DNA from: an uncultured bacterium
GTDB lineage: Bacteria; Patescibacteriota; CPR2; UBA1875; CAIMLA01
NCBI GenBank assembly: GCA_903842085.1
Contig: CAIMLA010000050.1
Span: 5,133-69,132, forward strand
Reading direction: 5' to 3'
Length of the DNA: 64,000 nucleotides
This document shows positions 1 through 64,000 of this stretch, piece after piece (positions within the stretch are counted from its first letter, which is position 1; the number at the start of each line of letters is the position of its first letter). The translations under genes were made by a program, and so were the position numbers. The notes beneath the pieces are model-generated. The model saw only the letters and a list, made by a program, of their open reading frames with translations, was not told the DNA's origin and made no database searches.

Positions 1-597
1 TTCAGAAGTTCTAAAGTCATCTTGATATTTATTTAACGATTTCATGTATATCCAACTTATAATAATAAAAAGTGGGATACCGATTAATATTAGGAAGCCA
101 AACAAATAATTTATTTTGAATAAAAAGTACATTGCCACAATAATATAAATTATTTGAGGTACAATATCGTAAAAAAGACCATCGGCAATATCAATCAACT
201 CTTGGATCCCTCTCTCCATTCTTTCTTTGACTTTTCCAGTAGGATTCTTTTCAAAAAAGCTTAAGGACAAAGTTTCAGTATGGTTAAAAACCATATAGGC
301 GAGTTTATTTCTTGTTTTGTTTGACCACACGCTCGCAATATAATCCATTACCGAGTTAAAGATGGACTGTACAAAAATGACCACAATAAACAAAATAAGA
401 TAAAACCAATACTGGTTAGAAACACTTTGAAAGGACAATCCAGTCTTAAGTTGTTTTTCAATCAGATCAAAAAAAAGCTTTATTATCTGTGGTTGTATCA
501 GCTCTATTAAGGCAGAGATGATGCAAAAGATAAATAAAAAAATAGTTAGGCCTCGATAGACGCTCGCAAATTTGATGACACGCCAAAAATTTTTCAC
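1..597 (-). CDS. ABC transporter permease/ATP-binding protein, N-terminal transmembrane domain (partial, continues off the window 5' end); probable GTG start at 595-597
   Basis: Open minus-strand frame from 597 to the window edge, not in the ORF track because it has no stop in the window. My translation (KVKNFWRVIKFASVYRGLTIFLFIFCIISALIELIQPQIIKLFFDLIEKQ...) is typical of the ABC exporter TMD (ABC_membrane-like), with multiple TM helices. Confidence 0.55.
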   Translation of the reverse strand, partial: MKNFWRVIKFASVYRGLTIFLFIFCIISALIELIQPQIIKLFFDLIEKQLKTGLSFQSVSNQYWFYLILFIVVIFVQSIFNSVMDYIASVWSNKTRNKLAYMVFNHTETLSLSFFEKNPTGKVKERMERGIQELIDIADGLFYDIVPQIIYIIVAMYFLFKINYLFGFLILIGIPLFIIISWIYMKSLNKYQDDFRTSE

Positions 598-664
598 TTT
601 CGCTCCAGGTAAATATAAAACACAAGATATATTATAGGATTAAATCTAAGATAGGTGAACTATT

Positions 665-1261
665 TTAGTATTCACGTCTTCCCTCGAGGGATCTAGTTAA
701 GGTGACTTCGTCGGCATATTCGAGGTCTCCACCGACAGGTAGACCTCGCGCGATCCTGGTTATCTTTACTAGTTGAGGTTGGATTAGTTTTTGGATATAG
801 AGAGCCGTGGTCTCACCCTCAAGGTCAGGGTTCATGGCCAAGATCACCTCTTTTGGTTTGGCGTTTTTTATCCGTAGCAACAATTCTTTAATAAATAAAT
901 CATCCGGTCCGATCCCTTCAACTGGTGAAATAATGCCACCGAGCACATGGTAAGAGCCTTTGTAGCCTGTTTTCTCAAAGGCAACAACGTCTAGCGGCTC
1001 ACTGACAACACAGATTATTTCAGGATCACGACTCTTATCTTGGCAGACTCGACAAATCTCTTCATCAGTTAGATTACAACAAAGAGCGCAATATTTGATC
1101 GCTTTCTTTAAATTCAAGACTGCCTCTCCGAGCCCTCTGATGTTTTCATCCGATCCTCTCAAAAGATAAAAAGTAAGCCTCTGGGCTGTTTTTGGTCCGA
1201 CACCAGGTAATTTAGCCAGTTCGTCTATAAGGTCTTGAACACTTTTTGGTATGACGTTCAT
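665..1261 (-). CDS. recR: Recombination protein RecR
   Basis: 198 aa with helix-hairpin-helix (GVGPKTAQRL), a C4 zinc finger (CALCCN...CRVC) and a Toprim domain. Conserved ybaB-recR pairing. Confidence 0.9.
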   Translation of the reverse strand: MNVIPKSVQDLIDELAKLPGVGPKTAQRLTFYLLRGSDENIRGLGEAVLNLKKAIKYCALCCNLTDEEICRVCQDKSRDPEIICVVSEPLDVVAFEKTGYKGSYHVLGGIISPVEGIGPDDLFIKELLLRIKNAKPKEVILAMNPDLEGETTALYIQKLIQPQLVKITRIARGLPVGGDLEYADEVTLTRSLEGRREY

Positions 1262-1270
1262 TAATCGGTC

Positions 1271-1570
1271 CTACATTCCAGGGAATCCGCCTAATCCACC
1301 CATTTCTTTCATCAGGTTGGCCGCCACATCCTGAGACCGCTTAATAGCGCTTTCAATTGCGGTTTTAATATCTTTTTCCAAAACATCCAGCTTTTCAACA
1401 TTAACATCGTCTTCATTGATGCTAACTTTTTGTATTTTCTGCTCTCCATTGATCACAATTGTAACTGCTCCTGATTCGACTGTAATCACTTCATTTTTAA
1501 GCTTCTTTTGAATTTCTCTCGCTTTTTTTACAAAATCTAGTTGTTCTTTTGCTTTTCCAAACATAATCAA
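1271..1570 (-). CDS. ybaB: Nucleoid-associated protein YbaB/EbfC
   Basis: 99 aa, YbaB-family size and sequence style, immediately upstream of recR. Confidence 0.8.
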   Translation of the reverse strand: MIMFGKAKEQLDFVKKAREIQKKLKNEVITVESGAVTIVINGEQKIQKVSINEDDVNVEKLDVLEKDIKTAIESAIKRSQDVAANLMKEMGGLGGFPGM

Positions 1571-1621
1571 ATCCTTTCATTAACAAAATCTATATTATAA
1601 TACTGCCACCTTATATTCAAG

Positions 1622-3376
1622 CTAATTTAGCTTGTATATAAGAATTGAGCCACCAATATTTTCAATCGGTTTGATGTTATCTAGCCATGAATAATCCATG
1701 CCCCCATTTGCTTCTTTTTTGAGTTTTGAATTTTGATAGAAAGTGGCACTCACAGCAAAATAGCCCGTCGGTTTGCCATTTTGAACATGCCATTCGATGG
1801 CTTTATCGCCAAGATAATACTTGGCCGGAAAAGCCCCAGGAAAGACGTCAACCTTAATTTTGTTAATATTGTTTTTTTCGGTCCATTCATTAAGCCTTTT
1901 AATATCTTGGCCCCAGTCTGTATTTGAATCTGTCAAATATTTATAGCCATTCTTGTAACCGCCAATAAACTCGTTGTAGTAGGCCAGATAATGAGGGTAG
2001 ATCATAATCGCCTCAGTGATATACCAGATTGTGAGTAAAATAATTATCATCGGGAGAAGGGTTATTTTCTTTCTTAAGGCTTTAAAGTCAACGAGGCAAG
2101 CTAATCTTGAAATAAATAAGAAAATAAAGGCATAAAGTGGGAGCATATATCTAATGCCGAGGTTAATTTTACCCTGCATCCCCATAATCATTAAGACGAC
2201 AGGTATAATCCAGATGTATATTTCCGTAAACCAATCTTTCTTCGGCAGTTTTTTCCAAAATACGATAATCAATAAAAGGAAGATAAATATTGGAATCGCT
2301 GTTTTGAGGGCAAAGGTAACCGGGTAATAATACCACCAACCCTGGTTTGACACCTTTCCGAGTAAAAACGCGTCATGACCGCCCTCTACGTGGCTTGTAA
2401 CCATAAAAAATCCTAACAGCCACTGACCTAATGGCTTTGTGATGGCATGTTCTGATAAAGGCATAAGAATATTTTTAGCTTGTTTTGAGATCCCTGCATT
2501 ACCCGGCAAGGATTCAGTAATCAAGCCCTTTTGCACCGTTTCAGACATATTGATCGTGTGAGGAATGTAAAAAATCCACATTGCGGCTATCCCGATCAGA
2601 CCAATCGCGACAAAGGAGACAAAACCAGATAAAAACCTTTTACTCAATTTTTTATCGTTGATTCTGGAGAAAAATGTATTTTCATCCTTTCTCCCTTTTT
2701 TGATTAACATTAGAATAAAAACAATTACAAAGGCTGGCCCTAGGATGGCTGCTGAAAACTTGGTAATTAAAGTTAAACCGAAGCCAAGACCGGCTATGAG
2801 GAGATTAATTTTTGTCGGCTTTTGTAAATATCGATAGAGCGAATACATGGCTAAAAATAGAGCCAAAGAAATCCCTAAATCAGTCGTCACGAACCTGGAA
2901 TGAGCGATTATGTTAGCATTAAAGACGAAAAGAACTAAAGCGAAGAGACCGGCCTTGGTCCCAAAAAGCTCTCTTGCCCATCGGTAAATAAAATATCCAA
3001 AGATTAACGCTAACAGCATTATTGGGATCCTCGCTAACAAGATCAAAGTATTTGGATCATTACCAAATCTATAAATGAAATCCCAGCCAATTTCCCATTG
3101 ATTGTTAATGACCGGTGTATTTGATCTCCAATAGTCATAGGGGAATTTTGCCCCCCACAAAACCAAGGGTAGAGCCGAAAGATCCTTAATCAGAGGTGGA
3201 TGTTCTGGGTTCAGCCGATAATCACCGGTCGTGACATAAGAGAAACCTGAAGGGATGTGGGCGATCTCATCAACAATCGGGGAATCGCCTTTAGCGGAAA
3301 AAAACATTAAACCAAGCATAATCAGAAGTAATGAGCCCACGATTAATTTACGTAAATTTTTATTAGTTATTTTCAT
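1622..3376 (-). CDS. GT-C fold glycosyltransferase, family 39/83 (PMT/ArnT-like polyprenol-phosphate-sugar dependent transferase)
   Basis: 584 aa polytopic membrane protein. DE motif in the first periplasmic loop (PIVDEIAHIP). Soluble C-terminal domain. Confidence 0.7.
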   Translation of the reverse strand: MKITNKNLRKLIVGSLLLIMLGLMFFSAKGDSPIVDEIAHIPSGFSYVTTGDYRLNPEHPPLIKDLSALPLVLWGAKFPYDYWRSNTPVINNQWEIGWDFIYRFGNDPNTLILLARIPIMLLALIFGYFIYRWARELFGTKAGLFALVLFVFNANIIAHSRFVTTDLGISLALFLAMYSLYRYLQKPTKINLLIAGLGFGLTLITKFSAAILGPAFVIVFILMLIKKGRKDENTFFSRINDKKLSKRFLSGFVSFVAIGLIGIAAMWIFYIPHTINMSETVQKGLITESLPGNAGISKQAKNILMPLSEHAITKPLGQWLLGFFMVTSHVEGGHDAFLLGKVSNQGWWYYYPVTFALKTAIPIFIFLLLIIVFWKKLPKKDWFTEIYIWIIPVVLMIMGMQGKINLGIRYMLPLYAFIFLFISRLACLVDFKALRKKITLLPMIIILLTIWYITEAIMIYPHYLAYYNEFIGGYKNGYKYLTDSNTDWGQDIKRLNEWTEKNNINKIKVDVFPGAFPAKYYLGDKAIEWHVQNGKPTGYFAVSATFYQNSKLKKEANGGMDYSWLDNIKPIENIGGSILIYKLN

Positions 3377-3402
3377 TTTCTCTCAATCGATAGAATCAAA
3401 CC

Positions 3403-4284
3403 TTATTTAATGATTACTTCTTCGAAAAGGGCATCGATCTTCCTGCGAGCATTCTTCTTATTATATTTACCGCTTATTATGTTCCATTGTACTTTAAATA
3501 TATCTTTAAATGAATTGATTGAGTCTTTAACCGGGTCAACGGTTGCTCCTTCTGCTACATCGTTCCACTCGACTGGTATTTCGATAGTTTTAAATTTGTA
3601 TTTTTGAGCGATGGCAAGATATTCGGTATCAAAGCCAAAGCCATAGACAACTTGAAGGCTCGCAATAAACTGTGCCACCGATGTTTTGTAAAGTTTAAAC
3701 CCACACCGTTGATCAACATAGCTTTGATTTAAAAGGACTGAAAAAGCCAGATTGCCACCCCGGCTGATAAATTGACGTAAACGACCTTGCTTGCCTTTAG
3801 CGGTATAATCTTTTGAGTGTCCAAAAATTAAAACTTCAAATAAGCTTTTAAGGCCATGAAATAAGGCCATGAAATAGTTTGGATGATATGGCCTTGGACT
3901 TTTTATATAGCGAGAGCCCATAATAATTTGATATTCATCTAGATATGGTAGTAGTTTAGTGATCTCTGAAATCTTTGTTGAGCTATCCGCATCCATAAAA
4001 ATAAGATATTTCCCCCGAGAAGCTAGGATACCATCTTGAATTGCCTGTCCCTTCCCTTTTCTGCTATCTTTCGGCTCGGTGTATTCAATATGCTCAAATT
4101 GCTTGGCGTATTTTCTCGCGATTTCAAGTGAGTGATCAGTACTATGCGAGTCCGCTAAGATAACCTGCGTTTTAAATTTTTGATGGCTAGTATATTCTAA
4201 AATTTGTTTTATCGTTTTGTCAAAGCGCTTCTCTTCATTAAGAAAAGGAATGATTATCGATAAGTAAATATTTTCTTCTGTCAT
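3403..4284 (-). CDS. GT2 polyprenol-phosphate glycosyltransferase (Dpm1/GtrB/ArnC-like)
   Basis: 293 aa. N-terminal GT-A fold (IIIPFLNEE ... ADSHSTDHS ... FMDADS DxD motif) with a C-terminal amphipathic/TM region. Confidence 0.75.
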   Translation of the reverse strand: MTEENIYLSIIIPFLNEEKRFDKTIKQILEYTSHQKFKTQVILADSHSTDHSLEIARKYAKQFEHIEYTEPKDSRKGKGQAIQDGILASRGKYLIFMDADSSTKISEITKLLPYLDEYQIIMGSRYIKSPRPYHPNYFMALFHGLKSLFEVLIFGHSKDYTAKGKQGRLRQFISRGGNLAFSVLLNQSYVDQRCGFKLYKTSVAQFIASLQVVYGFGFDTEYLAIAQKYKFKTIEIPVEWNDVAEGATVDPVKDSINSFKDIFKVQWNIISGKYNKKNARRKIDALFEEVIIK

Positions 4285-4296
4285 TAAGCTCCTTGT

Positions 4297-5511
4297 CTAT
4301 TTTTTATAAATGAATTTTTGATCAAATTGTTGCTGGATATAATCATTTTTACCCCAAGCATAAAAAAACTTTTCATAGTTGTAGTACACAGACAGAAAGA
4401 TAAAGAAAGATAAGATAATAGTCAAAACAAGCTTGGCGTTTTTATTTAAGGGAAAGGTCTTAAACCAAACAGTTAAGAGATAATCCAAGATCACTGAAGA
4501 GAGAATTAAGACAATCGGCACGATAAATATCAGACTGAAGGCATTCTGATTATTTAACAAAGCCAACGCTGTCATGGATAATAATAGAAAAGCAGTCAAG
4601 AAAAAGTACTTTCGTCTTTCTAGATGAGCCACAGCGTAAGCCAAACCACACAAAAACGTTATCGCGATAAACGGTCCAAGAATTGGCTCAAGGCCGATGG
4701 TTCCATAGCCAGCATAATCAGATTGATAAATTAACGAGCGCCAAATATCGCCAAAATTTATTAGATAATTACCGAATGATCCCGGGTTGAAGTAACTTAC
4801 AAGAGAATTGATGTTTTGCGGTAAATGATATAAGTAAGGAAGACTTATAATGATTGCAGAGAGAGCCATCAATAGATACTGTTTCCAGTAAGAATTTAAA
4901 ATCAGATGATTCTTCTGATAGAAGGAGACAAAAGATATGGCGATCACAATCGGGATTAAAACAAAGATTTGGTTAACATACAAAGACAAACCGACTAATG
5001 ACCCAAGCAATATAAACCAAGCGCTCTTTTTGCTCCGAAGAGCAAGTGTCGTCACTAGAAGTAAGGAGATAAGGGTGGTTGGGATTAATAAACTGGAGTT
5101 GATTGTTCGAGTCATAATTAAATCCAAGACATCAATTGAAATAAATAAAACACCCAGTAAGGCTATTTTTTTATTAAACCAATTCTTAATAAAAACATAA
5201 AATAAAATTATGGTTGAAACACTGATTAATATTTGAAAAATCTTAATTACAATAATGTTAAAGCTGGAAAGATAGCCTAGTCCAGCCACGAGGTAGAGAT
5301 AGATTAAATCAAAAAATTGATTAGACTTAGGAATCCAACCATTGCTAATGAGGGTTTTTGCTTCTTTAAGGATCTCAATCTCATTGAAAGACAGATTCTT
5401 TGGCATTGAAGCCAAATTATAGAAACGCAAAATTATTGCAAATAAAATGATTAACGAAAAAAATATTTGATTTTGGTATCTGTCTAATGATGTTCTTATT
5501 TTTTTTATCAT
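4297..5511 (-). CDS. Second GT-C/ArnT-like membrane glycosyltransferase
   Basis: Polytopic membrane protein with an RFYNL...NEIE motif resembling the ArnT/PMT N-terminal loop. The start is moved to the internal Met (MIKKIRTSL) so it no longer overlaps gtrA. The track ORF extends to 5580. Confidence 0.5.
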   Translation of the reverse strand: MIKKIRTSLDRYQNQIFFSLIILFAIILRFYNLASMPKNLSFNEIEILKEAKTLISNGWIPKSNQFFDLIYLYLVAGLGYLSSFNIIVIKIFQILISVSTIILFYVFIKNWFNKKIALLGVLFISIDVLDLIMTRTINSSLLIPTTLISLLLVTTLALRSKKSAWFILLGSLVGLSLYVNQIFVLIPIVIAISFVSFYQKNHLILNSYWKQYLLMALSAIIISLPYLYHLPQNINSLVSYFNPGSFGNYLINFGDIWRSLIYQSDYAGYGTIGLEPILGPFIAITFLCGLAYAVAHLERRKYFFLTAFLLLSMTALALLNNQNAFSLIFIVPIVLILSSVILDYLLTVWFKTFPLNKNAKLVLTIILSFFIFLSVYYNYEKFFYAWGKNDYIQQQFDQKFIYKK

Positions 5512-5515
5512 AGTT

Positions 5516-5971
5516 TTATGAGCTAAATACCCAAAATTTATATAACATGAAGTTCCAAAGTAAAGAAAAAAAGATGGCACAAAATTTAGCGAAGTTATCT
5601 GTGATAAAGGAATCAGATAGAAACTTTAGTGATTTAAAAAGACGACATAATTTTAACACGAAATTACCAGGCCACAAAAATTTATTGGTTAATATCCAAA
5701 CAATTCCATTGTGAATTACATAAATACCGATGACCGTTGATAGAAAAAATTTTACAAATTCAAAGCCACTCCCATTGCTGGAGCCACCGAATGTCCAATA
5801 TCGATTAAGAAGGTAGCTATTAATCATCGCAATCGAGCTTGAAATGTAGCTCGCTACGGTAGCGCTAATCCTTTTGAATCTTCTGAATATATTAAATAAA
5901 AATAGGTCAAGGAGCGTGTTTATGACCCCGACAATAACAAATCTTGATACCTGAAAACCAAGCGCGTTCAT
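5516..5971 (-). CDS. GtrA-family polyprenol-linked sugar translocase
   Basis: 151 aa, 4 TM, GtrA-like (VIVGVINTLLDLFLFNIF ... RYWTF). Confidence 0.7.
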   Translation of the reverse strand: MNALGFQVSRFVIVGVINTLLDLFLFNIFRRFKRISATVASYISSSIAMINSYLLNRYWTFGGSSNGSGFEFVKFFLSTVIGIYVIHNGIVWILTNKFLWPGNFVLKLCRLFKSLKFLSDSFITDNFAKFCAIFFSLLWNFMLYKFWVFSS

Positions 5972-6029
5972 TAATCTCCTTAAAGTATAGTTACATTATA
6001 AGTGCTTTTTGACCTTCAAAACAAGGAAT

Positions 6030-7391
6030 TTAGAGGAGGGACTCTCGTTTTTTATCAACAGAACTAAATTTCATTTGCTCTGGTTTGAAGTGAAGTTCGA
6101 TTTGTCCCGTTGGGCCATTGCGATGTTTTTTTATCAAAATATCAGCGACATTCTTTCGTTCGGTTTCTTGCTCATAGTAGTCCTCACGATAGATAAAGAC
6201 AACGACGTCAGCGTCTTGTTCAATTGAGCCAGACTCTCGAAGATCGGCTAGTTGAGGAATCCTTGATGGCCTATTTTCGACAGCTCTCGATAGTTGAGAT
6301 AGAGCTAAGACCGGGAGATTTAACTCCCGCGATAAACCCTTTAACGATCGTGATATATCAGAGACTTCTTCAACCCGATTGGAAGAATTATTCCCTTGGA
6401 TAAGTTGGATATAATCTACCACAACCAAACCAAGTCCATGTTCAGCTTGCAGTCGACGGGCCTTTGTTCTCATCTCAAGAACGCTGACCCCGCTCGAGTC
6501 GTCAATCCAAAGTGGCGCTTCAGCAAGAGTGGCCATGGCCTGCCCAATTCTGGGAAAATCATCATCATCTAGGTTGCCCGTTCTGAGCTTCCATGAGTCA
6601 ATTCTGGCCTCGTTACAAATTAATCGATCGACTAGTTGTTCTTTGCTCATTTCAAGAGAAAAGATTAAAACCGGAAGTCCCTCAACCGCAGCCACACTCT
6701 GCGCTATGTTTAAAGCCAGGCTTGTCTTCCCCATAGAAGGCCTCGCCGCTAAAATGATCAGGTCAGAGGGCTGCAGTCCAGCCAATAAGTTATCCAGGTC
6801 CTTAAAGCCGGTTGGAACGCCCCGAATCGAGCCCTTATCTTTATGAAGTTCGTCAATCCGATCAAAACTTTCAGTTAGAACGTCCTTAAGAGCAACAAAG
6901 TCCTCTTTAAGGTGCTTTTGAGAAACCTTAAAAACCTTTTGTTCTGCCTTATCGAGGATGCTTGTAATCTCTTCGTTTTCCTCCATGGCTAAATTGTTTA
7001 TTTCATTTGCGGCTTTTATGAGCCGTCTTAAAGTGGCTTTATCTGAAACAATTTTTCCGTAATTAATAACATGAGCGGCCGTTGGGACCGAACTGGCCAA
7101 GGTGGCAATATAGCTACTGCCACCGATCATTTCAAGTTTCTTATTGTCTTCAAGCTTACTTGTCAGAGTGATAACATCGATCGGTTCTCTCTTTTCATAA
7201 AGTTGAATCATCGCTTTATAGACGACCGCGTGAGTTTCCTTATAGAAATCTATCTCTGAAACAATGTCAGCTACTTTGACGATCGCCTCTTTGTCTAGAA
7301 GGATTGCCCCCAGGAGTGATATCTCAGCATCAATGTTTTGAGGTGGAATATTAATTTTTTCATCTAACATATGTAACCTTTCCGCCCTCAC
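6030..7391 (-). CDS. dnaB: Replicative DNA helicase DnaB
   Basis: 453 aa with an N-terminal DnaB domain. Walker A (ARPSMGKTSLAL), Walker B, RecA-like fold. Confidence 0.9.
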   Translation of the reverse strand: MRAERLHMLDEKINIPPQNIDAEISLLGAILLDKEAIVKVADIVSEIDFYKETHAVVYKAMIQLYEKREPIDVITLTSKLEDNKKLEMIGGSSYIATLASSVPTAAHVINYGKIVSDKATLRRLIKAANEINNLAMEENEEITSILDKAEQKVFKVSQKHLKEDFVALKDVLTESFDRIDELHKDKGSIRGVPTGFKDLDNLLAGLQPSDLIILAARPSMGKTSLALNIAQSVAAVEGLPVLIFSLEMSKEQLVDRLICNEARIDSWKLRTGNLDDDDFPRIGQAMATLAEAPLWIDDSSGVSVLEMRTKARRLQAEHGLGLVVVDYIQLIQGNNSSNRVEEVSDISRSLKGLSRELNLPVLALSQLSRAVENRPSRIPQLADLRESGSIEQDADVVVFIYREDYYEQETERKNVADILIKKHRNGPTGQIELHFKPEQMKFSSVDKKRESLL

Positions 7392-7394
7392 CGA

Positions 7395-8900
7395 TTAATC
7401 AACAACTTCTCCACCAAATATCTCTAGAGCGTCGGCTAATAGATCATCATTTTCAACTTTTTTCTGACCGATATTATTTGCTCTAATAAAACACTCAATT
7501 CTTAGATTTTGACCATATATTCTCTTAATTGACGCTTCGATTAACTCTCTGTTTTTGCTATCTTCTATTCTCTCTTTATGAAATTTATATGGAAAGTATA
7601 GGCATAATTTATCGTTACCTAATTCTGGATCACAGACTTTCAAAAACGCATGGATTGAGTTGTTGCGAGACTTGATATCCATTAGGAGTTGTTGCCACAA
7701 AGCCGTGTTATTCGTCGGCTTCTTTTTGGAAGTTATTACTTCTTGGTCACTTGATGATGCCACCTTCTCAGTTTTATGGTCACTTTCTTCGGCTATTTTT
7801 GTTATTTTCTTGTCTTCCCTATTCAGGCAAATTTTTATTGTGGCCACTTCAATTCCCAGCTGAGGTAAAGAAGAGTATTTATATATTTGTTCATGCAAAA
7901 GAATGGTTTCGATCGTCTCGATAATCTTTTCTTGATCTGTCTCTTTTGCAATCTTCCTTAAGTTTTGAGATATTTCAACCTCTAATTCAGATCTCCCCTT
8001 CCCCGATATTTTAGCCAATAAAAGCTTATGAAGCGTATTCACTAAACTTTTATTAAACATTCTAAAGTCCTGACCTTCGTTATCAAGAGCCTTTATAATG
8101 ATAAGCGCTTCATTAACCTTAGAAGAGAAGATGGCAGATAAATAGTCTTCAATCTTAGTTTCATCTGATAAACCCAATATTAATTCAACATCGCCGGCTT
8201 CAAGTTGGTCTTTTCCATTTGAAGAAATTTGATCCAATAAAGAGATCGCGTCTCTAAAACCACCATCACTGTGTTTGGCTATAAGTTGAGTTGCTTCCTT
8301 AGTAATCTTGATCTTCTCTTTATCAGCGATAAAACTAATATGGTTGATGATCGTATCTTGATCGATCTTTTTAAAGTCGAACCGTTGGCAGCGGGAAACG
8401 ATTGTCGTCGGTATTTTGCTTATTTCAGTCGTTGCAAAAATAAAAATAGTATGCTTGGGCGGATCCTCAATAATTTTAAGAAGCGCATTAAAAGAAGACT
8501 TGGAGAGCATATGGGCTTCATCAATGATGTAAATCTTGTATTTTAGGTTAACCGGAGCAAAGTTTGCCCTCTCAATTATAACCTCCCTAATATTGTCTAC
8601 CTGGGTATGAGAAGCGGCATCTATCTCAATAATGTCTAACGATTTGTTGTCCATGACTGATAGACAATTCGGGCAGCTATTGTCAGGGTTACCTGTCATA
8701 TTGCTAAGACAATTGACCGATTTTGCGAAAACTCTTGCCGCCGAAGTTTTTCCCGTTCCCCTAGGACCGCAAAAAATATACGCATGGGAGATCGTATCAT
8801 TAGCCACAGAATTTTTCAGAATCTTTGTAATGTATTTTTGTCCGTAGATTTCATCAAATGTCTTGGGACGATATAAGCGATACAGAGCTTGTTGTGACAT
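7395..8900 (-). CDS. dnaX: DNA polymerase III subunit gamma/tau
   Basis: AAA+ clamp loader: CGPRGTGKTS Walker A, zinc module (CPNC), DEAH-like box (IDEAHML), SRC motif. Confidence 0.9.
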   Translation of the reverse strand: MSQQALYRLYRPKTFDEIYGQKYITKILKNSVANDTISHAYIFCGPRGTGKTSAARVFAKSVNCLSNMTGNPDNSCPNCLSVMDNKSLDIIEIDAASHTQVDNIREVIIERANFAPVNLKYKIYIIDEAHMLSKSSFNALLKIIEDPPKHTIFIFATTEISKIPTTIVSRCQRFDFKKIDQDTIINHISFIADKEKIKITKEATQLIAKHSDGGFRDAISLLDQISSNGKDQLEAGDVELILGLSDETKIEDYLSAIFSSKVNEALIIIKALDNEGQDFRMFNKSLVNTLHKLLLAKISGKGRSELEVEISQNLRKIAKETDQEKIIETIETILLHEQIYKYSSLPQLGIEVATIKICLNREDKKITKIAEESDHKTEKVASSSDQEVITSKKKPTNNTALWQQLLMDIKSRNNSIHAFLKVCDPELGNDKLCLYFPYKFHKERIEDSKNRELIEASIKRIYGQNLRIECFIRANNIGQKKVENDDLLADALEIFGGEVVD

Positions 8901-9021
8901 TCTTTCCCTTTTTTATCAAACTAACTATTCTATTTTAAGCTTTTTGCAGCCTCAATTTAAGTACAAAATCAGCAAATTTAGTGGATATCGTTGCCCATAG
9001 AGTGGATAAACTGTGTATTGA

Positions 9022-9882
9022 CTATATCTCAAGCTCTTTTACTTCATCATCATCATTATTAATTGGCGTTGATTTAGTTTCAATCTTCACCGCGCTATCC
9101 TCCGGTTGAGCTTTTTCTTGCTGAGTTGGAAAAACAATTGCTGGAGTCTCTTCACTTCTCACCTCCTCAGCTGGAAGAGGGGCACTCCCTTGTTCTAAAG
9201 GCTTTTCTGCCACATTTTGAGCTGGGTTTGGTTCAAGTTCGTTTGGAGCCTCTTGATTAGACTCATTTGCAACCGCCGTTTGTGGGCTAGCCGGGGAAAC
9301 GGGTGCGATCGGTCCCTGAGGACTAAGTGGATTTTCTGCAGTCGTTGCATTTGTCAGAGCTCCCTTTTTCACTATATTGTCTATCGCTGCCCATTCACTA
9401 TCATGTTCTTTAGGAATGATTATTGAAACTTGGTCGCCAGGTTCCCCTTTATAATAGGTGACGCTTGCTTGCAAGACCTTGTATGCCTTCCCTTCGCAAT
9501 TAACATAAAGAAAGCCCTCGCCATAAACTAACGTTCCTAATGACTTCCTTCTCTCGACTGGTCGAATTTGTTTAAAGATAAAACTGCCATCCTCGGCGAT
9601 CGTTAGTTTTAGAATATCACCTTCAACCAATTTCGACTTAGAGGCATAATTTGCCGGTACTGGGTATTCTTTACCGTCGGCGCCATGCATGTATTCTCCC
9701 ATGTAAGTGCCTTCTACTACTTTACCCTCATCGACAACTCCCAGTTCCTTTGCCTTTTTAACAGGATCAATCTGTTTAAGTTCTTTTTGCCCTAAGGCAG
9801 ATCTCAGCAAAATTCGAGCAGAGTGAACATCCGCCTCGGCTGCGTCTAAGAGTTTCTGTATTTTTTCTAATTCATAATCCAT
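9022..9882 (-). CDS. Hypothetical protein with a ~110-aa Pro/Ala/Gln/Glu-rich low-complexity C-terminal tail
   Basis: Long ORF with good coding periodicity, immediately upstream of dnaX on the same strand. No family recognised. Confidence 0.4.
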   Translation of the reverse strand: MDYELEKIQKLLDAAEADVHSARILLRSALGQKELKQIDPVKKAKELGVVDEGKVVEGTYMGEYMHGADGKEYPVPANYASKSKLVEGDILKLTIAEDGSFIFKQIRPVERRKSLGTLVYGEGFLYVNCEGKAYKVLQASVTYYKGEPGDQVSIIIPKEHDSEWAAIDNIVKKGALTNATTAENPLSPQGPIAPVSPASPQTAVANESNQEAPNELEPNPAQNVAEKPLEQGSAPLPAEEVRSEETPAIVFPTQQEKAQPEDSAVKIETKSTPINNDDDEVKELEI

Positions 9883-9940
9883 GGTCGTCTCCTTTTGTTT
9901 TTGTTCATTTATATTCTATCACAAAGTAAAAAATTATAAA

Positions 9941-11092
9941 CTATTTTTCAAAATTATGCAAAAACTCTTCTTTAAATTTTTTAAATCTTTTCTCTCGAAT
10001 GGCCACTCTAACCTGCTCCATAAGCTTCATCAAAAATCTTAGGTTATGCAAGGTAGTTAATCTAATCCCTAATATTTCCTTCTCCCGGATCAAATGCGAA
10101 ATATAGGCCCGGGAAAATTGTTGACAAGCAGAGCAATCACACTCCAACTCAATTGGCTTAAAATCAGATGAATACTTGGCGTTATTAAGATTTAATCGAC
10201 CAAGCTTAGTCCAGACTGTTCCATTCCTAGCAATCCTAGTGGCCAAGACACAATCGAACATATCGATACCTCTCTCAACCCCCTCCAGCAGATCTTCAGG
10301 CGAGCCAACGCCCATCAAATATCTTGGCTTTTCCCTTGGTAAAGACGGTTCTATCAGATCAAGCGTCCGATGCATATCAATTTTTTCTTCACCAACAGAT
10401 AGACCGCCAATCGCGATCCCATCAAAGGGCAGGCTGCTGATGTATTTAGCCGATTCTAACCTGAGCTTGTCAAAAATTACACCCTGAATAATTCCGAATA
10501 GTGCTTGATAATGGCCGTATTCGGATAATCTTCCTTGTTTTTCATGGAAACTTAAGGCTTGTTTTGCCCAGCCGTGGGTCCTCTCCATTGCCCTTTGAGC
10601 ATATTCAAAAGTTGAATCATGGGGAGCACATTCATCGAAGCACATTATTATGTCGGCACCGATCGTTTCCTGCATTTTTATAACACCTTCAGGGGTGAAT
10701 AAATGCTTTGTCCCATCTAAGTGAGATCGAAATTCGACCCCGTCGTCTTTTATTTTTACTAAATTGTGATCGCCTTTATTCCCCTTACCTAAAGAAAATA
10801 CCTGAAATCCGCCTGAATCAGTCAGAATCGGTTTTTCCCAGGACATGAAATTATGGATCCCTTTGGCTTGCCTTATAATCTCAAGACCTGGTCTTAAGTA
10901 GAGGTGGTAGTTGTTCGCTAGTATTATCTGTACTTTAAGTTCGGCTAATTCTGCAGGTGAAACCGTTTTAACTGAACCCAAAGTTCCAACTGGCATAAAG
11001 ACAGGAGTGTCTATTTTTCCATGAGGGGTGGTGATTTGACCAACCCGGGCCTTGCCCTCTTCGGCTTCAATAGTAAAGGTAAATTTGTCCAT
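9941..11092 (-). CDS. tgt: Queuine tRNA-ribosyltransferase
   Basis: 383 aa. The TIM-barrel TGT signature and the C-terminal zinc site (CDCSACQQ...H) are present. Confidence 0.9.
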   Translation of the reverse strand: MDKFTFTIEAEEGKARVGQITTPHGKIDTPVFMPVGTLGSVKTVSPAELAELKVQIILANNYHLYLRPGLEIIRQAKGIHNFMSWEKPILTDSGGFQVFSLGKGNKGDHNLVKIKDDGVEFRSHLDGTKHLFTPEGVIKMQETIGADIIMCFDECAPHDSTFEYAQRAMERTHGWAKQALSFHEKQGRLSEYGHYQALFGIIQGVIFDKLRLESAKYISSLPFDGIAIGGLSVGEEKIDMHRTLDLIEPSLPREKPRYLMGVGSPEDLLEGVERGIDMFDCVLATRIARNGTVWTKLGRLNLNNAKYSSDFKPIELECDCSACQQFSRAYISHLIREKEILGIRLTTLHNLRFLMKLMEQVRVAIREKRFKKFKEEFLHNFEK

Positions 11093-11133
11093 TGGTTTTT
11101 ATTATATGTAATAACACTTCGTTTTTATATAAC

Positions 11134-11159
11134 AAAAGAGGTCGTTTCCAACCTCTTTT
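11134..11159 (-). terminator. Rho-independent terminator downstream of rplL
   Basis: Palindrome AAAAGAGGTcgtttccaACCTCTTTT. On the minus strand the stem is followed by UUUUGUUAUAU. Confidence 0.5.
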
Positions 11160-11180
11160 GTAACTAATATATTCTTTAGC

Positions 11181-11741
11181 TTATTGTAGCTCAACCGTTG
11201 CTCCAGCAGCAACCAATTTTTCTTTAGCTGTCTCAGCTTCTTCCTTTTTTACGTTTTCCTTCACGGCGATGGGCGCTCCTTCAGCCATATCTTTCGCTTC
11301 TTTAAGCCCTAAATCAGGCAATACTTCGCGGATTGCCTTAATTACACCAATTTTATTACTACCTGCAGAAGTAAGAACTACATTGAAAAAACTTTTTTCT
11401 TCCTCGCTAGAATCAGGACCGGCAGCAGAAGCAACTCCTGCAGCAGCAACTGGCGCAGCCGCGCTGACACCGAATCGATCTTCTAGGGTTTTGACTAGGT
11501 CTGAAAGCTCAATCACGCTCAAGTCTTCGATCTGCTTAATAAGATCCTTAAATTTACCAGTTGGGGCTGGCTTTTCTTCTGATTTTACTTCCTTGGCCGT
11601 TTCTTTAATTTCCTCAACCGCGACCTCTATTTTTTCGACCGCTTCGATTACTTCTGTGGCTTCTTCTTTTGCTTCTTCAACTGCCTCAGAGGCTTTTTCT
11701 ACTTCTTCTTTTATTTCGTCTTTTTTTTCTTCGTCAGCCAT
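11181..11741 (-). CDS. rplL: 50S ribosomal protein L7/L12 with a long acidic N-terminal extension
   Basis: C-terminal 120 aa match L7/L12 (dimerisation helix, Ala/Gly hinge, CTD ...[13 protein letters not shown]...). The N-terminal ~57 aa E/K/A/V-rich extension is unusual. Confidence 0.85.
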
Positions 11742-11787
11742 ATTTCTCCTTCTAAACAGTTAATCCATTGACGCTGGTTTAACTTAA

Positions 11788-12336
11788 TTAATTAATTACA
11801 CACCTTTTTTCTTTATAAGCATTTAAAACGTTTATTAAGCCACGAGTATTACCCGACATGACATTTAGTAATCCAGACATCGGCGCCGCTAAAGAGCCGA
11901 CTATTCTCGAATACAGCTCTTCTCGGCCAGGGATTTGGGCCAGGGATTTGACCGAAAAGGCATTTATTTCAGCGCCTTCGAGAATGCCTCCTAGAATCTC
12001 TAGCTTTTCATTTTTTTTACTAAAATCATAAGTAATTTTTGCGGGAGCAACCTCATCTATATAGCTAAAAGCTGCCGCAATCGGATGCCCATCAAGCGTT
12101 TTAGCTTCGATGTCTAAGCTTGATTCCTGAATGGCCAGTTTAAGCAAAGTATTTTTGATAATTTTGTATTCAATGTTCTGTTTTCTTAATTCGTCTCTCA
12201 CCGTATCGATATCTTCTACAGTTAAGCCTCGATAGTCAGTAAAAATCACGGACTTAGACTTCTCCAGTTTTATAACTAAATCATTTACTAATGATTCTTT
12301 TTTCTCTCTTGTAATGGCCATGTTTCTCCTAAACAA
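11788..12336 (-). CDS. rplJ: 50S ribosomal protein L10
   Basis: L10 family sequence, directly upstream of rplL. The real start may be the internal MAITREKK. Confidence 0.85.
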   Translation of the reverse strand: MFRRNMAITREKKESLVNDLVIKLEKSKSVIFTDYRGLTVEDIDTVRDELRKQNIEYKIIKNTLLKLAIQESSLDIEAKTLDGHPIAAAFSYIDEVAPAKITYDFSKKNEKLEILGGILEGAEINAFSVKSLAQIPGREELYSRIVGSLAAPMSGLLNVMSGNTRGLINVLNAYKEKRCVIN

Positions 12337-12613
12337 TAAATATTCTTTATCAAAAAATCTTCGGTTTCCCGAAGACAGCTAAAAACGAATTCAGCTCCTA
12401 GGTAGCGCATTAAGGCTTGGGCCTGCTACTGTCTCCGGATCTATTGTTCCTAAATCCTATCAAAAGTCACGGTCTTTGTCAATTAAAATATTGTAATTTC
12501 GAGACGCTTTAATCTGGTTCTTAAAAATCTTGTCTTAGTGAAAGAAGATAATTATCAAGCCTGACCTTATCTAGTGTTCTTCTCCTCTGGGGATCTGCAT
12601 TTATTAGGGCTTA
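12337..12613 (-). promoter_or_regulatory. Long 5' leader of rplJ-rplL with a terminator-like hairpin (12367-12384) immediately before the RBS; candidate L10 leader attenuator
   Basis: 277-nt non-coding gap. On the minus strand, UCUUCGGGAAACCGAAGA then UUUUUUGAUAAAG lies ~25 nt before the rplJ ATG. Confidence 0.35.
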
Positions 12614-13123
12614 TTATTCAAAAAATGTAATATCGAGATTAGGCTTTTTGAGGAAACGAACTTTAATGTCCAACTCCTCAAAAAGTTTTTTAAATGAATC
12701 ATCACTATACTTTTCAAAAACAATAACTTCTTTTATCCCTGCGTTTGCGATCATCTTAGCACAAATATTACATGGAGTATGAGTGCAATACATCTTTGAA
12801 TTATTGAGGCTAATTCCCTTGCTCGAAGCTTGTATAATCGCATTTTGTTCAGCATGAATCGCTCGACAAATCTCATGCTTTTCACCGCTCTTTATCCCCA
12901 TTTCGTCTCTAAGACAACCTAATTCGAGACAATCTCGGGCTCCTCTTGCTGCGCCATTATAGCCAGTAGAAATTACAATTTTATCTTTAACTATAACGGC
13001 CCCAACACTATGTCTCCTACAAGTTGCTCTCTCTGATACGATTAAAGCCATCTTTAAAAAATAGCTATCGATATCTGGACGAGTCGTTTTTCTTTTGCGA
13101 TTGTTTGTTAAGTCGTGAGCCAT
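12614..13123 (-). CDS. dCMP deaminase (ComEB-like cytidine/deoxycytidylate deaminase)
   Basis: HAEQNAI and PCNICAKMI zinc-binding CDA motifs. Confidence 0.8.
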   Translation of the reverse strand: MAHDLTNNRKRKTTRPDIDSYFLKMALIVSERATCRRHSVGAVIVKDKIVISTGYNGAARGARDCLELGCLRDEMGIKSGEKHEICRAIHAEQNAIIQASSKGISLNNSKMYCTHTPCNICAKMIANAGIKEVIVFEKYSDDSFKKLFEELDIKVRFLKKPNLDITFFE

Positions 13124-13129
13124 TTTAAG

Positions 13130-15058
13130 CTACCTCGTAAAATAATAATTATAAAAATCAGCCGCCACTGGCACTGCATAGACGTCTCCTCCGCCCGCCC
13201 CTTCCAACAAGACTGTTAACACGACCTGGGGTTGACTGTAAGGCGCAAAAGAGGTAAACCAAGCATGTTGTTTTGAGTTATTAGGTCCGTATTGGGCCGT
13301 TCCAGTTTTACCCGCAATTTCACCGGGGAGATTCTTTAGCGCCGCCCCACTTCCACTAGTCACTGTTTGTCTCATCCCCGCTCGAACAATGGCAAGATTT
13401 TTTTCAGATATAATATTTTTATCTAGAGGTTCAGCCGGAACTTGACTTATCATTTTTCCATTTTGATCTAAGACAGAATCTGCTAATTTCGGCTTATAGA
13501 GGGTTCCTCCATTTGCAATCGCGCTTGTGGCATTTGCAATTTGGAGTGGTGTCACCAAGATATCACCTTGTCCAATGGCCATATGATAGGTATCCCCAAG
13601 ATACCATGGCTGGGCTTGAGTTCGTTCCTTCCACTCTGGGTCAGGAAGTGAGCCCTTGGCTTCGCCCAAGATATCAATTCCGGTGTATTTTGCAAAGCCA
13701 AATTTTTCCAGATAGGATTTCATTTTTTCTGGTCCTAAGCCTTTTATGTTTTGATAGCCGCCGCCAATTGCATAAAAAAACGTATTCACTGATTCAGCAA
13801 TGGCCTTCGTGACATTTGTCACACCGTGGCCACCCGCTTTCCAATCCGGAAAACTAAATTCACCAATCTTGATTCCTCCGGTCGAATTCACGGTACTACT
13901 TTCATTGATTGTCCCTTCTTCTAAGGCTGCTGCCGCTAAAAAAGGCTTAATCGATGAACCTGAAGGATATTCACCCCCAGTGGCTCTGAAGATTAAGGGC
14001 TGATCTTCATTTTTTAATAATAAATCATAGTCAGCATCACTGATTCCTTTTGCAAATAGGTTGTTATCATAACTAGGGAGTGAGACTAGAGCTAATATTT
14101 TGCCCGTATTCGGATCCATGGCGATAGCAGACGCTTTGCTAATCTTGGCAAGCTTCATCTGTTTCTGAAGGGCTTCAGTTAAAACTCTTTGTAAATTGAG
14201 ATCAATCGATAGTTTCACATTGTCCCCTGGTATTGGTTCAATTAATCCAAGCACTTTCTCATTCTGTCCCTCGGAATTTACTTCAATTCTTTCCTTGCCA
14301 TTAATGCCCTTTAACTGATTTTCGTACGTTTTCTCTATTCCTGACTTTCCGATAAAATCTGTCAATAAATAGTTTTTATTACCCTTAAGCTCTTCTTCTG
14401 AGATTCTGCCAACATAACCCAGTGCGTGGGAGAGCAAGCCTCCATCTAGGTATTCTCTGATCGGATTAACCTCGATCGAAATTCCTTTTAGCTCTTTTAT
14501 CTGAGAAGATATTATGATGGCCGTGTCTTTAGTCAGGTTTTTACTAATGAGCACCGGTTGGGTATATTGCGAGCCCTTTTCAATGATCTTTTTATTTATG
14601 TCTTCGACGCTACTATTCGTAATTTTAGCAAGATTTGAGATTACAAGATCCCGCTCTTTTTGTTCAGCAGGAAGGTTGCTTGGCGTAATGACGAGGTCGT
14701 AATTTGGCACATTCTTGACTAAAGGGGTCCCATTTTTATCATAAATGATTCCCCGAGGGGCTCTCACGATTCGTTCCTTGAGCCTATTAAGTTCCGCGCT
14801 ATTAAAGTTTGCTTTTCCCTTGACTATCTGAAGGTCGAAAAGCTTACCCGAAATTAAAATAAAAGTTAAAATGATAAATCCAAAAAAAATCAGAAAGTAA
14901 TAATTCTTCTTCTCATTCTCTATGTTAGGCGCATCGACATCGGCGGTTAAAACATGGTTAATCCATTTTTCTGATTCAGCGGTTTTGCTCGTTTGAATCT
15001 TCCATTTTTTCTCCCCTTCAAGCCCTATTAAATTTTTAAATATATTCTTTTTACTCAT
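13130..15058 (-). CDS. mrdA: Penicillin-binding protein 2 (elongasome transpeptidase)
   Basis: 642 aa. N-terminal TM, SxxK (SSIKP), SxN (SVN), KTG (KTGTA). Immediately upstream of mreBCD. Confidence 0.85.
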   Translation of the reverse strand: MSKKNIFKNLIGLEGEKKWKIQTSKTAESEKWINHVLTADVDAPNIENEKKNYYFLIFFGFIILTFILISGKLFDLQIVKGKANFNSAELNRLKERIVRAPRGIIYDKNGTPLVKNVPNYDLVITPSNLPAEQKERDLVISNLAKITNSSVEDINKKIIEKGSQYTQPVLISKNLTKDTAIIISSQIKELKGISIEVNPIREYLDGGLLSHALGYVGRISEEELKGNKNYLLTDFIGKSGIEKTYENQLKGINGKERIEVNSEGQNEKVLGLIEPIPGDNVKLSIDLNLQRVLTEALQKQMKLAKISKASAIAMDPNTGKILALVSLPSYDNNLFAKGISDADYDLLLKNEDQPLIFRATGGEYPSGSSIKPFLAAAALEEGTINESSTVNSTGGIKIGEFSFPDWKAGGHGVTNVTKAIAESVNTFFYAIGGGYQNIKGLGPEKMKSYLEKFGFAKYTGIDILGEAKGSLPDPEWKERTQAQPWYLGDTYHMAIGQGDILVTPLQIANATSAIANGGTLYKPKLADSVLDQNGKMISQVPAEPLDKNIISEKNLAIVRAGMRQTVTSGSGAALKNLPGEIAGKTGTAQYGPNNSKQHAWFTSFAPYSQPQVVLTVLLEGAGGGDVYAVPVAADFYNYYFTR

Positions 15059-15546
15059 TTATCCATTTTTTCTTCTAACCATAAAAAATACTTCTCTAAA
15101 ACCCGATCAATTATAACAGCAAAGGTCAAAGATAATAAAATGCAAATAAGATACGAGAATAAATAGGTTTGCCAAGAATCCCAATTATTAATCAGTATCC
15201 TCGTCTTAAATAAATAAACGATTGTAATTGAAATTGTGACAAGACCAAGAAAAGTGAATTTATTTGAGTAATTACTTTTACGATAAAAAAAGAAACGATC
15301 AACCAAGGTAATCGCTATAAATAGAATTGTATAAAATGGATAACTATTATTTGAGGCGAAATCAAATAACATGCCTGCGAGGGTTGCTATAATTGGAATA
15401 AAATTATTCCGGCTTTTTAAAGATAGGTCGATAAGAAAAGGCAGAAACAGAAAAGGGGTGACCTCGAATATAACAAAATAGGGCATAAAAGAAAGTTCTA
15501 GAAAAACCAAAGCCATCGATATTAAAAAAGTCACAAGAAATGGCAT
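15055..15546 (-). CDS. mreD: Rod shape-determining protein MreD
   Basis: 163 aa polytopic membrane protein, in mreBCD order. Confidence 0.6.
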   Translation of the reverse strand: MPFLVTFLISMALVFLELSFMPYFVIFEVTPFLFLPFLIDLSLKSRNNFIPIIATLAGMLFDFASNNSYPFYTILFIAITLVDRFFFYRKSNYSNKFTFLGLVTISITIVYLFKTRILINNWDSWQTYLFSYLICILLSLTFAVIIDRVLEKYFLWLEEKMDK

Positions 15547-16337
15547 TAGCTCCTCTTTATTACCATGACATTATCTAATGTATTAAAGTCTAAGAAGGGT
15601 TGGATATCTATGGCTTGAAAGATTGACCCAGATATCTGTTGGACGTTTTCAACCTCCCCGATTAGTAAGCCTTTGGGGAAAGTTCCTCCAAGACCACTAG
15701 TTGAGACAATATCTCCTTTTATCACCTTTTCATTTTGGGGAACTTGGTCCATAGAGAGACCATTCCCAATTTTGCCTTTTGTCGTCCCTGAGATATTCTT
15801 GTTTACAACTGTGGCCGCGATCGTACTCTCAGGATCGGTAATCAATATTACTTTGGCTGTTTTTGTTTCAACGACATTTACTCGACCAACTAGATAGCCG
15901 CTTGCCACAACAATGTCGCCAAGCTTAACTCCATCGTCTGTACCGACCCCAATTACAACTGAACTGGTAATATTTGAAGGGTCGAAATAAACAACCTTTG
16001 TCCCGATCAGATTATATTGAGAGGCTTTTTTAAAGTTAAGATCGTTTCGTAATTGGTTGTTTTCTTTTTGTAACGAATCTAGCTTGCTTACTTCATTAAG
16101 GGCGACGTCTAATTTGTTTTGGAGGCTTTTATTATCCTTCTGCAGACTTCCAACGTTAATAATATTTCTAAAGAATCCCGAGACACCTGAGCCTAGGTCC
16201 GTAAAGACCGTCCCCACTGGCTTAGTATAAGACAAGACACTTCTAGTGATGCCGAATCTCCCCACATTATCAATCGTCACAAATGCTAGCAAGATCACCA
16301 CAATAATAATAAATGTGAATGACTTCTTTCTCTTCAT
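15546..16337 (-). CDS. mreC: Rod shape-determining protein MreC
   Basis: N-terminal TM, coiled coil, then a beta-rich domain. Position between mreB and mreD. Confidence 0.75.
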   Translation of the reverse strand: MKRKKSFTFIIIVVILLAFVTIDNVGRFGITRSVLSYTKPVGTVFTDLGSGVSGFFRNIINVGSLQKDNKSLQNKLDVALNEVSKLDSLQKENNQLRNDLNFKKASQYNLIGTKVVYFDPSNITSSVVIGVGTDDGVKLGDIVVASGYLVGRVNVVETKTAKVILITDPESTIAATVVNKNISGTTKGKIGNGLSMDQVPQNEKVIKGDIVSTSGLGGTFPKGLLIGEVENVQQISGSIFQAIDIQPFLDFNTLDNVMVIKRS

Positions 16338-17396
16338 CTAGCCTACTTTTGGCGATTTTTCATATTGAGTTGTAACTAAAACTTCCTTTAGAACATCAAT
16401 ATCTTCTAAGACCAAACCGGCGCCCCTGACCACACAGGTTAAAGGATCTTCAGCTATCTGGACAGGCATTTTTGTATTAACGCTAATCAATTTATCAAGA
16501 CCCCTTAAGAGGGCTCCACCGCCAGCTAAAATAATCCCTTTGTCCATGATATCAGCGACCAACTCGGGTGGAGTTTCTTCGATCGTCATCTTCACTGAAT
16601 CAACAATTTCCATTATTGAACGAGACAAAGCTTGTCTGACTTGATCGCTATCAACGGTGATTGCTTTAGGCAGCCCTGTCACTAAATCGCGACCTCTCAT
16701 AATCGATTCCAGGCGGTCCTTCATCGGATAGGCTGAACCAATGTCAATTTTGATATCTTCAGCGGTTCTCTCGCCCAGCAAAAGATTATATTCGTCCTTT
16801 GCAAACTGAATGATATCTTCATTCAGTTCATCTCCGGCAATTCTCATGGACCGAGATGCAACAATCCCACCAAGTGAAATAACGGCCACTTCTGTTGTGC
16901 CTCCGCCGATATCAACAATCATCGACCCAGAAGCATTTTGGACCGGCAGTCTCGCCCCTATGGCCGCGGCCATTGGCTCTTCAATCAGATACGCTTTTCT
17001 AGCGCCAGCATTAGTTGTGGCATCTTCGACGGCTCTTTTTTCCACCTCCGTCACACCAGATGGAATCCCGATTACGACTCTAGGACGTGGTAAAATCGAG
17101 AATTTTTCTTTGTGTACTTTTTCAATAAAATATTTCAACATCTGTTCCGTTACTTCAAAATCACTAACCACACCATCGACGAGTGGTCTTCTAGCGACAA
17201 TGTTGGCCGGTGTTTTGCCAACCATCTTCTTTGCGTCTTCGCCTATGGCCAGGATTTGCTTAGTTTTTGTGTTCAGAGCAACGACTGAGGGTTCATTTAT
17301 AACAATGCCTCTTCCTTTAACATAGACAAGGGTATTTGCTGTCCCTAGATCAATCCCGATATCATGAGAAAAGTATCCAAATATCTTATTTAACAT
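16338..17396 (-). CDS. mreB: Rod shape-determining protein MreB
   Basis: Actin-fold ATPase (DLGTANTLVYV ... GGGTTEVA ... LAGGGALL). Confidence 0.9.
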   Translation of the reverse strand: MLNKIFGYFSHDIGIDLGTANTLVYVKGRGIVINEPSVVALNTKTKQILAIGEDAKKMVGKTPANIVARRPLVDGVVSDFEVTEQMLKYFIEKVHKEKFSILPRPRVVIGIPSGVTEVEKRAVEDATTNAGARKAYLIEEPMAAAIGARLPVQNASGSMIVDIGGGTTEVAVISLGGIVASRSMRIAGDELNEDIIQFAKDEYNLLLGERTAEDIKIDIGSAYPMKDRLESIMRGRDLVTGLPKAITVDSDQVRQALSRSIMEIVDSVKMTIEETPPELVADIMDKGIILAGGGALLRGLDKLISVNTKMPVQIAEDPLTCVVRGAGLVLEDIDVLKEVLVTTQYEKSPKVG

Positions 17397-18645
17397 CTAC
17401 TATTTCCTTTATTCTAGTTAAGATATTATCATATTGAATCATTTCGCTATTGTCACGAGCTCGTTCTTTTAACTCAATGGCCTTACTTTCTAGGGTTTTA
17501 TTACTAATAATGAGTCTAATTGGAATGCCGATTAAATCCGCATCAGTTAGCTTGACGCCGTTGCTCTCGCTTCGATCATCCCAGATAACCTCAATCTTCT
17601 TTTTCATTAACTTCTCATAAAGACGCTTCGTCTCAGTCAAAACTTCCCTGTTATCCCCCATATTTATCAGATGAACTTTAAAGGGAGCAATTTCGATTGG
17701 CCAAATAAGGCCATCCTTATCATGAGAGACCTCAACGATGGCCCCCATTAATCTCCCTAGCCCAATTCCGTAGCAACCCATTAGGATAGGCTTATCTTCA
17801 CCTAGTCGGTCTCTATAAGTCAGCCCAAAAGGGGCAGAAAATTTAGACATCAATTTAAATATATTTCCAACCTCAATGGCCTTTATTTCCGTCAGTTTCG
17901 GGTTACCGCATTCTGGGCAGGTGCTTTGCTCGTTAATAATTTCCTTATTTACCGCCACCTTACATTTTTTACATAGATAGATTAAATCCTCTCCTGAATC
18001 AGACTCAGTTTGAAATTCATGTGAATATTTTGAGAAACTTCCACCAGAAGCGAAGGTTTTATAGGTTTTGCTTCCGATCCCAACCTTATTAAAAATGTTC
18101 TTATAGGCGTTTGAGGCCTTCTCGTAGTAGTCGTCTAGGTCTTCTTTACTTGAGTGAAAAGAATATAGATCCTTCATTATAAATTCTCGACCACGCAGTA
18201 AGCCTCCCTTAGCTCGTTTTTCGTCTCTAAACTTATTTTGAATTTGGTAGAGATACTTTGGCAAGTCCTTATAGGAAAAAATAAATTTTTTTGCTAAGGG
18301 CACGACTACTTCTTCATGAGTTGGCCCTAAAACTAAGTCAGTCTTACTGTAATAGCTGGTAAATTTATACAAATTATCTTCCGTCTCCCAACGACCAGTT
18401 TTCTGCCAATTTTCCTTGGGCTGTAAAACCGGCATTAATATTTCTTGACCTTGGATCTTATTTATTTCATCTCTGATTACAGAAGATATTTTTTCAATCG
18501 TTTTTAATCCTAGTGGCAAGTATGTATAGACACCCGAGGCAAGTTGATCGATATAGCTTCCCCGTATCAATAAGTCAGCATTTATACTATCCGCTTCTTT
18601 TACTTTTTCTCGACGAGTTTTTATTAAGCTTTCTGAAAATTTCAT
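17386..18645 (-). CDS. proS: Prolyl-tRNA synthetase, compact form
   Basis: Class II motifs (FRDE, GCYGIGLGRL) and C-terminal anticodon-binding domain. The editing insertion is absent and a CxxC...CxxC zinc ribbon sits at that position. Confidence 0.85.
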   Translation of the reverse strand: MKFSESLIKTRREKVKEADSINADLLIRGSYIDQLASGVYTYLPLGLKTIEKISSVIRDEINKIQGQEILMPVLQPKENWQKTGRWETEDNLYKFTSYYSKTDLVLGPTHEEVVVPLAKKFIFSYKDLPKYLYQIQNKFRDEKRAKGGLLRGREFIMKDLYSFHSSKEDLDDYYEKASNAYKNIFNKVGIGSKTYKTFASGGSFSKYSHEFQTESDSGEDLIYLCKKCKVAVNKEIINEQSTCPECGNPKLTEIKAIEVGNIFKLMSKFSAPFGLTYRDRLGEDKPILMGCYGIGLGRLMGAIVEVSHDKDGLIWPIEIAPFKVHLINMGDNREVLTETKRLYEKLMKKKIEVIWDDRSESNGVKLTDADLIGIPIRLIISNKTLESKAIELKERARDNSEMIQYDNILTRIKEIVDVK

Positions 18646-18646
18646 A

Positions 18647-19858
18647 TTACTTCCCCACTAATTTTAAAATATATTGCCAGACTTCAAAAGTGAAGAAATC
18701 TCTAAAAGTAACAATTATCATGAGCGACATTAAGGCGACAAAACCCACCAGGTTCACGATGCTTTTAAGCTTTAGGGATATCTTTTTTCTTGTTAGAAGC
18801 TCAATCAGGGTAAAGGCGATGAAGCCTCCGTCCAGCGCTGGGATGGGTAAGATATTGAATAAAGCGACACTGATACTCAAGATGATTGCAAATTGGATTA
18901 TCGCTTCTACTCCAAGATGGGAGAAATAATCAGTAACCACAACTAGTCCGATTGGACCAACCATATTCTCTGACAGTTTAAATTGGGTAAATATCTTACT
19001 AAAGAAATCATATATTCCGATAATCGTATATTTAGCGATACCGACCTCTGAGACAATAGCTGCCTTGATTGAGGTAAAAACGTTGCCTTTTAGTTCACCG
19101 GTCGTTTCAGGAATAATCCCAATCCTATTTACTTCTACTTCTTTTTTGTTAGCTATCTGAACCTTCGATTTGTAGGTCGTCAAACTTTTGTTTAAAGTTT
19201 CGTTACCTCGTAATATTTCCAAATCTACTTTTGCTCCACTTGCTCCAATTTTAGAACGAATTTGAGTTATCAACTCGTCAGAAAAATAAACACTTTGTCC
19301 ATCAACTTTCTTGATAATGTCACCGCTTTTAATTCCTTCCGTTTCTGCTGGGGTGTTTTTCTCGACTTCAGCCACCATGACTGAGACAGTACTTTTAATC
19401 CCGTCACTCCCGTCTACGCTTGGAAAGATTTTACGACTATAATCGCCTAATTCTATCGGTTTGAAACCAATTAGGAATAGAAAATATAACATGATAAAAG
19501 CCGTTAATAAGTTCATGATGACCCCAGCAGAAAATATCAATAACAAAGTCGCTGCGTTTTGATCATATAATTTCTTTGATGATTTAGTTTTATTCTTAGT
19601 GTGTTCCTTTTCAATAATGATCGTCTCAACTTCTTCTGTTTCTTCGTCGTCTCCTTCGAGCTTTACATAGCCCCCAAAGGGAATAAGATTTATTTTATAC
19701 TCTGTATCGCCGATCTTTTTTGACCATAATTTAAAAAAGAAACCAAAAGCAAAGACCTTTACGCCAACTTTTGCATATTTTGCCGCTAAGAAGTGGCCGA
19801 GTTCATGAAAAAAAACGATCAAACCAAATACTAAAATAAATGTAATTGCGGTAATCAA
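18647..19858 (-). CDS. rseP: RIP metalloprotease RseP (site-2 protease, M50)
   Basis: HELGHF HExxH motif in TM1, a PDZ domain, and a C-terminal LDG motif region. Confidence 0.8.
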   Translation of the reverse strand: MITAITFILVFGLIVFFHELGHFLAAKYAKVGVKVFAFGFFFKLWSKKIGDTEYKINLIPFGGYVKLEGDDEETEEVETIIIEKEHTKNKTKSSKKLYDQNAATLLLIFSAGVIMNLLTAFIMLYFLFLIGFKPIELGDYSRKIFPSVDGSDGIKSTVSVMVAEVEKNTPAETEGIKSGDIIKKVDGQSVYFSDELITQIRSKIGASGAKVDLEILRGNETLNKSLTTYKSKVQIANKKEVEVNRIGIIPETTGELKGNVFTSIKAAIVSEVGIAKYTIIGIYDFFSKIFTQFKLSENMVGPIGLVVVTDYFSHLGVEAIIQFAIILSISVALFNILPIPALDGGFIAFTLIELLTRKKISLKLKSIVNLVGFVALMSLMIIVTFRDFFTFEVWQYILKLVGK

Positions 19859-20554
19859 TTATGCTCCAAAGTTTCTATTAATATTTTTATACCAAGATAT
19901 CGCTTTGTCTAGGTCTGCTTCCTCAAATTCTGGCCAATATTTTTCGGTAAAATATAGCTCCGAGTAAGCTGATTGCCAAAGTAAAAAATTTGAAAGTCTA
20001 TGTTGACCTCCACAGCGGATAATTAAGTTCGGATCAGGCAACCCCGCCGTATCAAGATTTTTTTCAATTGTCGCTTCGCAAATATCTTCTTTTCCTATAT
20101 CACTCTCTATAATTTTCTTTATTGATTCGACGATCTCATTTCTGCCACCATAAGACAAGGCGACATTAAAAAAACCTTCTTTATTATTTTTGGTCAAATT
20201 TTCTGTCTTGATAATTATTTGTTGTAAATTTTTCCCTAAGTCTTCGGTCTTACCGATGGCTCTGAATTTTATGCCTTCGTCGTGAAGTGTTTTGGCGTCT
20301 TTTTTAAGGCCAAATTGTAATATTTTCATGATACTATCAATCTCTTTATTATCTCTTTTCCAATTTTCTGTTGAAAACGCATAAACAGTTAAGTACTTTA
20401 TGCCTTTACTTTTAAATAATTTAACCGTCTCTATGATTCTTCTATATCCTGCCCGATGACCATATTCTGAATTTTTTCCTATATTCTTTGCCCAACGTCT
20501 GTTACCATCCATTATTATACCAATATGTAGAGGCAGATCGTTAGTATTGCTCAT
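19859..20554 (-). CDS. uppS: Undecaprenyl pyrophosphate synthase
   Basis: GIIMDGNRRWA cis-IPPS signature. Confidence 0.9.
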   Translation of the reverse strand: MSNTNDLPLHIGIIMDGNRRWAKNIGKNSEYGHRAGYRRIIETVKLFKSKGIKYLTVYAFSTENWKRDNKEIDSIMKILQFGLKKDAKTLHDEGIKFRAIGKTEDLGKNLQQIIIKTENLTKNNKEGFFNVALSYGGRNEIVESIKKIIESDIGKEDICEATIEKNLDTAGLPDPNLIIRCGGQHRLSNFLLWQSAYSELYFTEKYWPEFEEADLDKAISWYKNINRNFGA

Positions 20555-20558
20555 ATGT

Positions 20559-21119
20559 CTATATCTCCATCAACTCTTTTTCTTTTTTCGCCAGAATCTC
20601 TTCAATTTTATGATTTGCTTTATCGACTTCCTCTTGTATCCGATGTTCGCCTCGATACATTTCGTCTTCTCCGATAACGCCGTCAACCTTTAGTTTTTTT
20701 ATTATGTTCCATGATTCTGTCCGTGAAGTTCTAATTGAAACCTTGGCTTCTTCGGCTTTTTCCTTGGTCACTTTGATAATATCTTTCCGTCTTTCTTCTG
20801 TTAGTTCAGGAATGATCACTCTAACTGAATCGCCATTGTTCACTGGACTAAAGCCTAAATTAGAATTTCTGATGGCGGACTCGATTTGTCCCGTCGCGCC
20901 CTTGTCCCATGGCTGAATTAGAATCTGTCTTGGCTCTGGGATTGTGATACTTGCGATTTGCTTGATTGATTGCTTTGAACCGTACAAGTCTACCAAGATG
21001 GTGTCTACTAAATTAGCAGAAGCTCTACCCGTATGAATGGTCGCGAGCTCATCTTCAAAATGGTTAATAGAACCTTCAAGCTTGGGACCCAGATCCTTTA
21101 GTATATTCTCAACTGACAT
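20559..21119 (-). CDS. frr: Ribosome recycling factor
   Basis: 186 aa RRF family. Conserved rpsB-tsf-(pyrH)-frr-uppS neighbourhood. pyrH is absent. Confidence 0.9.
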   Translation of the reverse strand: MSVENILKDLGPKLEGSINHFEDELATIHTGRASANLVDTILVDLYGSKQSIKQIASITIPEPRQILIQPWDKGATGQIESAIRNSNLGFSPVNNGDSVRVIIPELTEERRKDIIKVTKEKAEEAKVSIRTSRTESWNIIKKLKVDGVIGEDEMYRGEHRIQEEVDKANHKIEEILAKKEKELMEI

Positions 21120-21128
21120 ATTTCCTCC

Positions 21129-21725
21129 TTAGTTACCTAATTCAAATCTAGAGAACCTTCGAATCGATATTTTTTCACCAATCGCGGCTGTTTTTTCATT
21201 AAGCATATCTTGAATCGTGATGCTAGAGTCTTTGATATATGGTTGTTCCAATAGACAAACTGTCGCAAAATACTTGTCTATCTTTCCTTTTAGAATTTTT
21301 TCGGTGATCTCTTGTGACTTCTGCTCTCCCCCTAGCTTCGCTAGCTCAATCTCTTTTTCTTTCTCGATGATGTCAGCCGGGACGTCTTTTCTCGAAATGT
21401 AGAGTGGTGCGGCGGCGACAACATGCATAACTAGTTCTTGAGCTAATTCCTTAAACTTGTCGTTCCTGGCCACAAAATCAGTTTCAGAATTTAATTCTAG
21501 TAAGGCCCCTATTCTTTCTCCATGGATGTAGGAGACGATTAAACCTTGTTTTGCTTCCCGGTCCGCCCTTTTAGCAGCGGTAGCTGCGCCTTTTTTTCTT
21601 AAAACCTCAATGGCCTTATCAAAATTACCCTTTGTTTCTTCAAGAGCATTTTTACAGTCCATCATCCCCACCCCAGTCATATCTCTTAATTTTGCAATGT
21701 CTTTCATGTTAGCTGGCATTGTCAT
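21129..21725 (-). CDS. tsf: Elongation factor Ts (short form)
   Basis: N-terminal UBA-like (LRDMTGVGMMDCKNAL) plus EF-Ts core. Downstream of rpsB. Confidence 0.85.
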   Translation of the reverse strand: MTMPANMKDIAKLRDMTGVGMMDCKNALEETKGNFDKAIEVLRKKGAATAAKRADREAKQGLIVSYIHGERIGALLELNSETDFVARNDKFKELAQELVMHVVAAAPLYISRKDVPADIIEKEKEIELAKLGGEQKSQEITEKILKGKIDKYFATVCLLEQPYIKDSSITIQDMLNEKTAAIGEKISIRRFSRFELGN

Positions 21726-22416
21726 TCTCCTTATTATCTTTTATTATTGGCTTTGCCTTATTAATGACCTCTGCCATTTCTGTCGCAAAAAATTGGATTG
21801 ATTTAAGAGCATCGTCGTTTCCTGGTATCACGTAGTCTATATTGCTGGGATTCCCGTTGGTATCGACCACAGCCACAATTGGAATGCCAAGCTTATTGGC
21901 TTCCTTAACCGCGGTATTTTCTTTAATAACATCGATTATAAAAATTGCTTCAGGCTGTTTTTCAAGCTTACTAATTCCACCGAGGTTTTCGGATATTTTG
22001 TCCGCCTTTTTACTCGCCACAAGTAATTGTTTTTTAGTGGCAAAGGCCTTTTTTTCAATCTGGTCTTGGATCGCTTTTAGGGTTTTAATCCTCTTAAAAA
22101 AGGTATCAAAATTAGTAAGCATTCCTCCTAACCATCGCTCCGTCACATATGGCATGCCGCATGACTCAGCGGCTTCCTTGACTATTGCCTGTGCTTGCTT
22201 TTTTGTCCCGACAAATAAAATTAATCCATTTTTTTCGATGACACTTTCAACAAACTTTTCTGCAATTGTCAGCTGTTCATCCGTTTTTACCAAATCAAAA
22301 ATATGGACATTGCCTCTTTCCGTAAAAATAAAAGGGTCCATTTTTGGATTCCACCGTGATTTCTGATGGCCAAAATGAACACCTGCCTCGAGCATTTTTT
22401 TTATTCTAGATTCCAT
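21709..22416 (-). CDS. rpsB: 30S ribosomal protein S2
   Basis: S2 signature (AGVHFGHQ). Confidence 0.9.
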   Translation of the reverse strand: MESRIKKMLEAGVHFGHQKSRWNPKMDPFIFTERGNVHIFDLVKTDEQLTIAEKFVESVIEKNGLILFVGTKKQAQAIVKEAAESCGMPYVTERWLGGMLTNFDTFFKRIKTLKAIQDQIEKKAFATKKQLLVASKKADKISENLGGISKLEKQPEAIFIIDVIKENTAVKEANKLGIPIVAVVDTNGNPSNIDYVIPGNDDALKSIQFFATEMAEVINKAKPIIKDNKENDNAS

Positions 22417-22612
22417 TTAACTCCTTTTCTCCGTTTAGACGGACCGCCGTTTCTATCTGTCTTGACTTTCTGTCAGGAGTAACTAAGTTAGAAACGTGTG
22501 AATTTATTTTGCGAATCTAATCTTACCAAATGAACAATAAACAGTCAATCTTAATTTACTATTGAAAATATTTTATTTTTAGGATAGAATTACTTTACTT
22601 AAGGATAATGAT

Positions 22613-22960
22613 ATGAAAGATAAGATTCATCCAAAATACGAAAAATCGATTGTCAGCTGCTCCTGCGGCAACACTTTTGAGACAAAATCTACAGTACCAG
22701 AGATCAGTATTGATATTTGTTCTGTGTGTCATCCATTTTACACTGGCAAGCAAAAGCTCGTCGATACGGCTGGCAGAGTCGATAAGTTTAGGTCAAGATT
22801 ACAGAAGATGGAAGAACTTAAAAACTCTTCTCCTAAGCAGAAAGCAACTCCAAAAAAAGACTTATCAGTCAAAAAAGAGAAGAAGATTGAAACCATCGCT
22901 GATATAAAAAAAGAACTTGAAGTAGAAACTATCGACGCCGACGTCCTGAATAATAAGTAA
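22613..22960 (+). CDS. rpmE: 50S ribosomal protein L31 with a Lys-rich C-terminal extension
   Basis: N-terminal ~70 aa is L31 (HPKY...CSCGN...[11 protein letters not shown]), followed by a ~45 aa basic tail. Confidence 0.8.
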
Positions 22961-22986
22961 CAAACCACTAGCGCTCGCAATTTGTT

Positions 22987-24087
22987 ATGATTGAGCGCTA
23001 TAATTGTTTTATGGATATAGAAAAAAAATACAGCGCCATTAAAGAAGATTTAAGGGAAACCGAGCAATTGCTTGCTGATCCCAATATTTTTAGTAACACA
23101 AAAAAGCTGACCGACCTAAACCGACATCGAAATTCTCTAACTAGTCAATTAAAACTTTTCTCTGATCTTGAAATTGTCGAAAGAGAACTAAGCGAAGCTC
23201 AATCTATTGCTGAGGATGCAGGTGACCCTGGACTAGTGGCCATGGCAAATGAGGAACTTAGGGTCAAGAAAGAACAAAGGGAATTATTAATAAAAAATAT
23301 TGAGATCGAACTTTTACCAAAGGATGAGAAAGACTCAAAAAATATTATTCTAGAAATACGAGCGGGTGCGGGCGGTGATGAAGCCGCTTTGTTCGCTGCT
23401 GAATTATTCAGAATGTACGTCAGTTATGCTGAAAATAGAAAATGGAAGGTCAATATTCTAGATTCACACCAAAATGAAATTGGGGGCTATAAAGAAGTAA
23501 TTTTTGAGATCATCGGTGAGAATGTTTATCATTATTTAAAATATGAAAGTGGCGTCCATAGAGTTCAACGGATTCCCGAAACCGAATCAGGTGGGCGAAT
23601 TCACACTTCAACCGTTACCGTTGCCGTTCTCCCTGAAGCCGAAGAGATTGATCTAAAGATAGAACAAAATGAAATCAGAATCGATGTCTTCCGATCTAGC
23701 GGACCAGGCGGGCAAAGCGTCAATACCACTGATTCAGCCGTAAGAATAACCCATCTTCCAAGTGGTCTCATTGTTTCATGCCAAGATGAAAAATCACAAA
23801 TCAAGAACAGAGATAAGGCGATGAACATCCTGCGATCACGATTACTCGCCCTTAAGGAGGAAGAAGAAGCAAAAAAACGAGGTGACGCTAGACGACTTCA
23901 GATCGGGACTGGTGACAGAAGCGAGAAAATCCGAACCTATAACTTTCCTCAGGATCGAATAACCGATCACAGAATAACTTTTTCGCTTCATAATTTACCC
24001 AATTTTATGTCTGGCGATATCGATGAGATGATTAACCGATTGATCGAAGTTGATCGCGACGAGGCCTTGAAAAATTTAGATAAATAA
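22987..24087 (+). CDS. prfA: Peptide chain release factor 1
   Basis: GGQ motif ([11 protein letters not shown]) and a PET tripeptide of RF1 type. The start may be the internal Met (MDIEKK). Confidence 0.9.
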
Positions 24088-24125
24088 TCAATCAGTCTCT
24101 CTTTAGTGACGGCTCGATTAAAGTT

Positions 24126-25289
24126 TTATTTTGCTTCGGTTAAAGTAACTTCGGTTGTTTCTGGTTTATTGTCTCTTAAATAACTAATTTTTACTTTATC
24201 GCCAACCTTATATTTAGCAATAATGCTTGATAACGACTGACTACTGGTTATCTTGTTATCACCAATTTTGGTCACAATGTCATCATTCTTAAGCCCAGCT
24301 TTAGCCGCCGGACTTCCGGGGATCACTCCAAGCTCAGTTCTGCTACCGTAAATGTAGGCCCCTTCTGTAACTGGTAAGTTATTGCTGGCCGCAAATTCTT
24401 TTGTGATCGGGATGTATCTAATGCCAAGCATGGGTCTTGTTATTTTTCCTTTACTAATCACACTCTCGACATCTGCCTTGGCGGTATTTATTGGGATGGC
24501 AAAACCGATTGACTGGCCATTTTGATCAATGGCCGTATTAATTCCAATCACCTGCCCCGCTAGATTCACTAAGGGACCGCCTGAATTTCCCGGGTTAATG
24601 GCCGCATCGGTTTGAATAACATTTTCTAGGGATTCAGAACTGCCGCTTGAGCTATCCCCTGCTTCGATTGCTCTTCCAACCGCGCTAACGACTCCTGTCG
24701 TCACCGTATTTTGGTATTGACCAAGAGCATTCCCAATTGCAACCACTGATTGTCCAACCTGAATATTGTCAGAGTTACCAAGTTCGGCGATAGGCAAATT
24801 ATTGGCCTCAATTTTCAAAAACGCAATATCATTAGTCGGATCGATTGCTTTGATGACCGCTTTGTATTCTTTTCCATCATTCGTAAAAACACTATAGGCC
24901 GAATTTTCTGAGCTCACGACATGCTTATTTGTAATAATTAAGCCATCTTTCTCAATAATAAAGCCCGTTCCAGAGCTTTTCGAATTGCCCGTATTCCCAA
25001 AAAAATCCACTGTCTTAGTCTCCCCGGTGATACTGACGACGGCTGGTCCGACTTTTTTTACGGCATCTATTATGGCCGAATTCTCAACAACATTTTGTCT
25101 AATTGTCTTGTTCAAAACGCTTCCGCCATTTTGACTTCTATAGTCCAGATAAACAAAAGAGCCGAAGACTCCTCCCATTACCCCGACCAAAAAAATTATT
25201 ATTACATACAAAATTCGATTGTCTTTGTTTTTTTTATCGACTTTTTTTAGGGTTTTTTCAGCCTGAGACTTTTCATTTGTTTCTTCCAT
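24126..25289 (-). CDS. HtrA/DegP-family serine protease with PDZ domain
   Basis: N-terminal TM and a trypsin fold with GNSGGPLVN. C-terminal PDZ. Confidence 0.85.
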   Translation of the reverse strand: MEETNEKSQAEKTLKKVDKKNKDNRILYVIIIFLVGVMGGVFGSFVYLDYRSQNGGSVLNKTIRQNVVENSAIIDAVKKVGPAVVSITGETKTVDFFGNTGNSKSSGTGFIIEKDGLIITNKHVVSSENSAYSVFTNDGKEYKAVIKAIDPTNDIAFLKIEANNLPIAELGNSDNIQVGQSVVAIGNALGQYQNTVTTGVVSAVGRAIEAGDSSSGSSESLENVIQTDAAINPGNSGGPLVNLAGQVIGINTAIDQNGQSIGFAIPINTAKADVESVISKGKITRPMLGIRYIPITKEFAASNNLPVTEGAYIYGSRTELGVIPGSPAAKAGLKNDDIVTKIGDNKITSSQSLSSIIAKYKVGDKVKISYLRDNKPETTEVTLTEAK

Positions 25290-25296
25290 TTTCCTC

Positions 25297-26133
25297 CTAA
25301 ATTTGTGGTAGCCACTTAGCTGATACGAAAAGTATTGTTAAAAACAATACGGTAAATACGATATATTCTATAATAACATTTTTTGTCAAACTTTTTTCGG
25401 CCTTGTGCGAAACTATTCCCCAGGAAAAATAAAAGATTATGGAAAGAATAACCGCCGGTAATGGTGTTCCCAGTAAAGAGGCTTTCTCAAAATTTACGTA
25501 AATTGGATAATTAATAATCCAGATAGAAGAGACCCAGGCTATTTCCATCCCCAACAAGGCGATTACGATATTATAAGGTAAAAATTTCTTTTGATTTATC
25601 CCGTTTTCCCAGGCTAGAAAATATGATATTAAGAAAAATATACCACCGGTAATCAAAACAACGGCGGACAAGGGTAAACTGATTTTGGAGTCAACACTGC
25701 TCGTAATGTACAATTTAAAAAGAACCGATAAATTGAAGAAAATAGACAAAATTGAGACGCTCACTAACAAATTTCTTTGAGTTTTGGCGGCCCTGTCTTC
25801 CAAATTAAAGACCCGTCTTAAGGCAACAAATAGCAAGTAGTTTATAATGCCGAAGATAACTAATATGGCAAACCTGACGATATCGACAGAGAGTGATTGA
25901 ATGTATAGAATCCCCCCGAAATTAAACAGGACTGGTAGCAACAAAAATTTCAGGCTTTCTACGATTTCTTTTTTGACGTATTTGACTTTAAAAAAATAAC
26001 GCAGGGTGGCAATTATAGTTATCAGCATCGTCATTAGTAGCCAACCTAACAAATTAGGATAGATGACTACTAAAAGTTGTTGAAGGGAAAGTATTAAAGC
26101 AATTACAAGAGATTTTTTTTGGATTGAATTCAT
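25297..26133 (-). CDS. Hypothetical polytopic membrane protein (translationally coupled to the upstream LCP gene)
   Basis: 278 aa, ~8 predicted TM helices. The ATG overlaps the LCP stop. Confidence 0.4.
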   Translation of the reverse strand: MNSIQKKSLVIALILSLQQLLVVIYPNLLGWLLMTMLITIIATLRYFFKVKYVKKEIVESLKFLLLPVLFNFGGILYIQSLSVDIVRFAILVIFGIINYLLFVALRRVFNLEDRAAKTQRNLLVSVSILSIFFNLSVLFKLYITSSVDSKISLPLSAVVLITGGIFFLISYFLAWENGINQKKFLPYNIVIALLGMEIAWVSSIWIINYPIYVNFEKASLLGTPLPAVILSIIFYFSWGIVSHKAEKSLTKNVIIEYIVFTVLFLTILFVSAKWLPQI

Positions 26134-27557
26134 TTTACCTTGTAATCATTACCGATAATCACTTCTATATCATTATCGCTATATTCACCCGTCTTTTTTT
26201 CTGATTTGACGTTAAAGTATTTTTCTAAGGCCGCAATGGTCTTGGGTTTGGCTCCATTAGTGTAATCATAGATGACGGTGGTGGGATAGGTTAGGGTCTG
26301 TGCCGAACCAACATATTGAATATTATAATCAAGCGCTTTTAAGCTTTCCGAGGCCTTCGTGGCTAAGCCAGCCGTTGTGGTGCCGTTATAAACCGCCAGC
26401 GAAGCCGCTTCATTGGCGATAGATTGATCTTTAAAAATATTTTTTGCCATCGCTCTGATGGCAGTATATTCACCTAGCCCTAGTTTTGGAATCAAAGTAT
26501 AGCCGGCCTGTGGGTAGCTCCCCGCAATTAATAACCCATTGGCTGAGTTATCTAGGACGCGGTTCACGATTTTGCTACTATCAATCGTTTTCCCTATTTC
26601 AACCAATCTTTGAATTTCATTTGTTTTGAAATCAGTTTTGATATGATCTCCAGTAATCTGGATGATTTCTGCAATTTTCTTTGGATTAGTCAGGGTCGAG
26701 GTCGTTAAGAGTTTTTCTTTAAGCGCAACCAAAACTTGTTGCTGTCTCTTCGCTCTATCAAAGTCGCTTGTAGTCTCTCGAGATCGCGCATATTTCAAGG
26801 CCAAGGCCCCATCCATGTGGTGAACCCCCTGGGTGATGCTGAGTGTTCCGTCCGGATACAATGGATCATAGAGGTCTTTCTCTACATTAATGTCAACACC
26901 CCCGACAGCGTCGATGAGCTTAGAAAAACCCGTGAAATCAGCTCTAACGTAATAATGGATTGGCAAGTCCAGGACAGTACTGATTGTCTCGCTGGCAAGC
27001 TGTGGTCCACCCCCAGGATACTTATTTTGTTCACCATAGGCATGGGCGGCATTTATTTTTGAATAACCATTATCGCCAATTTTTACGTATAAGTCTCTTG
27101 GGATTGAGATCATGGCCACATTTTTTGTGGCAACATCATAACTCATAACCATGATTGTATCAGACAACGTCGCCCCATCATGGCCTTCGTCACCAACACC
27201 TAAAACTAAAATGTTGACTCTGCCCGAGCTCTCACCTTTTAACGGTTTTTTATCCAGTAGGCCCAATAAGCCCGGCGCACTTTCAACCGCAAAGATATTC
27301 TTCATCGCTTGATAAGAAATCCAACCAAAATAACCAATAATTCCTAGGACAATTACCAGGATTGATAGAATAATTATTCTCTTGATTTTTCTTTTCTTTC
27401 TTTTCTTCTTGAAATTAACAGTTGTCTTATCTGATTTTGTCTTCATTGGTTCACTCACCGTCTTGACACTGCTTTCTATTTCTTCGATTGATAATTTCTT
27501 CATACCTTTTTTTATTAACCAAATAAAATTATATACGAAAAAGTGATTGTCAGCCAA
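26130..27557 (-). CDS. LytR-CpsA-Psr (LCP) family cell-wall polymer transferase
   Basis: N-terminal TM, LCP core (RVNILVLGVGDEG...DTIMV...IPRDLYV) plus a LytR_C-like C-terminal domain. Confidence 0.8.
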   Translation of the reverse strand: MADNHFFVYNFIWLIKKGMKKLSIEEIESSVKTVSEPMKTKSDKTTVNFKKKRKKRKIKRIIILSILVIVLGIIGYFGWISYQAMKNIFAVESAPGLLGLLDKKPLKGESSGRVNILVLGVGDEGHDGATLSDTIMVMSYDVATKNVAMISIPRDLYVKIGDNGYSKINAAHAYGEQNKYPGGGPQLASETISTVLDLPIHYYVRADFTGFSKLIDAVGGVDINVEKDLYDPLYPDGTLSITQGVHHMDGALALKYARSRETTSDFDRAKRQQQVLVALKEKLLTTSTLTNPKKIAEIIQITGDHIKTDFKTNEIQRLVEIGKTIDSSKIVNRVLDNSANGLLIAGSYPQAGYTLIPKLGLGEYTAIRAMAKNIFKDQSIANEAASLAVYNGTTTAGLATKASESLKALDYNIQYVGSAQTLTYPTTVIYDYTNGAKPKTIAALEKYFNVKSEKKTGEYSDNDIEVIIGNDYKVK

Positions 27558-28233
27558 GGGTTTTTTTCGTTATAATACTTTTACTGTGACAGATAGCCCA
27601 AAAGATACAAAATCGAATATAGTAGAAACCCTTAATCTAGGTTACTGGCTGGACATCTTAAAAACAATCCTAATCGTGGGTTTCTTTGTTCTGTTTTTTC
27701 GTTTTTTTATTATTCAACCATATTATATTTTAGGTTCTAGCATGGAGCCTGATTATCACAATGGTGAATATTTGTTTATTGACGAAATCAGTTATCGTTT
27801 TGCTCAGCCTTCAAGGGGTGATGTTATTGTCTTGCGCCATCCTGATGATGCTTGTATCTCCTATATTGAATCTAGCCAAATAATGAAAACTTTTTTCCAA
27901 GGTCCTTGCAAGAATTATATAAAAAGAATCGTCGGTCTACCTGGTGAAACCGTTAAAATAGAGTCAGGGAAAGTTTATATTATCAACAAAGAAAACCCTA
28001 AAGGTTTTGTCTTAAATGAATCATATATTGAACCCGGGACGCCAACTCTTGGTGATCAAACGGTGACCGTTGGAGAAAATGAATACTTTGTTTTAGGTGA
28101 TAACCGAAAACCCAATGCTAGCTCTGATTCCCGAGATTGGGGTTTACTGAATAAAAAATATATTGTCGGCAAGGGTTGGTTGATGGTCTTACCTTTAAGT
28201 GACTTTGGTTTAATTAAAAATCCGAGTTATTAA
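27547..28233 (+). CDS. lepB: Signal peptidase I
   Basis: S26 catalytic Ser box (GSSMEP), Lys box, GDNRKPNASSDSRDWG box. Confidence 0.85.
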   Translation: MSAKGFFRYNTFTVTDSPKDTKSNIVETLNLGYWLDILKTILIVGFFVLFFRFFIIQPYYILGSSMEPDYHNGEYLFIDEISYRFAQPSRGDVIVLRHPDDACISYIESSQIMKTFFQGPCKNYIKRIVGLPGETVKIESGKVYIINKENPKGFVLNESYIEPGTPTLGDQTVTVGENEYFVLGDNRKPNASSDSRDWGLLNKKYIVGKGWLMVLPLSDFGLIKNPSY

Positions 28234-29096
28234 TGGCCCAGAAGTCTTCTGTAAATTCTTTCTAAATCCTCAAAGTTATAATAATCGATGATAATTTGGC
28301 CACCGTGCTTTTTATTTTTTATGGTCACTTTTGTTCCCATCTTTTCAGAAATTCTTTTCTCGGCGGCCGCAAAATTAGGATCTTTGGGACGATCATTGTT
28401 CTCCCCTGTTTTTTCGTTAAACTTCTTTTTTTCGGCTTGACGAACCGTTATTTTGCCTGACTTTATTTCACGAAACAAGGCCAGCTGTTGGTCCTTGTTC
28501 TCAATATTAAGTAACGTCCTGGCGTGACCTTCTGAAATTTCATTATTAATGAGAGCTTGTTTTATCTCTCCAGGTAACAAGAGCAGTCTGATTGTATTAG
28601 CGATCGTTGGTCTGGCTTTTCCGACTTTTTTAGCCACCTCTTCTTGGGTAAGAGAAAATTCATCCGTTAGCCTCTTATAAGAAACTGCCGCCTCAATCGG
28701 ATTAAGGTTTTCTCTTTGAACGTTCTCAATTAAAGCCACCTCGAGCTTTGATTGTTCATCCATTGATCGAATAATGACTGGCACTGTTTTTAGTCCAGCG
28801 ATCCTGGCCGCTCGGTATCTTCGTTCACCTGCGATCAATTGGAACCCATCATTGAAGGGCGCGACCAGTAATGGTTGCAAGATCCCATGTTCCCGAATCG
28901 ATGAGGCCAATTCAGCGAGGGCGACTTCATCAAAGTTTTGTCGAGGTTGATTCGGGTTTTGAACTATCTGGTCAATTGAAATTTCATTATTTGTTTTTTG
29001 TTGACCAGCCTCATCCTGTCCGGTTGGTATTAATGAGTCCAAGCCTCTTCCTAGACCATGCTTTATGATATTCTTGTCATCTTTTACGGTTTGCAT
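28230..29096 (-). CDS. parB: Chromosome partitioning protein ParB
   Basis: ParB box (IAGERRYRAARIAG), HTH, C-terminal dimerisation domain. Confidence 0.85.
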   Translation of the reverse strand: MQTVKDDKNIIKHGLGRGLDSLIPTGQDEAGQQKTNNEISIDQIVQNPNQPRQNFDEVALAELASSIREHGILQPLLVAPFNDGFQLIAGERRYRAARIAGLKTVPVIIRSMDEQSKLEVALIENVQRENLNPIEAAVSYKRLTDEFSLTQEEVAKKVGKARPTIANTIRLLLLPGEIKQALINNEISEGHARTLLNIENKDQQLALFREIKSGKITVRQAEKKKFNEKTGENNDRPKDPNFAAAEKRISEKMGTKVTIKNKKHGGQIIIDYYNFEDLERIYRRLLGH

Positions 29097-29851
29097 TTCT
29101 TATGAACCTCCTTCGCGAGTGATTTATAGGCATTAGCGCCCTTTCCAAAGCGGTCATATTGGTAAATGACCTTTCCATATGATGGGGCTTCTGCCAGTCT
29201 TATATTCCTTGGTATTATTGTCTCGAAAACTTTATTCGGGAAGTGCTTCTTTACTTCCTCTTCAACTTGCCTGGAGAGAAGTGTATTTTTATTATACATT
29301 GTTAGAAGCACGCCGAGTAATGATAGTTTTGGATTGAGACTAACTCTAATCCTCTGAACGGTGTGCAGCAGTTGACTCAGTCCTTCAAGGGCATAAAACT
29401 CAGTCTGGACTGGTATGAGGATGTAGTCAGACCCAACCAAACCATTGACCGTCAATATGCCTAGAGAAGGTGGGCAATCGATAATAATGTAGTCATACTC
29501 ATGCTTAATTTTTTCTATTGATTGTTTTAAGCGGTGTTCTCTCGCTAAATGGCTAACCAGCTCGACCTCTGCGGCGGCTAAAACCATACTCGCCGGGGCT
29601 AGGTGTAATCGATCTGTGCTAGTCTCTAGCCTAATCTCCTGGATCGGAACCTCTCTTATCAAGACATCATACATGCTCTTCTCAACTAAATTTTTATCGA
29701 TACCCAGACCACTCGTTGAATTACCTTGTGGGTCGAGGTCAATCAATAAAACTTTCATGCCTTCACGAGCCAAATATCCGGAAAGATTGACTGTAGTGGT
29801 TGTTTTACCAACCCCGCCTTTTTGATTTGTTATTACAATTACTTGAGCCAT
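29084..29851 (-). CDS. parA: Chromosome partitioning ATPase ParA/Soj
   Basis: Deviant Walker A (KGGVGKTTT). Confidence 0.85.
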   Translation of the reverse strand: MAQVIVITNQKGGVGKTTTTVNLSGYLAREGMKVLLIDLDPQGNSTSGLGIDKNLVEKSMYDVLIREVPIQEIRLETSTDRLHLAPASMVLAAAEVELVSHLAREHRLKQSIEKIKHEYDYIIIDCPPSLGILTVNGLVGSDYILIPVQTEFYALEGLSQLLHTVQRIRVSLNPKLSLLGVLLTMYNKNTLLSRQVEEEVKKHFPNKVFETIIPRNIRLAEAPSYGKVIYQYDRFGKGANAYKSLAKEVHKKCKP

Positions 29852-29916
29852 TAAGTGTAGTTTAGCAAAAAAATTGTTCTAGGACCATAAATAAATTATC
29901 TCCGTTAGGAGATAAT

Positions 29917-30276
29917 TTATTTCTTTTCAATTTTGACTATTTTTATTTGAGTGTATTTTTGTCTATGCCCAGTTTTAACCCGATAGTTTTTCTTAGCCTT
30001 ATACTTAAAAATTATCTGTTTATCCCCCTTGACAATATTATTGTAGATGGCCCGGACTTTTACATTTTCTAAAATAGGTTTACCAACTTCAATCTTCTCT
30101 CCGTCGGCGTATAATAAAACCTCGGAAAAAATGATTTCTTTGCCCTCTTCTCCTTCTACCAATTCTATTTCTAAGACATCATCTTCACTGACAATATACT
30201 GCTTACCACCAGTTTTTATGACTGCTAGTTTTTTATTCGCTTCTTTTTTAATTGTCGGTTGGGTTTCTTTTGCCAT
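29917..30276 (-). CDS. rplU: 50S ribosomal protein L21
   Basis: AVIKTGGKQY signature. Basic C-terminal tail. Confidence 0.8.
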   Translation of the reverse strand: MAKETQPTIKKEANKKLAVIKTGGKQYIVSEDDVLEIELVEGEEGKEIIFSEVLLYADGEKIEVGKPILENVKVRAIYNNIVKGDKQIIFKYKAKKNYRVKTGHRQKYTQIKIVKIEKK

Positions 30277-30334
30277 AATATAATTTTAATAACGTTTTAG
30301 ATTTTATCATTTCTGCGAGTAATAATCAATAATA

Positions 30335-31435
30335 TTAGAAATCTATTTTTTTGTAACGAATAATTATGCTTTCCAAGATCCCTATCGCGACGAGGGTTAT
30401 GACAATTGACGTTCCCCCAGAACTGACTAAGGGAAGAGGAATCCCCGTGACTGGCATTAGCCCAATATTCATGCCGATATTAATAAAAACGTGGAAAAAA
30501 AGCATAGCAAAAATCCCGGTCGCAAGATAGGTTCCAAAGTAATCTCTGGCCAGCATGGCCGTTCTGGCGGCCCGATACAGGATTACACCAAAAAGAACGA
30601 GGACCGCCAACGCGCCGACGAAGCCCATTTCTTCTGCCAAGGCCGCAAAAACAAAATCCGTATGTTTAAATGGCAGGAAGTTTAATTGTGATTGGGGTCC
30701 ATGGCCCAAGCCTCGACCAAGCCACCTTCCAGATCCAATCGCTATTATTGCTTGATTCACATTCCAGCCAGTCCCCATTGGATCTGCCGTCGGGTTAAAA
30801 AAAGTAAGAATTCTTTTCTTTTGGTACTCTTGGAGGAATTGATAGATGATCGGAGCTGAGGCCAGCCCGACGAGACCAATCAATAGTAAATATATTTTTT
30901 TAGCATTACTGACAAAAACCATCGCGACCCAGATAACAATGAAGGTCATCGCCGTCCCTAAGTCCGGTTGCATTAAGACAAGTCCGGTTGGTATCGCCAT
31001 ATACAGCAATGACAGGAGTAAAGTTTTCATTTTATATAGATCTCCGGATCTTTCAGCAAAAAACTTTGCCATGACTATAATCATAAATATTTTTGCAAGT
31101 TCTGAGGGCTGAAATTGAAAGAAGCCAAGGCTAATCCAACGCGTCGCCCCTAGAGAGGTTTTTCCCAAAAACTCCACAGCTAGTAACATTATTATTGTCA
31201 GTAGATATAATATGCCAGAAAAGTTTTTAAAGCTTCTGTAGTCAGTTCTTGCAATTAGAAACAAAAGAACTAAGCCGATTAAAGCATTGAACATTTGTTG
31301 CAAGGCTTCTTTCCCACCTCCAGAAATAGAAAAAGTGGTGGAATAGATAATGGCAACACTAAAACCAAGTAACAATAATGTTGCCAGTAGGATTACCCAA
31401 TCAAAATTTTTTGCAAATCGGAGATAACGTTTCAA
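30335..31435 (-). CDS. SEDS-family peptidoglycan glycosyltransferase (RodA/FtsW)
   Basis: 366 aa, ~10 TM, FtsW/RodA/SpoVE family motifs. Confidence 0.8.
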   Translation of the reverse strand: MKRYLRFAKNFDWVILLATLLLLGFSVAIIYSTTFSISGGGKEALQQMFNALIGLVLLFLIARTDYRSFKNFSGILYLLTIIMLLAVEFLGKTSLGATRWISLGFFQFQPSELAKIFMIIVMAKFFAERSGDLYKMKTLLLSLLYMAIPTGLVLMQPDLGTAMTFIVIWVAMVFVSNAKKIYLLLIGLVGLASAPIIYQFLQEYQKKRILTFFNPTADPMGTGWNVNQAIIAIGSGRWLGRGLGHGPQSQLNFLPFKHTDFVFAALAEEMGFVGALAVLVLFGVILYRAARTAMLARDYFGTYLATGIFAMLFFHVFINIGMNIGLMPVTGIPLPLVSSGGTSIVITLVAIGILESIIIRYKKIDF

Positions 31436-31437
31436 GA

Positions 31438-34332
31438 TTATTTAACTCTTTTTAAACCAATCCATATTTTTTTTCCTTCAATCTCGGCCTCTTCGCTATA
31501 ATCCATATTCTCATCAATACTTGAAGCTATTCTTTGACAGAGGGTCTCCCTAGTCAGATAATCGTTCCAAGTTTTCAATATGACTGCTTCTAGATTACTA
31601 TCTTTAGTCTTGAAGGCTATTTCAATTCTATCAGAAACATTGAAATTTGCTTTTTTCCTCATATCTTGGATCTTTCGAACTAGCTCACGGGCTAAACCTT
31701 CATCGGCTAATTCTTTAGTAATCTGTCTATCGATTACCACCTTCTCCGTCAGGCCAGAATCAAAGGTAATTGCTTTAATGTTTGTTTCTTCCCGAATTAT
31801 TTCTTCAAGCTCAGAGTCAAGTGACTTAAGATTATATTTCAGTAATGAAAGTGGCTGACGGACCTTGATCCCAAATTGTTTCCTTTGTGATAACCCCTCT
31901 TCAACTATCTCGCGAGTCTGGGCCATATTTACCAGAATTTCTTGATTAAGCTGCCTTGAACGAGGATATTCGCATAAATGAACAGAGGGTGGGTCTTGAG
32001 GCTGTTTTAAGCCGGCGTACAGTCTTTCCGCAAACATTGGCGTAAAAGGGGCTAATAAGATCGAAAGCTGTTTTAAAACGTCATACAGAGTCTCATAGGC
32101 CGAATTCTTGTCGACATCATTCTCGCTCTTCCAAAATCTTCTTCGAGACCGTCTAACATACCAGGTTGACAACTCTTGAACAAACTCAGTAATTAAATTT
32201 GACGGCTTATATGGGTCATAGTGATCAAGCCCCTTTACAATATTATGAGTAAGCTCGTTAAGCTTTTCTAAAATCCACTTATCCAAGATATTGTTAGAAA
32301 GATTTTTTCCTTTTGGTTTAAAATCGTCAATTTCGGCATAAAGCATAAAAAACGAGTAAACATTCCAAAGTGTCATAAATAAGTTTCGTGAAACCGAAAG
32401 GACTTCTTTTTCAATGAAAAGTTTAGGTTCCTCTGGCTTGTTAACCGAATACATGAAGAACCTGACCACGTCAGCCCCAAATTTCTCTAAAGCTTCGTCC
32501 GGAACGATCACGTTTCCTTTTGATTTAGACATTTTCTGACCTTTAGCATCTAAAACGTGACCGGTAGATATAACATTTTTATAAGCTGGTTCACCGCTAA
32601 CGATGGTCGAAATTGCAAGCAAAGTATAGAACCAGCCCCTAGTTTGATCGATTGCTTCACAGATAAAATCAGCGGGAAATTGATTATTGAATAATTCTTG
32701 ATTCTCAAATGGGTAATGATACTGCGCATATGGCATTGATCCAGAGTCAAACCAACAGTCAATCACTTCTGGAGTTCTTTTCATTTTGCCGCCACAGTGA
32801 CATTCAAACTCTATTGTATCAACGTAAGGCCGATGTGGTTCGACGTTATCTATTTGATCCAAAGTCGTGATAACCTTATACTCTTCACAATTTTCGCATT
32901 CCCAAATTGGTAGTGGTGTCCCCCAGTACCTGTCTCTTGACAGGGCCCAATCGATATTATTTTCTAGCCAGTTTCCAAATCTTCCGTCCCTGAGATGTTT
33001 GGGATTCCAATTGATTTTTTTATTATTTAAAATCATTTCCTGATTTATTTTGGTCGTCGCAACATACCAGCTATTTCTTGCATAATATAAAAGGGGGGAG
33101 TTACAGCGCCAGCAAAATGGGTAATCGTGAGTAAACTCTTCGGTTTTGAATAAAAGACCCCTGTCTTTAAGATTTGATTTGACCTCCTGATCGGCCTCTT
33201 TTACAAATTTTCCTTTACCTGCTCCAGCCAAAGCGATGCCTTGCTCGTCAACAGTCTTTAATATTTTAATTCCATTCTTTTCATAGCCCCACTCATAGTC
33301 TTCTTGTCCAAAGGCTGGAGCGATATGGACGATGCCAGTCCCATCTTTATCTGAGACATAGTCTGCCACGATTAATTTATAGGTTCTCTCTCCAGACTCA
33401 GCAAAATCTAATCCATCTGGATAAAGAGCTTGATAGTCCGCCGTCCCTTCTTCAAGACTATACTCAGAGATTAGTTCTTGACCTTTGAATTTTTTTAGCA
33501 CCTTAAAGCCATCTTCGAGAACTTGTCTCAACCGGCTTTCAGCGACTACGTACTTACTCTCATTTTTTTCGACTAAGACATAATCAAGATTCCCGCCAAA
33601 GGCTAAAGCCACATTCCCCGACAACGTCCAAGGGGTGGTGGTCCAAACTAAAAAGTTGAGATCTTCTTTGGTTGATTTAAAAAGGATATAGACCGATTCT
33701 TCCTTTAGACTTTGATAGCCTTGGGCAACTTCGTGTGATGATAGTGCCGTTCCACAGCGTGGGCAATAAGGGACAATTTTATAGCTTTTGTATAAAAGTC
33801 CTTTTTTATTAATCTCACCAATAATATTCCAGACACTTTCGATGTATTTAGGCTCATAGGTTACATAAGGATTTTTCATATCAACCCAATAGCCCATGCG
33901 TGTCGTCATCTCTTCCCACAGAGTTTTATTTTGCCAGACAGACTCTCGACAAAGTTTGTTAAATTTCTCTATCGAGTCATATTTGTTGCCTTCAACGATA
34001 TTTTCGATTTGTTGCTTTCCAGAAATTCCAAGCTCCTTTTCAACCTGTAACTCAACAGGCAAACCATGAGTATCCCAGCCGGCCTTTCTTTCAACATGAT
34101 AGCCTTCCATTGTTTTATATCTCGCAAAAAGATCCTTAAAGGCTCTGGCTAAGACATGGTGAAGACCTGGCTGACCATTGGCCGTTGGCGGTCCTTCATA
34201 AAAAACAAAGTTACCCTTCTTGGCTTTTTTCTCTAAGGTTTCTTTAAAAACATCGTCCTTCTTCCAAAAAGATAATATTTTTTTCTCTTCCTCGGCTAAA
34301 TTAAGTTTTGGATCAACTTTCTTAAAAGACAT
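31438..34332 (-). CDS. ileS: Isoleucyl-tRNA synthetase
   Basis: 964 aa class I. HxxH (PGLHHV), KMSKS, and IleRS-type WALSRDRYWGTPLP and zinc cysteines. Confidence 0.9.
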   Translation of the reverse strand: MSFKKVDPKLNLAEEEKKILSFWKKDDVFKETLEKKAKKGNFVFYEGPPTANGQPGLHHVLARAFKDLFARYKTMEGYHVERKAGWDTHGLPVELQVEKELGISGKQQIENIVEGNKYDSIEKFNKLCRESVWQNKTLWEEMTTRMGYWVDMKNPYVTYEPKYIESVWNIIGEINKKGLLYKSYKIVPYCPRCGTALSSHEVAQGYQSLKEESVYILFKSTKEDLNFLVWTTTPWTLSGNVALAFGGNLDYVLVEKNESKYVVAESRLRQVLEDGFKVLKKFKGQELISEYSLEEGTADYQALYPDGLDFAESGERTYKLIVADYVSDKDGTGIVHIAPAFGQEDYEWGYEKNGIKILKTVDEQGIALAGAGKGKFVKEADQEVKSNLKDRGLLFKTEEFTHDYPFCWRCNSPLLYYARNSWYVATTKINQEMILNNKKINWNPKHLRDGRFGNWLENNIDWALSRDRYWGTPLPIWECENCEEYKVITTLDQIDNVEPHRPYVDTIEFECHCGGKMKRTPEVIDCWFDSGSMPYAQYHYPFENQELFNNQFPADFICEAIDQTRGWFYTLLAISTIVSGEPAYKNVISTGHVLDAKGQKMSKSKGNVIVPDEALEKFGADVVRFFMYSVNKPEEPKLFIEKEVLSVSRNLFMTLWNVYSFFMLYAEIDDFKPKGKNLSNNILDKWILEKLNELTHNIVKGLDHYDPYKPSNLITEFVQELSTWYVRRSRRRFWKSENDVDKNSAYETLYDVLKQLSILLAPFTPMFAERLYAGLKQPQDPPSVHLCEYPRSRQLNQEILVNMAQTREIVEEGLSQRKQFGIKVRQPLSLLKYNLKSLDSELEEIIREETNIKAITFDSGLTEKVVIDRQITKELADEGLARELVRKIQDMRKKANFNVSDRIEIAFKTKDSNLEAVILKTWNDYLTRETLCQRIASSIDENMDYSEEAEIEGKKIWIGLKRVK

Positions 34333-34427
34333 GATTATATTATACAGATTTTAGGCTTATCTGAACACACTTTTATTGTTATTTGGTAAAAGCGCCTGTA
34401 GCTGGAGCTACAAGCGCTTTATGTCAT

Positions 34428-35810
34428 TCAGTCCTTTCTTTTGGGCAATCTTAGTTTTTTGAGTGATTTGACGTAAGCCTTATTTCTGATATCTTTACGC
34501 CAAGCCCTAACGGTTATATAGCCCCAACCTCTAAGAATAATTTTTACCTTTTGAAAGGTTAGAATTGACGTGAGAATTCTCTTGAATGCATAGAATCGGA
34601 CATAGCCTTTAATTATTTCACTTTGAAGCTCGTACGGTGACATATTCTTTGGCTTAAAGACAACATGATGAGCGTCGTAATGGCTCCAGTCTAAATCAAA
34701 GATTCGACCTTTACCTTCTAGCTCCTGGAATAATTCTGTCCCAGGTAGTGGCGTTAAAATATTTGGCATAATGGTGTCTATCTTATGCTTCAAGGCAAAA
34801 TCGATCGTCTCGCGAATAGTTGATTTTTGATCCGTGTCGGCCCCCAAAACAAACATTCCATGACTTCGTATATTATACTGGTGTAATATCCCAATGGCTT
34901 TAACGATTTCCTCTACTTGTTGTGACTTGTGAAAATTATCAAGAGTTTCTTGATTAATCGACTCTAACCCTAGATAGACTAGCCAGGCTCCACTTCTAGC
35001 CATTAGGTCAAGCATCTCAGGATCTTTTGCAACATCAACCCTCATCTGAGCACTCCACCGAATCTTAATTCTTTCTTTTAGAATCATTGAGAGAAGGATT
35101 TTCAGTCTGGCATGATTTGCGGCGAGGTTATCATCGTAAAAGAAAATGTTTGTTGCTTTTTTTTCTTTAATTTCTTCGATAACCTTTTCTGGAGATCGAT
35201 ACCGATATTTTTTGCCGAACATGGCCGTGACTGAGCAAAAGTTGCAGTCGAAAGGACAGCCCCAACTCGTCATTATGGGGGTTATCGTTATCTCTTGATG
35301 GTTTTTTATCAGGGTCAGGTCAGGAAAAGGTAAATCATCTAGATTTTGAACTCTTCTGCCAATCGGGTTATTTATCGTAATCCCTCTTTTTTTGTAAGAC
35401 AAGCCGGAAATTGCTTCCAAGGTCGCCTTACCTTCCAGGAAATTCACTAACTCTGACATGATTCTGTTGCCTTGCTCTCCGACTGCGACAAAATCACTAT
35501 GCCTTAAAGCTTCTTCTGTCATAAAGGTCACGTGTGGACCACCCATAATGACTGGAATGCCATTAAGACGCAGCCTATCTGCCATTTCATAAGCTTGATT
35601 GATGGTTGATGTCGTCGCCGAAAATCCAACCAAATCAGCCGCTAAAAGATCTTCCCAATCTATTGGTGCTAGATCGAGGACGTAGATAGAAACATCGTGA
35701 CCATCGCGAACTAACCCTGCCCCAATCATTGGCAAGCCGAGTCTCGGCATTTTAAACTTAGAAAATACGTGGACCCCTGCTGGTGCTGGTTCAACTAGTC
35801 TGATCTTCAT
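34428..35810 (-). CDS. B12-binding domain radical SAM protein (class B rSAM)
   Basis: N-terminal cobalamin-binding Rossmann domain then a CxxxCxxC cluster (CPFDCNFC). Confidence 0.75.
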   Translation of the reverse strand: MKIRLVEPAPAGVHVFSKFKMPRLGLPMIGAGLVRDGHDVSIYVLDLAPIDWEDLLAADLVGFSATTSTINQAYEMADRLRLNGIPVIMGGPHVTFMTEEALRHSDFVAVGEQGNRIMSELVNFLEGKATLEAISGLSYKKRGITINNPIGRRVQNLDDLPFPDLTLIKNHQEITITPIMTSWGCPFDCNFCSVTAMFGKKYRYRSPEKVIEEIKEKKATNIFFYDDNLAANHARLKILLSMILKERIKIRWSAQMRVDVAKDPEMLDLMARSGAWLVYLGLESINQETLDNFHKSQQVEEIVKAIGILHQYNIRSHGMFVLGADTDQKSTIRETIDFALKHKIDTIMPNILTPLPGTELFQELEGKGRIFDLDWSHYDAHHVVFKPKNMSPYELQSEIIKGYVRFYAFKRILTSILTFQKVKIILRGWGYITVRAWRKDIRNKAYVKSLKKLRLPKRKD

Positions 35811-35885
35811 CTCAAGCCTCCGATAAGATGCTTTTCAAGGAACTGCCTATTATTATACAGACATCGACAAACCTTAGATATTGTC

Positions 35886-36413
35886 TTATTTTAGGCCAAA
35901 GGTAAATGTTTCTGGATCCATAAAAACTGGAGACATTGGAGGACTGTAAGTTGCCACCACGAAAAATATTAGAATAATAACCAAACCACCTAAATAAAAA
36001 TATCCAGGGAGCTTTGGTGCATAATTATCTTTTATTATTTTATAGCTTAAGCCGTAACTGGCCATCATCACGACCGCGAAGATCAAGATATCGATCACGA
36101 CATTTTCGACTCCGAAAGCACCAGTATAAAAATAAAATATCATTAAGATCGCGAGCATGCCAACGACAGTTTGAGCTAATTTTGCAAAATAAAAGGTTTT
36201 TTTATTTTTTATAAAAAAAATCTCAAAACCCATATAAATCAAGATTGGGAAAAACAAAAGCTTCAAATGCTCCCAAGGACTTTCATTAATTGCACTAAAC
36301 CAAGCAAAGGCCGCGATACTAGTTTTGTCGTATAAAAAATGAAGGCCTGCCCCAAAGAATACGCCAAAAATAGCTCCAATCGTTTCAACTTTTTTAATTG
36401 TTAGATTTTTCAT
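35886..36413 (-). CDS. Hypothetical small membrane protein
   Basis: 175 aa, ~5 TM, directly upstream of the B12-rSAM gene on the same strand. Confidence 0.4.
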   Translation of the reverse strand: MKNLTIKKVETIGAIFGVFFGAGLHFLYDKTSIAAFAWFSAINESPWEHLKLLFFPILIYMGFEIFFIKNKKTFYFAKLAQTVVGMLAILMIFYFYTGAFGVENVVIDILIFAVVMMASYGLSYKIIKDNYAPKLPGYFYLGGLVIILIFFVVATYSPPMSPVFMDPETFTFGLK

Positions 36414-36532
36414 CTTCCTCCTTTGCCCTGCTTCCTTGAAATTGTTAGCTTAAGGTGACTCAATTCTTTAATTATCTTAAATTTCTTCGACAAATCTTGC
36501 TCTTCGCTATTTTACTACAATCAAGATCCAAA

Positions 36533-36754
36533 TTATTTATTTATTTCAAATATTTTATGTCTTGATGTTTTACCTGCAATCAATACCACTTTATGCTTTG
36601 GTAGATTTAGAAATTGGCAAAGAACTTCTCTGACTTTTTTATTTGCCTCTCCTTTGATTGGTTTTGCTTTAACATAAACTTGGTATTCTTTTTCCGATAT
36701 TTGCACAACCCTTGATTGAGAAGAACTAGGCTTAACTCTAATATTTATTTTCAT
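36533..36754 (-). CDS. DUF167 (YggU-like) protein
   Basis: 73 aa. The pattern ...KVKP...KGEANKKVREVLCQFL... matches the YggU/UPF0235 family. Confidence 0.55.
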   Translation of the reverse strand: MKINIRVKPSSSQSRVVQISEKEYQVYVKAKPIKGEANKKVREVLCQFLNLPKHKVVLIAGKTSRHKIFEINK

Positions 36755-36821
36755 TGTTTTTCTGGCTCGCTGTTAAATAATAACTAGTTAAAACATCCTT
36801 CATTAAAAAATCTTGAGTTAA

Positions 36822-39548
36822 TTATCCAGAAGTTTTTTCTGAAAAGTTCGCTTTATTTTGATATTCTTGATGACTAAACTTTTTAAATAGTTCAAGGATT
36901 ATCATGTAAACAAAGGCCAGACTTGCGGCAATCCCCCAGCCAAGAAAAGAGATACTAGCCATGCTGGCAAAATCTTCTAAAAGAGGAACATAGATTAGTA
37001 AATTTATAAAAACAAAAGAAAGACTGATTGAAATCCAAATTCTTTTACTGCCAAAGAGCCGCCAAATCGGTTTCTTACTCGAACGAATCGAGAAAGCTTG
37101 CACATATTCACACAATGCCATCGTTGCATAAGTGACTGTTGTCGCCATAAAATATAATTTTTCGTTCGGAAATTGATCTCCCCAATGCCAGCCATTTAAA
37201 TACCCAAAAATACAGAAACCTAGTGTTGCAAGTAGTCCCAAAATCAAACCACTTCGTAAAAAATAAAAAATGGTTTCTTTCCCAAATAAGATATCTGATC
37301 TCGATCTTGGTGGTTTTAACATGACATCATCCTCTTGCTCGTCTCCTGCCAGGGCCAGCGCGGGAAATACTTCAGCCCCCAAATCGACTAATAATATCTG
37401 GATGACCGTAATCGGAGGCATCCCAATGATTAGACCGAATGTAATGGCCGTAAATTCAGCAAAGTTTGAAGTGAAAACAAATTTGGTTACTTTTTTAATG
37501 TTCTCATAGACGATTCTGCCTTCTCTTATGGCCCAGACAATCGAAGAAAAACTATCATTTAATGAGACCATCTCAGCTGCTTCTTTTGTAACGTCGGTTC
37601 CACTTAGACCCATTGCGACCCCAATATCGGATGTTTTTAAGGCTGGAGCATCGTTAACCCCATCTCCGGTTACAGACACAATGCAACCGTGGGTCTGTAA
37701 GACTTTAACTAATCTTAATTTATGCGTCGGCTCAACCCGAGAAAAAAGAACATCTTCACGCTCTAGGATATCATAAAGATCTTTATCGTTAATTTTGTTC
37801 AGTTCGTTGCCTTCAATTATTCTTGGATTTTCGTTTAGCTTAATCCTTTTTCCAACCGCGGCAGCAGTAATCCCATAATCTCCTGTGGCCATGATAATCT
37901 TGATCCCAGCATTTTTTGCCATCCTGATTGTTTCCGCCACATCTTCACGGGGCGGATCGATAATACCAAAAAGGCCTAAAAAAATTAGCTCAGAATCGAT
38001 TGTTGTTTTTCCTACTTCTTTATACGCGATAGCCATGACCCGAAGTGCATCCTGAGAATATCGATCTTCAACTTGATTTATGTTTTGAAGGTCCTCACTT
38101 GTGAGTCGCTCCACCTTCCCTTTCTTGTAAATTTTTGTGCATTTATTAATGACGGTATTGGTCGCCCCTTTTACAAAAACTAAATCTTTTCCATCTATCT
38201 TGACGGCCTTGGCCATAAACTTCCGCTCTGAAGTGAACGGTATTTCTTCGAGCTCCTTCGCCTCTTCCTTTATTTTATATGTGTCGAGACCAGCCTTTTC
38301 GGCGGCCACTAGCAAGGCGATCTCGGTTGAATCACCGCTATAGTCAGGCTTATTGTGATTTTTTGTGTCAATTTCTGCTTCATTGGCGATAGTTGCGCCT
38401 TGAAACAATAAGTTGGCCTTTGCTAATTTTTCTTTATCACAAAATTTTCCTTCACACGTAATCTCTCCGATGAGATTATAGCCAACGCCTTTGATATGAA
38501 AATTTTCTCCGTCAAAGTACATTTCTTTAGCAGTCATCTCATTTTTGGTTAAGGTCCCAGTTTTGTCCGTAATGATATAGTTTGCTTCTCCGAGTGTTTC
38601 GACGGCTGATAACCTTCTAATAGCCGCTTTTCGCCGCGCCATTTTCTGTATTCCTATCGCCAGCGCAATTGAAACTGTAGCCGGTAAGCCTTCGGGCACA
38701 AGAGACGACGCGACTCCAATCGCAAACCTAAAAGACCCTAGTAAGTCAAAATATCCTTTTGAGATTGTATATATGATTAAAAGCAGAATTACCACCCCGA
38801 GCGTTGCTTTAGCGACTACTTTGGCAATTCGATCGACTTCTATTTGAAGTGGTGACTTGGAAAACTTTTGCTCATCTGTCGCTTTGGCAATTTTTCCAAA
38901 ATGGGTTTCCATCCCAGTTGCGACCACAACTCCGATCCCATTTCCTGAGATGATATTTGTACCCATAAATACAGTTCCAGCGATATCAACAATATTCTTC
39001 TTGCTATCTTCAGTTTTTAGGGCTTCCTTTCTTTGTGATTCAGATTCGCCCGTTAAGGCAGCCTCATTTGTCTCTAACTCATTTGCAGAGATTAACCTAA
39101 TGTCCGCTGGCACCTTCATTCCTTCTGACAATATGATAATGTCACCCGGCACAAGTTCAACTGCGTTAATAATTTTCCGATCATTGCCTCTAAGAGCTGT
39201 GGCAGTCTGGGCGACATATTCTTTAAGTGCATCAATCGCTTTGTCTGCTTTAAACTCCTGGAAAAAACCGATCGTGCTATTAGCCACAACAACTAAGAAA
39301 ATAATTAAAGCATCCTTTGGTGCTCCTAATAATAAAGCTAGGACAGACGCAATCAATAGGATAATCGCCAAAAGATCGGTAAATTGCAACAAATATTTAA
39401 ATATATAAGGTGTCTTTTTTTGTTCTTTTAGCTTATTGGAACCATATTGTTTTCTTTTTTCCTCAATTTCAATATCACTGAGACCGTCTTCGCTAGTCTC
39501 AAGTTTCTTCATTACCTCATAAATGTCGGCGTAATAGAAGGTTGACAT
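36822..39548 (-). CDS. Cation-transporting P-type ATPase, type II (Ca2+/Na+-like)
   Basis: DKTGTLT phosphorylation site, PEGLP in TM4, TGDGVNDAPAL hinge, ~10 TM. Confidence 0.85.
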   Translation of the reverse strand: MSTFYYADIYEVMKKLETSEDGLSDIEIEEKRKQYGSNKLKEQKKTPYIFKYLLQFTDLLAIILLIASVLALLLGAPKDALIIFLVVVANSTIGFFQEFKADKAIDALKEYVAQTATALRGNDRKIINAVELVPGDIIILSEGMKVPADIRLISANELETNEAALTGESESQRKEALKTEDSKKNIVDIAGTVFMGTNIISGNGIGVVVATGMETHFGKIAKATDEQKFSKSPLQIEVDRIAKVVAKATLGVVILLLIIYTISKGYFDLLGSFRFAIGVASSLVPEGLPATVSIALAIGIQKMARRKAAIRRLSAVETLGEANYIITDKTGTLTKNEMTAKEMYFDGENFHIKGVGYNLIGEITCEGKFCDKEKLAKANLLFQGATIANEAEIDTKNHNKPDYSGDSTEIALLVAAEKAGLDTYKIKEEAKELEEIPFTSERKFMAKAVKIDGKDLVFVKGATNTVINKCTKIYKKGKVERLTSEDLQNINQVEDRYSQDALRVMAIAYKEVGKTTIDSELIFLGLFGIIDPPREDVAETIRMAKNAGIKIIMATGDYGITAAAVGKRIKLNENPRIIEGNELNKINDKDLYDILEREDVLFSRVEPTHKLRLVKVLQTHGCIVSVTGDGVNDAPALKTSDIGVAMGLSGTDVTKEAAEMVSLNDSFSSIVWAIREGRIVYENIKKVTKFVFTSNFAEFTAITFGLIIGMPPITVIQILLVDLGAEVFPALALAGDEQEDDVMLKPPRSRSDILFGKETIFYFLRSGLILGLLATLGFCIFGYLNGWHWGDQFPNEKLYFMATTVTYATMALCEYVQAFSIRSSKKPIWRLFGSKRIWISISLSFVFINLLIYVPLLEDFASMASISFLGWGIAASLAFVYMIILELFKKFSHQEYQNKANFSEKTSG

Positions 39549-39663
39549 CTATTAGCATTCTAAGCTAATTTAAGTAAATTTAAAAATATTTTCTTTTATC
39601 AAGAAAGTTTTGTATAGTGGATGTGTTCATGCATAGTTTATAAATACTCCTAAAAGGAGACCA

Positions 39664-40866
39664 ATGAAAAAAGTTATCATCGCGTTTGTTGTCATAATAA
39701 TATTTATTTCTTCACTTGCTGCCTTAAGTGTCTATTTTTATAAAGAAAGGAAAAATAAGGAATTAGATGAAAAGCTTTCTACTGAGCAAGATTTACTGCT
39801 CGACTCTCTTGGTAATGGCAAACTTTCCCTCAATGATCCTTATTTAAATAAAACCTTGGATTTAAATTTTAAGGACAACTTATCTGAAATCAATAACAGC
39901 AGTGACAAAGCTAAATATCAGATTATTGATGCTATCCAGCCCTACAACATGGACAATAGCCCAGAAAAAGAATATCCGTTTATTGTCAAGGCCGAATATA
40001 CAGATAAATCTTTTGTTTACTTATTAATCTCACATATTAGTGGCAATAAGAAGACAACCGTAGACCTAGTCAATATCGGCAAGTCATCCCAAATTGAAGA
40101 CATTCATCGACAGGGTCAAGAGGTTTTGGTCGACGCAAACATCCCAACTGATCAGGGTACAACCGAACAAGCAATTCTATCTTACACCTTAAACAATGAT
40201 AAAATTATTCCAGATAACAATAATATTGATATCTCAAAAACAATTATTGTTCAAAAACCAGCGCCTGTTAATGTCCCAGTTAAGCAAACTGATAATTCTG
40301 GATCTAGTGGGAATATCGCCTTAACCTTCGATGATGGCCCCGGTACATATACACCTCAAATATTAGCGGCCTTAAATCAATACGGAGTCAAAGCGACGTT
40401 TTTTGAGATTGGTCAAAACGCCGATGCCCATCCGGACTACGTTAAACAAATACTAGCCAGTGGTCATATTCTAAGTGATCATACCTACACCCACCCAGAT
40501 TTGACAAAACTAAGCATAGACGCTCAACAAGATGAGATCTCCAAAGCAAAACAAGCGATTCAAAATATTGCCGGAACGGCCATTACTTTCTTTCGGCCAC
40601 CATATGGAGCCTATAACTCCGATACAGACACTATAATGCCCTCTCTGTCCCTCCAAAAAGTCTTATGGAACGTCGATCCAAGAGATTGGTCAGGAATTCC
40701 TGCTAGCTCAATCTCTCAGAACGTCTTAGCTAATACCAAAAGTGGTTCCGTCGTCTTAATGCATGATGGCGTGGCAAATTCGGTTGAAACAGCAAAAGCC
40801 TTACCTACTATCATTGAAGGACTTAGGGCGAGCGGTTTTAAGTTTGTAACGCTAAAGGAGCTTTAA
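39664..40866 (+). CDS. Polysaccharide (peptidoglycan/chitin) deacetylase, NodB homology domain, membrane anchored
   Basis: N-terminal TM and a long linker, then NodB motifs (TFDDGP, HTYTHPDL, LMHD). Confidence 0.8.
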   Translation: MKKVIIAFVVIIIFISSLAALSVYFYKERKNKELDEKLSTEQDLLLDSLGNGKLSLNDPYLNKTLDLNFKDNLSEINNSSDKAKYQIIDAIQPYNMDNSPEKEYPFIVKAEYTDKSFVYLLISHISGNKKTTVDLVNIGKSSQIEDIHRQGQEVLVDANIPTDQGTTEQAILSYTLNNDKIIPDNNNIDISKTIIVQKPAPVNVPVKQTDNSGSSGNIALTFDDGPGTYTPQILAALNQYGVKATFFEIGQNADAHPDYVKQILASGHILSDHTYTHPDLTKLSIDAQQDEISKAKQAIQNIAGTAITFFRPPYGAYNSDTDTIMPSLSLQKVLWNVDPRDWSGIPASSISQNVLANTKSGSVVLMHDGVANSVETAKALPTIIEGLRASGFKFVTLKEL

Positions 40867-40871
40867 ACCCG

Positions 40872-42101
40872 CTAGTGCGCTTCGACAAAGGTCAGGGCTT
40901 TACCTAGTTTATCGCCCCGACCAGTTCTTCCGATACGATGAATATAGTCCTCATATGTTTTTGGGATAGTATAGTTAATTACATGACTTACATCTTTGAT
41001 ATCAAGACCGCGGGCAGCAACGTCTGTCGCGACCAGAATATCCACTTGGTTATTCTTGAAAGAAGCCAGAGCACGAGTCCTTTGACCTTGACGCTTATCA
41101 CCATGAATTGATTCAGCCCTAAAGCCTCCTCGATTTAAATCTATAGTAAGCTTTTCGACGTCTCTTTTTGTTTCTGAAAAAATTAATACTTTTTCAAGTT
41201 CTGGATCATTGAGTAATTTACTGAGGGTGTCAAATTTTGCACCTCTATGCTCAACCTTGACAATATCCTGTTCAACACTATCCGCGGTTTGTCCATTTGA
41301 TACCGATATCGTGATCGGATCTCTAGAAAAGGTCGCGACCAAATCTCGAATTTTAGAAGGGATAGTCGCTGAAAAAAATAAGGATTGTCGGTTTTCTGGT
41401 AACTGGTCTAGAAACCCTCTAATCTCATCAACGAACCCCATATCTAGCATTCTATCGACTTCATCCAATACTATATTGTTGAAGGTTGATAGATCTATTA
41501 GTTTCCGCTGACACATATCCTTTAGCCGTCCTGGTGTTCCAATAATAAAATTAGGATTACGTCGAAGTGCTCCAATCTGTTTCCCCATAGGCATACCACC
41601 GACCACTGTTGCAAAATAAATCTTCATTCCCCAACTAAATTGATGAAGTTCTGTTTCTATCTGGAGAGCCAATTCCCTCGTCGGTGCGATGATTAACACT
41701 TTTTGGTTTCGGTCTTTTTGGACTTTATCAATTAAGGGTAACAAAAAAGCAGCCGTTTTGCCCGTTCCTGTATTAGCAAGCCCGACTAAGTCCCTTCCTT
41801 GCAAAATATAATTTATTGCCTGGTCCTGAATTGGCATTGGCGTTTTGTAATTTCTTTTGTCCAGGTTTTCTTTTAGTTCTTTACACAAATCAAAATCAGA
41901 AAAACTGTGCTTTATTTCTACTTTTGGGATTGTTGTATCGATTGCCTTCCGGACAAATTTAGTTGGATCAATAAATTCACCCTTGTTAACACTTCTAAAA
42001 TTGCTTTTTCTTGGACCAAAAGACTTATGGCCAGAACGAGGCTGAAAACTACTCGAGTTTCTTCTACTAAAACTACCTTTGGTAGTTCTTACATTGTGCA
42101 T
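40872..42101 (-). CDS. DEAD-box ATP-dependent RNA helicase with an N-terminal Arg/Ser-rich extension
   Basis: Q motif, Walker A (TGTGKTAAF), DEVD, SAT, HRIGRTGRG. Confidence 0.85.
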   Translation of the reverse strand: MHNVRTTKGSFSRRNSSSFQPRSGHKSFGPRKSNFRSVNKGEFIDPTKFVRKAIDTTIPKVEIKHSFSDFDLCKELKENLDKRNYKTPMPIQDQAINYILQGRDLVGLANTGTGKTAAFLLPLIDKVQKDRNQKVLIIAPTRELALQIETELHQFSWGMKIYFATVVGGMPMGKQIGALRRNPNFIIGTPGRLKDMCQRKLIDLSTFNNIVLDEVDRMLDMGFVDEIRGFLDQLPENRQSLFFSATIPSKIRDLVATFSRDPITISVSNGQTADSVEQDIVKVEHRGAKFDTLSKLLNDPELEKVLIFSETKRDVEKLTIDLNRGGFRAESIHGDKRQGQRTRALASFKNNQVDILVATDVAARGLDIKDVSHVINYTIPKTYEDYIHRIGRTGRGDKLGKALTFVEAH

Positions 42102-42279
42102 TTTTTTCTTTCCGTGTCGCTTAGTGCGACAATTAAATTATTTTTCAATCGAGATAATAGAACATCGAAAAATAATTTCCGGAAATCTATTAAACTAGTT
42201 TGATTTATTAAATAATAACATATTTTTTGACAGTAGTAAATATCTTTATCTTTCATGTCTTTATCTTTCAGTGAAAAGC

Positions 42280-42318
42280 GGGGATGACCTATTGAGGTCA
42301 GTTCATCCCCGCCATTTT
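42280..42318 (-). terminator. Hairpin terminator downstream of the STAS gene
   Basis: 10-bp stem GCGGGGATGA/TCATCCCCGC flanked by T-rich sequence on both strands. Confidence 0.45.
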
Positions 42319-42319
42319 G

Positions 42320-42757
42320 TTAGATGCTAGTCTTTTGAGTGTCCAGGAAGCCCTTCGCGGCCTCTTCTATTGTGGGATAAATTCTAAGGAGTTGACTAAG
42401 GTTTGTGACGCGAATTATGTCTATTATATCCTTTCGTTTAACCACTAACACGATCTGACCATTGTAGGCTCTTAAGTGTTTTAAGGCGTGAATCAGCAGT
42501 CCCAATCCAGAAGAATCAACAAAAGAGACTTCCGTCATGTCGACGATAATCTTTTTATGTTTTTCTGATATTGCTTCATGCAATGGTATTTTGAGTTCAA
42601 CCGCTGTGTAGACATCAAATTCACCAGAAATCCTAAAAATGATAATATCTTCTTCTTGTGCTTTCTCAATGGTGAAATACTTTCCGGGAAAGCTCATAAC
42701 TAGCCTCGTTTCTGAGGATTTGCTTTCTAACAAGGTACTAATCGGATAGGATAGCAC
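42320..42757 (-). CDS. STAS-domain anti-sigma-factor antagonist (SpoIIAA-like), orphan
   Basis: Conserved phosphorylatable Ser region (VSFVDSSGLGLL). No partner kinase or anti-sigma factor in the window. Confidence 0.7.
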   Translation of the reverse strand: MLSYPISTLLESKSSETRLVMSFPGKYFTIEKAQEEDIIIFRISGEFDVYTAVELKIPLHEAISEKHKKIIVDMTEVSFVDSSGLGLLIHALKHLRAYNGQIVLVVKRKDIIDIIRVTNLSQLLRIYPTIEEAAKGFLDTQKTSI

Positions 42758-42985
42758 TCGATATTTATTTAGTCAACATATCGTTTCTTCTGTGTTAACG
42801 CAAATTAGAAAGGTCCCCTTACTCCTGTCAGCCTTAATTAATAATACTGACCCAAAGTAAAAAGATCTTGCTTAGGTGAAAGGCTTTCGAAGAAACAACT
42901 CGAAAAAATTCAGAGTATTTATGTGTTATTATGTTCTTGTAAATAGAGAAGTGCCTGTTTCTCGGTGTAAACTAGGAGGTGTCAC

Positions 42986-43171
42986 GTGTCTATAAGTGCA
43001 TCAAAATGCCCCCTAAAGAATAGCTGCCCTTGTCAGCAAGATAATAATTGCTGCGACAGATGCCCAAACAGTGTGACCGCCTTTGGCTTAATCTATATAA
43101 ACTCTGAAGTAGAGCCATTTTTTAGGACTAGCGATGGTGGTTTTGTCCACGTCAAAAGACACATTCATTGA
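42986..43171 (+). CDS. Cys-rich small protein (61 aa), hypothetical
   Basis: GTG start 6 nt after a perfect AGGAGG. Six Cys within 20 residues (KCPLKNSCPCQQDNNCCDRCPN). Followed by a strong hairpin. Confidence 0.35.
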   Translation: MSISASKCPLKNSCPCQQDNNCCDRCPNSVTAFGLIYINSEVEPFFRTSDGGFVHVKRHIH

Positions 43172-43188
43172 ACTTCTCTTTTACACAA

Positions 43189-43215
43189 ACCCCGCTTGTG
43201 CATTTAGCACAAGCG
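43189..43215. terminator. Perfect 11-bp stem-loop (CCCGCTTGTGC attta GCACAAGCGGG) between the Cys-rich ORF (+) and yggT (-); candidate bidirectional terminator
   Basis: Inverted repeat read directly from the sequence. There is no strong U-tract. Confidence 0.4.
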
Positions 43216-43287
43216 GGAACTTCTGATAAATCGGAGTTGAATATTTAGCTTTTATCTTTTCTTGTCTCGGCTGTTTTAAATATGTCG

Positions 43288-43545
43288 CTATATTCTGCTC
43301 ATAATCTCTTGGATTAAAAACAAGGCCAAATAAGCGATGATCGGTGAGAGGTCCATCATTCCGCCCAAAGGCGGTACAACCTTGCGGATTGGTCCTAAAA
43401 TTGGTTCGGTAATACTGTAGATAAATCTTTGAAGTTTTTCAGCTTTCTGCGGAATCCAACTCAATATAACCCTAATAAAGATCAGAAGCATTAACAAGTT
43501 AGTTAATAAATTAACAAAATTTACAATTAGTTCTTTTGTGTTCAT
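43288..43545 (-). CDS. YggT-family membrane protein
   Basis: 85 aa, 2 TM, YggT/Ycf19 pattern. Confidence 0.7.
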   Translation of the reverse strand: MNTKELIVNFVNLLTNLLMLLIFIRVILSWIPQKAEKLQRFIYSITEPILGPIRKVVPPLGGMMDLSPIIAYLALFLIQEIMSRI

Positions 43546-43796
43546 CTATTTAAGGCTAATTTTACAACCGAAAGCATCGGCAGAGAGCCTCTCCAACACT
43601 CAGTTTCGGTGCCATCATCTCGAACAACTAGGAGCGTTGGGGTACTGTAAATATTATAGATGTCAGCATCAGCTGCCGCTTCTTTGCCATCAAGGTTGAT
43701 AAGTTCAACGTCGTAATGCTTCTTTATCTCTTCGACAAACTCCAGCGTTTCTCTTTTATTCTCGTCAAATTCCTTTGTGTATACCTTTAATTTCAT
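43542..43796 (-). CDS. Thioredoxin-fold protein (MTH895/glutaredoxin-like) lacking the CxxC active site
   Basis: 84 aa with a beta-alpha-beta ... cis-Pro (STPTLLV) layout like small archaeal/bacterial redoxins. EFDE replaces the CPYC position. Confidence 0.5.
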   Translation of the reverse strand: MKLKVYTKEFDENKRETLEFVEEIKKHYDVELINLDGKEAAADADIYNIYSTPTLLVVRDDGTETECWRGSLPMLSVVKLALNR

Positions 43797-43837
43797 GTTT
43801 ATAATATATCAAATTTCCGATTAATTTTAAAGTCATA

Positions 43838-44284
43838 AATGGGAAAGCCCCAGCTCCATACCAGTCTCGACAGTGTCGAGGAAAGGATACGTTGCTGGGG
43901 CTTATGCCCTCGTTCGGTGTCCCGAGATGTTTATCATCTGCGAGACTGAGTGGGGCTTTATAGCTCCACGAGGGTGGGCCTCTCGGCCCTGGGTGCGGGG
44001 TGTCTCCCAAATTTCACTTTCGTGATCGAAGGAGAGCACCCGCGCGGCAATAGTCCGTTTTTTTGCCCCGGACTAGGGCAGATCTACTTCGGCATTCCGT
44101 TCCTTCCTGCCCTAACTCAGAGAGTAGGGCAATAGATGATGCCGAGATCCGCTCCAGCTCTGGTCACTGGTCACCAAAGACGAAGCTTGCTAGTCATCTT
44201 TCTCCTTTTAAAGAGAAAGATGATTTGAGATGTTAAGCCCCTGAGAGCCTTACCATCTTGAGGTCGCCACGCCTCATTTTTTTT
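43838..44284 (+). ncRNA. rnpB: GC-rich structured RNA, most likely RNase P RNA (rnpB); ends uncertain
   Basis: GC content jumps sharply. GGGAAAGCCCCAGCTCCATA (43841-43860) resembles CR-I GGAAAGUCCGGGCUCCAUA. GGGTGCGG (43991-43998) and GAGCACCCGCGCGGCAATAGTCCG (44034-44057) resemble CR-II/III GGGUGCGGUAAGAGCGCACCGCGCGGCUGGUAACAGUCCG. Intrinsic terminator TGAGGTCGCCACGCCTCA+T8 at 44259-44284. Confidence 0.5.
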
Positions 44285-44504
44285 CACCGGTTTAACGCAT
44301 CGCTTTTTTTAAATTGCGATACCGGTACCAGTATACTTCTCTACATTAGAAACCCGAGAAGTGGATGGCCCAAATTTTTCGGCCCAGGCTAAAAATATAT
44401 TGCCTGTTCTAACTCAGTTGCAATATATTAGCATATTAGTTATATATTGTCAAGTCTTTTATCGGAAGGTGAATTTCATAACTTTTAATTTGAGCCAAAC
44501 AGAG

Positions 44505-44741
44505 TCATTTACGTCCTTTGATTATCAAGAGCAAACCAATAAATATTATTAAAAATGGCCAGAACATCTCCCATATTTCTATGCCAAGATAGTTTTGGAT
44601 AAAAAACATTAAGCCAACAAATACTAAGATCAAGCCCCAGAAAATCCTGCCATTCATCATCGACCTCCGTTTAATATTATTAATTACAACTTTTTCTTCA
44701 ACAAATTCTTCTACTATTTCTTCTTTATTTTCCTTAATCAT
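44505..44741 (-). CDS. Small membrane protein (78 aa), hypothetical
   Basis: Acidic N-terminus then two hydrophobic helices. Downstream of nrdG on the same strand. Confidence 0.4.
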   Translation of the reverse strand: MIKENKEEIVEEFVEEKVVINNIKRRSMMNGRIFWGLILVFVGLMFFIQNYLGIEIWEMFWPFLIIFIGLLLIIKGRK

Positions 44742-44766
44742 CTTTTCTCATATTGTAATAATCTTT

Positions 44767-45456
44767 TTATATATTATCACGTATAATTACTTCTTTGACA
44801 TATTTTTGCATTATTTCCTTGATTGATGAAAGCTCTTCTTTAGTGAATGATGGCCTTGTTTTTAAGCTCTTATCAAGGGTTATTTCTGGCCGAAATCCTT
44901 GGATAGCGTAACGCTGTGATCCGGCAATCATCTTCCCTATTTCATCGAAATCTGATAGCTCATGATAGCTTGGAAGGACGGTTGTTCGGAATTCATAATC
45001 CAACCCACTTGATTTAATTATTCTTACACTTTCTTGAATAACTTTTTTATTCAAATACTTCGATATGGCCGGATATTCTTCTAAGGGTCCTTTGATGTCC
45101 ATAGCAATATAGTCAATCATCTTTTTATCTAATAACAATTGCAATCTCACTGGATTACTCCCATTGGTATCAAGCTTAACCTTAAATCCCATTTTTTTGA
45201 CTTTTTCTATAAAGAGCTCTAGCCCGTCTTGGATAATAGGCTCGCCTCCGGTAATAACTACCCCGTCGAGCTTGCCAACTCTTTTTGATAAATATTGATA
45301 AACTGTTTGTTCCTTTATTTGCCCTTTTTTTATTTCAATTAAGTCAGGGTTGTGGCAAAAGCCACATTGAAAATTGCAGCCTTGCGTGAAGATCACGGCT
45401 GCAATTTTGCCCGGGTAATCGATTAGTGAGGTTTTGACTAAACCTGATATTTCCAT
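44767..45456 (-). CDS. nrdG: Anaerobic ribonucleotide reductase activating protein (radical SAM)
   Basis: CNFQCGFCHN CxxxCxxC motif. Size and position after nrdD. Confidence 0.85.
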   Translation of the reverse strand: MEISGLVKTSLIDYPGKIAAVIFTQGCNFQCGFCHNPDLIEIKKGQIKEQTVYQYLSKRVGKLDGVVITGGEPIIQDGLELFIEKVKKMGFKVKLDTNGSNPVRLQLLLDKKMIDYIAMDIKGPLEEYPAISKYLNKKVIQESVRIIKSSGLDYEFRTTVLPSYHELSDFDEIGKMIAGSQRYAIQGFRPEITLDKSLKTRPSFTKEELSSIKEIMQKYVKEVIIRDNI

Positions 45457-45458
45457 CT

Positions 45459-45620
45459 TTAACAGTTACTTGAATCCAGATCAAAGGTAACCCGATCGCC
45501 ATATTCTGCTTTTTTGCCATCATTCCATTGGTTGATTGGCCTAATGTAGCCGACTACTCTTGAATAAACTTCACATTCTGTTCTTCGTCCTTCTAAATTT
45601 TCTCTTTCTTCTAAAGTCAT
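45459..45620 (-). CDS. Stand-alone glycyl-radical domain of anaerobic RNR (53 aa)
   Basis: MTLEERENLEGRRTECEVYSRVVGYIRPINQWNDGKKAEYGDRVTFDLDSSNC. It carries the NrdD C-terminal glycyl radical signature (SRVVGY...WN.GK..E..R). It has its own AGGAGG 4 nt upstream of the ATG. It is shorter than the ORF-track cutoff. Confidence 0.6.
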   Translation of the reverse strand: MTLEERENLEGRRTECEVYSRVVGYIRPINQWNDGKKAEYGDRVTFDLDSSNC

Positions 45621-45630
45621 TTTTCCTCCT

Positions 45631-47754
45631 TTAAACTTTTACTTTTTGTTTTATATTTAAATTAATTGATGTCTGGGGTAAATATCCAATTTCTTGGTCA
45701 CACACTGGGCAATATTTATGCTCTCCTTTTAGATAGCCGTGCTTCGGACAGACAGAGAAAGTCGGAGATAGGGTAAAATAAGGTAAATGATAATTCTCGG
45801 CTATTTTTTTAACAAGATTTTTGACTGAACTGATATTATCTAGCCTCTCTCCAATAAAGATATGCAAGACTGTTCCACCGGTATACATCGTTTGTAATCC
45901 ATCCTGTAGATCAAGGGCTTCAAAAATATCATCAGTATAATTGACTGGTAGTTGTGTCGAGTTGGTGTAATATGGGTTGGCTCCCATCCCCTTAAACGCT
46001 TCTTCATTTGCGACCAAGATATCTGAGTATTGCGCCTTGTCTCTTTTTGCAAATCTGGTTGTCGTCCCCTCTCCAGGGGTTGCTTCGAGGTTGTACATAT
46101 TCCCCGTCTCTTCTTGGTATTGACTCATTCTTTCTCTCATGTGATTCATCACTGAAATGGCAAAGGCATGGCCCTTCTTGGTCGTTATGTTTTCTTTGTC
46201 CTTATAGAAGTTCCTAATTGATTCATTCATCCCTAAAAGTCCGATGGTTGAAAAGTGATTAGCCCAATATCGACCAAATCTCTTTTTCACATCGGCTAGA
46301 TAGAATTTTGCAAAAGGATAGAGCCCTTGATCCATAAATCGCTCGATCACCTTTCTCTTGATTTCTAGTGACTCCTTGGCTAAATCCATCAGATGGTCTA
46401 ATCTTTCCAAATACTCTTTTTCATTTTTTGCCCCGTAACCAAGCCTGGCCATATTAATCGTCACGACCCCAATACTCCCCGTTAATGGATTTGATCCGAA
46501 TAAACCGCCACCTCTTTTTCTGAGCTCTCTGTTATCAAGTCTTAATCGACAGCACATACTCCTGGCATCATCTGGAGACATGTCAGAGTTAACAAAATTA
46601 GAAAAGTATGGAATGCCATACTTTGCTGTCATCTCCCACACAGAGTCAAGCTTCTCGTTGTCCCAACTAAAATCTTTTGTAATGTTATAAGTAGGGATTG
46701 GGAAAGAAAAGATTCTGCCATTAGCATCTCCTTCTAACATGACCTCAGCGAAGGCCTGGTTTATCATGTCCATCTCAGGCTGAAAATCTTTGTATTTCTC
46801 CTTTTGAAGCTTCCCTCCGATTATGACATTTTCCTCACCTAACTGCCCGGTTGGATTTAAGTCCATCGTGATGTTAGTGAAAGGTGTTTGAAACCCAACT
46901 CTGGTCGGAATATTCATGCCATAGACAAACTCTTGCATCGCTTGTTTTACCTGTTTATACTCCAACTCATCGTATCGTACAAACGGGGCGATTAAAGTGT
47001 CAAAATTTGAGAAAGCAACAGCCCCAGCACTTTCCCCCTGAACGGTGTACATGAAGTTTACGATCTGGTTCAACAAAGCCTTAAGATGTTTTGCTGGACG
47101 GCTCTGGATTTTTCCAGGAACCCCGCCAAAGCCACGCATTAAAAGATCCTTTAGGTCCCAGCCACAACAATAAACGGCAAGAAAGCCTAGATCATGAATA
47201 TGAAAGTCGGCATTTTCGTGAGCTTCCTTGATCTCAGTCGGGTATAATTTATTTAGCCAGTATTTTTCTGTTATTTTGTCCGAAATAAAGTTTCGTAATC
47301 CTTGCAAACTGTAACTCATGTTCGCATTCTCACGAACATACCAAGTCTCTTCTCCTATGTAATCATCCATCAGTGATTCTGTATCCACTAGCCTAATTGT
47401 TCTTAGTTCTTCATGCTGCTTCCGATAAACAATATAGGCCTTGGCCGTTTCTTCAAAGACTGAGTCCATCAAGACATGCTCAACAACGTTTTGAATGTTC
47501 TCAACTGCCGGTAAATGATCAGCGTCATATTGCTTTTGAAGATGTTCGACAACCTGCTTCGTTAATTTTTCAGCAATCGCTTGTCCAAACTCTCCCGTTG
47601 CTTCGCCGGCTTTGCATAAAGCCTTCGCAATCCGACTATCATCGAATTTAGCTATCCTACCATCTCTTTTGATGACCTTATTAAACGGTTTCTTTTTCAG
47701 ATCCTTCTTTGATAAGGACAATTGTTTTTGCTGAAATTCACTTTTTACTACCAT
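45631..47754 (-). CDS. nrdD: Anaerobic ribonucleoside-triphosphate reductase (class III), large subunit lacking the glycyl-radical motif
   Basis: N-terminal ATP-cone (KRDGRIAKFDDSRIAKAL) and class III RNR core. A C-terminal zinc ribbon (CPKH...CPVC) is followed by the stop. Confidence 0.9.
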   Translation of the reverse strand: MVVKSEFQQKQLSLSKKDLKKKPFNKVIKRDGRIAKFDDSRIAKALCKAGEATGEFGQAIAEKLTKQVVEHLQKQYDADHLPAVENIQNVVEHVLMDSVFEETAKAYIVYRKQHEELRTIRLVDTESLMDDYIGEETWYVRENANMSYSLQGLRNFISDKITEKYWLNKLYPTEIKEAHENADFHIHDLGFLAVYCCGWDLKDLLMRGFGGVPGKIQSRPAKHLKALLNQIVNFMYTVQGESAGAVAFSNFDTLIAPFVRYDELEYKQVKQAMQEFVYGMNIPTRVGFQTPFTNITMDLNPTGQLGEENVIIGGKLQKEKYKDFQPEMDMINQAFAEVMLEGDANGRIFSFPIPTYNITKDFSWDNEKLDSVWEMTAKYGIPYFSNFVNSDMSPDDARSMCCRLRLDNRELRKRGGGLFGSNPLTGSIGVVTINMARLGYGAKNEKEYLERLDHLMDLAKESLEIKRKVIERFMDQGLYPFAKFYLADVKKRFGRYWANHFSTIGLLGMNESIRNFYKDKENITTKKGHAFAISVMNHMRERMSQYQEETGNMYNLEATPGEGTTTRFAKRDKAQYSDILVANEEAFKGMGANPYYTNSTQLPVNYTDDIFEALDLQDGLQTMYTGGTVLHIFIGERLDNISSVKNLVKKIAENYHLPYFTLSPTFSVCPKHGYLKGEHKYCPVCDQEIGYLPQTSINLNIKQKVKV

Positions 47755-47790
47755 CTCTCCCCCTTCGTCTCCCGTTAAGGACTTATGTTT

Positions 47791-48246
47791 TTATTTAACC
47801 TTTTCTAGCTTTTCCACTTCTTCTTTGAAGTTTGATAAATCATCAAATGATTTGTAGACGCTGGCAAATCTGAGGTAGGCGACTTCATCGACCGTTCTCA
47901 GTTTCTGTAATATGTAGTCTCCAATTTCTTTACTATTTACTTCTTTCTCGCCTTGCGAATATATCTCTTTTTCAATTTCATCTAATATCTTCTCAACCGC
48001 TGGCTCGGTGATGGGCCTTTTTTCTAGTGCTTTTAAGACTCCTTTTGCCATCTTCTCCCTAGAATAAACTTCTTTTCTGCCATCCTTTTTGATTACCGCC
48101 ATATTTAGGACCTCTGGCCTTTCATAGGTCGTAAACCTAAACCCACAGTCGATGCACTCGCGTCTTCGTCTAATCGCTTCTTCTCCCTCGATATCTCTTT
48201 TCTCTAACACTTTTAGGTTTTCTTTGTGACAATTCGGACAATTCAC
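47791..48246 (-). CDS. nrdR: Transcriptional repressor NrdR
   Basis: N-terminal zinc ribbon (CPNC...CIDC) plus ATP-cone. Confidence 0.9.
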   Translation of the reverse strand: MNCPNCHKENLKVLEKRDIEGEEAIRRRRECIDCGFRFTTYERPEVLNMAVIKKDGRKEVYSREKMAKGVLKALEKRPITEPAVEKILDEIEKEIYSQGEKEVNSKEIGDYILQKLRTVDEVAYLRFASVYKSFDDLSNFKEEVEKLEKVK

Positions 48247-48268
48247 TCTTACCCCTTTTAGCTTAATA

Positions 48269-48320
48269 ACACAACATATAGTGTATTAAACATATAGTAT
48301 GACGCTATATGTAAGGTGTC
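48269..48320 (-). promoter_or_regulatory. Candidate NrdR boxes in the nrdR promoter region
   Basis: ACACAACATATAGTGT (48269-48284) matches the NrdR-box consensus acaCwAtATaTwGtgt. A second, degenerate palindromic element CATATAGtatgacgCTATATGTAAGGTGT lies at 48291-48319. Confidence 0.5.
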
Positions 48321-48392
48321 AACCATTTTCTTTTCCACACTTTTTTTGCTTTTTAAATCAACAAAATTTTACTTTTCCACATTACATATTCA

Positions 48393-48422
48393 CAAAAAAA
48401 AGGAGTCATTTCTGACTCCTTT
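48393..48422 (-). terminator. Rho-independent terminator after ftsZ
   Basis: On the minus strand, AAGGAGUCAgaaaUGACUCCUU is followed by U8. Confidence 0.65.
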
Positions 48423-48440
48423 AAATATATATTTTAAAAA

Positions 48441-49538
48441 TTATTCCATTCTTTTTCTGATAAATGTCGGGATTTCCCAATCTTCGTCGTTTTCTTCTTC
48501 TTTTTCATCCTTTTCTGGCTCTAGACTAGCGACACTTTTTCTGGTCTCAAAGTCAATATGATTATGGGCTTGGATTGGATTATGAACACCTTCAAAGCCA
48601 GTCGCAATGACCGTTATCCTTATTTCTCCACTAATGTTTGGATCTATAACTGCTCCAAAGATGATGTTTGCTTCTGGGTCTACGGCATTGGTGATAACTT
48701 TTGCCGCCTCATCAATTTCATGCATCCCTAGATCAGCTCCACCTGTAACATTGAACAAAACCCCTTTTGCCCCATTAATAGATAATTCCAATAATGGCGA
48801 GTTAATTGCCTGCTTGGCCGCTTCAACAGCTCTATTTTCTCCACTTCCTTTGCCAATCCCCATTAAGGCTGATCCGGCATTTTGCATCACGGTTTTAACG
48901 TCAGCAAAATCGACGTTGATCAAACCACTATCTGTAATCAAATCTGAGATACCTTGGACACCTTGTCGAAGGACATCATCCACGACTTGGAAAGCGTCCA
49001 GCAAAGAAGTTTTTTTATCTACCACTTGGAGTAACCGATCATTTGGAATCGTAATTAAAGCATCTAGCTTATCGCGGAGTTCGTCGGCCCCTTCTTCGGC
49101 GACTCTTTTTCTCTTCTCACCCTCAAAGCCAAAAGGCTTAGTAATCACTCCGACCGTTAAAGCTCCGACTTCTTTTGCAATATTGGCAATAATTGGTCCA
49201 GCCCCTGTTCCTGTTCCACCACCAGCCCCATAAGTGACAAAGACCATATCTGCTCCCTTAAGCGACTCATAAACATTTTCGCTATCTTCTTCTGCAGATT
49301 TCTTGCCGACTTCAGGGTCACTCCCAGCTCCTAGACCTTTTGTTAAGGCCTTCCCGATATGAATTTTTTTGTCTGCCTTTGAGGCATGTAATGCCTGGGC
49401 GTCCGTGTTTACCGCAATAAATTCTACACCCTGCAAACCCGCCTCAATCATACGATTGACAGCGTTGTTACCAGAACCACCCACACCAACTACTTTGATG
49501 CGAGCGAACGTTTCCATACTTGGTTTTATTTCAGCCAC
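48441..49538 (-). CDS. ftsZ: Cell division protein FtsZ
   Basis: GGGTGTG tubulin signature. Acidic C-terminal tail. Confidence 0.95.
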
Positions 49539-49687
49539 TTTAGCCTCCTAATTCAAGCTAATGATGCTAGTTATTTAGTCGCATATAATTGTATATATTT
49601 TTTATTCATATGTAAATAGTTTTCTTATTATTGAACAAATTACTTATTCATATTTGTATATAATAAAGAAATTCGTTTCTGTGATGT

Positions 49688-50920
49688 CTATGGTAAAAAG
49701 ATCTTAACAAATTTCTTAAATTTTCCGGAGATATTTATACTAGGAGAGGTTCCGCCAGTCCCGATATTTTCCTCATAACCATAAAGCATCAACCCGACAG
49801 CAACAGAAAATTGGGGATCATATATTTTTTCTGTTAAGCCTGTTAACGAATGAGGTTTGCCTAAATCGACTGGCAGATTAAAACACTCTTTTGCTAATAA
49901 ATCTATTCCCTGTAATTTCGAGCCGCCGCCAGTGATGATAATGCCGGCCGGGAGTAAAGTATCTTTGTTTATTCGTCTCAGTTCATCTCTAATAATTTTA
50001 AGGATCTCTTCCATCCTGGCTTCACAGATTTCTGAGATGTGACGTTTTGAAAAAACCCCTTCTTCTTTCATATCGATTGAAGATAGATCAATTTTATCTT
50101 TTTCAGGAACTTCTTTGTGAAATGAATGTCCATACTTAATTTTTACTTTTTCGGCCACGTCAATCGAAGTTCTAAGCCCTATTGCAATATCGTTAGTAAT
50201 CGCGTTCGCCCCAATCGGGAAAACTTTTGTGTACAAAATGCTATCTTCTTCAAAAATGACCAAACTCGTTGTTTCAGCGCCAATGTCGATTACAGCACAG
50301 CCTAATTCTTTTTGTCTTTTGTTTAAGACCGCTTTTGCGGCTGCAAGAGGCGTGGCAATTGTATCGTCTGCTTTAATCCCTGTCTGAGTAACACACTTGC
50401 TAAGGTTTTTCAATATTTGTTGAGAAGCGACGACTAAATGGGTTTCTACTTCTAGCCTAATACCCGTCATCCCGATTGGATCTTTTATTCTTTCGTCCGA
50501 GTTATCAATCATAAAAAACCGGGGAATAACATGAATAATATCTTTGTTTGGCGGAATCTGCACGGCCTGCGCCGCGTCCTCGGCTCGCCCAAGATCATTT
50601 TTGGATATCTCTTGGTCTGCCCGACCAACTGCAATCGTCCCTCTCGAGTTCATAGAGCTGATATGACCGCCGTTAAGGTTAATATTGGAGTGATCCAAGG
50701 GAAACCCACAACTTCTCTCAGCAAGCTCGACCGCCTCTGATATTCCGCTCACAGTTTCTTCAATCTCGGTGACAACGCCTTTTCTGATTCCAGTTAACCG
50801 AGAGGTTCCCATTCCGACAATCCTCAGTCCATCTTCTTCATTGTTTGGGACACCAACTACAGCACAAATTTTGCTTGAGCCAATATCCAAACCGACATAG
50901 AATTCTTCTTTTTTTATCAT
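49688..50920 (-). CDS. ftsA: Cell division protein FtsA
   Basis: Actin-like ATPase. Upstream of ftsZ. Confidence 0.85.
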   Translation of the reverse strand: MIKKEEFYVGLDIGSSKICAVVGVPNNEEDGLRIVGMGTSRLTGIRKGVVTEIEETVSGISEAVELAERSCGFPLDHSNINLNGGHISSMNSRGTIAVGRADQEISKNDLGRAEDAAQAVQIPPNKDIIHVIPRFFMIDNSDERIKDPIGMTGIRLEVETHLVVASQQILKNLSKCVTQTGIKADDTIATPLAAAKAVLNKRQKELGCAVIDIGAETTSLVIFEEDSILYTKVFPIGANAITNDIAIGLRTSIDVAEKVKIKYGHSFHKEVPEKDKIDLSSIDMKEEGVFSKRHISEICEARMEEILKIIRDELRRINKDTLLPAGIIITGGGSKLQGIDLLAKECFNLPVDLGKPHSLTGLTEKIYDPQFSVAVGLMLYGYEENIGTGGTSPSINISGKFKKFVKIFLP

Positions 50921-50976
50921 TAATTTTTTCTTTTACGTATTATCATTATAAAATTTTTTCTGCTATGAATTCAAGG

Positions 50977-51732
50977 CTATTCAGGTAATACCGTTAAAAT
51001 TGTCGCATTATTATCATCAATATAGATTGTGTGCTCATAATGCGAGGATAATGAATGATCACAGGTTTTATAAGTCCAGCCATCACTTTCTTGATAGACT
51101 TCATAGTCTCCATTTGTAATCATTGGCTCTATGGCGAGGGTCATTCCTTTCTTAAGGATTGTGCCAGTATTTTTTTGACCAAAGTTTGGAATCAAAGGGT
51201 TCTCATGTAATTCCTTCCCCACGCCATGACCAACAAGAGATCGAACGACACCAAACCCTTTTTGCTCAACATAATGCTGGATTACATACCCAATGTCACC
51301 TATCTTCATCCCTGGACTAATTTGATCGATTGCTAGATAAAGCGCATCTTTAGCGGTCTTGATCAACTTTTGCTTCGCCCAATCATTGTCATCGAAAGTA
51401 AAAGTAAAAGCCGCGTCGACGTGGTAGCCTTCATGAAAGACCCCAAAGTCCAGTGAAATTAAATCCGTACTGGCAATGACAGTTTCATTGGGAATACCAT
51501 GAACAACCTCATCATTTAAAGAAATACAGATCGCGCCAGGATAACCTTGATATCCTAGAAATGAAGGTTTGACCTTGTATTTTAAGCACAATCTTCTTGT
51601 AAGATCATCTAGGTCCCGCGTTGTAATCCCAGGCACAGCCGCCGTCCTGATTTCTGAAAGGATCACGCCTAATATTTGCCCGCCTTCTGTCATAATCTCT
51701 AATTTATCTTTAGGCATTGGCCAAGGCCTCAC
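50977..51732 (-). CDS. map: Methionine aminopeptidase type I
   Basis: Pita-bread fold with metal ligands (D, D, H, E, E pattern: FGVFHEGYHVD ... HGVG ... LAIEPM). Confidence 0.85.
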   Translation of the reverse strand: MRPWPMPKDKLEIMTEGGQILGVILSEIRTAAVPGITTRDLDDLTRRLCLKYKVKPSFLGYQGYPGAICISLNDEVVHGIPNETVIASTDLISLDFGVFHEGYHVDAAFTFTFDDNDWAKQKLIKTAKDALYLAIDQISPGMKIGDIGYVIQHYVEQKGFGVVRSLVGHGVGKELHENPLIPNFGQKNTGTILKKGMTLAIEPMITNGDYEVYQESDGWTYKTCDHSLSSHYEHTIYIDDNNATILTVLPE

Positions 51733-52330
51733 TTATGTCGTTCCCGACCGCTTCGATTGTTTGCTTCCCGTCAATCTCTATTAATTTATTTTTTTCTTGA
51801 TAATATTTGACCAGCGGTAGGGTTTTATCTAAAAAAACTCTCATTCGGTTTCTAATCGTCTCTTCATTATCGTCCCTTCTAATAATTGGGCTGCCACCAC
51901 ATTTTGGACAAATTTCAGTATCAAAGAGTGGTTGTCCACATTGGCCACAAACCTTTCGGATTGAGAGCCTTTTGACCACCTCTTCTTCGTCTAACTCAAT
52001 GTACACTACTCCGCTTAAGCTTCTGTTATGCTCTGATAGAATCTGGTCTAGCTTAGTCGCTTGAGCAACATTTCTCGGGAAACCATCAAAGATCAAACCG
52101 GTTTCCGTCCTTTCTGTCTCTAATCTTTTACTTATCTCATGAAAAAGGATTTCATCACTAATCAACTCCCCCTTTTCCATTTTTTCCCTGTAGTCTTGGT
52201 TTTCTTTAGCCAAATTACGAACTATATCACCACTCGAAACAACTGCGAGTTGGTGTTTTTCTCTTAATCTTTCAATTTGGGTTCCTTTGCCTGATCCGGG
52301 TGGTCCTAAGAAAATTAAATTTTTAGTCAT
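51710..52330 (-). CDS. adk: Adenylate kinase with zinc lid
   Basis: GPPGSGKGTQ P-loop. Lid CGQCGQ...CPKCGG. Confidence 0.9.
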   Translation of the reverse strand: MTKNLIFLGPPGSGKGTQIERLREKHQLAVVSSGDIVRNLAKENQDYREKMEKGELISDEILFHEISKRLETERTETGLIFDGFPRNVAQATKLDQILSEHNRSLSGVVYIELDEEEVVKRLSIRKVCGQCGQPLFDTEICPKCGGSPIIRRDDNEETIRNRMRVFLDKTLPLVKYYQEKNKLIEIDGKQTIEAVGNDISEALANA

Positions 52331-52730
52331 TTTCCCCCTTTTTTATGATCGTCTCAACTTCTGTCATTTTTTTCAGATCTTTTTCGTTCTCGTGATCATG
52401 GCCTAACAAATGAGCTAGCCCATGGATAAATAAGCTTTGTATCTCATCGTTTACGTCAATATTACTCTGCTTAGCTTGTTCCTCGGCTCTATTATAACAA
52501 ATAAATATCTGCCCGATAAATGGTTTGTTTTCTATCTTAAAGCTTAAAACATCCGTAATACTATCGATTTTTCTATATTTAAGGTTTAGTTCTCGAATCT
52601 CAATTTCATCTACAAAGACAAGCTCAATTTGTGATTCCTTAGCTAAGTATTTTGAAAAAGCCGCTTTAGCTGCTTCTTTCAGCCTAGACTTATCGACAAC
52701 ATAGTTTTTTGTAAATATCTCAAAATTCAT
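52323..52730 (-). CDS. ybeY: Endoribonuclease YbeY
   Basis: HGLAHLLGHDH metal-binding motif. Confidence 0.85.
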   Translation of the reverse strand: MNFEIFTKNYVVDKSRLKEAAKAAFSKYLAKESQIELVFVDEIEIRELNLKYRKIDSITDVLSFKIENKPFIGQIFICYNRAEEQAKQSNIDVNDEIQSLFIHGLAHLLGHDHENEKDLKKMTEVETIIKKGEND

Positions 52731-53170
52731 ACCAATTTTAATTTGACTAGTTCGGAAACAGTTTTTCCATCGGCTTGATTTTTTGTAATAGTCATGACTT
52801 CTTTGATCACCTTTCCCATCTCCGCGCTTGAAGTCACCCCTAGACTAGTTATCGCCTCATCAATGATCGTCCCGATCTCTTCAGCCGAGAGCTTCTCTGG
52901 TAAATATTCTTCGATGATTATTAGCTCTTTTTCCTCTGTTTTTGCTAAATCTTCTCTGTTGCCAGCCCTATATTGAATTATTGAGTCTCGTCTCTGTTTG
53001 GCTTGTTTTTCTAAAATTTTAAGAAGGTCTTCATTAGAGACTTCCTGGCCAGTCTTTATTTCTTGATTTTTTAAAGAACTTTTTATCATCCTTAATAAAG
53101 AAACTCTAAAATCATCTCTTTCTTTGAGAGCGTTGATATAATCATTTTCAATTTGATCCTTTAGAGCCAC
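52727..53170 (-). CDS. GatB/YqeY domain protein
   Basis: 147 aa. YqeY-like helical domain pattern. Confidence 0.7.
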   Translation of the reverse strand: MALKDQIENDYINALKERDDFRVSLLRMIKSSLKNQEIKTGQEVSNEDLLKILEKQAKQRRDSIIQYRAGNREDLAKTEEKELIIIEEYLPEKLSAEEIGTIIDEAITSLGVTSSAEMGKVIKEVMTITKNQADGKTVSELVKLKLV

Positions 53171-53382
53171 TAAAATCCTTTTATAAGTTGTTGTCGAATC
53201 TTGTTCTCTTTACGAGCTTTCTTCCTTATCGCTATTTCTCTGGCTTCGGTTTTTGAGAGTTCTTTCTCAAAATACATCTTTTTTCGAGCCAAAGACAAAG
53301 TACCGCTTTGCTGCACCTTCCGATTAAAGCGTCTGACTAGACTTTCAAATGGTTCACCGTCTTTTCTATTGACTGATTGCAA
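53170..53382 (-). CDS. rpsU: 30S ribosomal protein S21
   Basis: 70 aa, basic, S21 family pattern (VRRFNRKVQQSG...). Confidence 0.85.
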   Translation of the reverse strand: MQSVNRKDGEPFESLVRRFNRKVQQSGTLSLARKKMYFEKELSKTEAREIAIRKKARKENKIRQQLIKGF

Positions 53383-53448
53383 TTAATTCACCTCCTTAGT
53401 AGAATTTTTGCTTTTTTATTATATAAAATATTTATCTTTTGGTAAAGC

Positions 53449-53904
53449 CTAATTTTTAGCATTTCGGATTTTTTTGGCAATTCGCTTCAACTCATCTTCG
53501 CTTTTTTCTGGTCCTAGCTGAGTAGATATATAACCTAAATATTCTTTATAATAAACAACTTCCTTTGACCAATTTTCAGTATATTTCTTTTCTAGACCCC
53601 ACAATGGGTACAACTTTAGGTGGACGTGGTTAACGCCCATCCCTTCCATCACGAGAGCGACTCTTTTTACCAATAGCCCTTGCTCGATTTTTTTTGCAAC
53701 TTTTTTTCCCGCTTTTACCAATTCACCCATTTCCTGATCATCCAGATCGAACATATATGAAGGAAAATGTTTTTTTGGGATAACGACCGTCATACCTTCA
53801 GTGTTGGGAAATATATCTAAGAAGGCCATAAAGTCTTTGTCTTCCCAAACCTGATGCGAAGGGATCCGGCCATTTGCAATCTCACAGAATAAACAACGTG
53901 CCAT
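53449..53904 (-). CDS. HIT-family hydrolase
   Basis: Histidine triad HVHLKL. N-terminal CLFC. Confidence 0.8.
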   Translation of the reverse strand: MARCLFCEIANGRIPSHQVWEDKDFMAFLDIFPNTEGMTVVIPKKHFPSYMFDLDDQEMGELVKAGKKVAKKIEQGLLVKRVALVMEGMGVNHVHLKLYPLWGLEKKYTENWSKEVVYYKEYLGYISTQLGPEKSEDELKRIAKKIRNAKN

Positions 53905-53944
53905 ATCGACTCCTTATGCTTTATATTATAGCACCATTTTATTA

Positions 53945-54025
53945 TTGACAATGATTCTTTCGTGCTTTATAATCCCTTCTTGAGTATAAAATATTATTGA
54001 CAATTATAGTGTTTTATGCTATTAT
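53945..54025 (+). promoter_or_regulatory. Two tandem near-consensus sigma70-type promoters upstream of the lytic transglycosylase gene
   Basis: TTGACA(53945-53950)-17 nt-TATAAT(53968-53973). TTGACA(53997-54002)-17 nt-TATTAT(54020-54025). The repeated unit ATTATTGACAAT suggests a local duplication. Confidence 0.45.
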
Positions 54026-54057
54026 TAATTTATTCCCATTGTTATGGGAATTTTTAG

Positions 54058-54813
54058 TTGGCTTTAATTAGCAAACTTGGGGGAAGAAAGGAGTGTTTGT
54101 TCAATCAAATGGGCAAAAACTTAATCTCAGCTATGCTACTTGCTTTCATGGCTGTTAAAAACCCTATGGGGTTACCAGAGGTTAAAATAGCGCAAGCTGA
54201 ACCTCAAAATAATCAAGCAAGCGCCGTCAGCGAGGTGGATATCGCTCAATCGATTAACAACCTAAACGTCGTTAATCGAGAAGAAACATCAATAGAAAAA
54301 GCTCAAAAAGAACTAGAAGGCTATCAAAAAGCTTTAGCCGAAGAAAAGAAAGCAGTAGAAGCCAAAATAAAAGCCGATGAGGAAGCACGACAAGCAGCCC
54401 AGGCATCATATCAAAATTCAATCCAGAGAGTTGCAGTCACAACCTCAGGTGGGTTTGATAGCATCTATGCTGAGGCTGAGAAGATATATGGTGTACCCAG
54501 ACAGATTATCGCTGCCGTCCACTATGTTGAGACAGGTCAGAGAGGCGATACAACTATTGCTAGTTATGCTGGGGCCCAAGGTCCGATGCAGTTTATGCCA
54601 AGCACCTTTAGTGCTTATGCTCAAGATGGAGATGGCGACGGCGTTGCCTTAATAAACGACGTTCACGATGCTATCTACACTGGGGCAAAATATCTGGCTG
54701 CAAACGGAGCCGCATCTGGTAATGTTAGTGGCGCGCTTTATCGCTATAATCACAGTTATAGTTATGTAGAGCAAGTCCTAGCAATCGCTCGATCTTTCGG
54801 TTACTCTGGCTAA
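54058..54813 (+). CDS. Lytic transglycosylase (SLT/MltB-like domain) with signal peptide and coiled-coil linker
   Basis: C-terminal domain with the GPMQFMPSTF motif typical of SLT family 3. The likely true start is the internal Met at ~54106 (MGKNLISAMLLAF signal). Confidence 0.65.
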   Translation: MALISKLGGRKECLFNQMGKNLISAMLLAFMAVKNPMGLPEVKIAQAEPQNNQASAVSEVDIAQSINNLNVVNREETSIEKAQKELEGYQKALAEEKKAVEAKIKADEEARQAAQASYQNSIQRVAVTTSGGFDSIYAEAEKIYGVPRQIIAAVHYVETGQRGDTTIASYAGAQGPMQFMPSTFSAYAQDGDGDGVALINDVHDAIYTGAKYLAANGAASGNVSGALYRYNHSYSYVEQVLAIARSFGYSG

Positions 54814-54860
54814 ATCAACACACAAATATAAGCAAAAAGCCCTCACTGAGTGGGGGCTTT

Positions 54861-56132
54861 TTATTTTAGTTTCTTTTTCACTTCTTGGATTATTTTCTCG
54901 TGTGGGTATATTTCTTGATTCCCTGAGTCCATCTCCTTTATGATCACTGTTTCGTCAAAGGCTTCTTTCTGGCCAATGATCAAGGTTAATTTTGTTTTTA
55001 GTTTGTTGGCCATACTTAATTGTTCAGAAATACTTCCTTTATCTAAGCACCCTTCTGCTCTAATACCTTGATCCCAAAGCCCATTCAATAATTTCAGACA
55101 ACTTTTTCTTGCCTCTTCACCAATTTGAGCAACAAAAACATCAGCCGCACTCTCTTGGTTAATTACAATCTCTGGATGTTTCTTTAACTCCTCGACGATT
55201 CTATCTACTCCAGACGAAAAGCCCAGTGCTGGGGTTGGCTTGCCCCCCAAGATTTCGACTAGACGATCATATCTTCCGCCTCCACCGAGGGCGTAGCCGT
55301 CTGTTTGTGTCCAAAACTCATATACAGTTCTTGTGTAATAGTCAAAACCTCTAACTAATCTTGGATTTATCTCATAGTTAGTCCCGATCTCGTCAAGAAG
55401 CTCTAAGGTTTCTTTAAAATGTTTGTGGCAATCATCACATAAAAAATTTATCGATTGAGGCGCTTCTTCGATCAGGGGCTGACACTTCGCCTCTTTACAA
55501 TCTAAAAGCCTAAGTGGATTTGTTTCATATCGTCTCTTGCAGTCAACGCAGACTTTTTTTAAGTTTAAACCGTAATACTCTTTAAGCTCTTTTAAATATT
55601 TAGGTCTACAGTTTTGACAACCGATACTATTCAACTGAACGTTTACTTGATCGATTAAACCTAATTTTTTAAAGATACGACTTGCGGTTGATATTATGGC
55701 GACATCGGCAATTGGATCTTTATCACCAATCATTTCAAATCCAAATTGCCAGTGCTCTCGATATCGGCCAGCTTGTGGCCTTTCATAACGGTACATGGGC
55801 ATATAATAATATAATTTTACGGGCTGGGGCCAGGACTGCATGCCGTCCTCTAGATAAGCTCGAACGACCGGGGCGGTCCCTTCTGGACGAAGAGTCAATG
55901 AGTTGCCAGATTTATCATTAAAAGTGTACATCTCTTTTTCAACAACATCAGTCCCCTTGCCAACGCCCCTAACAAAAAGATTCGTATCCTCAAAGGCCGG
56001 TGTGTACAATTTTCTGAAACCAGCCGAATTAACCACCGATTCGAATATTTTTTCTATGTAACTAAAATAAACCTGCTCGTCTGGCAGGATATCCCTTGTT
56101 CCTCTTGGGGCTTGATTGATTTTCTTTGACAT
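54861..56132 (-). CDS. hisS: Histidyl-tRNA synthetase with a Cys-rich insertion
   Basis: Class II motifs (RGTRD, motif 2 FRYE-like YRYERPQAGR, motif 3 GGGRYD). C-terminal anticodon-binding domain. Confidence 0.9.
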   Translation of the reverse strand: MSKKINQAPRGTRDILPDEQVYFSYIEKIFESVVNSAGFRKLYTPAFEDTNLFVRGVGKGTDVVEKEMYTFNDKSGNSLTLRPEGTAPVVRAYLEDGMQSWPQPVKLYYYMPMYRYERPQAGRYREHWQFGFEMIGDKDPIADVAIISTASRIFKKLGLIDQVNVQLNSIGCQNCRPKYLKELKEYYGLNLKKVCVDCKRRYETNPLRLLDCKEAKCQPLIEEAPQSINFLCDDCHKHFKETLELLDEIGTNYEINPRLVRGFDYYTRTVYEFWTQTDGYALGGGGRYDRLVEILGGKPTPALGFSSGVDRIVEELKKHPEIVINQESAADVFVAQIGEEARKSCLKLLNGLWDQGIRAEGCLDKGSISEQLSMANKLKTKLTLIIGQKEAFDETVIIKEMDSGNQEIYPHEKIIQEVKKKLK

Positions 56133-56174
56133 TACCTATTAGTTTTAGCACACCGTCTTTTTATCTGCAAGTAA

Positions 56175-58355
56175 TTATTTCTTTCTGACTGACTGGACCC
56201 CTTCTATCCTTCCAATTTTTGGCAAGAGCTCTGTTAAAATATCGGGGTTTTCAATACTGAAAGAAAGGTCAATAAAACTAACATTTTTTTCCGAATTATA
56301 GGCCTTCAAATCTTCAATCACGATGTTTTCTCGTGCAATGAGTGCTGCAATATCTCGAACCAGACCGACTCTGTTTTTCCCTAATATCTCAACCCTTGTT
56401 CTTAGTTTAGACGGTATATCAAAGTCGATCTCGACTATTCTGTCTTGAGAACTAGTTAAGAGACTATGACAGTTTGATTTATGAATCGTTACCCCTTGTC
56501 CTTGGGTGATATAACCTTTTACTTTATCGCCTTTTTTGGGCTTGCAACATTCTCCATACCGGACCAATATGCCTGATAAATTTAGTCTTTTCTCTTCTGG
56601 TTCAACCGTCTTGGTTTGATTTTTTGTTTCTTTTTTAGCCTCAAGCTCATCATAAAGTCTCTGTCCTACAATTTTTCTTATAATTTGCTTGGCCGTGATC
56701 GTTCCATCGCCAATTGCTGATAAAAGATCGTCCCAACTCCTCCAATTTGTCTCATCAAGGATTTTTTTCTTTACTTCTTCGCTAATGTCTCCCCCGTCTA
56801 GACTGAATACTCTAAGATCAGAAAGTAGTATTTTACTGCCCTGCTCTATATTTTCCTCTCGATTGGATTGACGATACCAATTCTTGATCCGCTGTTTGGC
56901 TTTTGCCGTTTTTACATGTTCCAACCAATCACGTGCTGGTCCCGTCTTGTCATTCTTGGGAGCCAAGACTATCTCTACGACATCTCTATTATTGAGCTGA
57001 TAGTTAAGATTGACAATTTTTCCATTTACCTTTGCGCCTCGGCATCTATTGCCAACGGCTGAATGAAGTTCATAAGCAAAGTCTATCGGGGTTGCCCCTT
57101 CGGGCAAATCAAAGATATTCCCCTTTGGACTAAAGACAAAAATCCTATCATTAAAAAGATCAATTTGAAGCTCTTCCGCTAAGTTTGTGTTAATTGAGAC
57201 ATTTTTTTGCCAGTTCGCCAGTTTATTTACCCACCCTAGTTTTTCTTGTGGAGCAAAAGAGCTTACTCCTTTTTTGTAAACATTAAGCTTGCTTTCGTTA
57301 TAGTGCCAATGTGCGGCGATGCCATTTTCAGCTTCTTCGTGCATTTTTATTGTCCTAATTTGGATCTCAGTAATTTTTCCCTTTATGCCAAAAACTGTTG
57401 TGTGTAGGGACTGATATCCATTTGGCTTCGGCACGGCGATATAATCTTTAATCAAATATATCATCGGTTTGAACCGAGCGTGAATAATCCCCATCGCCTT
57501 ATAGCATTCCTCAATATTGTTAACAACCACTCTAATCGCTAATAAATCGTAGATCTTACTAAAATCATTATTGACCTTATTTAGTTTTTTATAGATAGAA
57601 TAGAGGTGCTTAACTCGACCATCGATTTTTGCCTTTATGGCTTCTTCTTCAAGATCATTTGTGATTATTCTGTTAATATGAGCTAGATAATTCTTCCGTT
57701 CCCTTTCATTTTTTGTCACCAACCCTTCAATAATCTTAAAATCTTCCGGGTTTGAAAATCGAAAGGCCAGATCCTCAAGTTCTGCTTTTATTTGGCCCAT
57801 ACTAAGCCTATCCGCCAAGGGGGCAAATATTTCTAAAGTCTCTCTTGAAATACGTTTTTGGTCGGCGATGGCCAAGAAATTAAGCGTTCTCATGTTGTGG
57901 AGTCGATCCGCGAGTTTTATAATCACCACTCGGACATCTTTTGCCATCGCCAGAAAAAATCGCCTTAAGTTCTCAATTTCGTGTTGAAATTTTATTTCTT
58001 GGATATTTTGATCAGGTAATTTTGAAAAGTCAATTTCACCCAGGATAGTGACGCCTTCAACTAAATCCTTTATTTTGCTACCAAAAAGTTTTTCTATTTC
58101 TTCTGGAGTGACGTCGCTGTCTTCGATTGTATCATGCAATAAAGCGGCGGCGATTGTGGTCTCGTCCAGTCCCATTTCCGCTAAAATCCCCGCCACGGCC
58201 AATGGATGGGTGATATAGTCATCACCGGACAGTCTTTTTTGATTTGCGTGCTTTTCTTTAGCAAACTCATAAGAGCTGATGATCAAATCTCGATCAAAAT
58301 CATTCTTATCTTTTTGGACTATCTCGATAACTTTTTCGATATCAATTTTGTACAA
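56175..58355 (-). CDS. rel: Bifunctional (p)ppGpp synthetase/hydrolase Rel
   Basis: HD domain (HDTIED), synthetase domain, TGS and ACT domains. Confidence 0.9.
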   Translation of the reverse strand: MYKIDIEKVIEIVQKDKNDFDRDLIISSYEFAKEKHANQKRLSGDDYITHPLAVAGILAEMGLDETTIAAALLHDTIEDSDVTPEEIEKLFGSKIKDLVEGVTILGEIDFSKLPDQNIQEIKFQHEIENLRRFFLAMAKDVRVVIIKLADRLHNMRTLNFLAIADQKRISRETLEIFAPLADRLSMGQIKAELEDLAFRFSNPEDFKIIEGLVTKNERERKNYLAHINRIITNDLEEEAIKAKIDGRVKHLYSIYKKLNKVNNDFSKIYDLLAIRVVVNNIEECYKAMGIIHARFKPMIYLIKDYIAVPKPNGYQSLHTTVFGIKGKITEIQIRTIKMHEEAENGIAAHWHYNESKLNVYKKGVSSFAPQEKLGWVNKLANWQKNVSINTNLAEELQIDLFNDRIFVFSPKGNIFDLPEGATPIDFAYELHSAVGNRCRGAKVNGKIVNLNYQLNNRDVVEIVLAPKNDKTGPARDWLEHVKTAKAKQRIKNWYRQSNREENIEQGSKILLSDLRVFSLDGGDISEEVKKKILDETNWRSWDDLLSAIGDGTITAKQIIRKIVGQRLYDELEAKKETKNQTKTVEPEEKRLNLSGILVRYGECCKPKKGDKVKGYITQGQGVTIHKSNCHSLLTSSQDRIVEIDFDIPSKLRTRVEILGKNRVGLVRDIAALIARENIVIEDLKAYNSEKNVSFIDLSFSIENPDILTELLPKIGRIEGVQSVRKK

Positions 58356-60084
58356 CTTCTTTACTCTCTTTCATATCAATAATATGGAGATCGATATTTT
58401 TAGTATTATTCCATTCGTTTAACTCAACAGTGTAGATAATGTCAACTATTTCTGATTTCAACTTCTCAAGATTAGGCCCAAAGTTAAAATACATTCCTGG
58501 GATTTTATAGCCTGCCCCGTCCTTTAAAACTAGTTTAAGGTGATTTTTTTCTTTTCCGACTAGCTTCTTCTCATAGACGTTGACCGCATAAGTCATAAAA
58601 CGAGGTTTGTTATTGCCACAACCAAAGGGTTCTAATTTTTCTAAATTATCGATTAATTCTTGATCAATATTTTTGAACGATAATCGACAATCAATTTTTA
58701 TTTCTGGAACCAAATCTTCCCAACTAATTAATTTGTCTGAGATCTTAATTAATTTAGCCTCTAATGCCTTGAAGTTAGTCTTCTTCATTGTAAAACCAGC
58801 CGCTTGGGAGTGGCCACCATATTTAATAAAGAGTTCACGACACTCATCTAGGGCCCTGATTAAATCGAATTCCTTTATTGATCGGGCTGATCCCTTCAAC
58901 ATTTCTTTTTCTTCTTCCATAATGAGAATTGGCCGATGATACCTATCGGCCAGCCTCGAAGCTGCAATACCGATAATGCCGGCGGGCCAATCCTTACTTT
59001 TTAACAAAAATATTTTTCTATTTTTTTCATACTTATTTTCTACTATCACTGCTTTGGCCTCACTAACAATCCGTTCTGTCTCTTTCTGGCGTAACTGATT
59101 TAGTTCGTTTAGTTCTATGGAAATTTCATTTAACTCGTGCTCATCTTTCTCTAACAATAACTGGAGGCTGAGACTAGCATTTTTTAACCTTCCGGCTGCG
59201 TTTAATCTCGGGCCCAAGCCAAAACCGACATTATAGCTATTAATCCTTTTGTTTTCGAGCCCAATTGACTGTATCAGTGCTTGTAAGCCAAGGTTCCTAC
59301 TCTTGCCAAGGACTTTTAGTCCATATTTGGCTAAGATTCTATTATCTCCAGACAAAGGCACGATGTCACAGATCGTTCCTAGTGCGACCAAATCAAGAAA
59401 CCACTTCTCTTGCCCCTCCGGCAGTGATTGAATAAGGTTTTTTTGTAACGCTCTAATCAAACAAAAAGCAACTCCGACACCAGCCAGTTCGTTTACTTTA
59501 TTTTCGTTACTTGTCCTTTTGGGATTGACGACGATGCAATCTGGCAGGATCTCTTTATCGTTTATTTTCGTTATTTCGTGATGATCAGTTACGACTACTT
59601 CAAGTCCTATTTTTTTGGCATAGGCGATCTCTTTGATCGAACTTGAGCCACAGTCAACCGTTATGACCAAATCAATTTGGTCTTTTTTCATTCTCTCAAT
59701 TGAACTCTTATTTAAACCATAACCTTCTTCTTGCCTTGAAGGGATATATGAGCTAACTTCAAGGCCGACTATTTCAAAAAACCGAACCAACAAAGCGGTT
59801 GCGCTAACACCGTCGACGTCATAATCTCCATAGATTGCGATTCTTTTCTTTTCGCTAATCGCTTTCTCGATAACCCCGACTGCCTCGTTCATCCCCTTAA
59901 TCTGACTGGGGAGAGAAAGGTTTTCATATTTTATATTTAAAAAATCTTCTGCTTCTTGCTCGCTCGTTAGGCCTCTCTGCGACAAGATACTTATTAAAAT
60001 TGGAGGGATCTTCCCCGACCTAAACTTGTCAGGAAGGGGCAATATCCAACTCTTATCGACCGGTGGGGTAGTCTCTTCTGCCAT
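58342..60084 (-). CDS. recJ: Single-stranded-DNA-specific exonuclease RecJ
   Basis: DHH (DYDVDGVSA ... TDHH) and DHHA1 domains. Confidence 0.85.
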   Translation of the reverse strand: MAEETTPPVDKSWILPLPDKFRSGKIPPILISILSQRGLTSEQEAEDFLNIKYENLSLPSQIKGMNEAVGVIEKAISEKKRIAIYGDYDVDGVSATALLVRFFEIVGLEVSSYIPSRQEEGYGLNKSSIERMKKDQIDLVITVDCGSSSIKEIAYAKKIGLEVVVTDHHEITKINDKEILPDCIVVNPKRTSNENKVNELAGVGVAFCLIRALQKNLIQSLPEGQEKWFLDLVALGTICDIVPLSGDNRILAKYGLKVLGKSRNLGLQALIQSIGLENKRINSYNVGFGLGPRLNAAGRLKNASLSLQLLLEKDEHELNEISIELNELNQLRQKETERIVSEAKAVIVENKYEKNRKIFLLKSKDWPAGIIGIAASRLADRYHRPILIMEEEKEMLKGSARSIKEFDLIRALDECRELFIKYGGHSQAAGFTMKKTNFKALEAKLIKISDKLISWEDLVPEIKIDCRLSFKNIDQELIDNLEKLEPFGCGNNKPRFMTYAVNVYEKKLVGKEKNHLKLVLKDGAGYKIPGMYFNFGPNLEKLKSEIVDIIYTVELNEWNNTKNIDLHIIDMKESKEVVQN

Positions 60085-60101
60085 AAATTTCTCGATTTAA
60101 T

Positions 60102-60995
60102 TTAAGATTTTAATTGCTTGGTTTTCTTATCTTTATAGTTTTGCCAGGTAACGAGTAATGAGGCTGAATTAAAGATTGAAGAGTAAGTCCCAAGAAGGAT
60201 CCCGATCACAAGAGTGAGGACGAAATATTTTATACTATCACCGCCGAATAGATATAAGATAAAGACTATGATAAAAGCGAGAAAAGAAGTACTGAGATCC
60301 CGTCCTAACATTTCGACAATGCTTCGATTAACCACCTCAGAAAAGTTTTCAGAGGTTCCTTTTATTAAGTTTTCCCTGATCCGGTCGTAGATAACAACCG
60401 TGTCATGAACCGAAAATCCAATGACGGTTAAGACTGCGGTAATAAATAATGGGTCAACTTCAATATTAAACAAGACGCCTAAAATAGAGAAGATTCCCAG
60501 TAGAGCCAAAGCGTCGTGCAATATGCCCGCGACGGCGGTCGTGCCAAAGGTCCACGAGTTTGCGGGTTTAGGCACCTTCCGAAACGTATAAGCCAGGTAG
60601 AGAACGATTAAGATCGATGACAAGAAAATCGAGATAAAAGCCCGTTGAGTGATTTCTTTAGAAATTGACGGTCCCACTGTTTCGATCCTGATTTCTTTAA
60701 CGTTTTTTATCTTATTCAAGTCCGTCTTGAATTTTTTGTGGTTTTCTTCCGTTACTACTTTAGACCGAATAACTAAATTATTGTTATTTTCTGTTATCGT
60801 TACATTTTCGAAGTTGGCCTTTTTTGTGATTTCTTCGATTTTTGTTTTGTCATTTGTGCCTTCAATTTCAATGATTGTTCCACCTGTGAAATCGACCGAC
60901 AGTCTGAGCCCATATAAGGCGAGCGATATTATCCCTGGTAGGATAATAATAAAAGAGAGGAGATACCACCATTTTCTGTATTTTATGATATTCAC
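60102..60995 (-). CDS. secF: Protein translocase subunit SecF
   Basis: SecD/SecF family, 6 TM. Overlaps the secD stop. Confidence 0.85.
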   Translation of the reverse strand: MNIIKYRKWWYLLSFIIILPGIISLALYGLRLSVDFTGGTIIEIEGTNDKTKIEEITKKANFENVTITENNNNLVIRSKVVTEENHKKFKTDLNKIKNVKEIRIETVGPSISKEITQRAFISIFLSSILIVLYLAYTFRKVPKPANSWTFGTTAVAGILHDALALLGIFSILGVLFNIEVDPLFITAVLTVIGFSVHDTVVIYDRIRENLIKGTSENFSEVVNRSIVEMLGRDLSTSFLAFIIVFILYLFGGDSIKYFVLTLVIGILLGTYSSIFNSASLLVTWQNYKDKKTKQLKS

Positions 60996-62347
60996 TTTTG
61001 TACTTCCTTCTCTACCCTAAACAACCAATTTCTTTTAGTGAATTTTCTTTTTGAGATTAAGTCGATCAATGTTTGCGTCCCTAGATAGGTCGTCACTAGT
61101 CCAACAACTATCCCAATCGCCAAGGTAATTGCAAACCCTCTAATCATCCCTCCGGCCGTATATAAAATGGCACAGATAATTAAGCTGACCGCGTTCGAAT
61201 CTCGGACGCTTGGCCAGGCTCTCTTAAAGCCTAGTTTTGAGGCGGCGATAAAAGCATGACCGTTTCTTAGCTCTTCCCTTATTCTTTCAAAGACGAGCAC
61301 ATCCGTTTCCATCGACATCCCAATCGATAAGATTAAGCCCGCCACTCCAGCCATCGTCAGCGTAACCCCAAAGACCTTAAATATCGCCAGCATAAATAAA
61401 AGATATAATCCAAGACCAATTGTAGAAAATATTCCCAAAAATCGGTAATAAATTATCATATAGATCGAAACCGCAATAATCCCCAAGACGGCGGCAATCA
61501 AACTTTTATTTATCGATTCTTGACCTAACGAAGCCCCAACCGTTCTTTGCTCGATCACTTTAATCGAAGCTGGTAACGCGCCTGCATTAAGTTGGATCGA
61601 AAGCGTCTTGGCTTCATTGAAAGTAAACTTCCCCGTTATCTGGGCATTTCCGCCAACAATTTTTTCATTTACTTTCGGCGCAGAAACAATTTTATCATCT
61701 AGATAGATCGCAATCGGTTGTCCAACATTTCTACCCGTTATCTCTTCAAACTTCTTTGCTCCATCAGCATTAAATTGAATTGAAACCTGTGGTTCGTTTG
61801 TGTTTGGGTCAAAAGTAACATCGGCTTTCTTTAAATCTTTTCCATTTAACCCAGTTCCCACAAATTCGCTATTTTTATATTCCTTAAATTCCAACTGAGC
61901 CGTCTTCCCAATTAAATCAAGGGCTTCATCGGTGTTTTTTATTCCTGCTAACTCAACAGAGACCCTGTATTCGTTACCACTTTTTGAAGTCCGAACAATT
62001 GGCTCGGTTAACCCAAAGGCGTTGACTCTATTTTCTATGACTTTTTTTAACGAATCCATAGCACTGGTCTTGTCTTTTTCCGGTATCTTTGAAAGGTCTG
62101 CAACATAGACAATTGAGCTTCCGCCTTGCAAGTCTAGTCCCTCTTTTATTTTATAATTAATTGTAAAATTAACCAGATCACCTTTTGTTTCTACTTTCAC
62201 AAAAGGTGCCTTTTTCTCAAAGCTTATATTTGGTTTAGGTATTTTGACCTTTATTTCATAAGGCCAACTAATAATCCCCGCCACAATCACGAGAATTATT
62301 AGAAAAGCTAAGCGCAACCATATTTTTTTCTTTCTTCTCATATTCAA
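60992..62347 (-). CDS. secD: Protein translocase subunit SecD
   Basis: N-terminal TM and a large periplasmic domain. C-terminal 5-TM SecD/F core. Confidence 0.85.
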   Translation of the reverse strand: MNMRRKKKIWLRLAFLIILVIVAGIISWPYEIKVKIPKPNISFEKKAPFVKVETKGDLVNFTINYKIKEGLDLQGGSSIVYVADLSKIPEKDKTSAMDSLKKVIENRVNAFGLTEPIVRTSKSGNEYRVSVELAGIKNTDEALDLIGKTAQLEFKEYKNSEFVGTGLNGKDLKKADVTFDPNTNEPQVSIQFNADGAKKFEEITGRNVGQPIAIYLDDKIVSAPKVNEKIVGGNAQITGKFTFNEAKTLSIQLNAGALPASIKVIEQRTVGASLGQESINKSLIAAVLGIIAVSIYMIIYYRFLGIFSTIGLGLYLLFMLAIFKVFGVTLTMAGVAGLILSIGMSMETDVLVFERIREELRNGHAFIAASKLGFKRAWPSVRDSNAVSLIICAILYTAGGMIRGFAITLAIGIVVGLVTTYLGTQTLIDLISKRKFTKRNWLFRVEKEVQK

Positions 62348-62432
62348 CTCATTACTACGATATAATATACGATTTCTTCTTATCGGTAAAGATTCATTCG
62401 CTATATTCTATCATTACCGCTAAAATATTCTT

Positions 62433-64000
62433 ATGAATTATTATGAAATTGTGCCATTTTCTAATCTCGGTCGAAATCTATCTGTTTTGAGTTACGGCTT
62501 TGATGGAGATCTTATTCAAGGTCAGGCCGTTCTAATTCCTTTAAGACAAAAGGTCGCCGTTGGGATTGTTATAAAAAAAGTTGCTAAACCTCCCTTTGAG
62601 ACTAAGGTCATTACAAAATTAATCTACCAAAAGCCAGTTCTCGATCAAGATAGATTATCTTTGGCTTTCTGGATGAGCGAGTATTATGCTTGTTCATTAA
62701 CGACCGTCCTACAATCATTTCTACCCGCTGGTCTTGATAAAAAACGACGCTTAGTCACTCATAAAAAGCAAATTTTTTTAAAAGATTTATTACCAAAACT
62801 AACAAAAGACCAAACAACCGTCATTGATAGCATTTCTTTAAAAACTGACAAACCACATTTAATCCATGGCGTCACTGGCTCTGGGAAAACCGAGATATAT
62901 CTTAGATTGATAAGCGACAAGATTAAGGCTGGCCAACAAGCCCTAGTTCTAGTTCCAGAGATTTCATTGACACCACAAATGCTCCATGTTTTTCAAGATC
63001 GGTTTGGAGACCAGGTCGTCTTGATGCATAGCTATTTAAAAGATAGTGAACGTTTTAATAATTGGAGTTTAATTTTTGAGAACAAAGCAAAAATTGTCAT
63101 TGGCTCCCGCAGCGCTTTATTTGCCCCATTTTCAAATCTAGGCATAATCATCATCGATGAAGAGCACGAAAATACCTATAAACAAGATCAGACCCCAAGA
63201 TATAACACCATTAAAGTTGCCAGAAAATTAGCAGAAATCACAAAATGTGAGTTAGTCTTAGGCAGTGCGACTCCTTCTATCGAAAGTTTTTATGCCACAA
63301 GCATTGGTGAAATGTATCTTGATTCCTTGAGTAACAGAATTGTTCAAACAAACTTACCAAAGATTGATTTGGTTGATATGAGAACTGAATTTCAATTTGG
63401 AAACACCACCATTTTCTCCGGTTTATTAATCGACAAAATCAAACAAAATTTACAAGCGAAAAGACAAGTCCTCCTCTTTATCAATCGACGGGGCATGTCA
63501 ACTTTTATTAATTGTAGAGATTGTGGCTATGTCGCGAAATGTCCGAACTGTGATCTTTCTTTGACCTTTCACCTTAATAGCCTAAATTTGATTTGCCATC
63601 ATTGTAATTATCAAGAAAGAATACCGACCATTTGTCCTTCTTGTCAGAGCCTAGCCATCAAATATTTTGGCACCGGAACCCAAAGAGTCGAATCTGAATT
63701 AAAGAATGTTTTTGGCTTACCCTATACGATCGCTCGAATGGATCACGATAGCACAAAAAAAAGAGGTAGTCATGAAGATATTTTCTTAAAATTCAAGAAT
63801 AAAGATATCGATATCTTAATCGGGACTCAGATGATTACAAAAGGATGGGATCTACCAAATCTTGGCCTGGTGGGGATAATCTCTGCTGACACTTCCTTAA
63901 ATCTACCAGATTATAACTCCGCCGAGCAAACGTTTGATCTGATTACTCAGGTTTCAGGGCGAACTGGCCGAGGCGATCATCCAGGGGATGTCGTTTTGCA
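62433..64000 (+). CDS. priA: Primosomal protein N' (PriA helicase), partial; continues past the window end
   Basis: The open frame from ATG 62433 runs to the window edge. Walker A (GVTGSGKTEIYL), DEEH box, Cys4+Cys4 zinc module (CRDCGY...CPNC...CHHC...CPSC). Confidence 0.8.
   Translation, partial: MNYYEIVPFSNLGRNLSVLSYGFDGDLIQGQAVLIPLRQKVAVGIVIKKVAKPPFETKVITKLIYQKPVLDQDRLSLAFWMSEYYACSLTTVLQSFLPAGLDKKRRLVTHKKQIFLKDLLPKLTKDQTTVIDSISLKTDKPHLIHGVTGSGKTEIYLRLISDKIKAGQQALVLVPEISLTPQMLHVFQDRFGDQVVLMHSYLKDSERFNNWSLIFENKAKIVIGSRSALFAPFSNLGIIIIDEEHENTYKQDQTPRYNTIKVARKLAEITKCELVLGSATPSIESFYATSIGEMYLDSLSNRIVQTNLPKIDLVDMRTEFQFGNTTIFSGLLIDKIKQNLQAKRQVLLFINRRGMSTFINCRDCGYVAKCPNCDLSLTFHLNSLNLICHHCNYQERIPTICPSCQSLAIKYFGTGTQRVESELKNVFGLPYTIARMDHDSTKKRGSHEDIFLKFKNKDIDILIGTQMITKGWDLPNLGLVGIISADTSLNLPDYNSAEQTFDLITQVSGRTGRGDHPGDVVL

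Follow-up and report, generated by a model that had tools for sequence, protein, structure and literature searches.

A candidate lipid-linked glycosylation locus with two GT-C proteins in a CPR-type bacterium

Described systems and the present locus

Several bacterial systems that add sugars outside the cell divide the work in the same way: a GT2 enzyme of GT-A fold produces a polyprenyl-phosphate monosaccharide, GtrA serves as a putative flippase, and a multi-pass GT-C protein carries out the transfer on the outer side. These three roles, found in GtrA/GtrB/GtrC (Shigella, Salmonella phages) and in the CsbB/GtcA/YfhO and GtlA/GtcA/GtlB systems of Firmicutes, are also those of a block of four genes in the 64-kb stretch of DNA analysed here (the window). 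It is known that one GtrA, or one donor, can serve several GT-Cs, and variants that combine a cytoplasmic GT-A enzyme with a separate membrane protein have been described (PMC8035078). The block nonetheless differs from the Gtr, CsbB and Gtl systems in that its GT2 lacks membrane helices, two paralogous GT-Cs are part of its gene set, and its host is of CPR type, a group without any studied system of this sort. Its GT-Cs also belong to the PMT_2/PMT group, not to the YfhO or GtrC type of the Gtr and CsbB systems.

Other relatives share parts of the design. In streptococci, GtrB, a GT2 that makes Glc-P-Und, works with the GT-C PgtC2 to glucosylate Ser/Thr-rich disordered regions in extracytoplasmic segments of membrane proteins (PMC12041528), and this pair is a plausible functional analogue of the block. 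The archaeal type-III DPMS (PfDPMS, 5mlz) joins a GT2 and a GtrA-like membrane domain in one protein and may flip its own product (PMC12992685), whereas in the block GT2 and GtrA are separate nearby genes with the small GT-C gene between them. The block GT2 further departs from PfDPMS by an insertion of ~35 residues (about residues 126-170) and by a DADSST motif, and the block GtrA has no sequence match to the PfDPMS membrane domain. Of the ArnC/ArnE-ArnF/ArnT system for lipid A modification, ArnC is among the proteins that the GT2 matches best in sequence and fold, and ArnT is matched in both by the small GT-C, but the block flippase is of GtrA type instead of an ArnE/F pair. No Ara4N synthesis genes were found in the window, and CPR bacteria are in general considered to have no lipid A.

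We interpret the block as a multi-component ("three-component", Gtr-type) transmembrane glycosylation system in a Patescibacteria/CPR-type bacterium, and put the probability of this reading at about 0.75. As its fold, profile and context suggest, the GT2 would rest on the inner membrane face through two helices, one amphipathic (residues 137-154) and one basic (168-185), and charge undecaprenyl phosphate with a single hexose taken from a nucleotide sugar. UppS, encoded 14 kb away, would supply the polyprenyl carrier that the module needs. Going by its family, GtrA would carry the polyprenyl-phosphate sugar to the outer leaflet, and it may possibly double as the GT2's membrane partner. Both GT-Cs would then spend this donor outside the cell, a chemistry suggested by their fold and family, on secreted or membrane proteins or on a wall- or lipid-anchored glycopolymer. 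The 584-aa GT-C would do so with a PMT-like active-site signature (DE, HPPxxK, RxxxxD and K206); the 404-aa protein, with a different signature (xE, R/K90, R135) and no soluble domain, most likely serves a different, membrane-proximal acceptor or a different step. The initial annotation had proposed this load-flip-transfer logic with two outer transferases, and its functional side is supported, since GtrA, the GT2 and both GT-Cs classify as claimed. An insertion of the block, in the sense of a recent or mobile event, is not, and its GT39 label and O-mannosylation reading were overstated.

The four reading frames do lie where they had been placed (Table 1). All run in one direction on the minus strand, closely spaced, and all four proteins have Pfam matches above the curated cut-offs. 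The minus-strand order is dnaX, dnaB, GtrA, small GT-C, GT2, large GT-C, ybaB, recR, with gaps of 58 nt (dnaB-GtrA), 4 nt (GtrA-small GT-C), 12 nt (small GT-C-GT2), 26 nt (GT2-large GT-C) and 51 nt (large GT-C-ybaB). An AAGGAG ribosome-binding site stands 7 nt 5' of the GtrA ATG, and a TATAAT hexamer in the preceding gap is a possible internal promoter. A scan of positions 400-9400 for consensus promoters and terminators returned sites no commoner than in shuffled sequence, and no terminator in intergenic positions. A 427-aa GTG reading frame overlapping GtrA was rejected as an over-extension of the small GT-C; the start is the ATG at 5511, 4 nt past the GtrA stop, and the resulting 404 aa agree with database protein P0121 and with orthologues of 403-404 aa.

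Table 1. Features of the block and its surroundings (window coordinates)
Feature	Coordinates	Strand	Basis
recR	665..1261	-	TIGR00615, 5.5e-76
ybaB	1271..1570	-	YbaB_DNA_bd, 9.2e-13
Large GT-C with hydrophilic C-terminal domain, 584 aa	1622..3376	-	PMT_2, PMT
GT2 (GT-A fold), no transmembrane segments, 293 aa	3403..4284	-	PF00535, profile vs PDB, Foldseek
Small GT-C, membrane helices only, 404 aa	4297..5511	-	PMT_2, AlphaFold2 model, Foldseek
GtrA-family small membrane protein, 151 aa, 4-helix	5516..5971	-	PF04138
dnaB-GtrA intergenic gap, TATAAT hexamer and GtrA ribosome-binding site	5972..6029	-	sequence reading
dnaB	6030..7391	-	NCBIfam TIGR00665, 3.8e-178
dnaX	7395..8900	-	PRK05563, 5.6e-142
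UppS (undecaprenyl-diphosphate synthase), outside block	19859..20554	-	PF01255 Prenyltransf, 1.5e-78
LCP ligase	26130..27557		encoded in the window

The GT-C pair and its candidate acceptors

Both multi-pass proteins belong to the GT-C class. The large one matches Pfam PMT_2 (1.5e-15) and PMT (2e-6), each over the cut-off, and the small one matches PMT_2 (8.6e-10). An AlphaFold2 model of the small GT-C (pLDDT 94.7, pTM 0.92) retrieved only GT-C enzymes from the PDB with Foldseek (STT3, AglB, PglB, ArnT, Pmt4, ALG9 and AftB; TM 0.56-0.68), transporters scoring a probability below 0.1. Its family profile finds Pmt4 (9.2e-7), ArnT (5ezm; 1.1e-5) and AglB (4e-4), and in these alignments E44 pairs with the E of their DE motif. 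By Pfam and the profiles, and for the small one by Foldseek too, neither protein is a transporter. When the large GT-C was compared with the small-GT-C family by hhalign (probability 98.2%, E 3.1e-14, 404 columns), D36-E37 of the former aligned to N43-E44 of the latter. Judged from sequence, the two are paralogues across the entire membrane core.

The DE motif and soluble C-terminal domain expected of the large GT-C are both present. D36-E37 is invariant among 38 homologues, as are H40, N56-P-E-H-P-P61, K64, H159, T164, D166 and K206 and, towards the C-terminus, D483-S, D487-W-G-Q490 and R494. In the hydropathy profile, residues 465-584 form a hydrophilic tail of 120 aa past the last hydrophobic segment, and this domain is probably extracytoplasmic and binds the acceptor.

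One specific version of the main explanation, tentative but quite possible, is protein O-glycosylation of the Ppm1/Pmt or GtrB/PgtC2 kind, in which the large GT-C would place a hexose on Ser/Thr of pilins, S-layer proteins, lipoproteins or similar. As in the actinobacterial Ppm1 and Pmt (GT39) pair, the donor would be made by a soluble, peripheral GT2, and the GT-C exceeds the Pfam PMT threshold and carries the DE motif in loop 1. Its invariant D36-E37, H59-P-P-x-x-K64, R161-x4-D166 and K206 share pattern and spacing, a likeness of pattern and not a verified alignment, with D113, H159-P-P..K164, R228..D233 and K302 of S. coelicolor Pmt, residues that have been studied or are essential (PMC8698208). 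Pilin glycosylation has also been predicted in Saccharibacteria, where it is still unexplored (PMC11623550). Unlike Pmt, however, the large GT-C has no PMT_4TMC module by Pfam, its profile has no sequence match to any solved PMT or ArnT, and it bears the distinct C-terminal domain with an invariant DSxxDWGQ; in calling it GT39, the earlier label was right about the PMT-like motifs and went too far beyond them. Unlike the GtrB/PgtC2 setting, no real gene of the window, a small sample, encodes a Ser/Thr-rich disordered segment that might be an acceptor.

An equally tentative version has the sugar pass to a non-protein acceptor, such as a wall-linked glycopolymer, a lipoteichoic-acid-like polymer or a lipoglycan, on the model of CsbB/GtcA/YfhO, GtlA/GtlB or the mycobacterial PPM-dependent GT-Cs. 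On this view the pair in the block would modify two polymers or act in succession. Most characterised bacterial GtrA/GT2/GT-C systems do modify polymers (PMC8035078). The window encodes an LCP ligase, which joins glycopolymer to peptidoglycan, along with UppS, PBP2, RodA and a polysaccharide deacetylase, and on a 3.58-Mb non-CPR contig a homologue sharing 59% identity with the large GT-C lies beside Wzm/Wzt ABC-transporter and GT4 polysaccharide genes. A GT-C without a soluble domain would likewise suit a membrane-proximal, lipid-linked acceptor. That said, no teichoic-acid or polysaccharide backbone genes adjoin the module, and the motifs of the large GT-C are nearer to PMT than to YfhO or GtrC.

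The small GT-C raises a separate issue. Its N43-E44, the N-E variant of the DE motif described in the initial annotation, lies in the first outer loop; E occupies position 44 in 58 of 60 subfamily sequences, preceded by D in just 22 of the 60, and on these counts "xE" is the subfamily norm. In this lineage the protein lacks the canonical Asp, equivalents of D166 and K206, and the soluble domain; its relatives of 490-530 aa carry a C-terminal extension that it has lost, and three positions conserved in the family are changed in it (R90K, N271T, D/N279G). Its identity to the orthologues in two relatives is 58% and 41%, where the large GT-C keeps 80% and 70%, a pattern indicating that it evolves faster than the neighbouring genes, and it might be catalytically altered. 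In 32 of 80 related GTDB loci, across Patescibacteria, a small-family GT-C stands immediately 5' of its large counterpart, and PMTs are reported to function as dimers (PMC7759382, PMC12705809). These features would suit a non-catalytic or specialised partner in a heteromer with the large GT-C, like the obligate PMT dimers, a reading we regard as unlikely. Between 52 and 59 of the 60 subfamily sequences retain each of E44, R135, P276, G289, W349, F353-P354 and N356, and the missing Asp is in keeping with the subfamily norm and with the activity of the S. coelicolor Pmt D113N mutant (PMC8698208). Moreover, one related locus (L087) encodes a GtrA-large GT-C fusion with a GT2 directly after it and no small GT-C, so the large GT-C does not always need the small one.

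The lipid-linked donor

In the transmembrane glycosylation system that we favour, the GT2 is a putative polyprenyl-phosphate hexosyltransferase producing the lipid-linked donor. It matches PF00535 (3.8e-25), and the best PDB matches of its profile are PfDPMS (3.2e-18), ArnC (1.8e-14) and GtrB (1.2e-13). DPMS, ArnC and GtrB enzymes make up the top of the list (3.2e-18 to 7.4e-13), other GT2s following at 8.6e-12 or weaker and GpgS at 3e-6. With the structural model (pLDDT 90.2), Foldseek ranks 1-13 are all DPMS, ArnC or GtrB, though the margin is modest (TM 0.60-0.64 for the polyprenyl-phosphate enzymes against 0.58-0.59 for soluble GpgS). Both profile and fold therefore place the protein closer to polyprenyl-phosphate glycosyltransferases than to other solved GT2s, as its description as Dpm1/GtrB/ArnC-like had implied. 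The DxD motif, D98-A-D100, is invariant.

Much less probably, the protein uses a nucleotide sugar in the ordinary way to glycosylate a soluble or polymer acceptor, with the GT-C donor coming from elsewhere. The hydropathy profile has no hydrophobic segment, the protein lacks the membrane helices found at the C-terminus of GtrB, ArnC and CsbB, DADSST replaces the DADLQxPP of DPMS, GtrB and ArnC in alignments, GpgS comes near the top fold matches, and NCBIfam matches are all far below cut-off and confined to the N-terminal ~120 residues. Against this stand a DPMS E-value 12 orders of magnitude better than that of GpgS, the 13 best fold matches, the positioning of the amphipathic and basic helices like the interface helices of DPMS, and the tight linkage of the GT2 with GtrA and GT-Cs in several lineages, among them an Elusimicrobia-labelled contig where it adjoins the large GT-C.

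Homologues of the GT2 are labelled by JGI as dolichyl-phosphate beta-glucosyltransferase (ALG5-type Dol-P-glucose synthase), unlike the mannose enzyme Ppm1. Mannose is therefore not indicated, and the labels hint at a UDP-hexose instead of GDP-mannose; it is here that the proposal of O-mannosylation went too far. GtrA is a full-length member of its family, as first assigned, its match covering positions 1-117 of 117 in PF04138 GtrA/DPMS_TM (E 4.9e-21, 75.5 bits, cut-off 26.1), and is a putative translocator of the lipid-linked sugar. N-terminal GtrA fusions occur among the large GT-C homologues (P0093, P0112).

Conservation of the block

The dnaX, ybaB and recR genes, split here by the block, adjoin in many bacteria. 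Four related loci (L001-L004) carry all four genes in the window's order, which is unchanged where orthologous loci share 80% or 70% identity with the window; against L001, identity is 80% for the large GT-C, 79% for GT2, 80% for GtrA and 81% for recR. In four more distant Patescibacteria loci (L013, L016, L018, L022) all four genes again occur with dnaX-dnaB and recR, ybaB being detected in two of these, and DnaB identity is ~63% in L013 and L018, the two loci compared. Overall, dnaX, dnaB, ybaB or recR lies within 8 kb in 22 of 80 related loci. The initial annotation suggested an insertion from the interrupted arrangement; that dnaX-ybaB-recR took up the block recently, as an acquired island, is very improbable: close homologues of the large GT-C do occur in genomes with non-CPR labels, but the order is kept in close and distant relatives alike, the GC content is unremarkable (0.37 against a window mean of ~0.385), and no repeats, integrase or tRNA were found flanking the block. 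From these comparisons of sequence and gene order, the block is vertically inherited, old and conserved in this lineage. [quoted passage not shown]

Layout and age of the four-gene block

The region 1622-5971 contains four co-directional ORFs on the minus strand, encoding a GtrA-family protein, a small GT-C protein, a GT2 glycosyltransferase and a large GT-C protein, in that order and separated by 4, 12 and 26 nt. All four products exceed the curated Pfam cut-offs. The four-gene block described by the initial annotation as a lipid-linked glycosylation module between dnaB and ybaB-recR is thus present where it had been placed, with one coordinate, the start of the small GT-C gene, corrected. 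Reading this gene as a 427-aa GTG ORF that overlaps GtrA is an over-extension; an ATG sits 4 nt past the GtrA stop, and the 404-aa protein that begins there is identical to database protein P0121 and matches the length of the orthologue calls.

Features of the window in and around the block, with family matches (nt coordinates; empty cells, no entry)
Feature	Coordinates	Strand	Description
ORF past window start	1-664	-	like ABC exporter membrane domain (by eye and synteny only)
recR	665-1261	-	downstream of block
ybaB	1271-1570	-	downstream of block
large GT-C	3376 to 1622	-	584 aa; Pfam PMT_2 1.5e-15, PMT 2e-6
GT2	4284 to 3403	-	293 aa; Pfam Glycos_transf_2 3.8e-25
small GT-C	5511 to 4297	-	404 aa; Pfam PMT_2 8.6e-10
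GtrA	5971 to 5516	-	151 aa; PF04138 GtrA_DPMS_TM 4.9e-21, full-length match
dnaB	6030-7391	-	upstream of block
dnaX	7395-8900	-	upstream of block
hypothetical	9022-9882	-	286 aa; between tgt and dnaX; no Pfam match
L10_leader	12343-12456	-	Rfam, 50.6 bits, above gathering score; upstream of rplJ-rplL
ORF among envelope genes	15055-15546		163 aa; no Pfam match
UppS	19859-20554	-	undecaprenyl-phosphate supply
LCP ligase	26130-27557		with LytR_C domain
B12-binding radical SAM protein, DUF6512 membrane protein	34428-36413	-	460 aa and 175 aa, adjoining

The 58-nt gap between dnaB and GtrA (5972-6029) includes a perfect TATAAT together with the ribosome-binding site AAGGAG, with no properly spaced -35 element, and a consensus scan called no promoter there. 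Scanning for promoters and terminators returned site counts at chance level, so these signals speak neither for nor against a single operon. Apart from the L10_leader, Rfam found nothing over the 64 kb, and the window holds no tRNA gene.

The block had been thought to interrupt a common dnaX-ybaB-recR arrangement as an insertion. The order tgt, hypothetical, dnaX, dnaB, GtrA, small GT-C, GT2, large GT-C, ybaB, recR is kept in contigs L001-L003, whose large GT-C is 80% identical to that of the window, and in L004, an 842-kb contig, where it is 70% identical. A scan of GTDB species genomes yielded at least 596 loci with relatives of the large GT-C, of which 80, almost all labelled Patescibacteria, were kept and annotated using window-derived profiles. 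In 32 of the 80 loci the gene immediately upstream of the large GT-C, on the same strand, is a small-family GT-C, and dnaX, dnaB, ybaB or recR is found within 8 kb in 22. Four loci (L013, L016, L018 and L022) contain all four block genes along with dnaX-dnaB and recR, only the large GT-C being inverted; ybaB was also detected in L013 and L018, whose DnaB is about 63% and large GT-C about 41% identical to the window proteins. The block is not flanked by repeats, a tRNA or an integrase, and it shows no GC anomaly (0.37, taken as equal to the window mean of about 0.385). Recent insertion is contradicted both by the shared order and by the lack of island signatures: the block has long been inherited within the lineage, and any insertion into dnaX-ybaB-recR dates from deep in the radiation.

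Several other features of gene order were observed. The hypothetical gene between tgt and dnaX has a counterpart of 250-288 aa at the equivalent place in each of L001-L004, and the ORF that runs past the window start corresponds to an ABC_membrane/ABC_tran gene after recR in L001-L003. At L004:5197-5841 the GtrA gene encodes 214 aa with about 29% identity to the window GtrA, next to a GT2 with 78%, so it has been either replaced or strongly diverged. In 12 of the 80 loci (L027, L030, L035, L036, L039, L057, L058, L065, L077, L078, L081 and L085) a GtrA gene directly adjoins dnaX and shares its strand, and this holds also where the GT-C genes lie several kb off on the opposite strand. This is a conserved gene order without obvious functional reason.

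Families and active sites of the four proteins

The GT2 is the presumptive donor-forming enzyme. Against all PDB sequences, a profile built from 48 homologues ranked PfDPMS, an archaeal type-III dolichyl-phosphate mannose synthase (DPMS), first (3.2e-18), followed by ArnC (1.8e-14 to 7.4e-13) and GtrB (1.2e-13); the remaining GT2s scored 8.6e-12 or weaker, with GpgS at 3e-6. In a Foldseek search of the PDB with the AlphaFold2 model (pLDDT 90.2), the top 13 matches were all DPMS, ArnC or GtrB (TM 0.50-0.64), a small margin over soluble GpgS (TM 0.58-0.59). Profile ranking and fold both agree with the polyprenyl-phosphate type proposed for this protein, and neither resembles what a polysaccharide synthase would give. 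The DxD motif, D98-A-D100, has both aspartates invariant across the 48 homologues. The wider DADLQxPP signature of PfDPMS, GtrB and ArnC (DADLQHPP, DADLQDPP, DADLQNPP) is replaced by DADSSTKI in the window GT2. Many of the homologues carry the automated JGI label dolichyl-phosphate beta-glucosyltransferase (ALG5 type), a hint that the sugar may be other than mannose.

While GtrB, CsbB and ArnC are anchored by their own C-terminal membrane helices, no hydrophobic segment was found in the 293 residues of the window GT2. Since a cytoplasmic GT-A enzyme with a separate membrane protein is a known variant of Gtr-type systems (PMC8035078), a GT2 that lacks such helices is still compatible with a system of this kind. 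A stretch of about 35 residues inserted relative to DPMS contains two model helices. One of them, 137-154 (YFMALFHGLKSLFEVLIF), has the polar residues H143, K146, S147 and E150 on one face and is predicted to be an amphipathic interface helix; the other, 168-185, is basic. The GtrA protein gave no match in a single-sequence search of the PDB and, going by its Pfam family, is a putative translocator of lipid-linked sugar.

A word-index search for homologues of the small GT-C gave only 7 proteins, and an exhaustive HMM search was used instead. This recovered 15,624 representatives at E <= 1e-3, of which 85 also passed E <= 1e-30; about ten of the clusters comprise orthologues of 403-431 aa, and beyond these come many relatives of about 490-530 aa. 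PMT_2 matches 58 of the 60 family members aligned, the window protein scoring 39.5 bits (cut-off 26.1). A single-sequence search of the PDB returned nothing meaningful. The family profile retrieved Pmt4 (9.2e-7), ArnT (1.1e-5) and AglB (4e-4), and its conserved Glu aligns to the Glu of their DE motif. The AlphaFold2 model built from the 60-sequence alignment (pLDDT 94.7, pTM 0.92) matched in Foldseek only GT-C enzymes (STT3, AglB, PglB, ArnT, Pmt4, ALG9 and AftB; TM 0.56-0.68), and transporters remained at probability < 0.1 and TM ~0.1. The small protein is, as first supposed, a GT-C and not an unrelated transporter. Its model is helical and membrane-embedded throughout, without an extracytoplasmic soluble domain, and a tail of about 100 aa present in relatives of 487-530 aa is absent from the clade of the window protein.

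An N-E variant of the DE motif had been reported for the small GT-C, and the variant is real. Profile alignment (hhalign) places N43-E44 on D36-E37 of the large GT-C, and N43 occupies the Asp position of the loop-1 D-E pair (ArnT D55, Pmt D113). Within the subfamily, Glu is found at position 44 in 58 of 60 sequences and is preceded by Asp in only 22, the others having Ser, Asn, Ala or another residue. In the protein O-mannosyltransferase (PMT) of S. coelicolor, D113N is active and D113A and D113E are inactive (PMC8698208). With this arrangement the subfamily norm and D113N active, the variant alone is no argument against catalysis. Other features suggest that the small GT-C may have an altered or reduced function in this lineage: the tail is lost, D166 and K206 of the large GT-C have no equivalent, three positions conserved in the wider family are changed (R90K, N271T and D/N279G), and the protein evolves fast. 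Indeed, it shares 58% and 41% identity with its orthologues in L001 and L004, where the large GT-C keeps 80% and 70%, and GtrA, GT2 and the large GT-C are all about 80% identical to L001.

The large GT-C matches PMT (PF02366) over residues 57-231 at 28.0 bits (cut-off 22.7) and PMT_2 more strongly, at 58.2 bits. A single-sequence search of the PDB gave nothing meaningful, and a profile of 38 homologues (38-80% identity) found no PMT, ArnT or other GT-C structure there up to E = 10. Against the small GT-C family, hhalign gave a probability of 98.2% (E 3.1e-14) over 404 columns spanning the whole membrane core, and by this profile comparison the large protein and the small family are homologues throughout that core. 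Its tie to the GT-C superfamily therefore runs only through Pfam and this alignment.

The DE motif ascribed to the large GT-C was confirmed: D36-E37, in the first extracytoplasmic loop after TM1 (residues 10-28), is unchanged in all 38 homologues. Also invariant are H40, N56-P-E-H-P-P61, K64, H159, T164, D166 and K206. Mutational work on S. coelicolor Pmt covered D113, H159-P-P..K164, R228..D233 and K302 (PMC8698208). The last three include the loop-1, loop-3 and loop-5 residues H159 (HPPxxK), D233 (RxxxxD) and K302, and D36-E37, H59-P-P-x-x-K64, R161-x4-D166 and K206 of the large GT-C reproduce the pattern and spacing of the four Pmt sites, a likeness found by pattern matching and not by alignment. 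The GT39 label given to this protein stands in part. The PMT domain above its cut-off and the DE motif favor it; the profile found no solved PMT, and PMT_4TMC (PF16192) gave no match at E <= 0.01. Because this module was not detected, GT39 is best read as a resemblance and not as a demonstrated membership. The C-terminus is a hydrophilic domain of 120 aa with its own invariant residues, D483-S, D487-W-G-Q490 (together DSxxDWGQ) and R494. Homology of this domain to the tail of the longer small-GT-C relatives was ruled out (hhalign probability 0.4%).

A possible pathway and its acceptors

A polyprenyl-phosphate-type GT2, a GtrA-family protein and GT-C-fold transferases are features of a Gtr-type system, and all three are present. 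From these fold and family assignments we infer the lipid donor, its flipping, the sugar and the acceptors. The peripheral GT2 would load a hexose onto undecaprenyl phosphate, for which UppS is encoded in the window. GtrA would then move the lipid-linked product across the membrane, and on the outer side of the membrane the two GT-C proteins would pass the sugar on, either to two acceptors or in two steps. The archaeal type-III DPMS consists of two modules, to which the window GT2 and GtrA correspond, and the GtrA-like module may flip the product of that enzyme (PMC12992685).

Gene fusions suggest which members belong most closely together. In database proteins P0093 (L087:7001-9175) and P0112, both of about 720 aa, an N-terminal GtrA domain is fused to a large GT-C orthologue. 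At locus L087 this fusion follows a 537-aa Glyco_trans_2_3 protein and is directly followed by a 247-aa GT2, and at the Elusimicrobia-labelled locus L008 an orthologue-type GT2 immediately precedes the large GT-C. Given these fusions and linkages, the core looks like GT2, GtrA and large GT-C, beside which the small GT-C looks like a frequent fourth member.

Some homologues lie outside CPR-labelled genomes. Large GT-C homologues with 58-59% identity are found at L005:8001-9773 and L008, neither labelled CPR, the 3.58-Mb contig of L005 being too large for a CPR genome; more distant ones (34-35%) occur at the Bdellovibrionales-labelled loci L055 and L071. These cases suggest horizontal transfer or mis-binned contigs.

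Two versions of the pathway, which we hold about equally probable, differ in the acceptor. Protein O-glycosylation is favored by the PMT-like signature of the large GT-C and has a precedent in the streptococcal GtrB/PgtC2 system (PMC12041528). Ser/Thr-rich disordered segments were found in none of the real genes of the 64-kb window, appearing only in spurious antisense ORFs. The other version, with a glycopolymer of the wall or anchored to lipid as the decorated acceptor, is favored by the LCP ligase, which implies that a glycopolymer is attached to the wall and could be such an acceptor, and by the 59%-identical large GT-C homologue of the 3.58-Mb contig, which sits in a polysaccharide locus with Wzm/Wzt, GT4 and PIG-L genes. 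The window as a whole is rich in envelope genes: PBP2, MreC, MreB, UppS, the LCP ligase, RodA/FtsW and a polysaccharide deacetylase lie at 13130-17396, 19859-20554, 26130-27557, 30335-31435 and 39664-40866.

Taken at its widest, the block would represent the local version of an ancient, Patescibacteria-wide envelope-glycosylation pathway that has remained physically linked to the dnaX-dnaB...ybaB-recR cluster of replication and recombination genes from an early point in the radiation. The paralogous GT-Cs would then be an obligatory pair, one PMT-like with a new acceptor-binding DSxxDWGQ C-terminal domain and the other minimal, membrane-only and with a non-canonical xE active site, that builds or decorates the main CPR surface glycoconjugate. 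We give this reading roughly one chance in five.

Bearing on CPR surface chemistry

The CPR, or Patescibacteria, account for a large share of bacterial diversity and live attached to host cells, and to our knowledge their surface chemistry is almost unknown. A study of Saccharibacteria pili calls glycosylation processes there unexplored (PMC11623550), and a search of the accessible literature found no description of this glycosylation system in the CPR. The mechanism itself is of textbook kind, with parts drawn from known families, and would not surprise a specialist. The block rises slightly above routine annotation through the lack of a CPR description, its broad conservation and replication-cluster linkage, the minimal GT-C and the unclassified domain. 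Two structural curiosities stand out: a 404-aa GT-C without a soluble domain or the canonical Asp, and the unclassified C-terminal domain of the large GT-C. Between relatives, the large GT-C and GT2 proteins match RecR in their degree of conservation. Large GT-C homologues occur in at least 596 genomes at species level; of the 80 examined, nearly all carry a Patescibacteria label. The block thereby offers four concrete, strongly conserved candidate genes for a route of surface glycosylation in the CPR.

Follow-up and report, generated by a model that had tools for sequence, protein, structure and literature searches.

The window, by which we mean the whole 64,000-nucleotide stretch of DNA that was analysed, carries on its minus strand one operon with the gene order nrdR, nrdD core, small ORF, nrdG. 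This order had been given correctly in the first-pass annotation, as had the position of the small-ORF stop, 2 nt before the nrdG start (ATG at 45456). The genes and features of the locus are as follows.

48294–48322, minus strand: promoter-like site TTGACA-17-TACTAT upstream of nrdR (consensus scan, 10/12 matches; a pattern match only).
48269–48284, unstranded: NrdR-box-like palindrome ACACTATATGTTGTGT, with one mismatch to ACACWATATWTWGTGT.
47791–48246, minus strand: nrdR repressor gene, 151 aa (Pfam Zn_ribbon_NrdR, E 6e-18; ATP-cone, E 2e-20).
45631–47754, minus strand: nrdD core gene, 707 aa, with an alpha/beta barrel and no glycyl-radical motif (Pfam NRDD 1–529 of 562, E 1e-184).
47407–47679, minus strand: ATP-cone, core residues 26–116 (Pfam PF03477, E 2e-22).
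46546–46557, minus strand: finger-loop motif MCCR, core residues 400–403 (read from the sequence).
45700–45750, minus strand: zinc ribbon C669-x2-H672 ... C682-x2-C685, on the core (read from the sequence).
45682–45699, minus strand: post-ribbon motif DQEIGY, core residues 686–691, a signature of most split cores.
45631–45681, minus strand: variable core tail, residues 692–707, and the TAA stop (from homologue comparison).
45621–45630, minus strand: intergenic spacer AGGAGGAAAA with the Shine-Dalgarno site of the small gene (from the sequence).
45459–45620, minus strand: small gene, 53 aa, with the glycyl-radical loop and C-terminal tail of NrdD (Pfam NRDD 529–562 of 562, E 6e-10).
45549–45551, minus strand: codon of Gly24 in RVVGY, the predicted radical glycine (motif position relative to NrdD profiles).
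44767–45456, minus strand: nrdG, radical-SAM activase, 229 aa (TIGR02495 NrdG2, E 2e-63).

The palindrome ACACTATATGTTGTGT is the sole one-mismatch match in the window to ACACWATATWTWGTGT, which we take to be the NrdR-box consensus, and it is called NrdR-box-like on this basis.

The core ORF ends in ...CPVCDQEIGYLPQTSINLNIKQKVKV-TAA, with the stop at 45633–45631, just past the zinc ribbon. It matched NCBIfam PRK08270 over 3–652 of 684 positions (1057 bits; cut-off 548), and the best Foldseek matches of its AF2 model were all class III RNRs, with a target-normalised TM-score of up to 0.74. M400-C401-C402-R403 was invariant in alignments A4 and A5, and the Cys/His columns of the zinc ribbon were invariant in alignments A2, A4, and A5. 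Finger-loop motifs of the MCCR/MGCR type have been described as a class (PMC9669993), and the MCCR loop of the core is predicted to be the site of the thiyl-radical cysteine. The DQEIGY positions were largely kept among the closest split cores (D 119/119, E 114/119, I 106/119, G 116/119, and Y 113/119), and a motif of this type was present in 60/60 split versus 0/60 fused Thermoplasmata relatives. Past the CxxC, the cores of homologues continue for 8–69 aa, which are unconserved beyond DEEIGYxE.

The 53-aa small ORF reads MTLEERENLEGRRTECEVYSRVVGYIRPINQWNDGKKAEYGDRVTFDLDSSNC. The first-pass annotation held that NrdD is really split between these two ORFs and that the small one carries the canonical NrdD glycyl-radical loop; both statements were borne out when the ORFs were compared with the NrdD family model, as it had proposed. 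The core and the small ORF covered complementary stretches of NRDD (1–529 and 529–562 of 562), so that by profile coverage the split falls exactly between the two parts. The small ORF also matched PRK08270 at 649–683 of 684 in a profile search. NRDD was the only Pfam family to match it at E up to 1, and no match to PF01228, the C-terminal Gly_radical family of PFL, was found in this search at the same E. Gly24 of RVVGY is predicted to be the glycine on which the radical would form. Fifteen columns were invariant over 37 aligned stand-alone homologues of the small ORF, and the N-terminal stretch varied from 4 to 40 aa. Close to the N-terminus, the small proteins share an invariant Cys, which fused homologues have as well (CEVYSR).

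The profile and fold of the NrdD family (PF13597 / TIGR02487 / PRK08270), an MCCR finger loop, and an adjoining NrdG, as in other NrdD systems, were all found at the locus, but the ribbon and the RVxGY loop, which class III RNRs carry on the same polypeptide, lie on the core and on the 53-aa ORF, respectively. The glycyl-radical domain is defined structurally as Zn site, Gly loop, and tail (PMC11226230). Its description as detached is thus right for the Gly loop and tail, which are separate, but not for the zinc ribbon, which stays on the core.

Analysis of the junction revealed AGGAGG at 45630–45625 and the ATG of the small ORF at 45620 (AGGAGG-aaaa-ATG), ten nt past the core stop. The small ORF accordingly has its own ribosome-binding site, as had been claimed, but its ATG, which had been called in-frame, lies 13 nt from the first base of the TAA and thus in the +1 frame relative to the core. 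The frame of the small ORF has its own TAA at 45641–45639. The same junction was present in five independent assemblies, the source included. Two strain variants differ in the spacer (9 nt versus 10 nt), which alters the relative frame and leaves the TAA, the Shine-Dalgarno site, and the ATG in place; in the variants with the 9-nt spacer, the ORFs are in frame across a single TAA.

By homology, split nrdD occurs in hundreds of tiny-celled bacteria and archaea and is not peculiar to the source genome. A search for the same split in related genomes, also proposed earlier, showed that the Gly motif was absent from 120/120 of the nearest core homologues (62–100% identity), and that the best 120 matches of the small ORF were all stand-alone, with lengths of 41–79 aa; in total there are more than 120 stand-alone homologues in this length range. 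The junctions differ between lineages: some ORFs overlap by 20, 4, or 1 nt, some abut directly, and others lie 5 to 355 nt apart, and all three relative frames as well as TAA, TAG, and TGA core stops were found among them. At one locus (L076) the order was core-nrdG-small, and on one contig, L011, which is short, this small gene comes after NifU and not after a core gene. Of the 29 split loci scanned, 16 had a Shine-Dalgarno-like motif upstream of their small ORF; in about 10 it was strong (five bases of GGAGG type). This motif often lies inside the last core codons, as in ..ARR* (GCT AGG AGG TAG) and ..KGGN* (AAA GGA GGT AAT TAA).

Every locus examined, split or fused, had exactly one Gly motif, and no second Gly-radical copy was found in any of these loci or in the window. 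The pN of the small ORF against the strain variant was 0 with a pS of 0.15, and its dN/dS in other lineages was 0.05–0.09; by these values purifying selection on the small ORF is strong. The median length of NrdG was 232 and 229 aa in the split/fused comparison, that is, the same size, and an enlarged or different activase in split systems was rejected on this ground. The charges of core tails and small-protein N-termini showed no consistent pattern of complementarity. A phage origin was rejected as well, since only three weak matches were found among phages: two coincided with genes annotated as anaerobic RNR, and the third came from a record that has no annotation.

Split and fused genes occur side by side among close relatives. 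The Thermoplasmata relatives at 83–100% identity comprised 60 split and 60 fused genes. In fused relatives a linker of 2–9 residues joins ribbon and loop (CPxC-x2-9-CEVYSRVVGY). Two syntenic loci, one split (L093) and one fused (L094), differ by a clean indel of about 65 nt; flanking identity showed no drop, and no recombination tract was seen round their junction, where this indel is the only difference noted. A further split core (L013) was 85% identical to fused Thermoplasmata genes and only 57–66% identical to other split cores. As there were also at least eight split/fused state changes in every bootstrap tree, a single origin of the split was rejected. By sequence comparison, split and fused forms interconvert, and the frequent switching among near-identical relatives suggests that they are functionally equivalent.

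The best explanation, to which we give a probability of about 0.8, is a class III (anaerobic) RNR that a fission within the C-terminal domain has divided between two genes, with the peptide as an obligate radical-carrying subunit. ATP-cone, zinc ribbon, and catalytic barrel, the last with its MCCR finger loop, are on the 707-aa core, and the 53-aa product, translated separately from its own start within the nrdR-nrdD-small-nrdG operon, would supply the C-terminal tail and a beta-hairpin on which the radical glycine, Gly24, sits. The two pieces would assemble non-covalently, the Gly loop entering the barrel opposite the finger-loop cysteines, and we picture this docking like that of the covalently attached loop in solved NrdD structures. 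The buried Gly has to leave the barrel for activation (PMC4493059), and the C-terminal domain of NrdD is highly mobile (PMC11226230). NrdG would abstract the Gly hydrogen on the free or loosely bound peptide, and in the active two-piece enzyme the radical would then shuttle to the Cys as in any NrdD. In the NrdD of E. coli and T4 the zinc site is required for radical formation, and activation of the free peptide without the ribbon is uncertain for this reason. In the AF2 model of a core-peptide pseudo-fusion the core was confident and residues 695–760 had a pLDDT below 50; a naturally fused control (P0442) was likewise low at residues 676–713.

A possible benefit of the split is the cheap replacement of an O2-cleaved 6-kDa piece. 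It is a more doubtful extension of this idea that the peptide of about 50 aa might be a diffusible, exchangeable radical "cartridge", charged by NrdG off the enzyme, docking into the core, and exchanged once O2 has cleaved it or set free as dATP loosens the C-terminal region, and that a compact fission cassette, made up of the DEEIGY tail, a Shine-Dalgarno site embedded in the core gene, and the new start, might spread between nrdD genes by recombination because it is advantageous.

The first-pass annotation had likened the peptide to GrcA/YfiD. GrcA/YfiD and T4 Y06I, the spare parts of PFL, are indeed similar in being small separate radical-glycine proteins that dock into a large barrel protein. 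GrcA, however, is a PFL-type (PF01228) extra copy that acts beside a complete PFL after O2 cleavage. If the small protein were such a true spare part, rescuing an oxygen-cleaved NrdD encoded complete elsewhere in the genome, one could understand a stand-alone small protein with a Gly-radical motif adjoining an activase, and also the short contig on which the small gene comes after NifU with no core gene before it. But the adjacent core lacks the Gly loop in 120/120 close homologues, fused and split forms swap at the same syntenic position, and the small ORF matches NRDD and not PF01228, so that the likeness does not amount to membership and this explanation is improbable. Because there is a single Gly motif per locus examined, the peptide is, on the gene content of these loci, most probably an obligate subunit and not a GrcA-like spare.

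Two other readings, both very unlikely, would restore one polypeptide from the two ORFs. In the first, programmed frameshifting or stop-codon readthrough yields a fused product; the ORFs of the window are only 13 nt apart (+1 frame) with a purine-rich spacer, and those of some strain variants are in frame with one TAA between them. However, frame relation, stop codon, and spacer are all unconserved, the spacing varying between a 20-nt overlap and a gap of 355 nt; in L076, nrdG separates the two genes; and the Shine-Dalgarno site is downstream of the core stop, where it is placed for re-initiation and not for an RF2-type shift. In the second, equally unlikely, the products are ligated after translation by a split intein or another ligase. 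The NrdD genes of these taxa are unusually intein-rich and an invariant Cys is close to the N-terminus of the small protein, but this Cys is equally present in fused homologues, the core tail (8–69 aa) and the small N-terminus (4–40 aa) are too short and variable for intein halves, and neither ORF matched an intein or Hint domain in the Pfam search. Least probable of all is that the true gene is a continuous nrdD of about 765 aa, the break being an error of sequencing or assembly or the mark of a pseudogene in decay: although the junction lies in an A-rich stretch where a 1-nt indel within 45634–45638 would fuse the frames, and although the nrdD of the cultured Syntrophomonas palmitatica (L063) is broken at other positions in a way that resembles draft error or decay, the junction is the same, or polymorphic yet split, across five assemblies, both ORFs are intact in hundreds of diverged lineages with junctions of every geometry, a fused reading would need removal of the stop and, in most of them, a frameshift too, and strong purifying selection acts on the small ORF, in agreement with the earlier view that this is not a simple nonsense mutation.

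Compared with the single-chain NrdD/NrdG systems of T4, E. coli, T. maritima, and P. copri (PRK08270-type, MCCR), the two-gene class III RNR has all the same parts, namely ATP-cone, barrel, MCCR, C-x2-H...C-x2-C ribbon, RVVGY loop, NrdG2, and NrdR control, but its chain is broken between ribbon and Gly loop, where a stop codon, ribosome-binding site, and new start codon are found. The split class II RNR NrdJa/NrdJb of Pseudomonas aeruginosa and other Proteobacteria is similar in that neighbouring genes of a single operon encode the two parts of the catalytic chain, the second of them the C-terminal functional module, and both proteins are required (PMC4520616). It differs in belonging to the adenosylcobalamin class and in that NrdJb (229 aa) has a redox cysteine tail and not a radical site.

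No description of a split NrdD was found in the full-text literature searched, in which coverage of subscription journals was thin. So far, class III RNR has been regarded as one catalytic chain that contains its own glycyl radical, a view that a natural two-piece version alters: the radical loop could work, or at least persists under selection, with no covalent bond to tie it to the barrel. Formate lyases are the sole glycyl-radical enzyme class for which spare-part proteins are known (2026 review, PMC13450708), and the peptide, if the two-gene reading is true, would be the first stand-alone radical-glycine protein outside them. Automatic annotation labels such peptides "hypothetical" or fragmentary, and they would be lost to a length filter of 400–1100 aa such as the one applied in an RNR phylogeny (PMC9531940). 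A two-piece NrdD would also be a minimal natural substrate on which to ask how the activase gains access to a glycine that lies buried while the enzyme is at rest, and the near-identical Thermoplasmata genes, split and fused in a 60:60 mix, offer ready natural controls.

Our analysis showed that nrdR, the nrdD core, the 53-aa ORF and nrdG form a compact operon on the minus strand. On re-reading of the window sequence, all the coordinates of the first-pass annotation proved correct.

48322-48294, minus strand: promoter-like site upstream of nrdR (pattern match)
48269-48284: NrdR-box-like palindrome, between the promoter-like site and nrdR
47791-48246, minus strand: nrdR
45631-47754, minus strand: nrdD core ORF, 707 aa, with the C-terminal end ...CPVCDQEIGYLPQTSINLNIKQKVKV-TAA
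Minus strand: spacer between the core and the small ORF, AGGAGGAAAA, then ATG
45459-45620, minus strand: small ORF, 53 aa, ending 2 nt short of the nrdG start codon
44767-45456, minus strand: nrdG (TIGR02495 NrdG2 match)

The ATG of the small ORF had been described as in frame with the core. It lies 13 nt from the T of the TAA and is therefore in the +1 frame, and a TAA at 45641-45639 also ends the frame in which the small ORF lies.

Both ORFs were found to match Pfam NRDD, as the first reading of the small ORF had implied: the core over positions 1-529 of 562 (E 1e-184), with an additional ATP-cone, and the small ORF over positions 529-562 (E 6e-10). On NCBIfam PRK08270 (684 positions), the core covered 3-652 and the small ORF 649-683. 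The two ORFs are therefore exactly complementary parts of one family profile. The core retains the MCCR finger loop and the C-x2-H...C-x2-C zinc ribbon, and the small ORF carries the radical-glycine loop CEVYSRVVGYIRP..WNDGK and the C-terminal tail. As defined from structures of the P. copri enzyme, the "glycyl radical domain" comprises the Zn site, the Gly loop and the tail (PMC11226230). With the ribbon on the core, the break therefore falls inside this domain, so the separate glycyl-radical domain of the first-pass annotation holds for the Gly loop and tail but not for the ribbon.

Judging from sequence, the enzyme is most likely a two-subunit NrdD. By homology and published observations, the Gly hairpin of the peptide would insert in the barrel, facing the MCCR loop; the radical would be produced by NrdG, and catalysis would then proceed as in single-chain enzymes. 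In NrdD the glycine is buried and has to exit from the barrel to be activated (PMC4493059), and the C-terminal domain shows high mobility (PMC11226230); it is thus plausible that a break in the short post-ribbon linker is tolerated. In the AlphaFold2 model of a core-peptide pseudo-fusion, the core was confident and the best PDB matches were all class III RNRs. Residues 695-760 had pLDDT <50, and a naturally fused control with a similar alignment failed likewise at 676-713, so the low scores do not speak against docking of the peptide. Hypothetically, the split could bring an advantage, for example if a 6-kDa piece cleaved by O2 were cheap to replace. Full-text searches, with subscription journals mostly outside coverage, found no description of a split NrdD, and an earlier mention elsewhere is possible; the arrangement is of high interest for RNR and radical-enzyme specialists.

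As to a sequencing or assembly error, the identical small protein, with matching gene calls, also occurs on 4 more contigs that come from independent metagenome assemblies. Two of these are strain variants, with one synonymous change and a 9-nt versus 10-nt spacer, in which the relative frame is altered and the TAA, Shine-Dalgarno site and ATG are all retained. This 1-nt indel is harmless between strains, indicating that the spacer is non-coding. The split recurred in related genomes, where all 120 closest core homologues listed (62-100% identity) terminate a short distance past CPxC, with no Gly motif. The small-ORF search gave 385 protein clusters, the best 120 of which were all stand-alone (41-79 aa) and, where named, from Patescibacteria/Parcubacteria bacteria and archaea (one Diapherotrites). 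Fifteen residues are invariant in 37 stand-alone small proteins. Comparison of the small ORF with the strain variant gave pN 0 and pS 0.15, and dN/dS was 0.05-0.09 in two other lineages; selection on the small ORF is strongly purifying. The nrdD of Syntrophomonas palmitatica JCM 14374 (L063) lies in several ORFs, with breaks unrelated to the conserved split site, and is probably a draft sequencing error or a pseudogene.

For the comparison of junctions, encoding-contig contexts were combined with a scan in which each GTDB species was represented by one genome; the scan retained 80 loci, of which about 25 are split. Between core stop and small start there are overlaps of 20, 4 and 1 nt, direct abutment, and gaps of 5 to 355 nt. 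Each of the three relative frames occurs, as do TAA, TAG and TGA stops, and one locus (L076) has the order core-nrdG-small. Such variety rules out a conserved recoding signal and indicates that independent initiation of the small gene has been selected for. Of the 29 split loci scanned, 16 have a Shine-Dalgarno-like motif upstream of the small ORF, and in about 10 it is strong. In Thermoplasmata this site is encoded within the final core codons, as in GCT AGG AGG TAG for the end ..ARR(stop), or AAA GGA GGT AAT TAA for ..KGGN(stop) with a GTG start immediately after.

Within the 355-nt gap (L010/L023, 4646-5000) are AT-rich TTGAAAAT-type repeats and a hydrophobic ORF of 53 aa; in L011 (381-540), a short contig, the gene ahead of the identical small gene is a NifU gene and not the core. 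Contigs L008 and L009 encode the same small protein (junction ~4975-5004). In one of them the core TAG is lost, and the core extends past the Shine-Dalgarno site as far as a TGA that overlaps the ATG (cores of 715 vs 723 aa), which shows that the core tail can vary freely. In Micrarchaeota (L018, ~3850-4010), a ~38-nt direct duplication of the small-ORF 5' end flanks a ~150-nt GC-rich insert and leaves a truncated pseudo-start; this looks like a small insertion with target duplication.

Fused relatives have CPxC-x(2-9)-CEVYSRVVGY. Split cores have CPxC-D-E-E-I-G-Y-x-E and then a variable tail (8-69 aa in total after CxxC), and the small proteins start 4-40 residues ahead of the conserved R-T-x-C-EVYSR. 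Two fused genes with long linkers, L027 and L081, look like pre-fission or re-fused forms. The core of L013, a Thermoplasmatales MAG locus, shares 85% identity with fused Thermoplasmata genes and 57-66% with other split genes. Of the 120 relatives listed by a search with this core (83-100% identity), 60 are split and 60 are fused. All of the split genes have D[EK][EK][IL]G[YI] after the ribbon and all of the fused ones a short ..[NK]K.T.C linker, the DEEIGY-type motif being tightly linked to the split state here. A neighbour-joining tree of the core alone required at least 8 split/fused changes, as did 40/40 bootstrap replicates, versus about 42 with shuffled labels. Split L093 and fused L094 are syntenic over all neighbouring genes, with DNA about 80% identical; at the junction, a single clean indel of ~65 nt separates them. 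The L013 identities, the 60:60 mix, the tree and this indel indicate that the split has multiple origins or is mobile; the pattern may stem from repeated fission, from re-fusion, or from a small "fission cassette" passed on by recombination. The roughly even mix among close relatives argues that the two forms are functionally interchangeable. The core tails of L013, L093 and the window, from distant lineages, have a K-V-K-V-like ending and the DEEIGY motif in common, which could reflect junction-cassette transfer or constraint from the embedded ribosome-binding site.

The likeness to GrcA/YfiD drawn in the first-pass annotation does not extend to a strict spare part: the Pfam search found no PF01228 match in the small ORF, every locus examined has exactly one Gly motif, and, unlike with GrcA, the partner core never has its own Gly loop. 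A split intein was rejected, since the Pfam search found no intein domains in the core or small ORF, tails are short and variable, and fused genes likewise have the invariant Cys that precedes EVYSR. NrdG medians of 232 aa (split loci) vs 229 aa (fused loci) dismiss a specialised activase.

Among core homologues, inteins have heavily invaded the NrdD genes of CPR, DPANN and Thermoplasmata. Representatives are up to 1879 aa long, match in 2-4 stretches and carry LAGLIDADG/intein Pfam domains (L017, L019, L021, L022, L035, L047, L071, L072, L081 and L093).

A further element was found near the operon.

44453-44425, minus strand: promoter-like TTGACA-17-TAATAT ahead of the island
43850-44410, minus strand: ORF-free GC-rich island (50-57% vs about 37%)

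Neither a tRNA or tmRNA nor, at E up to 1, an Rfam match was found in the island, which is missing at the syntenic place in the relative L008. Its folding is far more stable than that of shuffles (MFE -230.6 vs -170.6 kcal/mol, z = -9.0), and it is a candidate large structured RNA.
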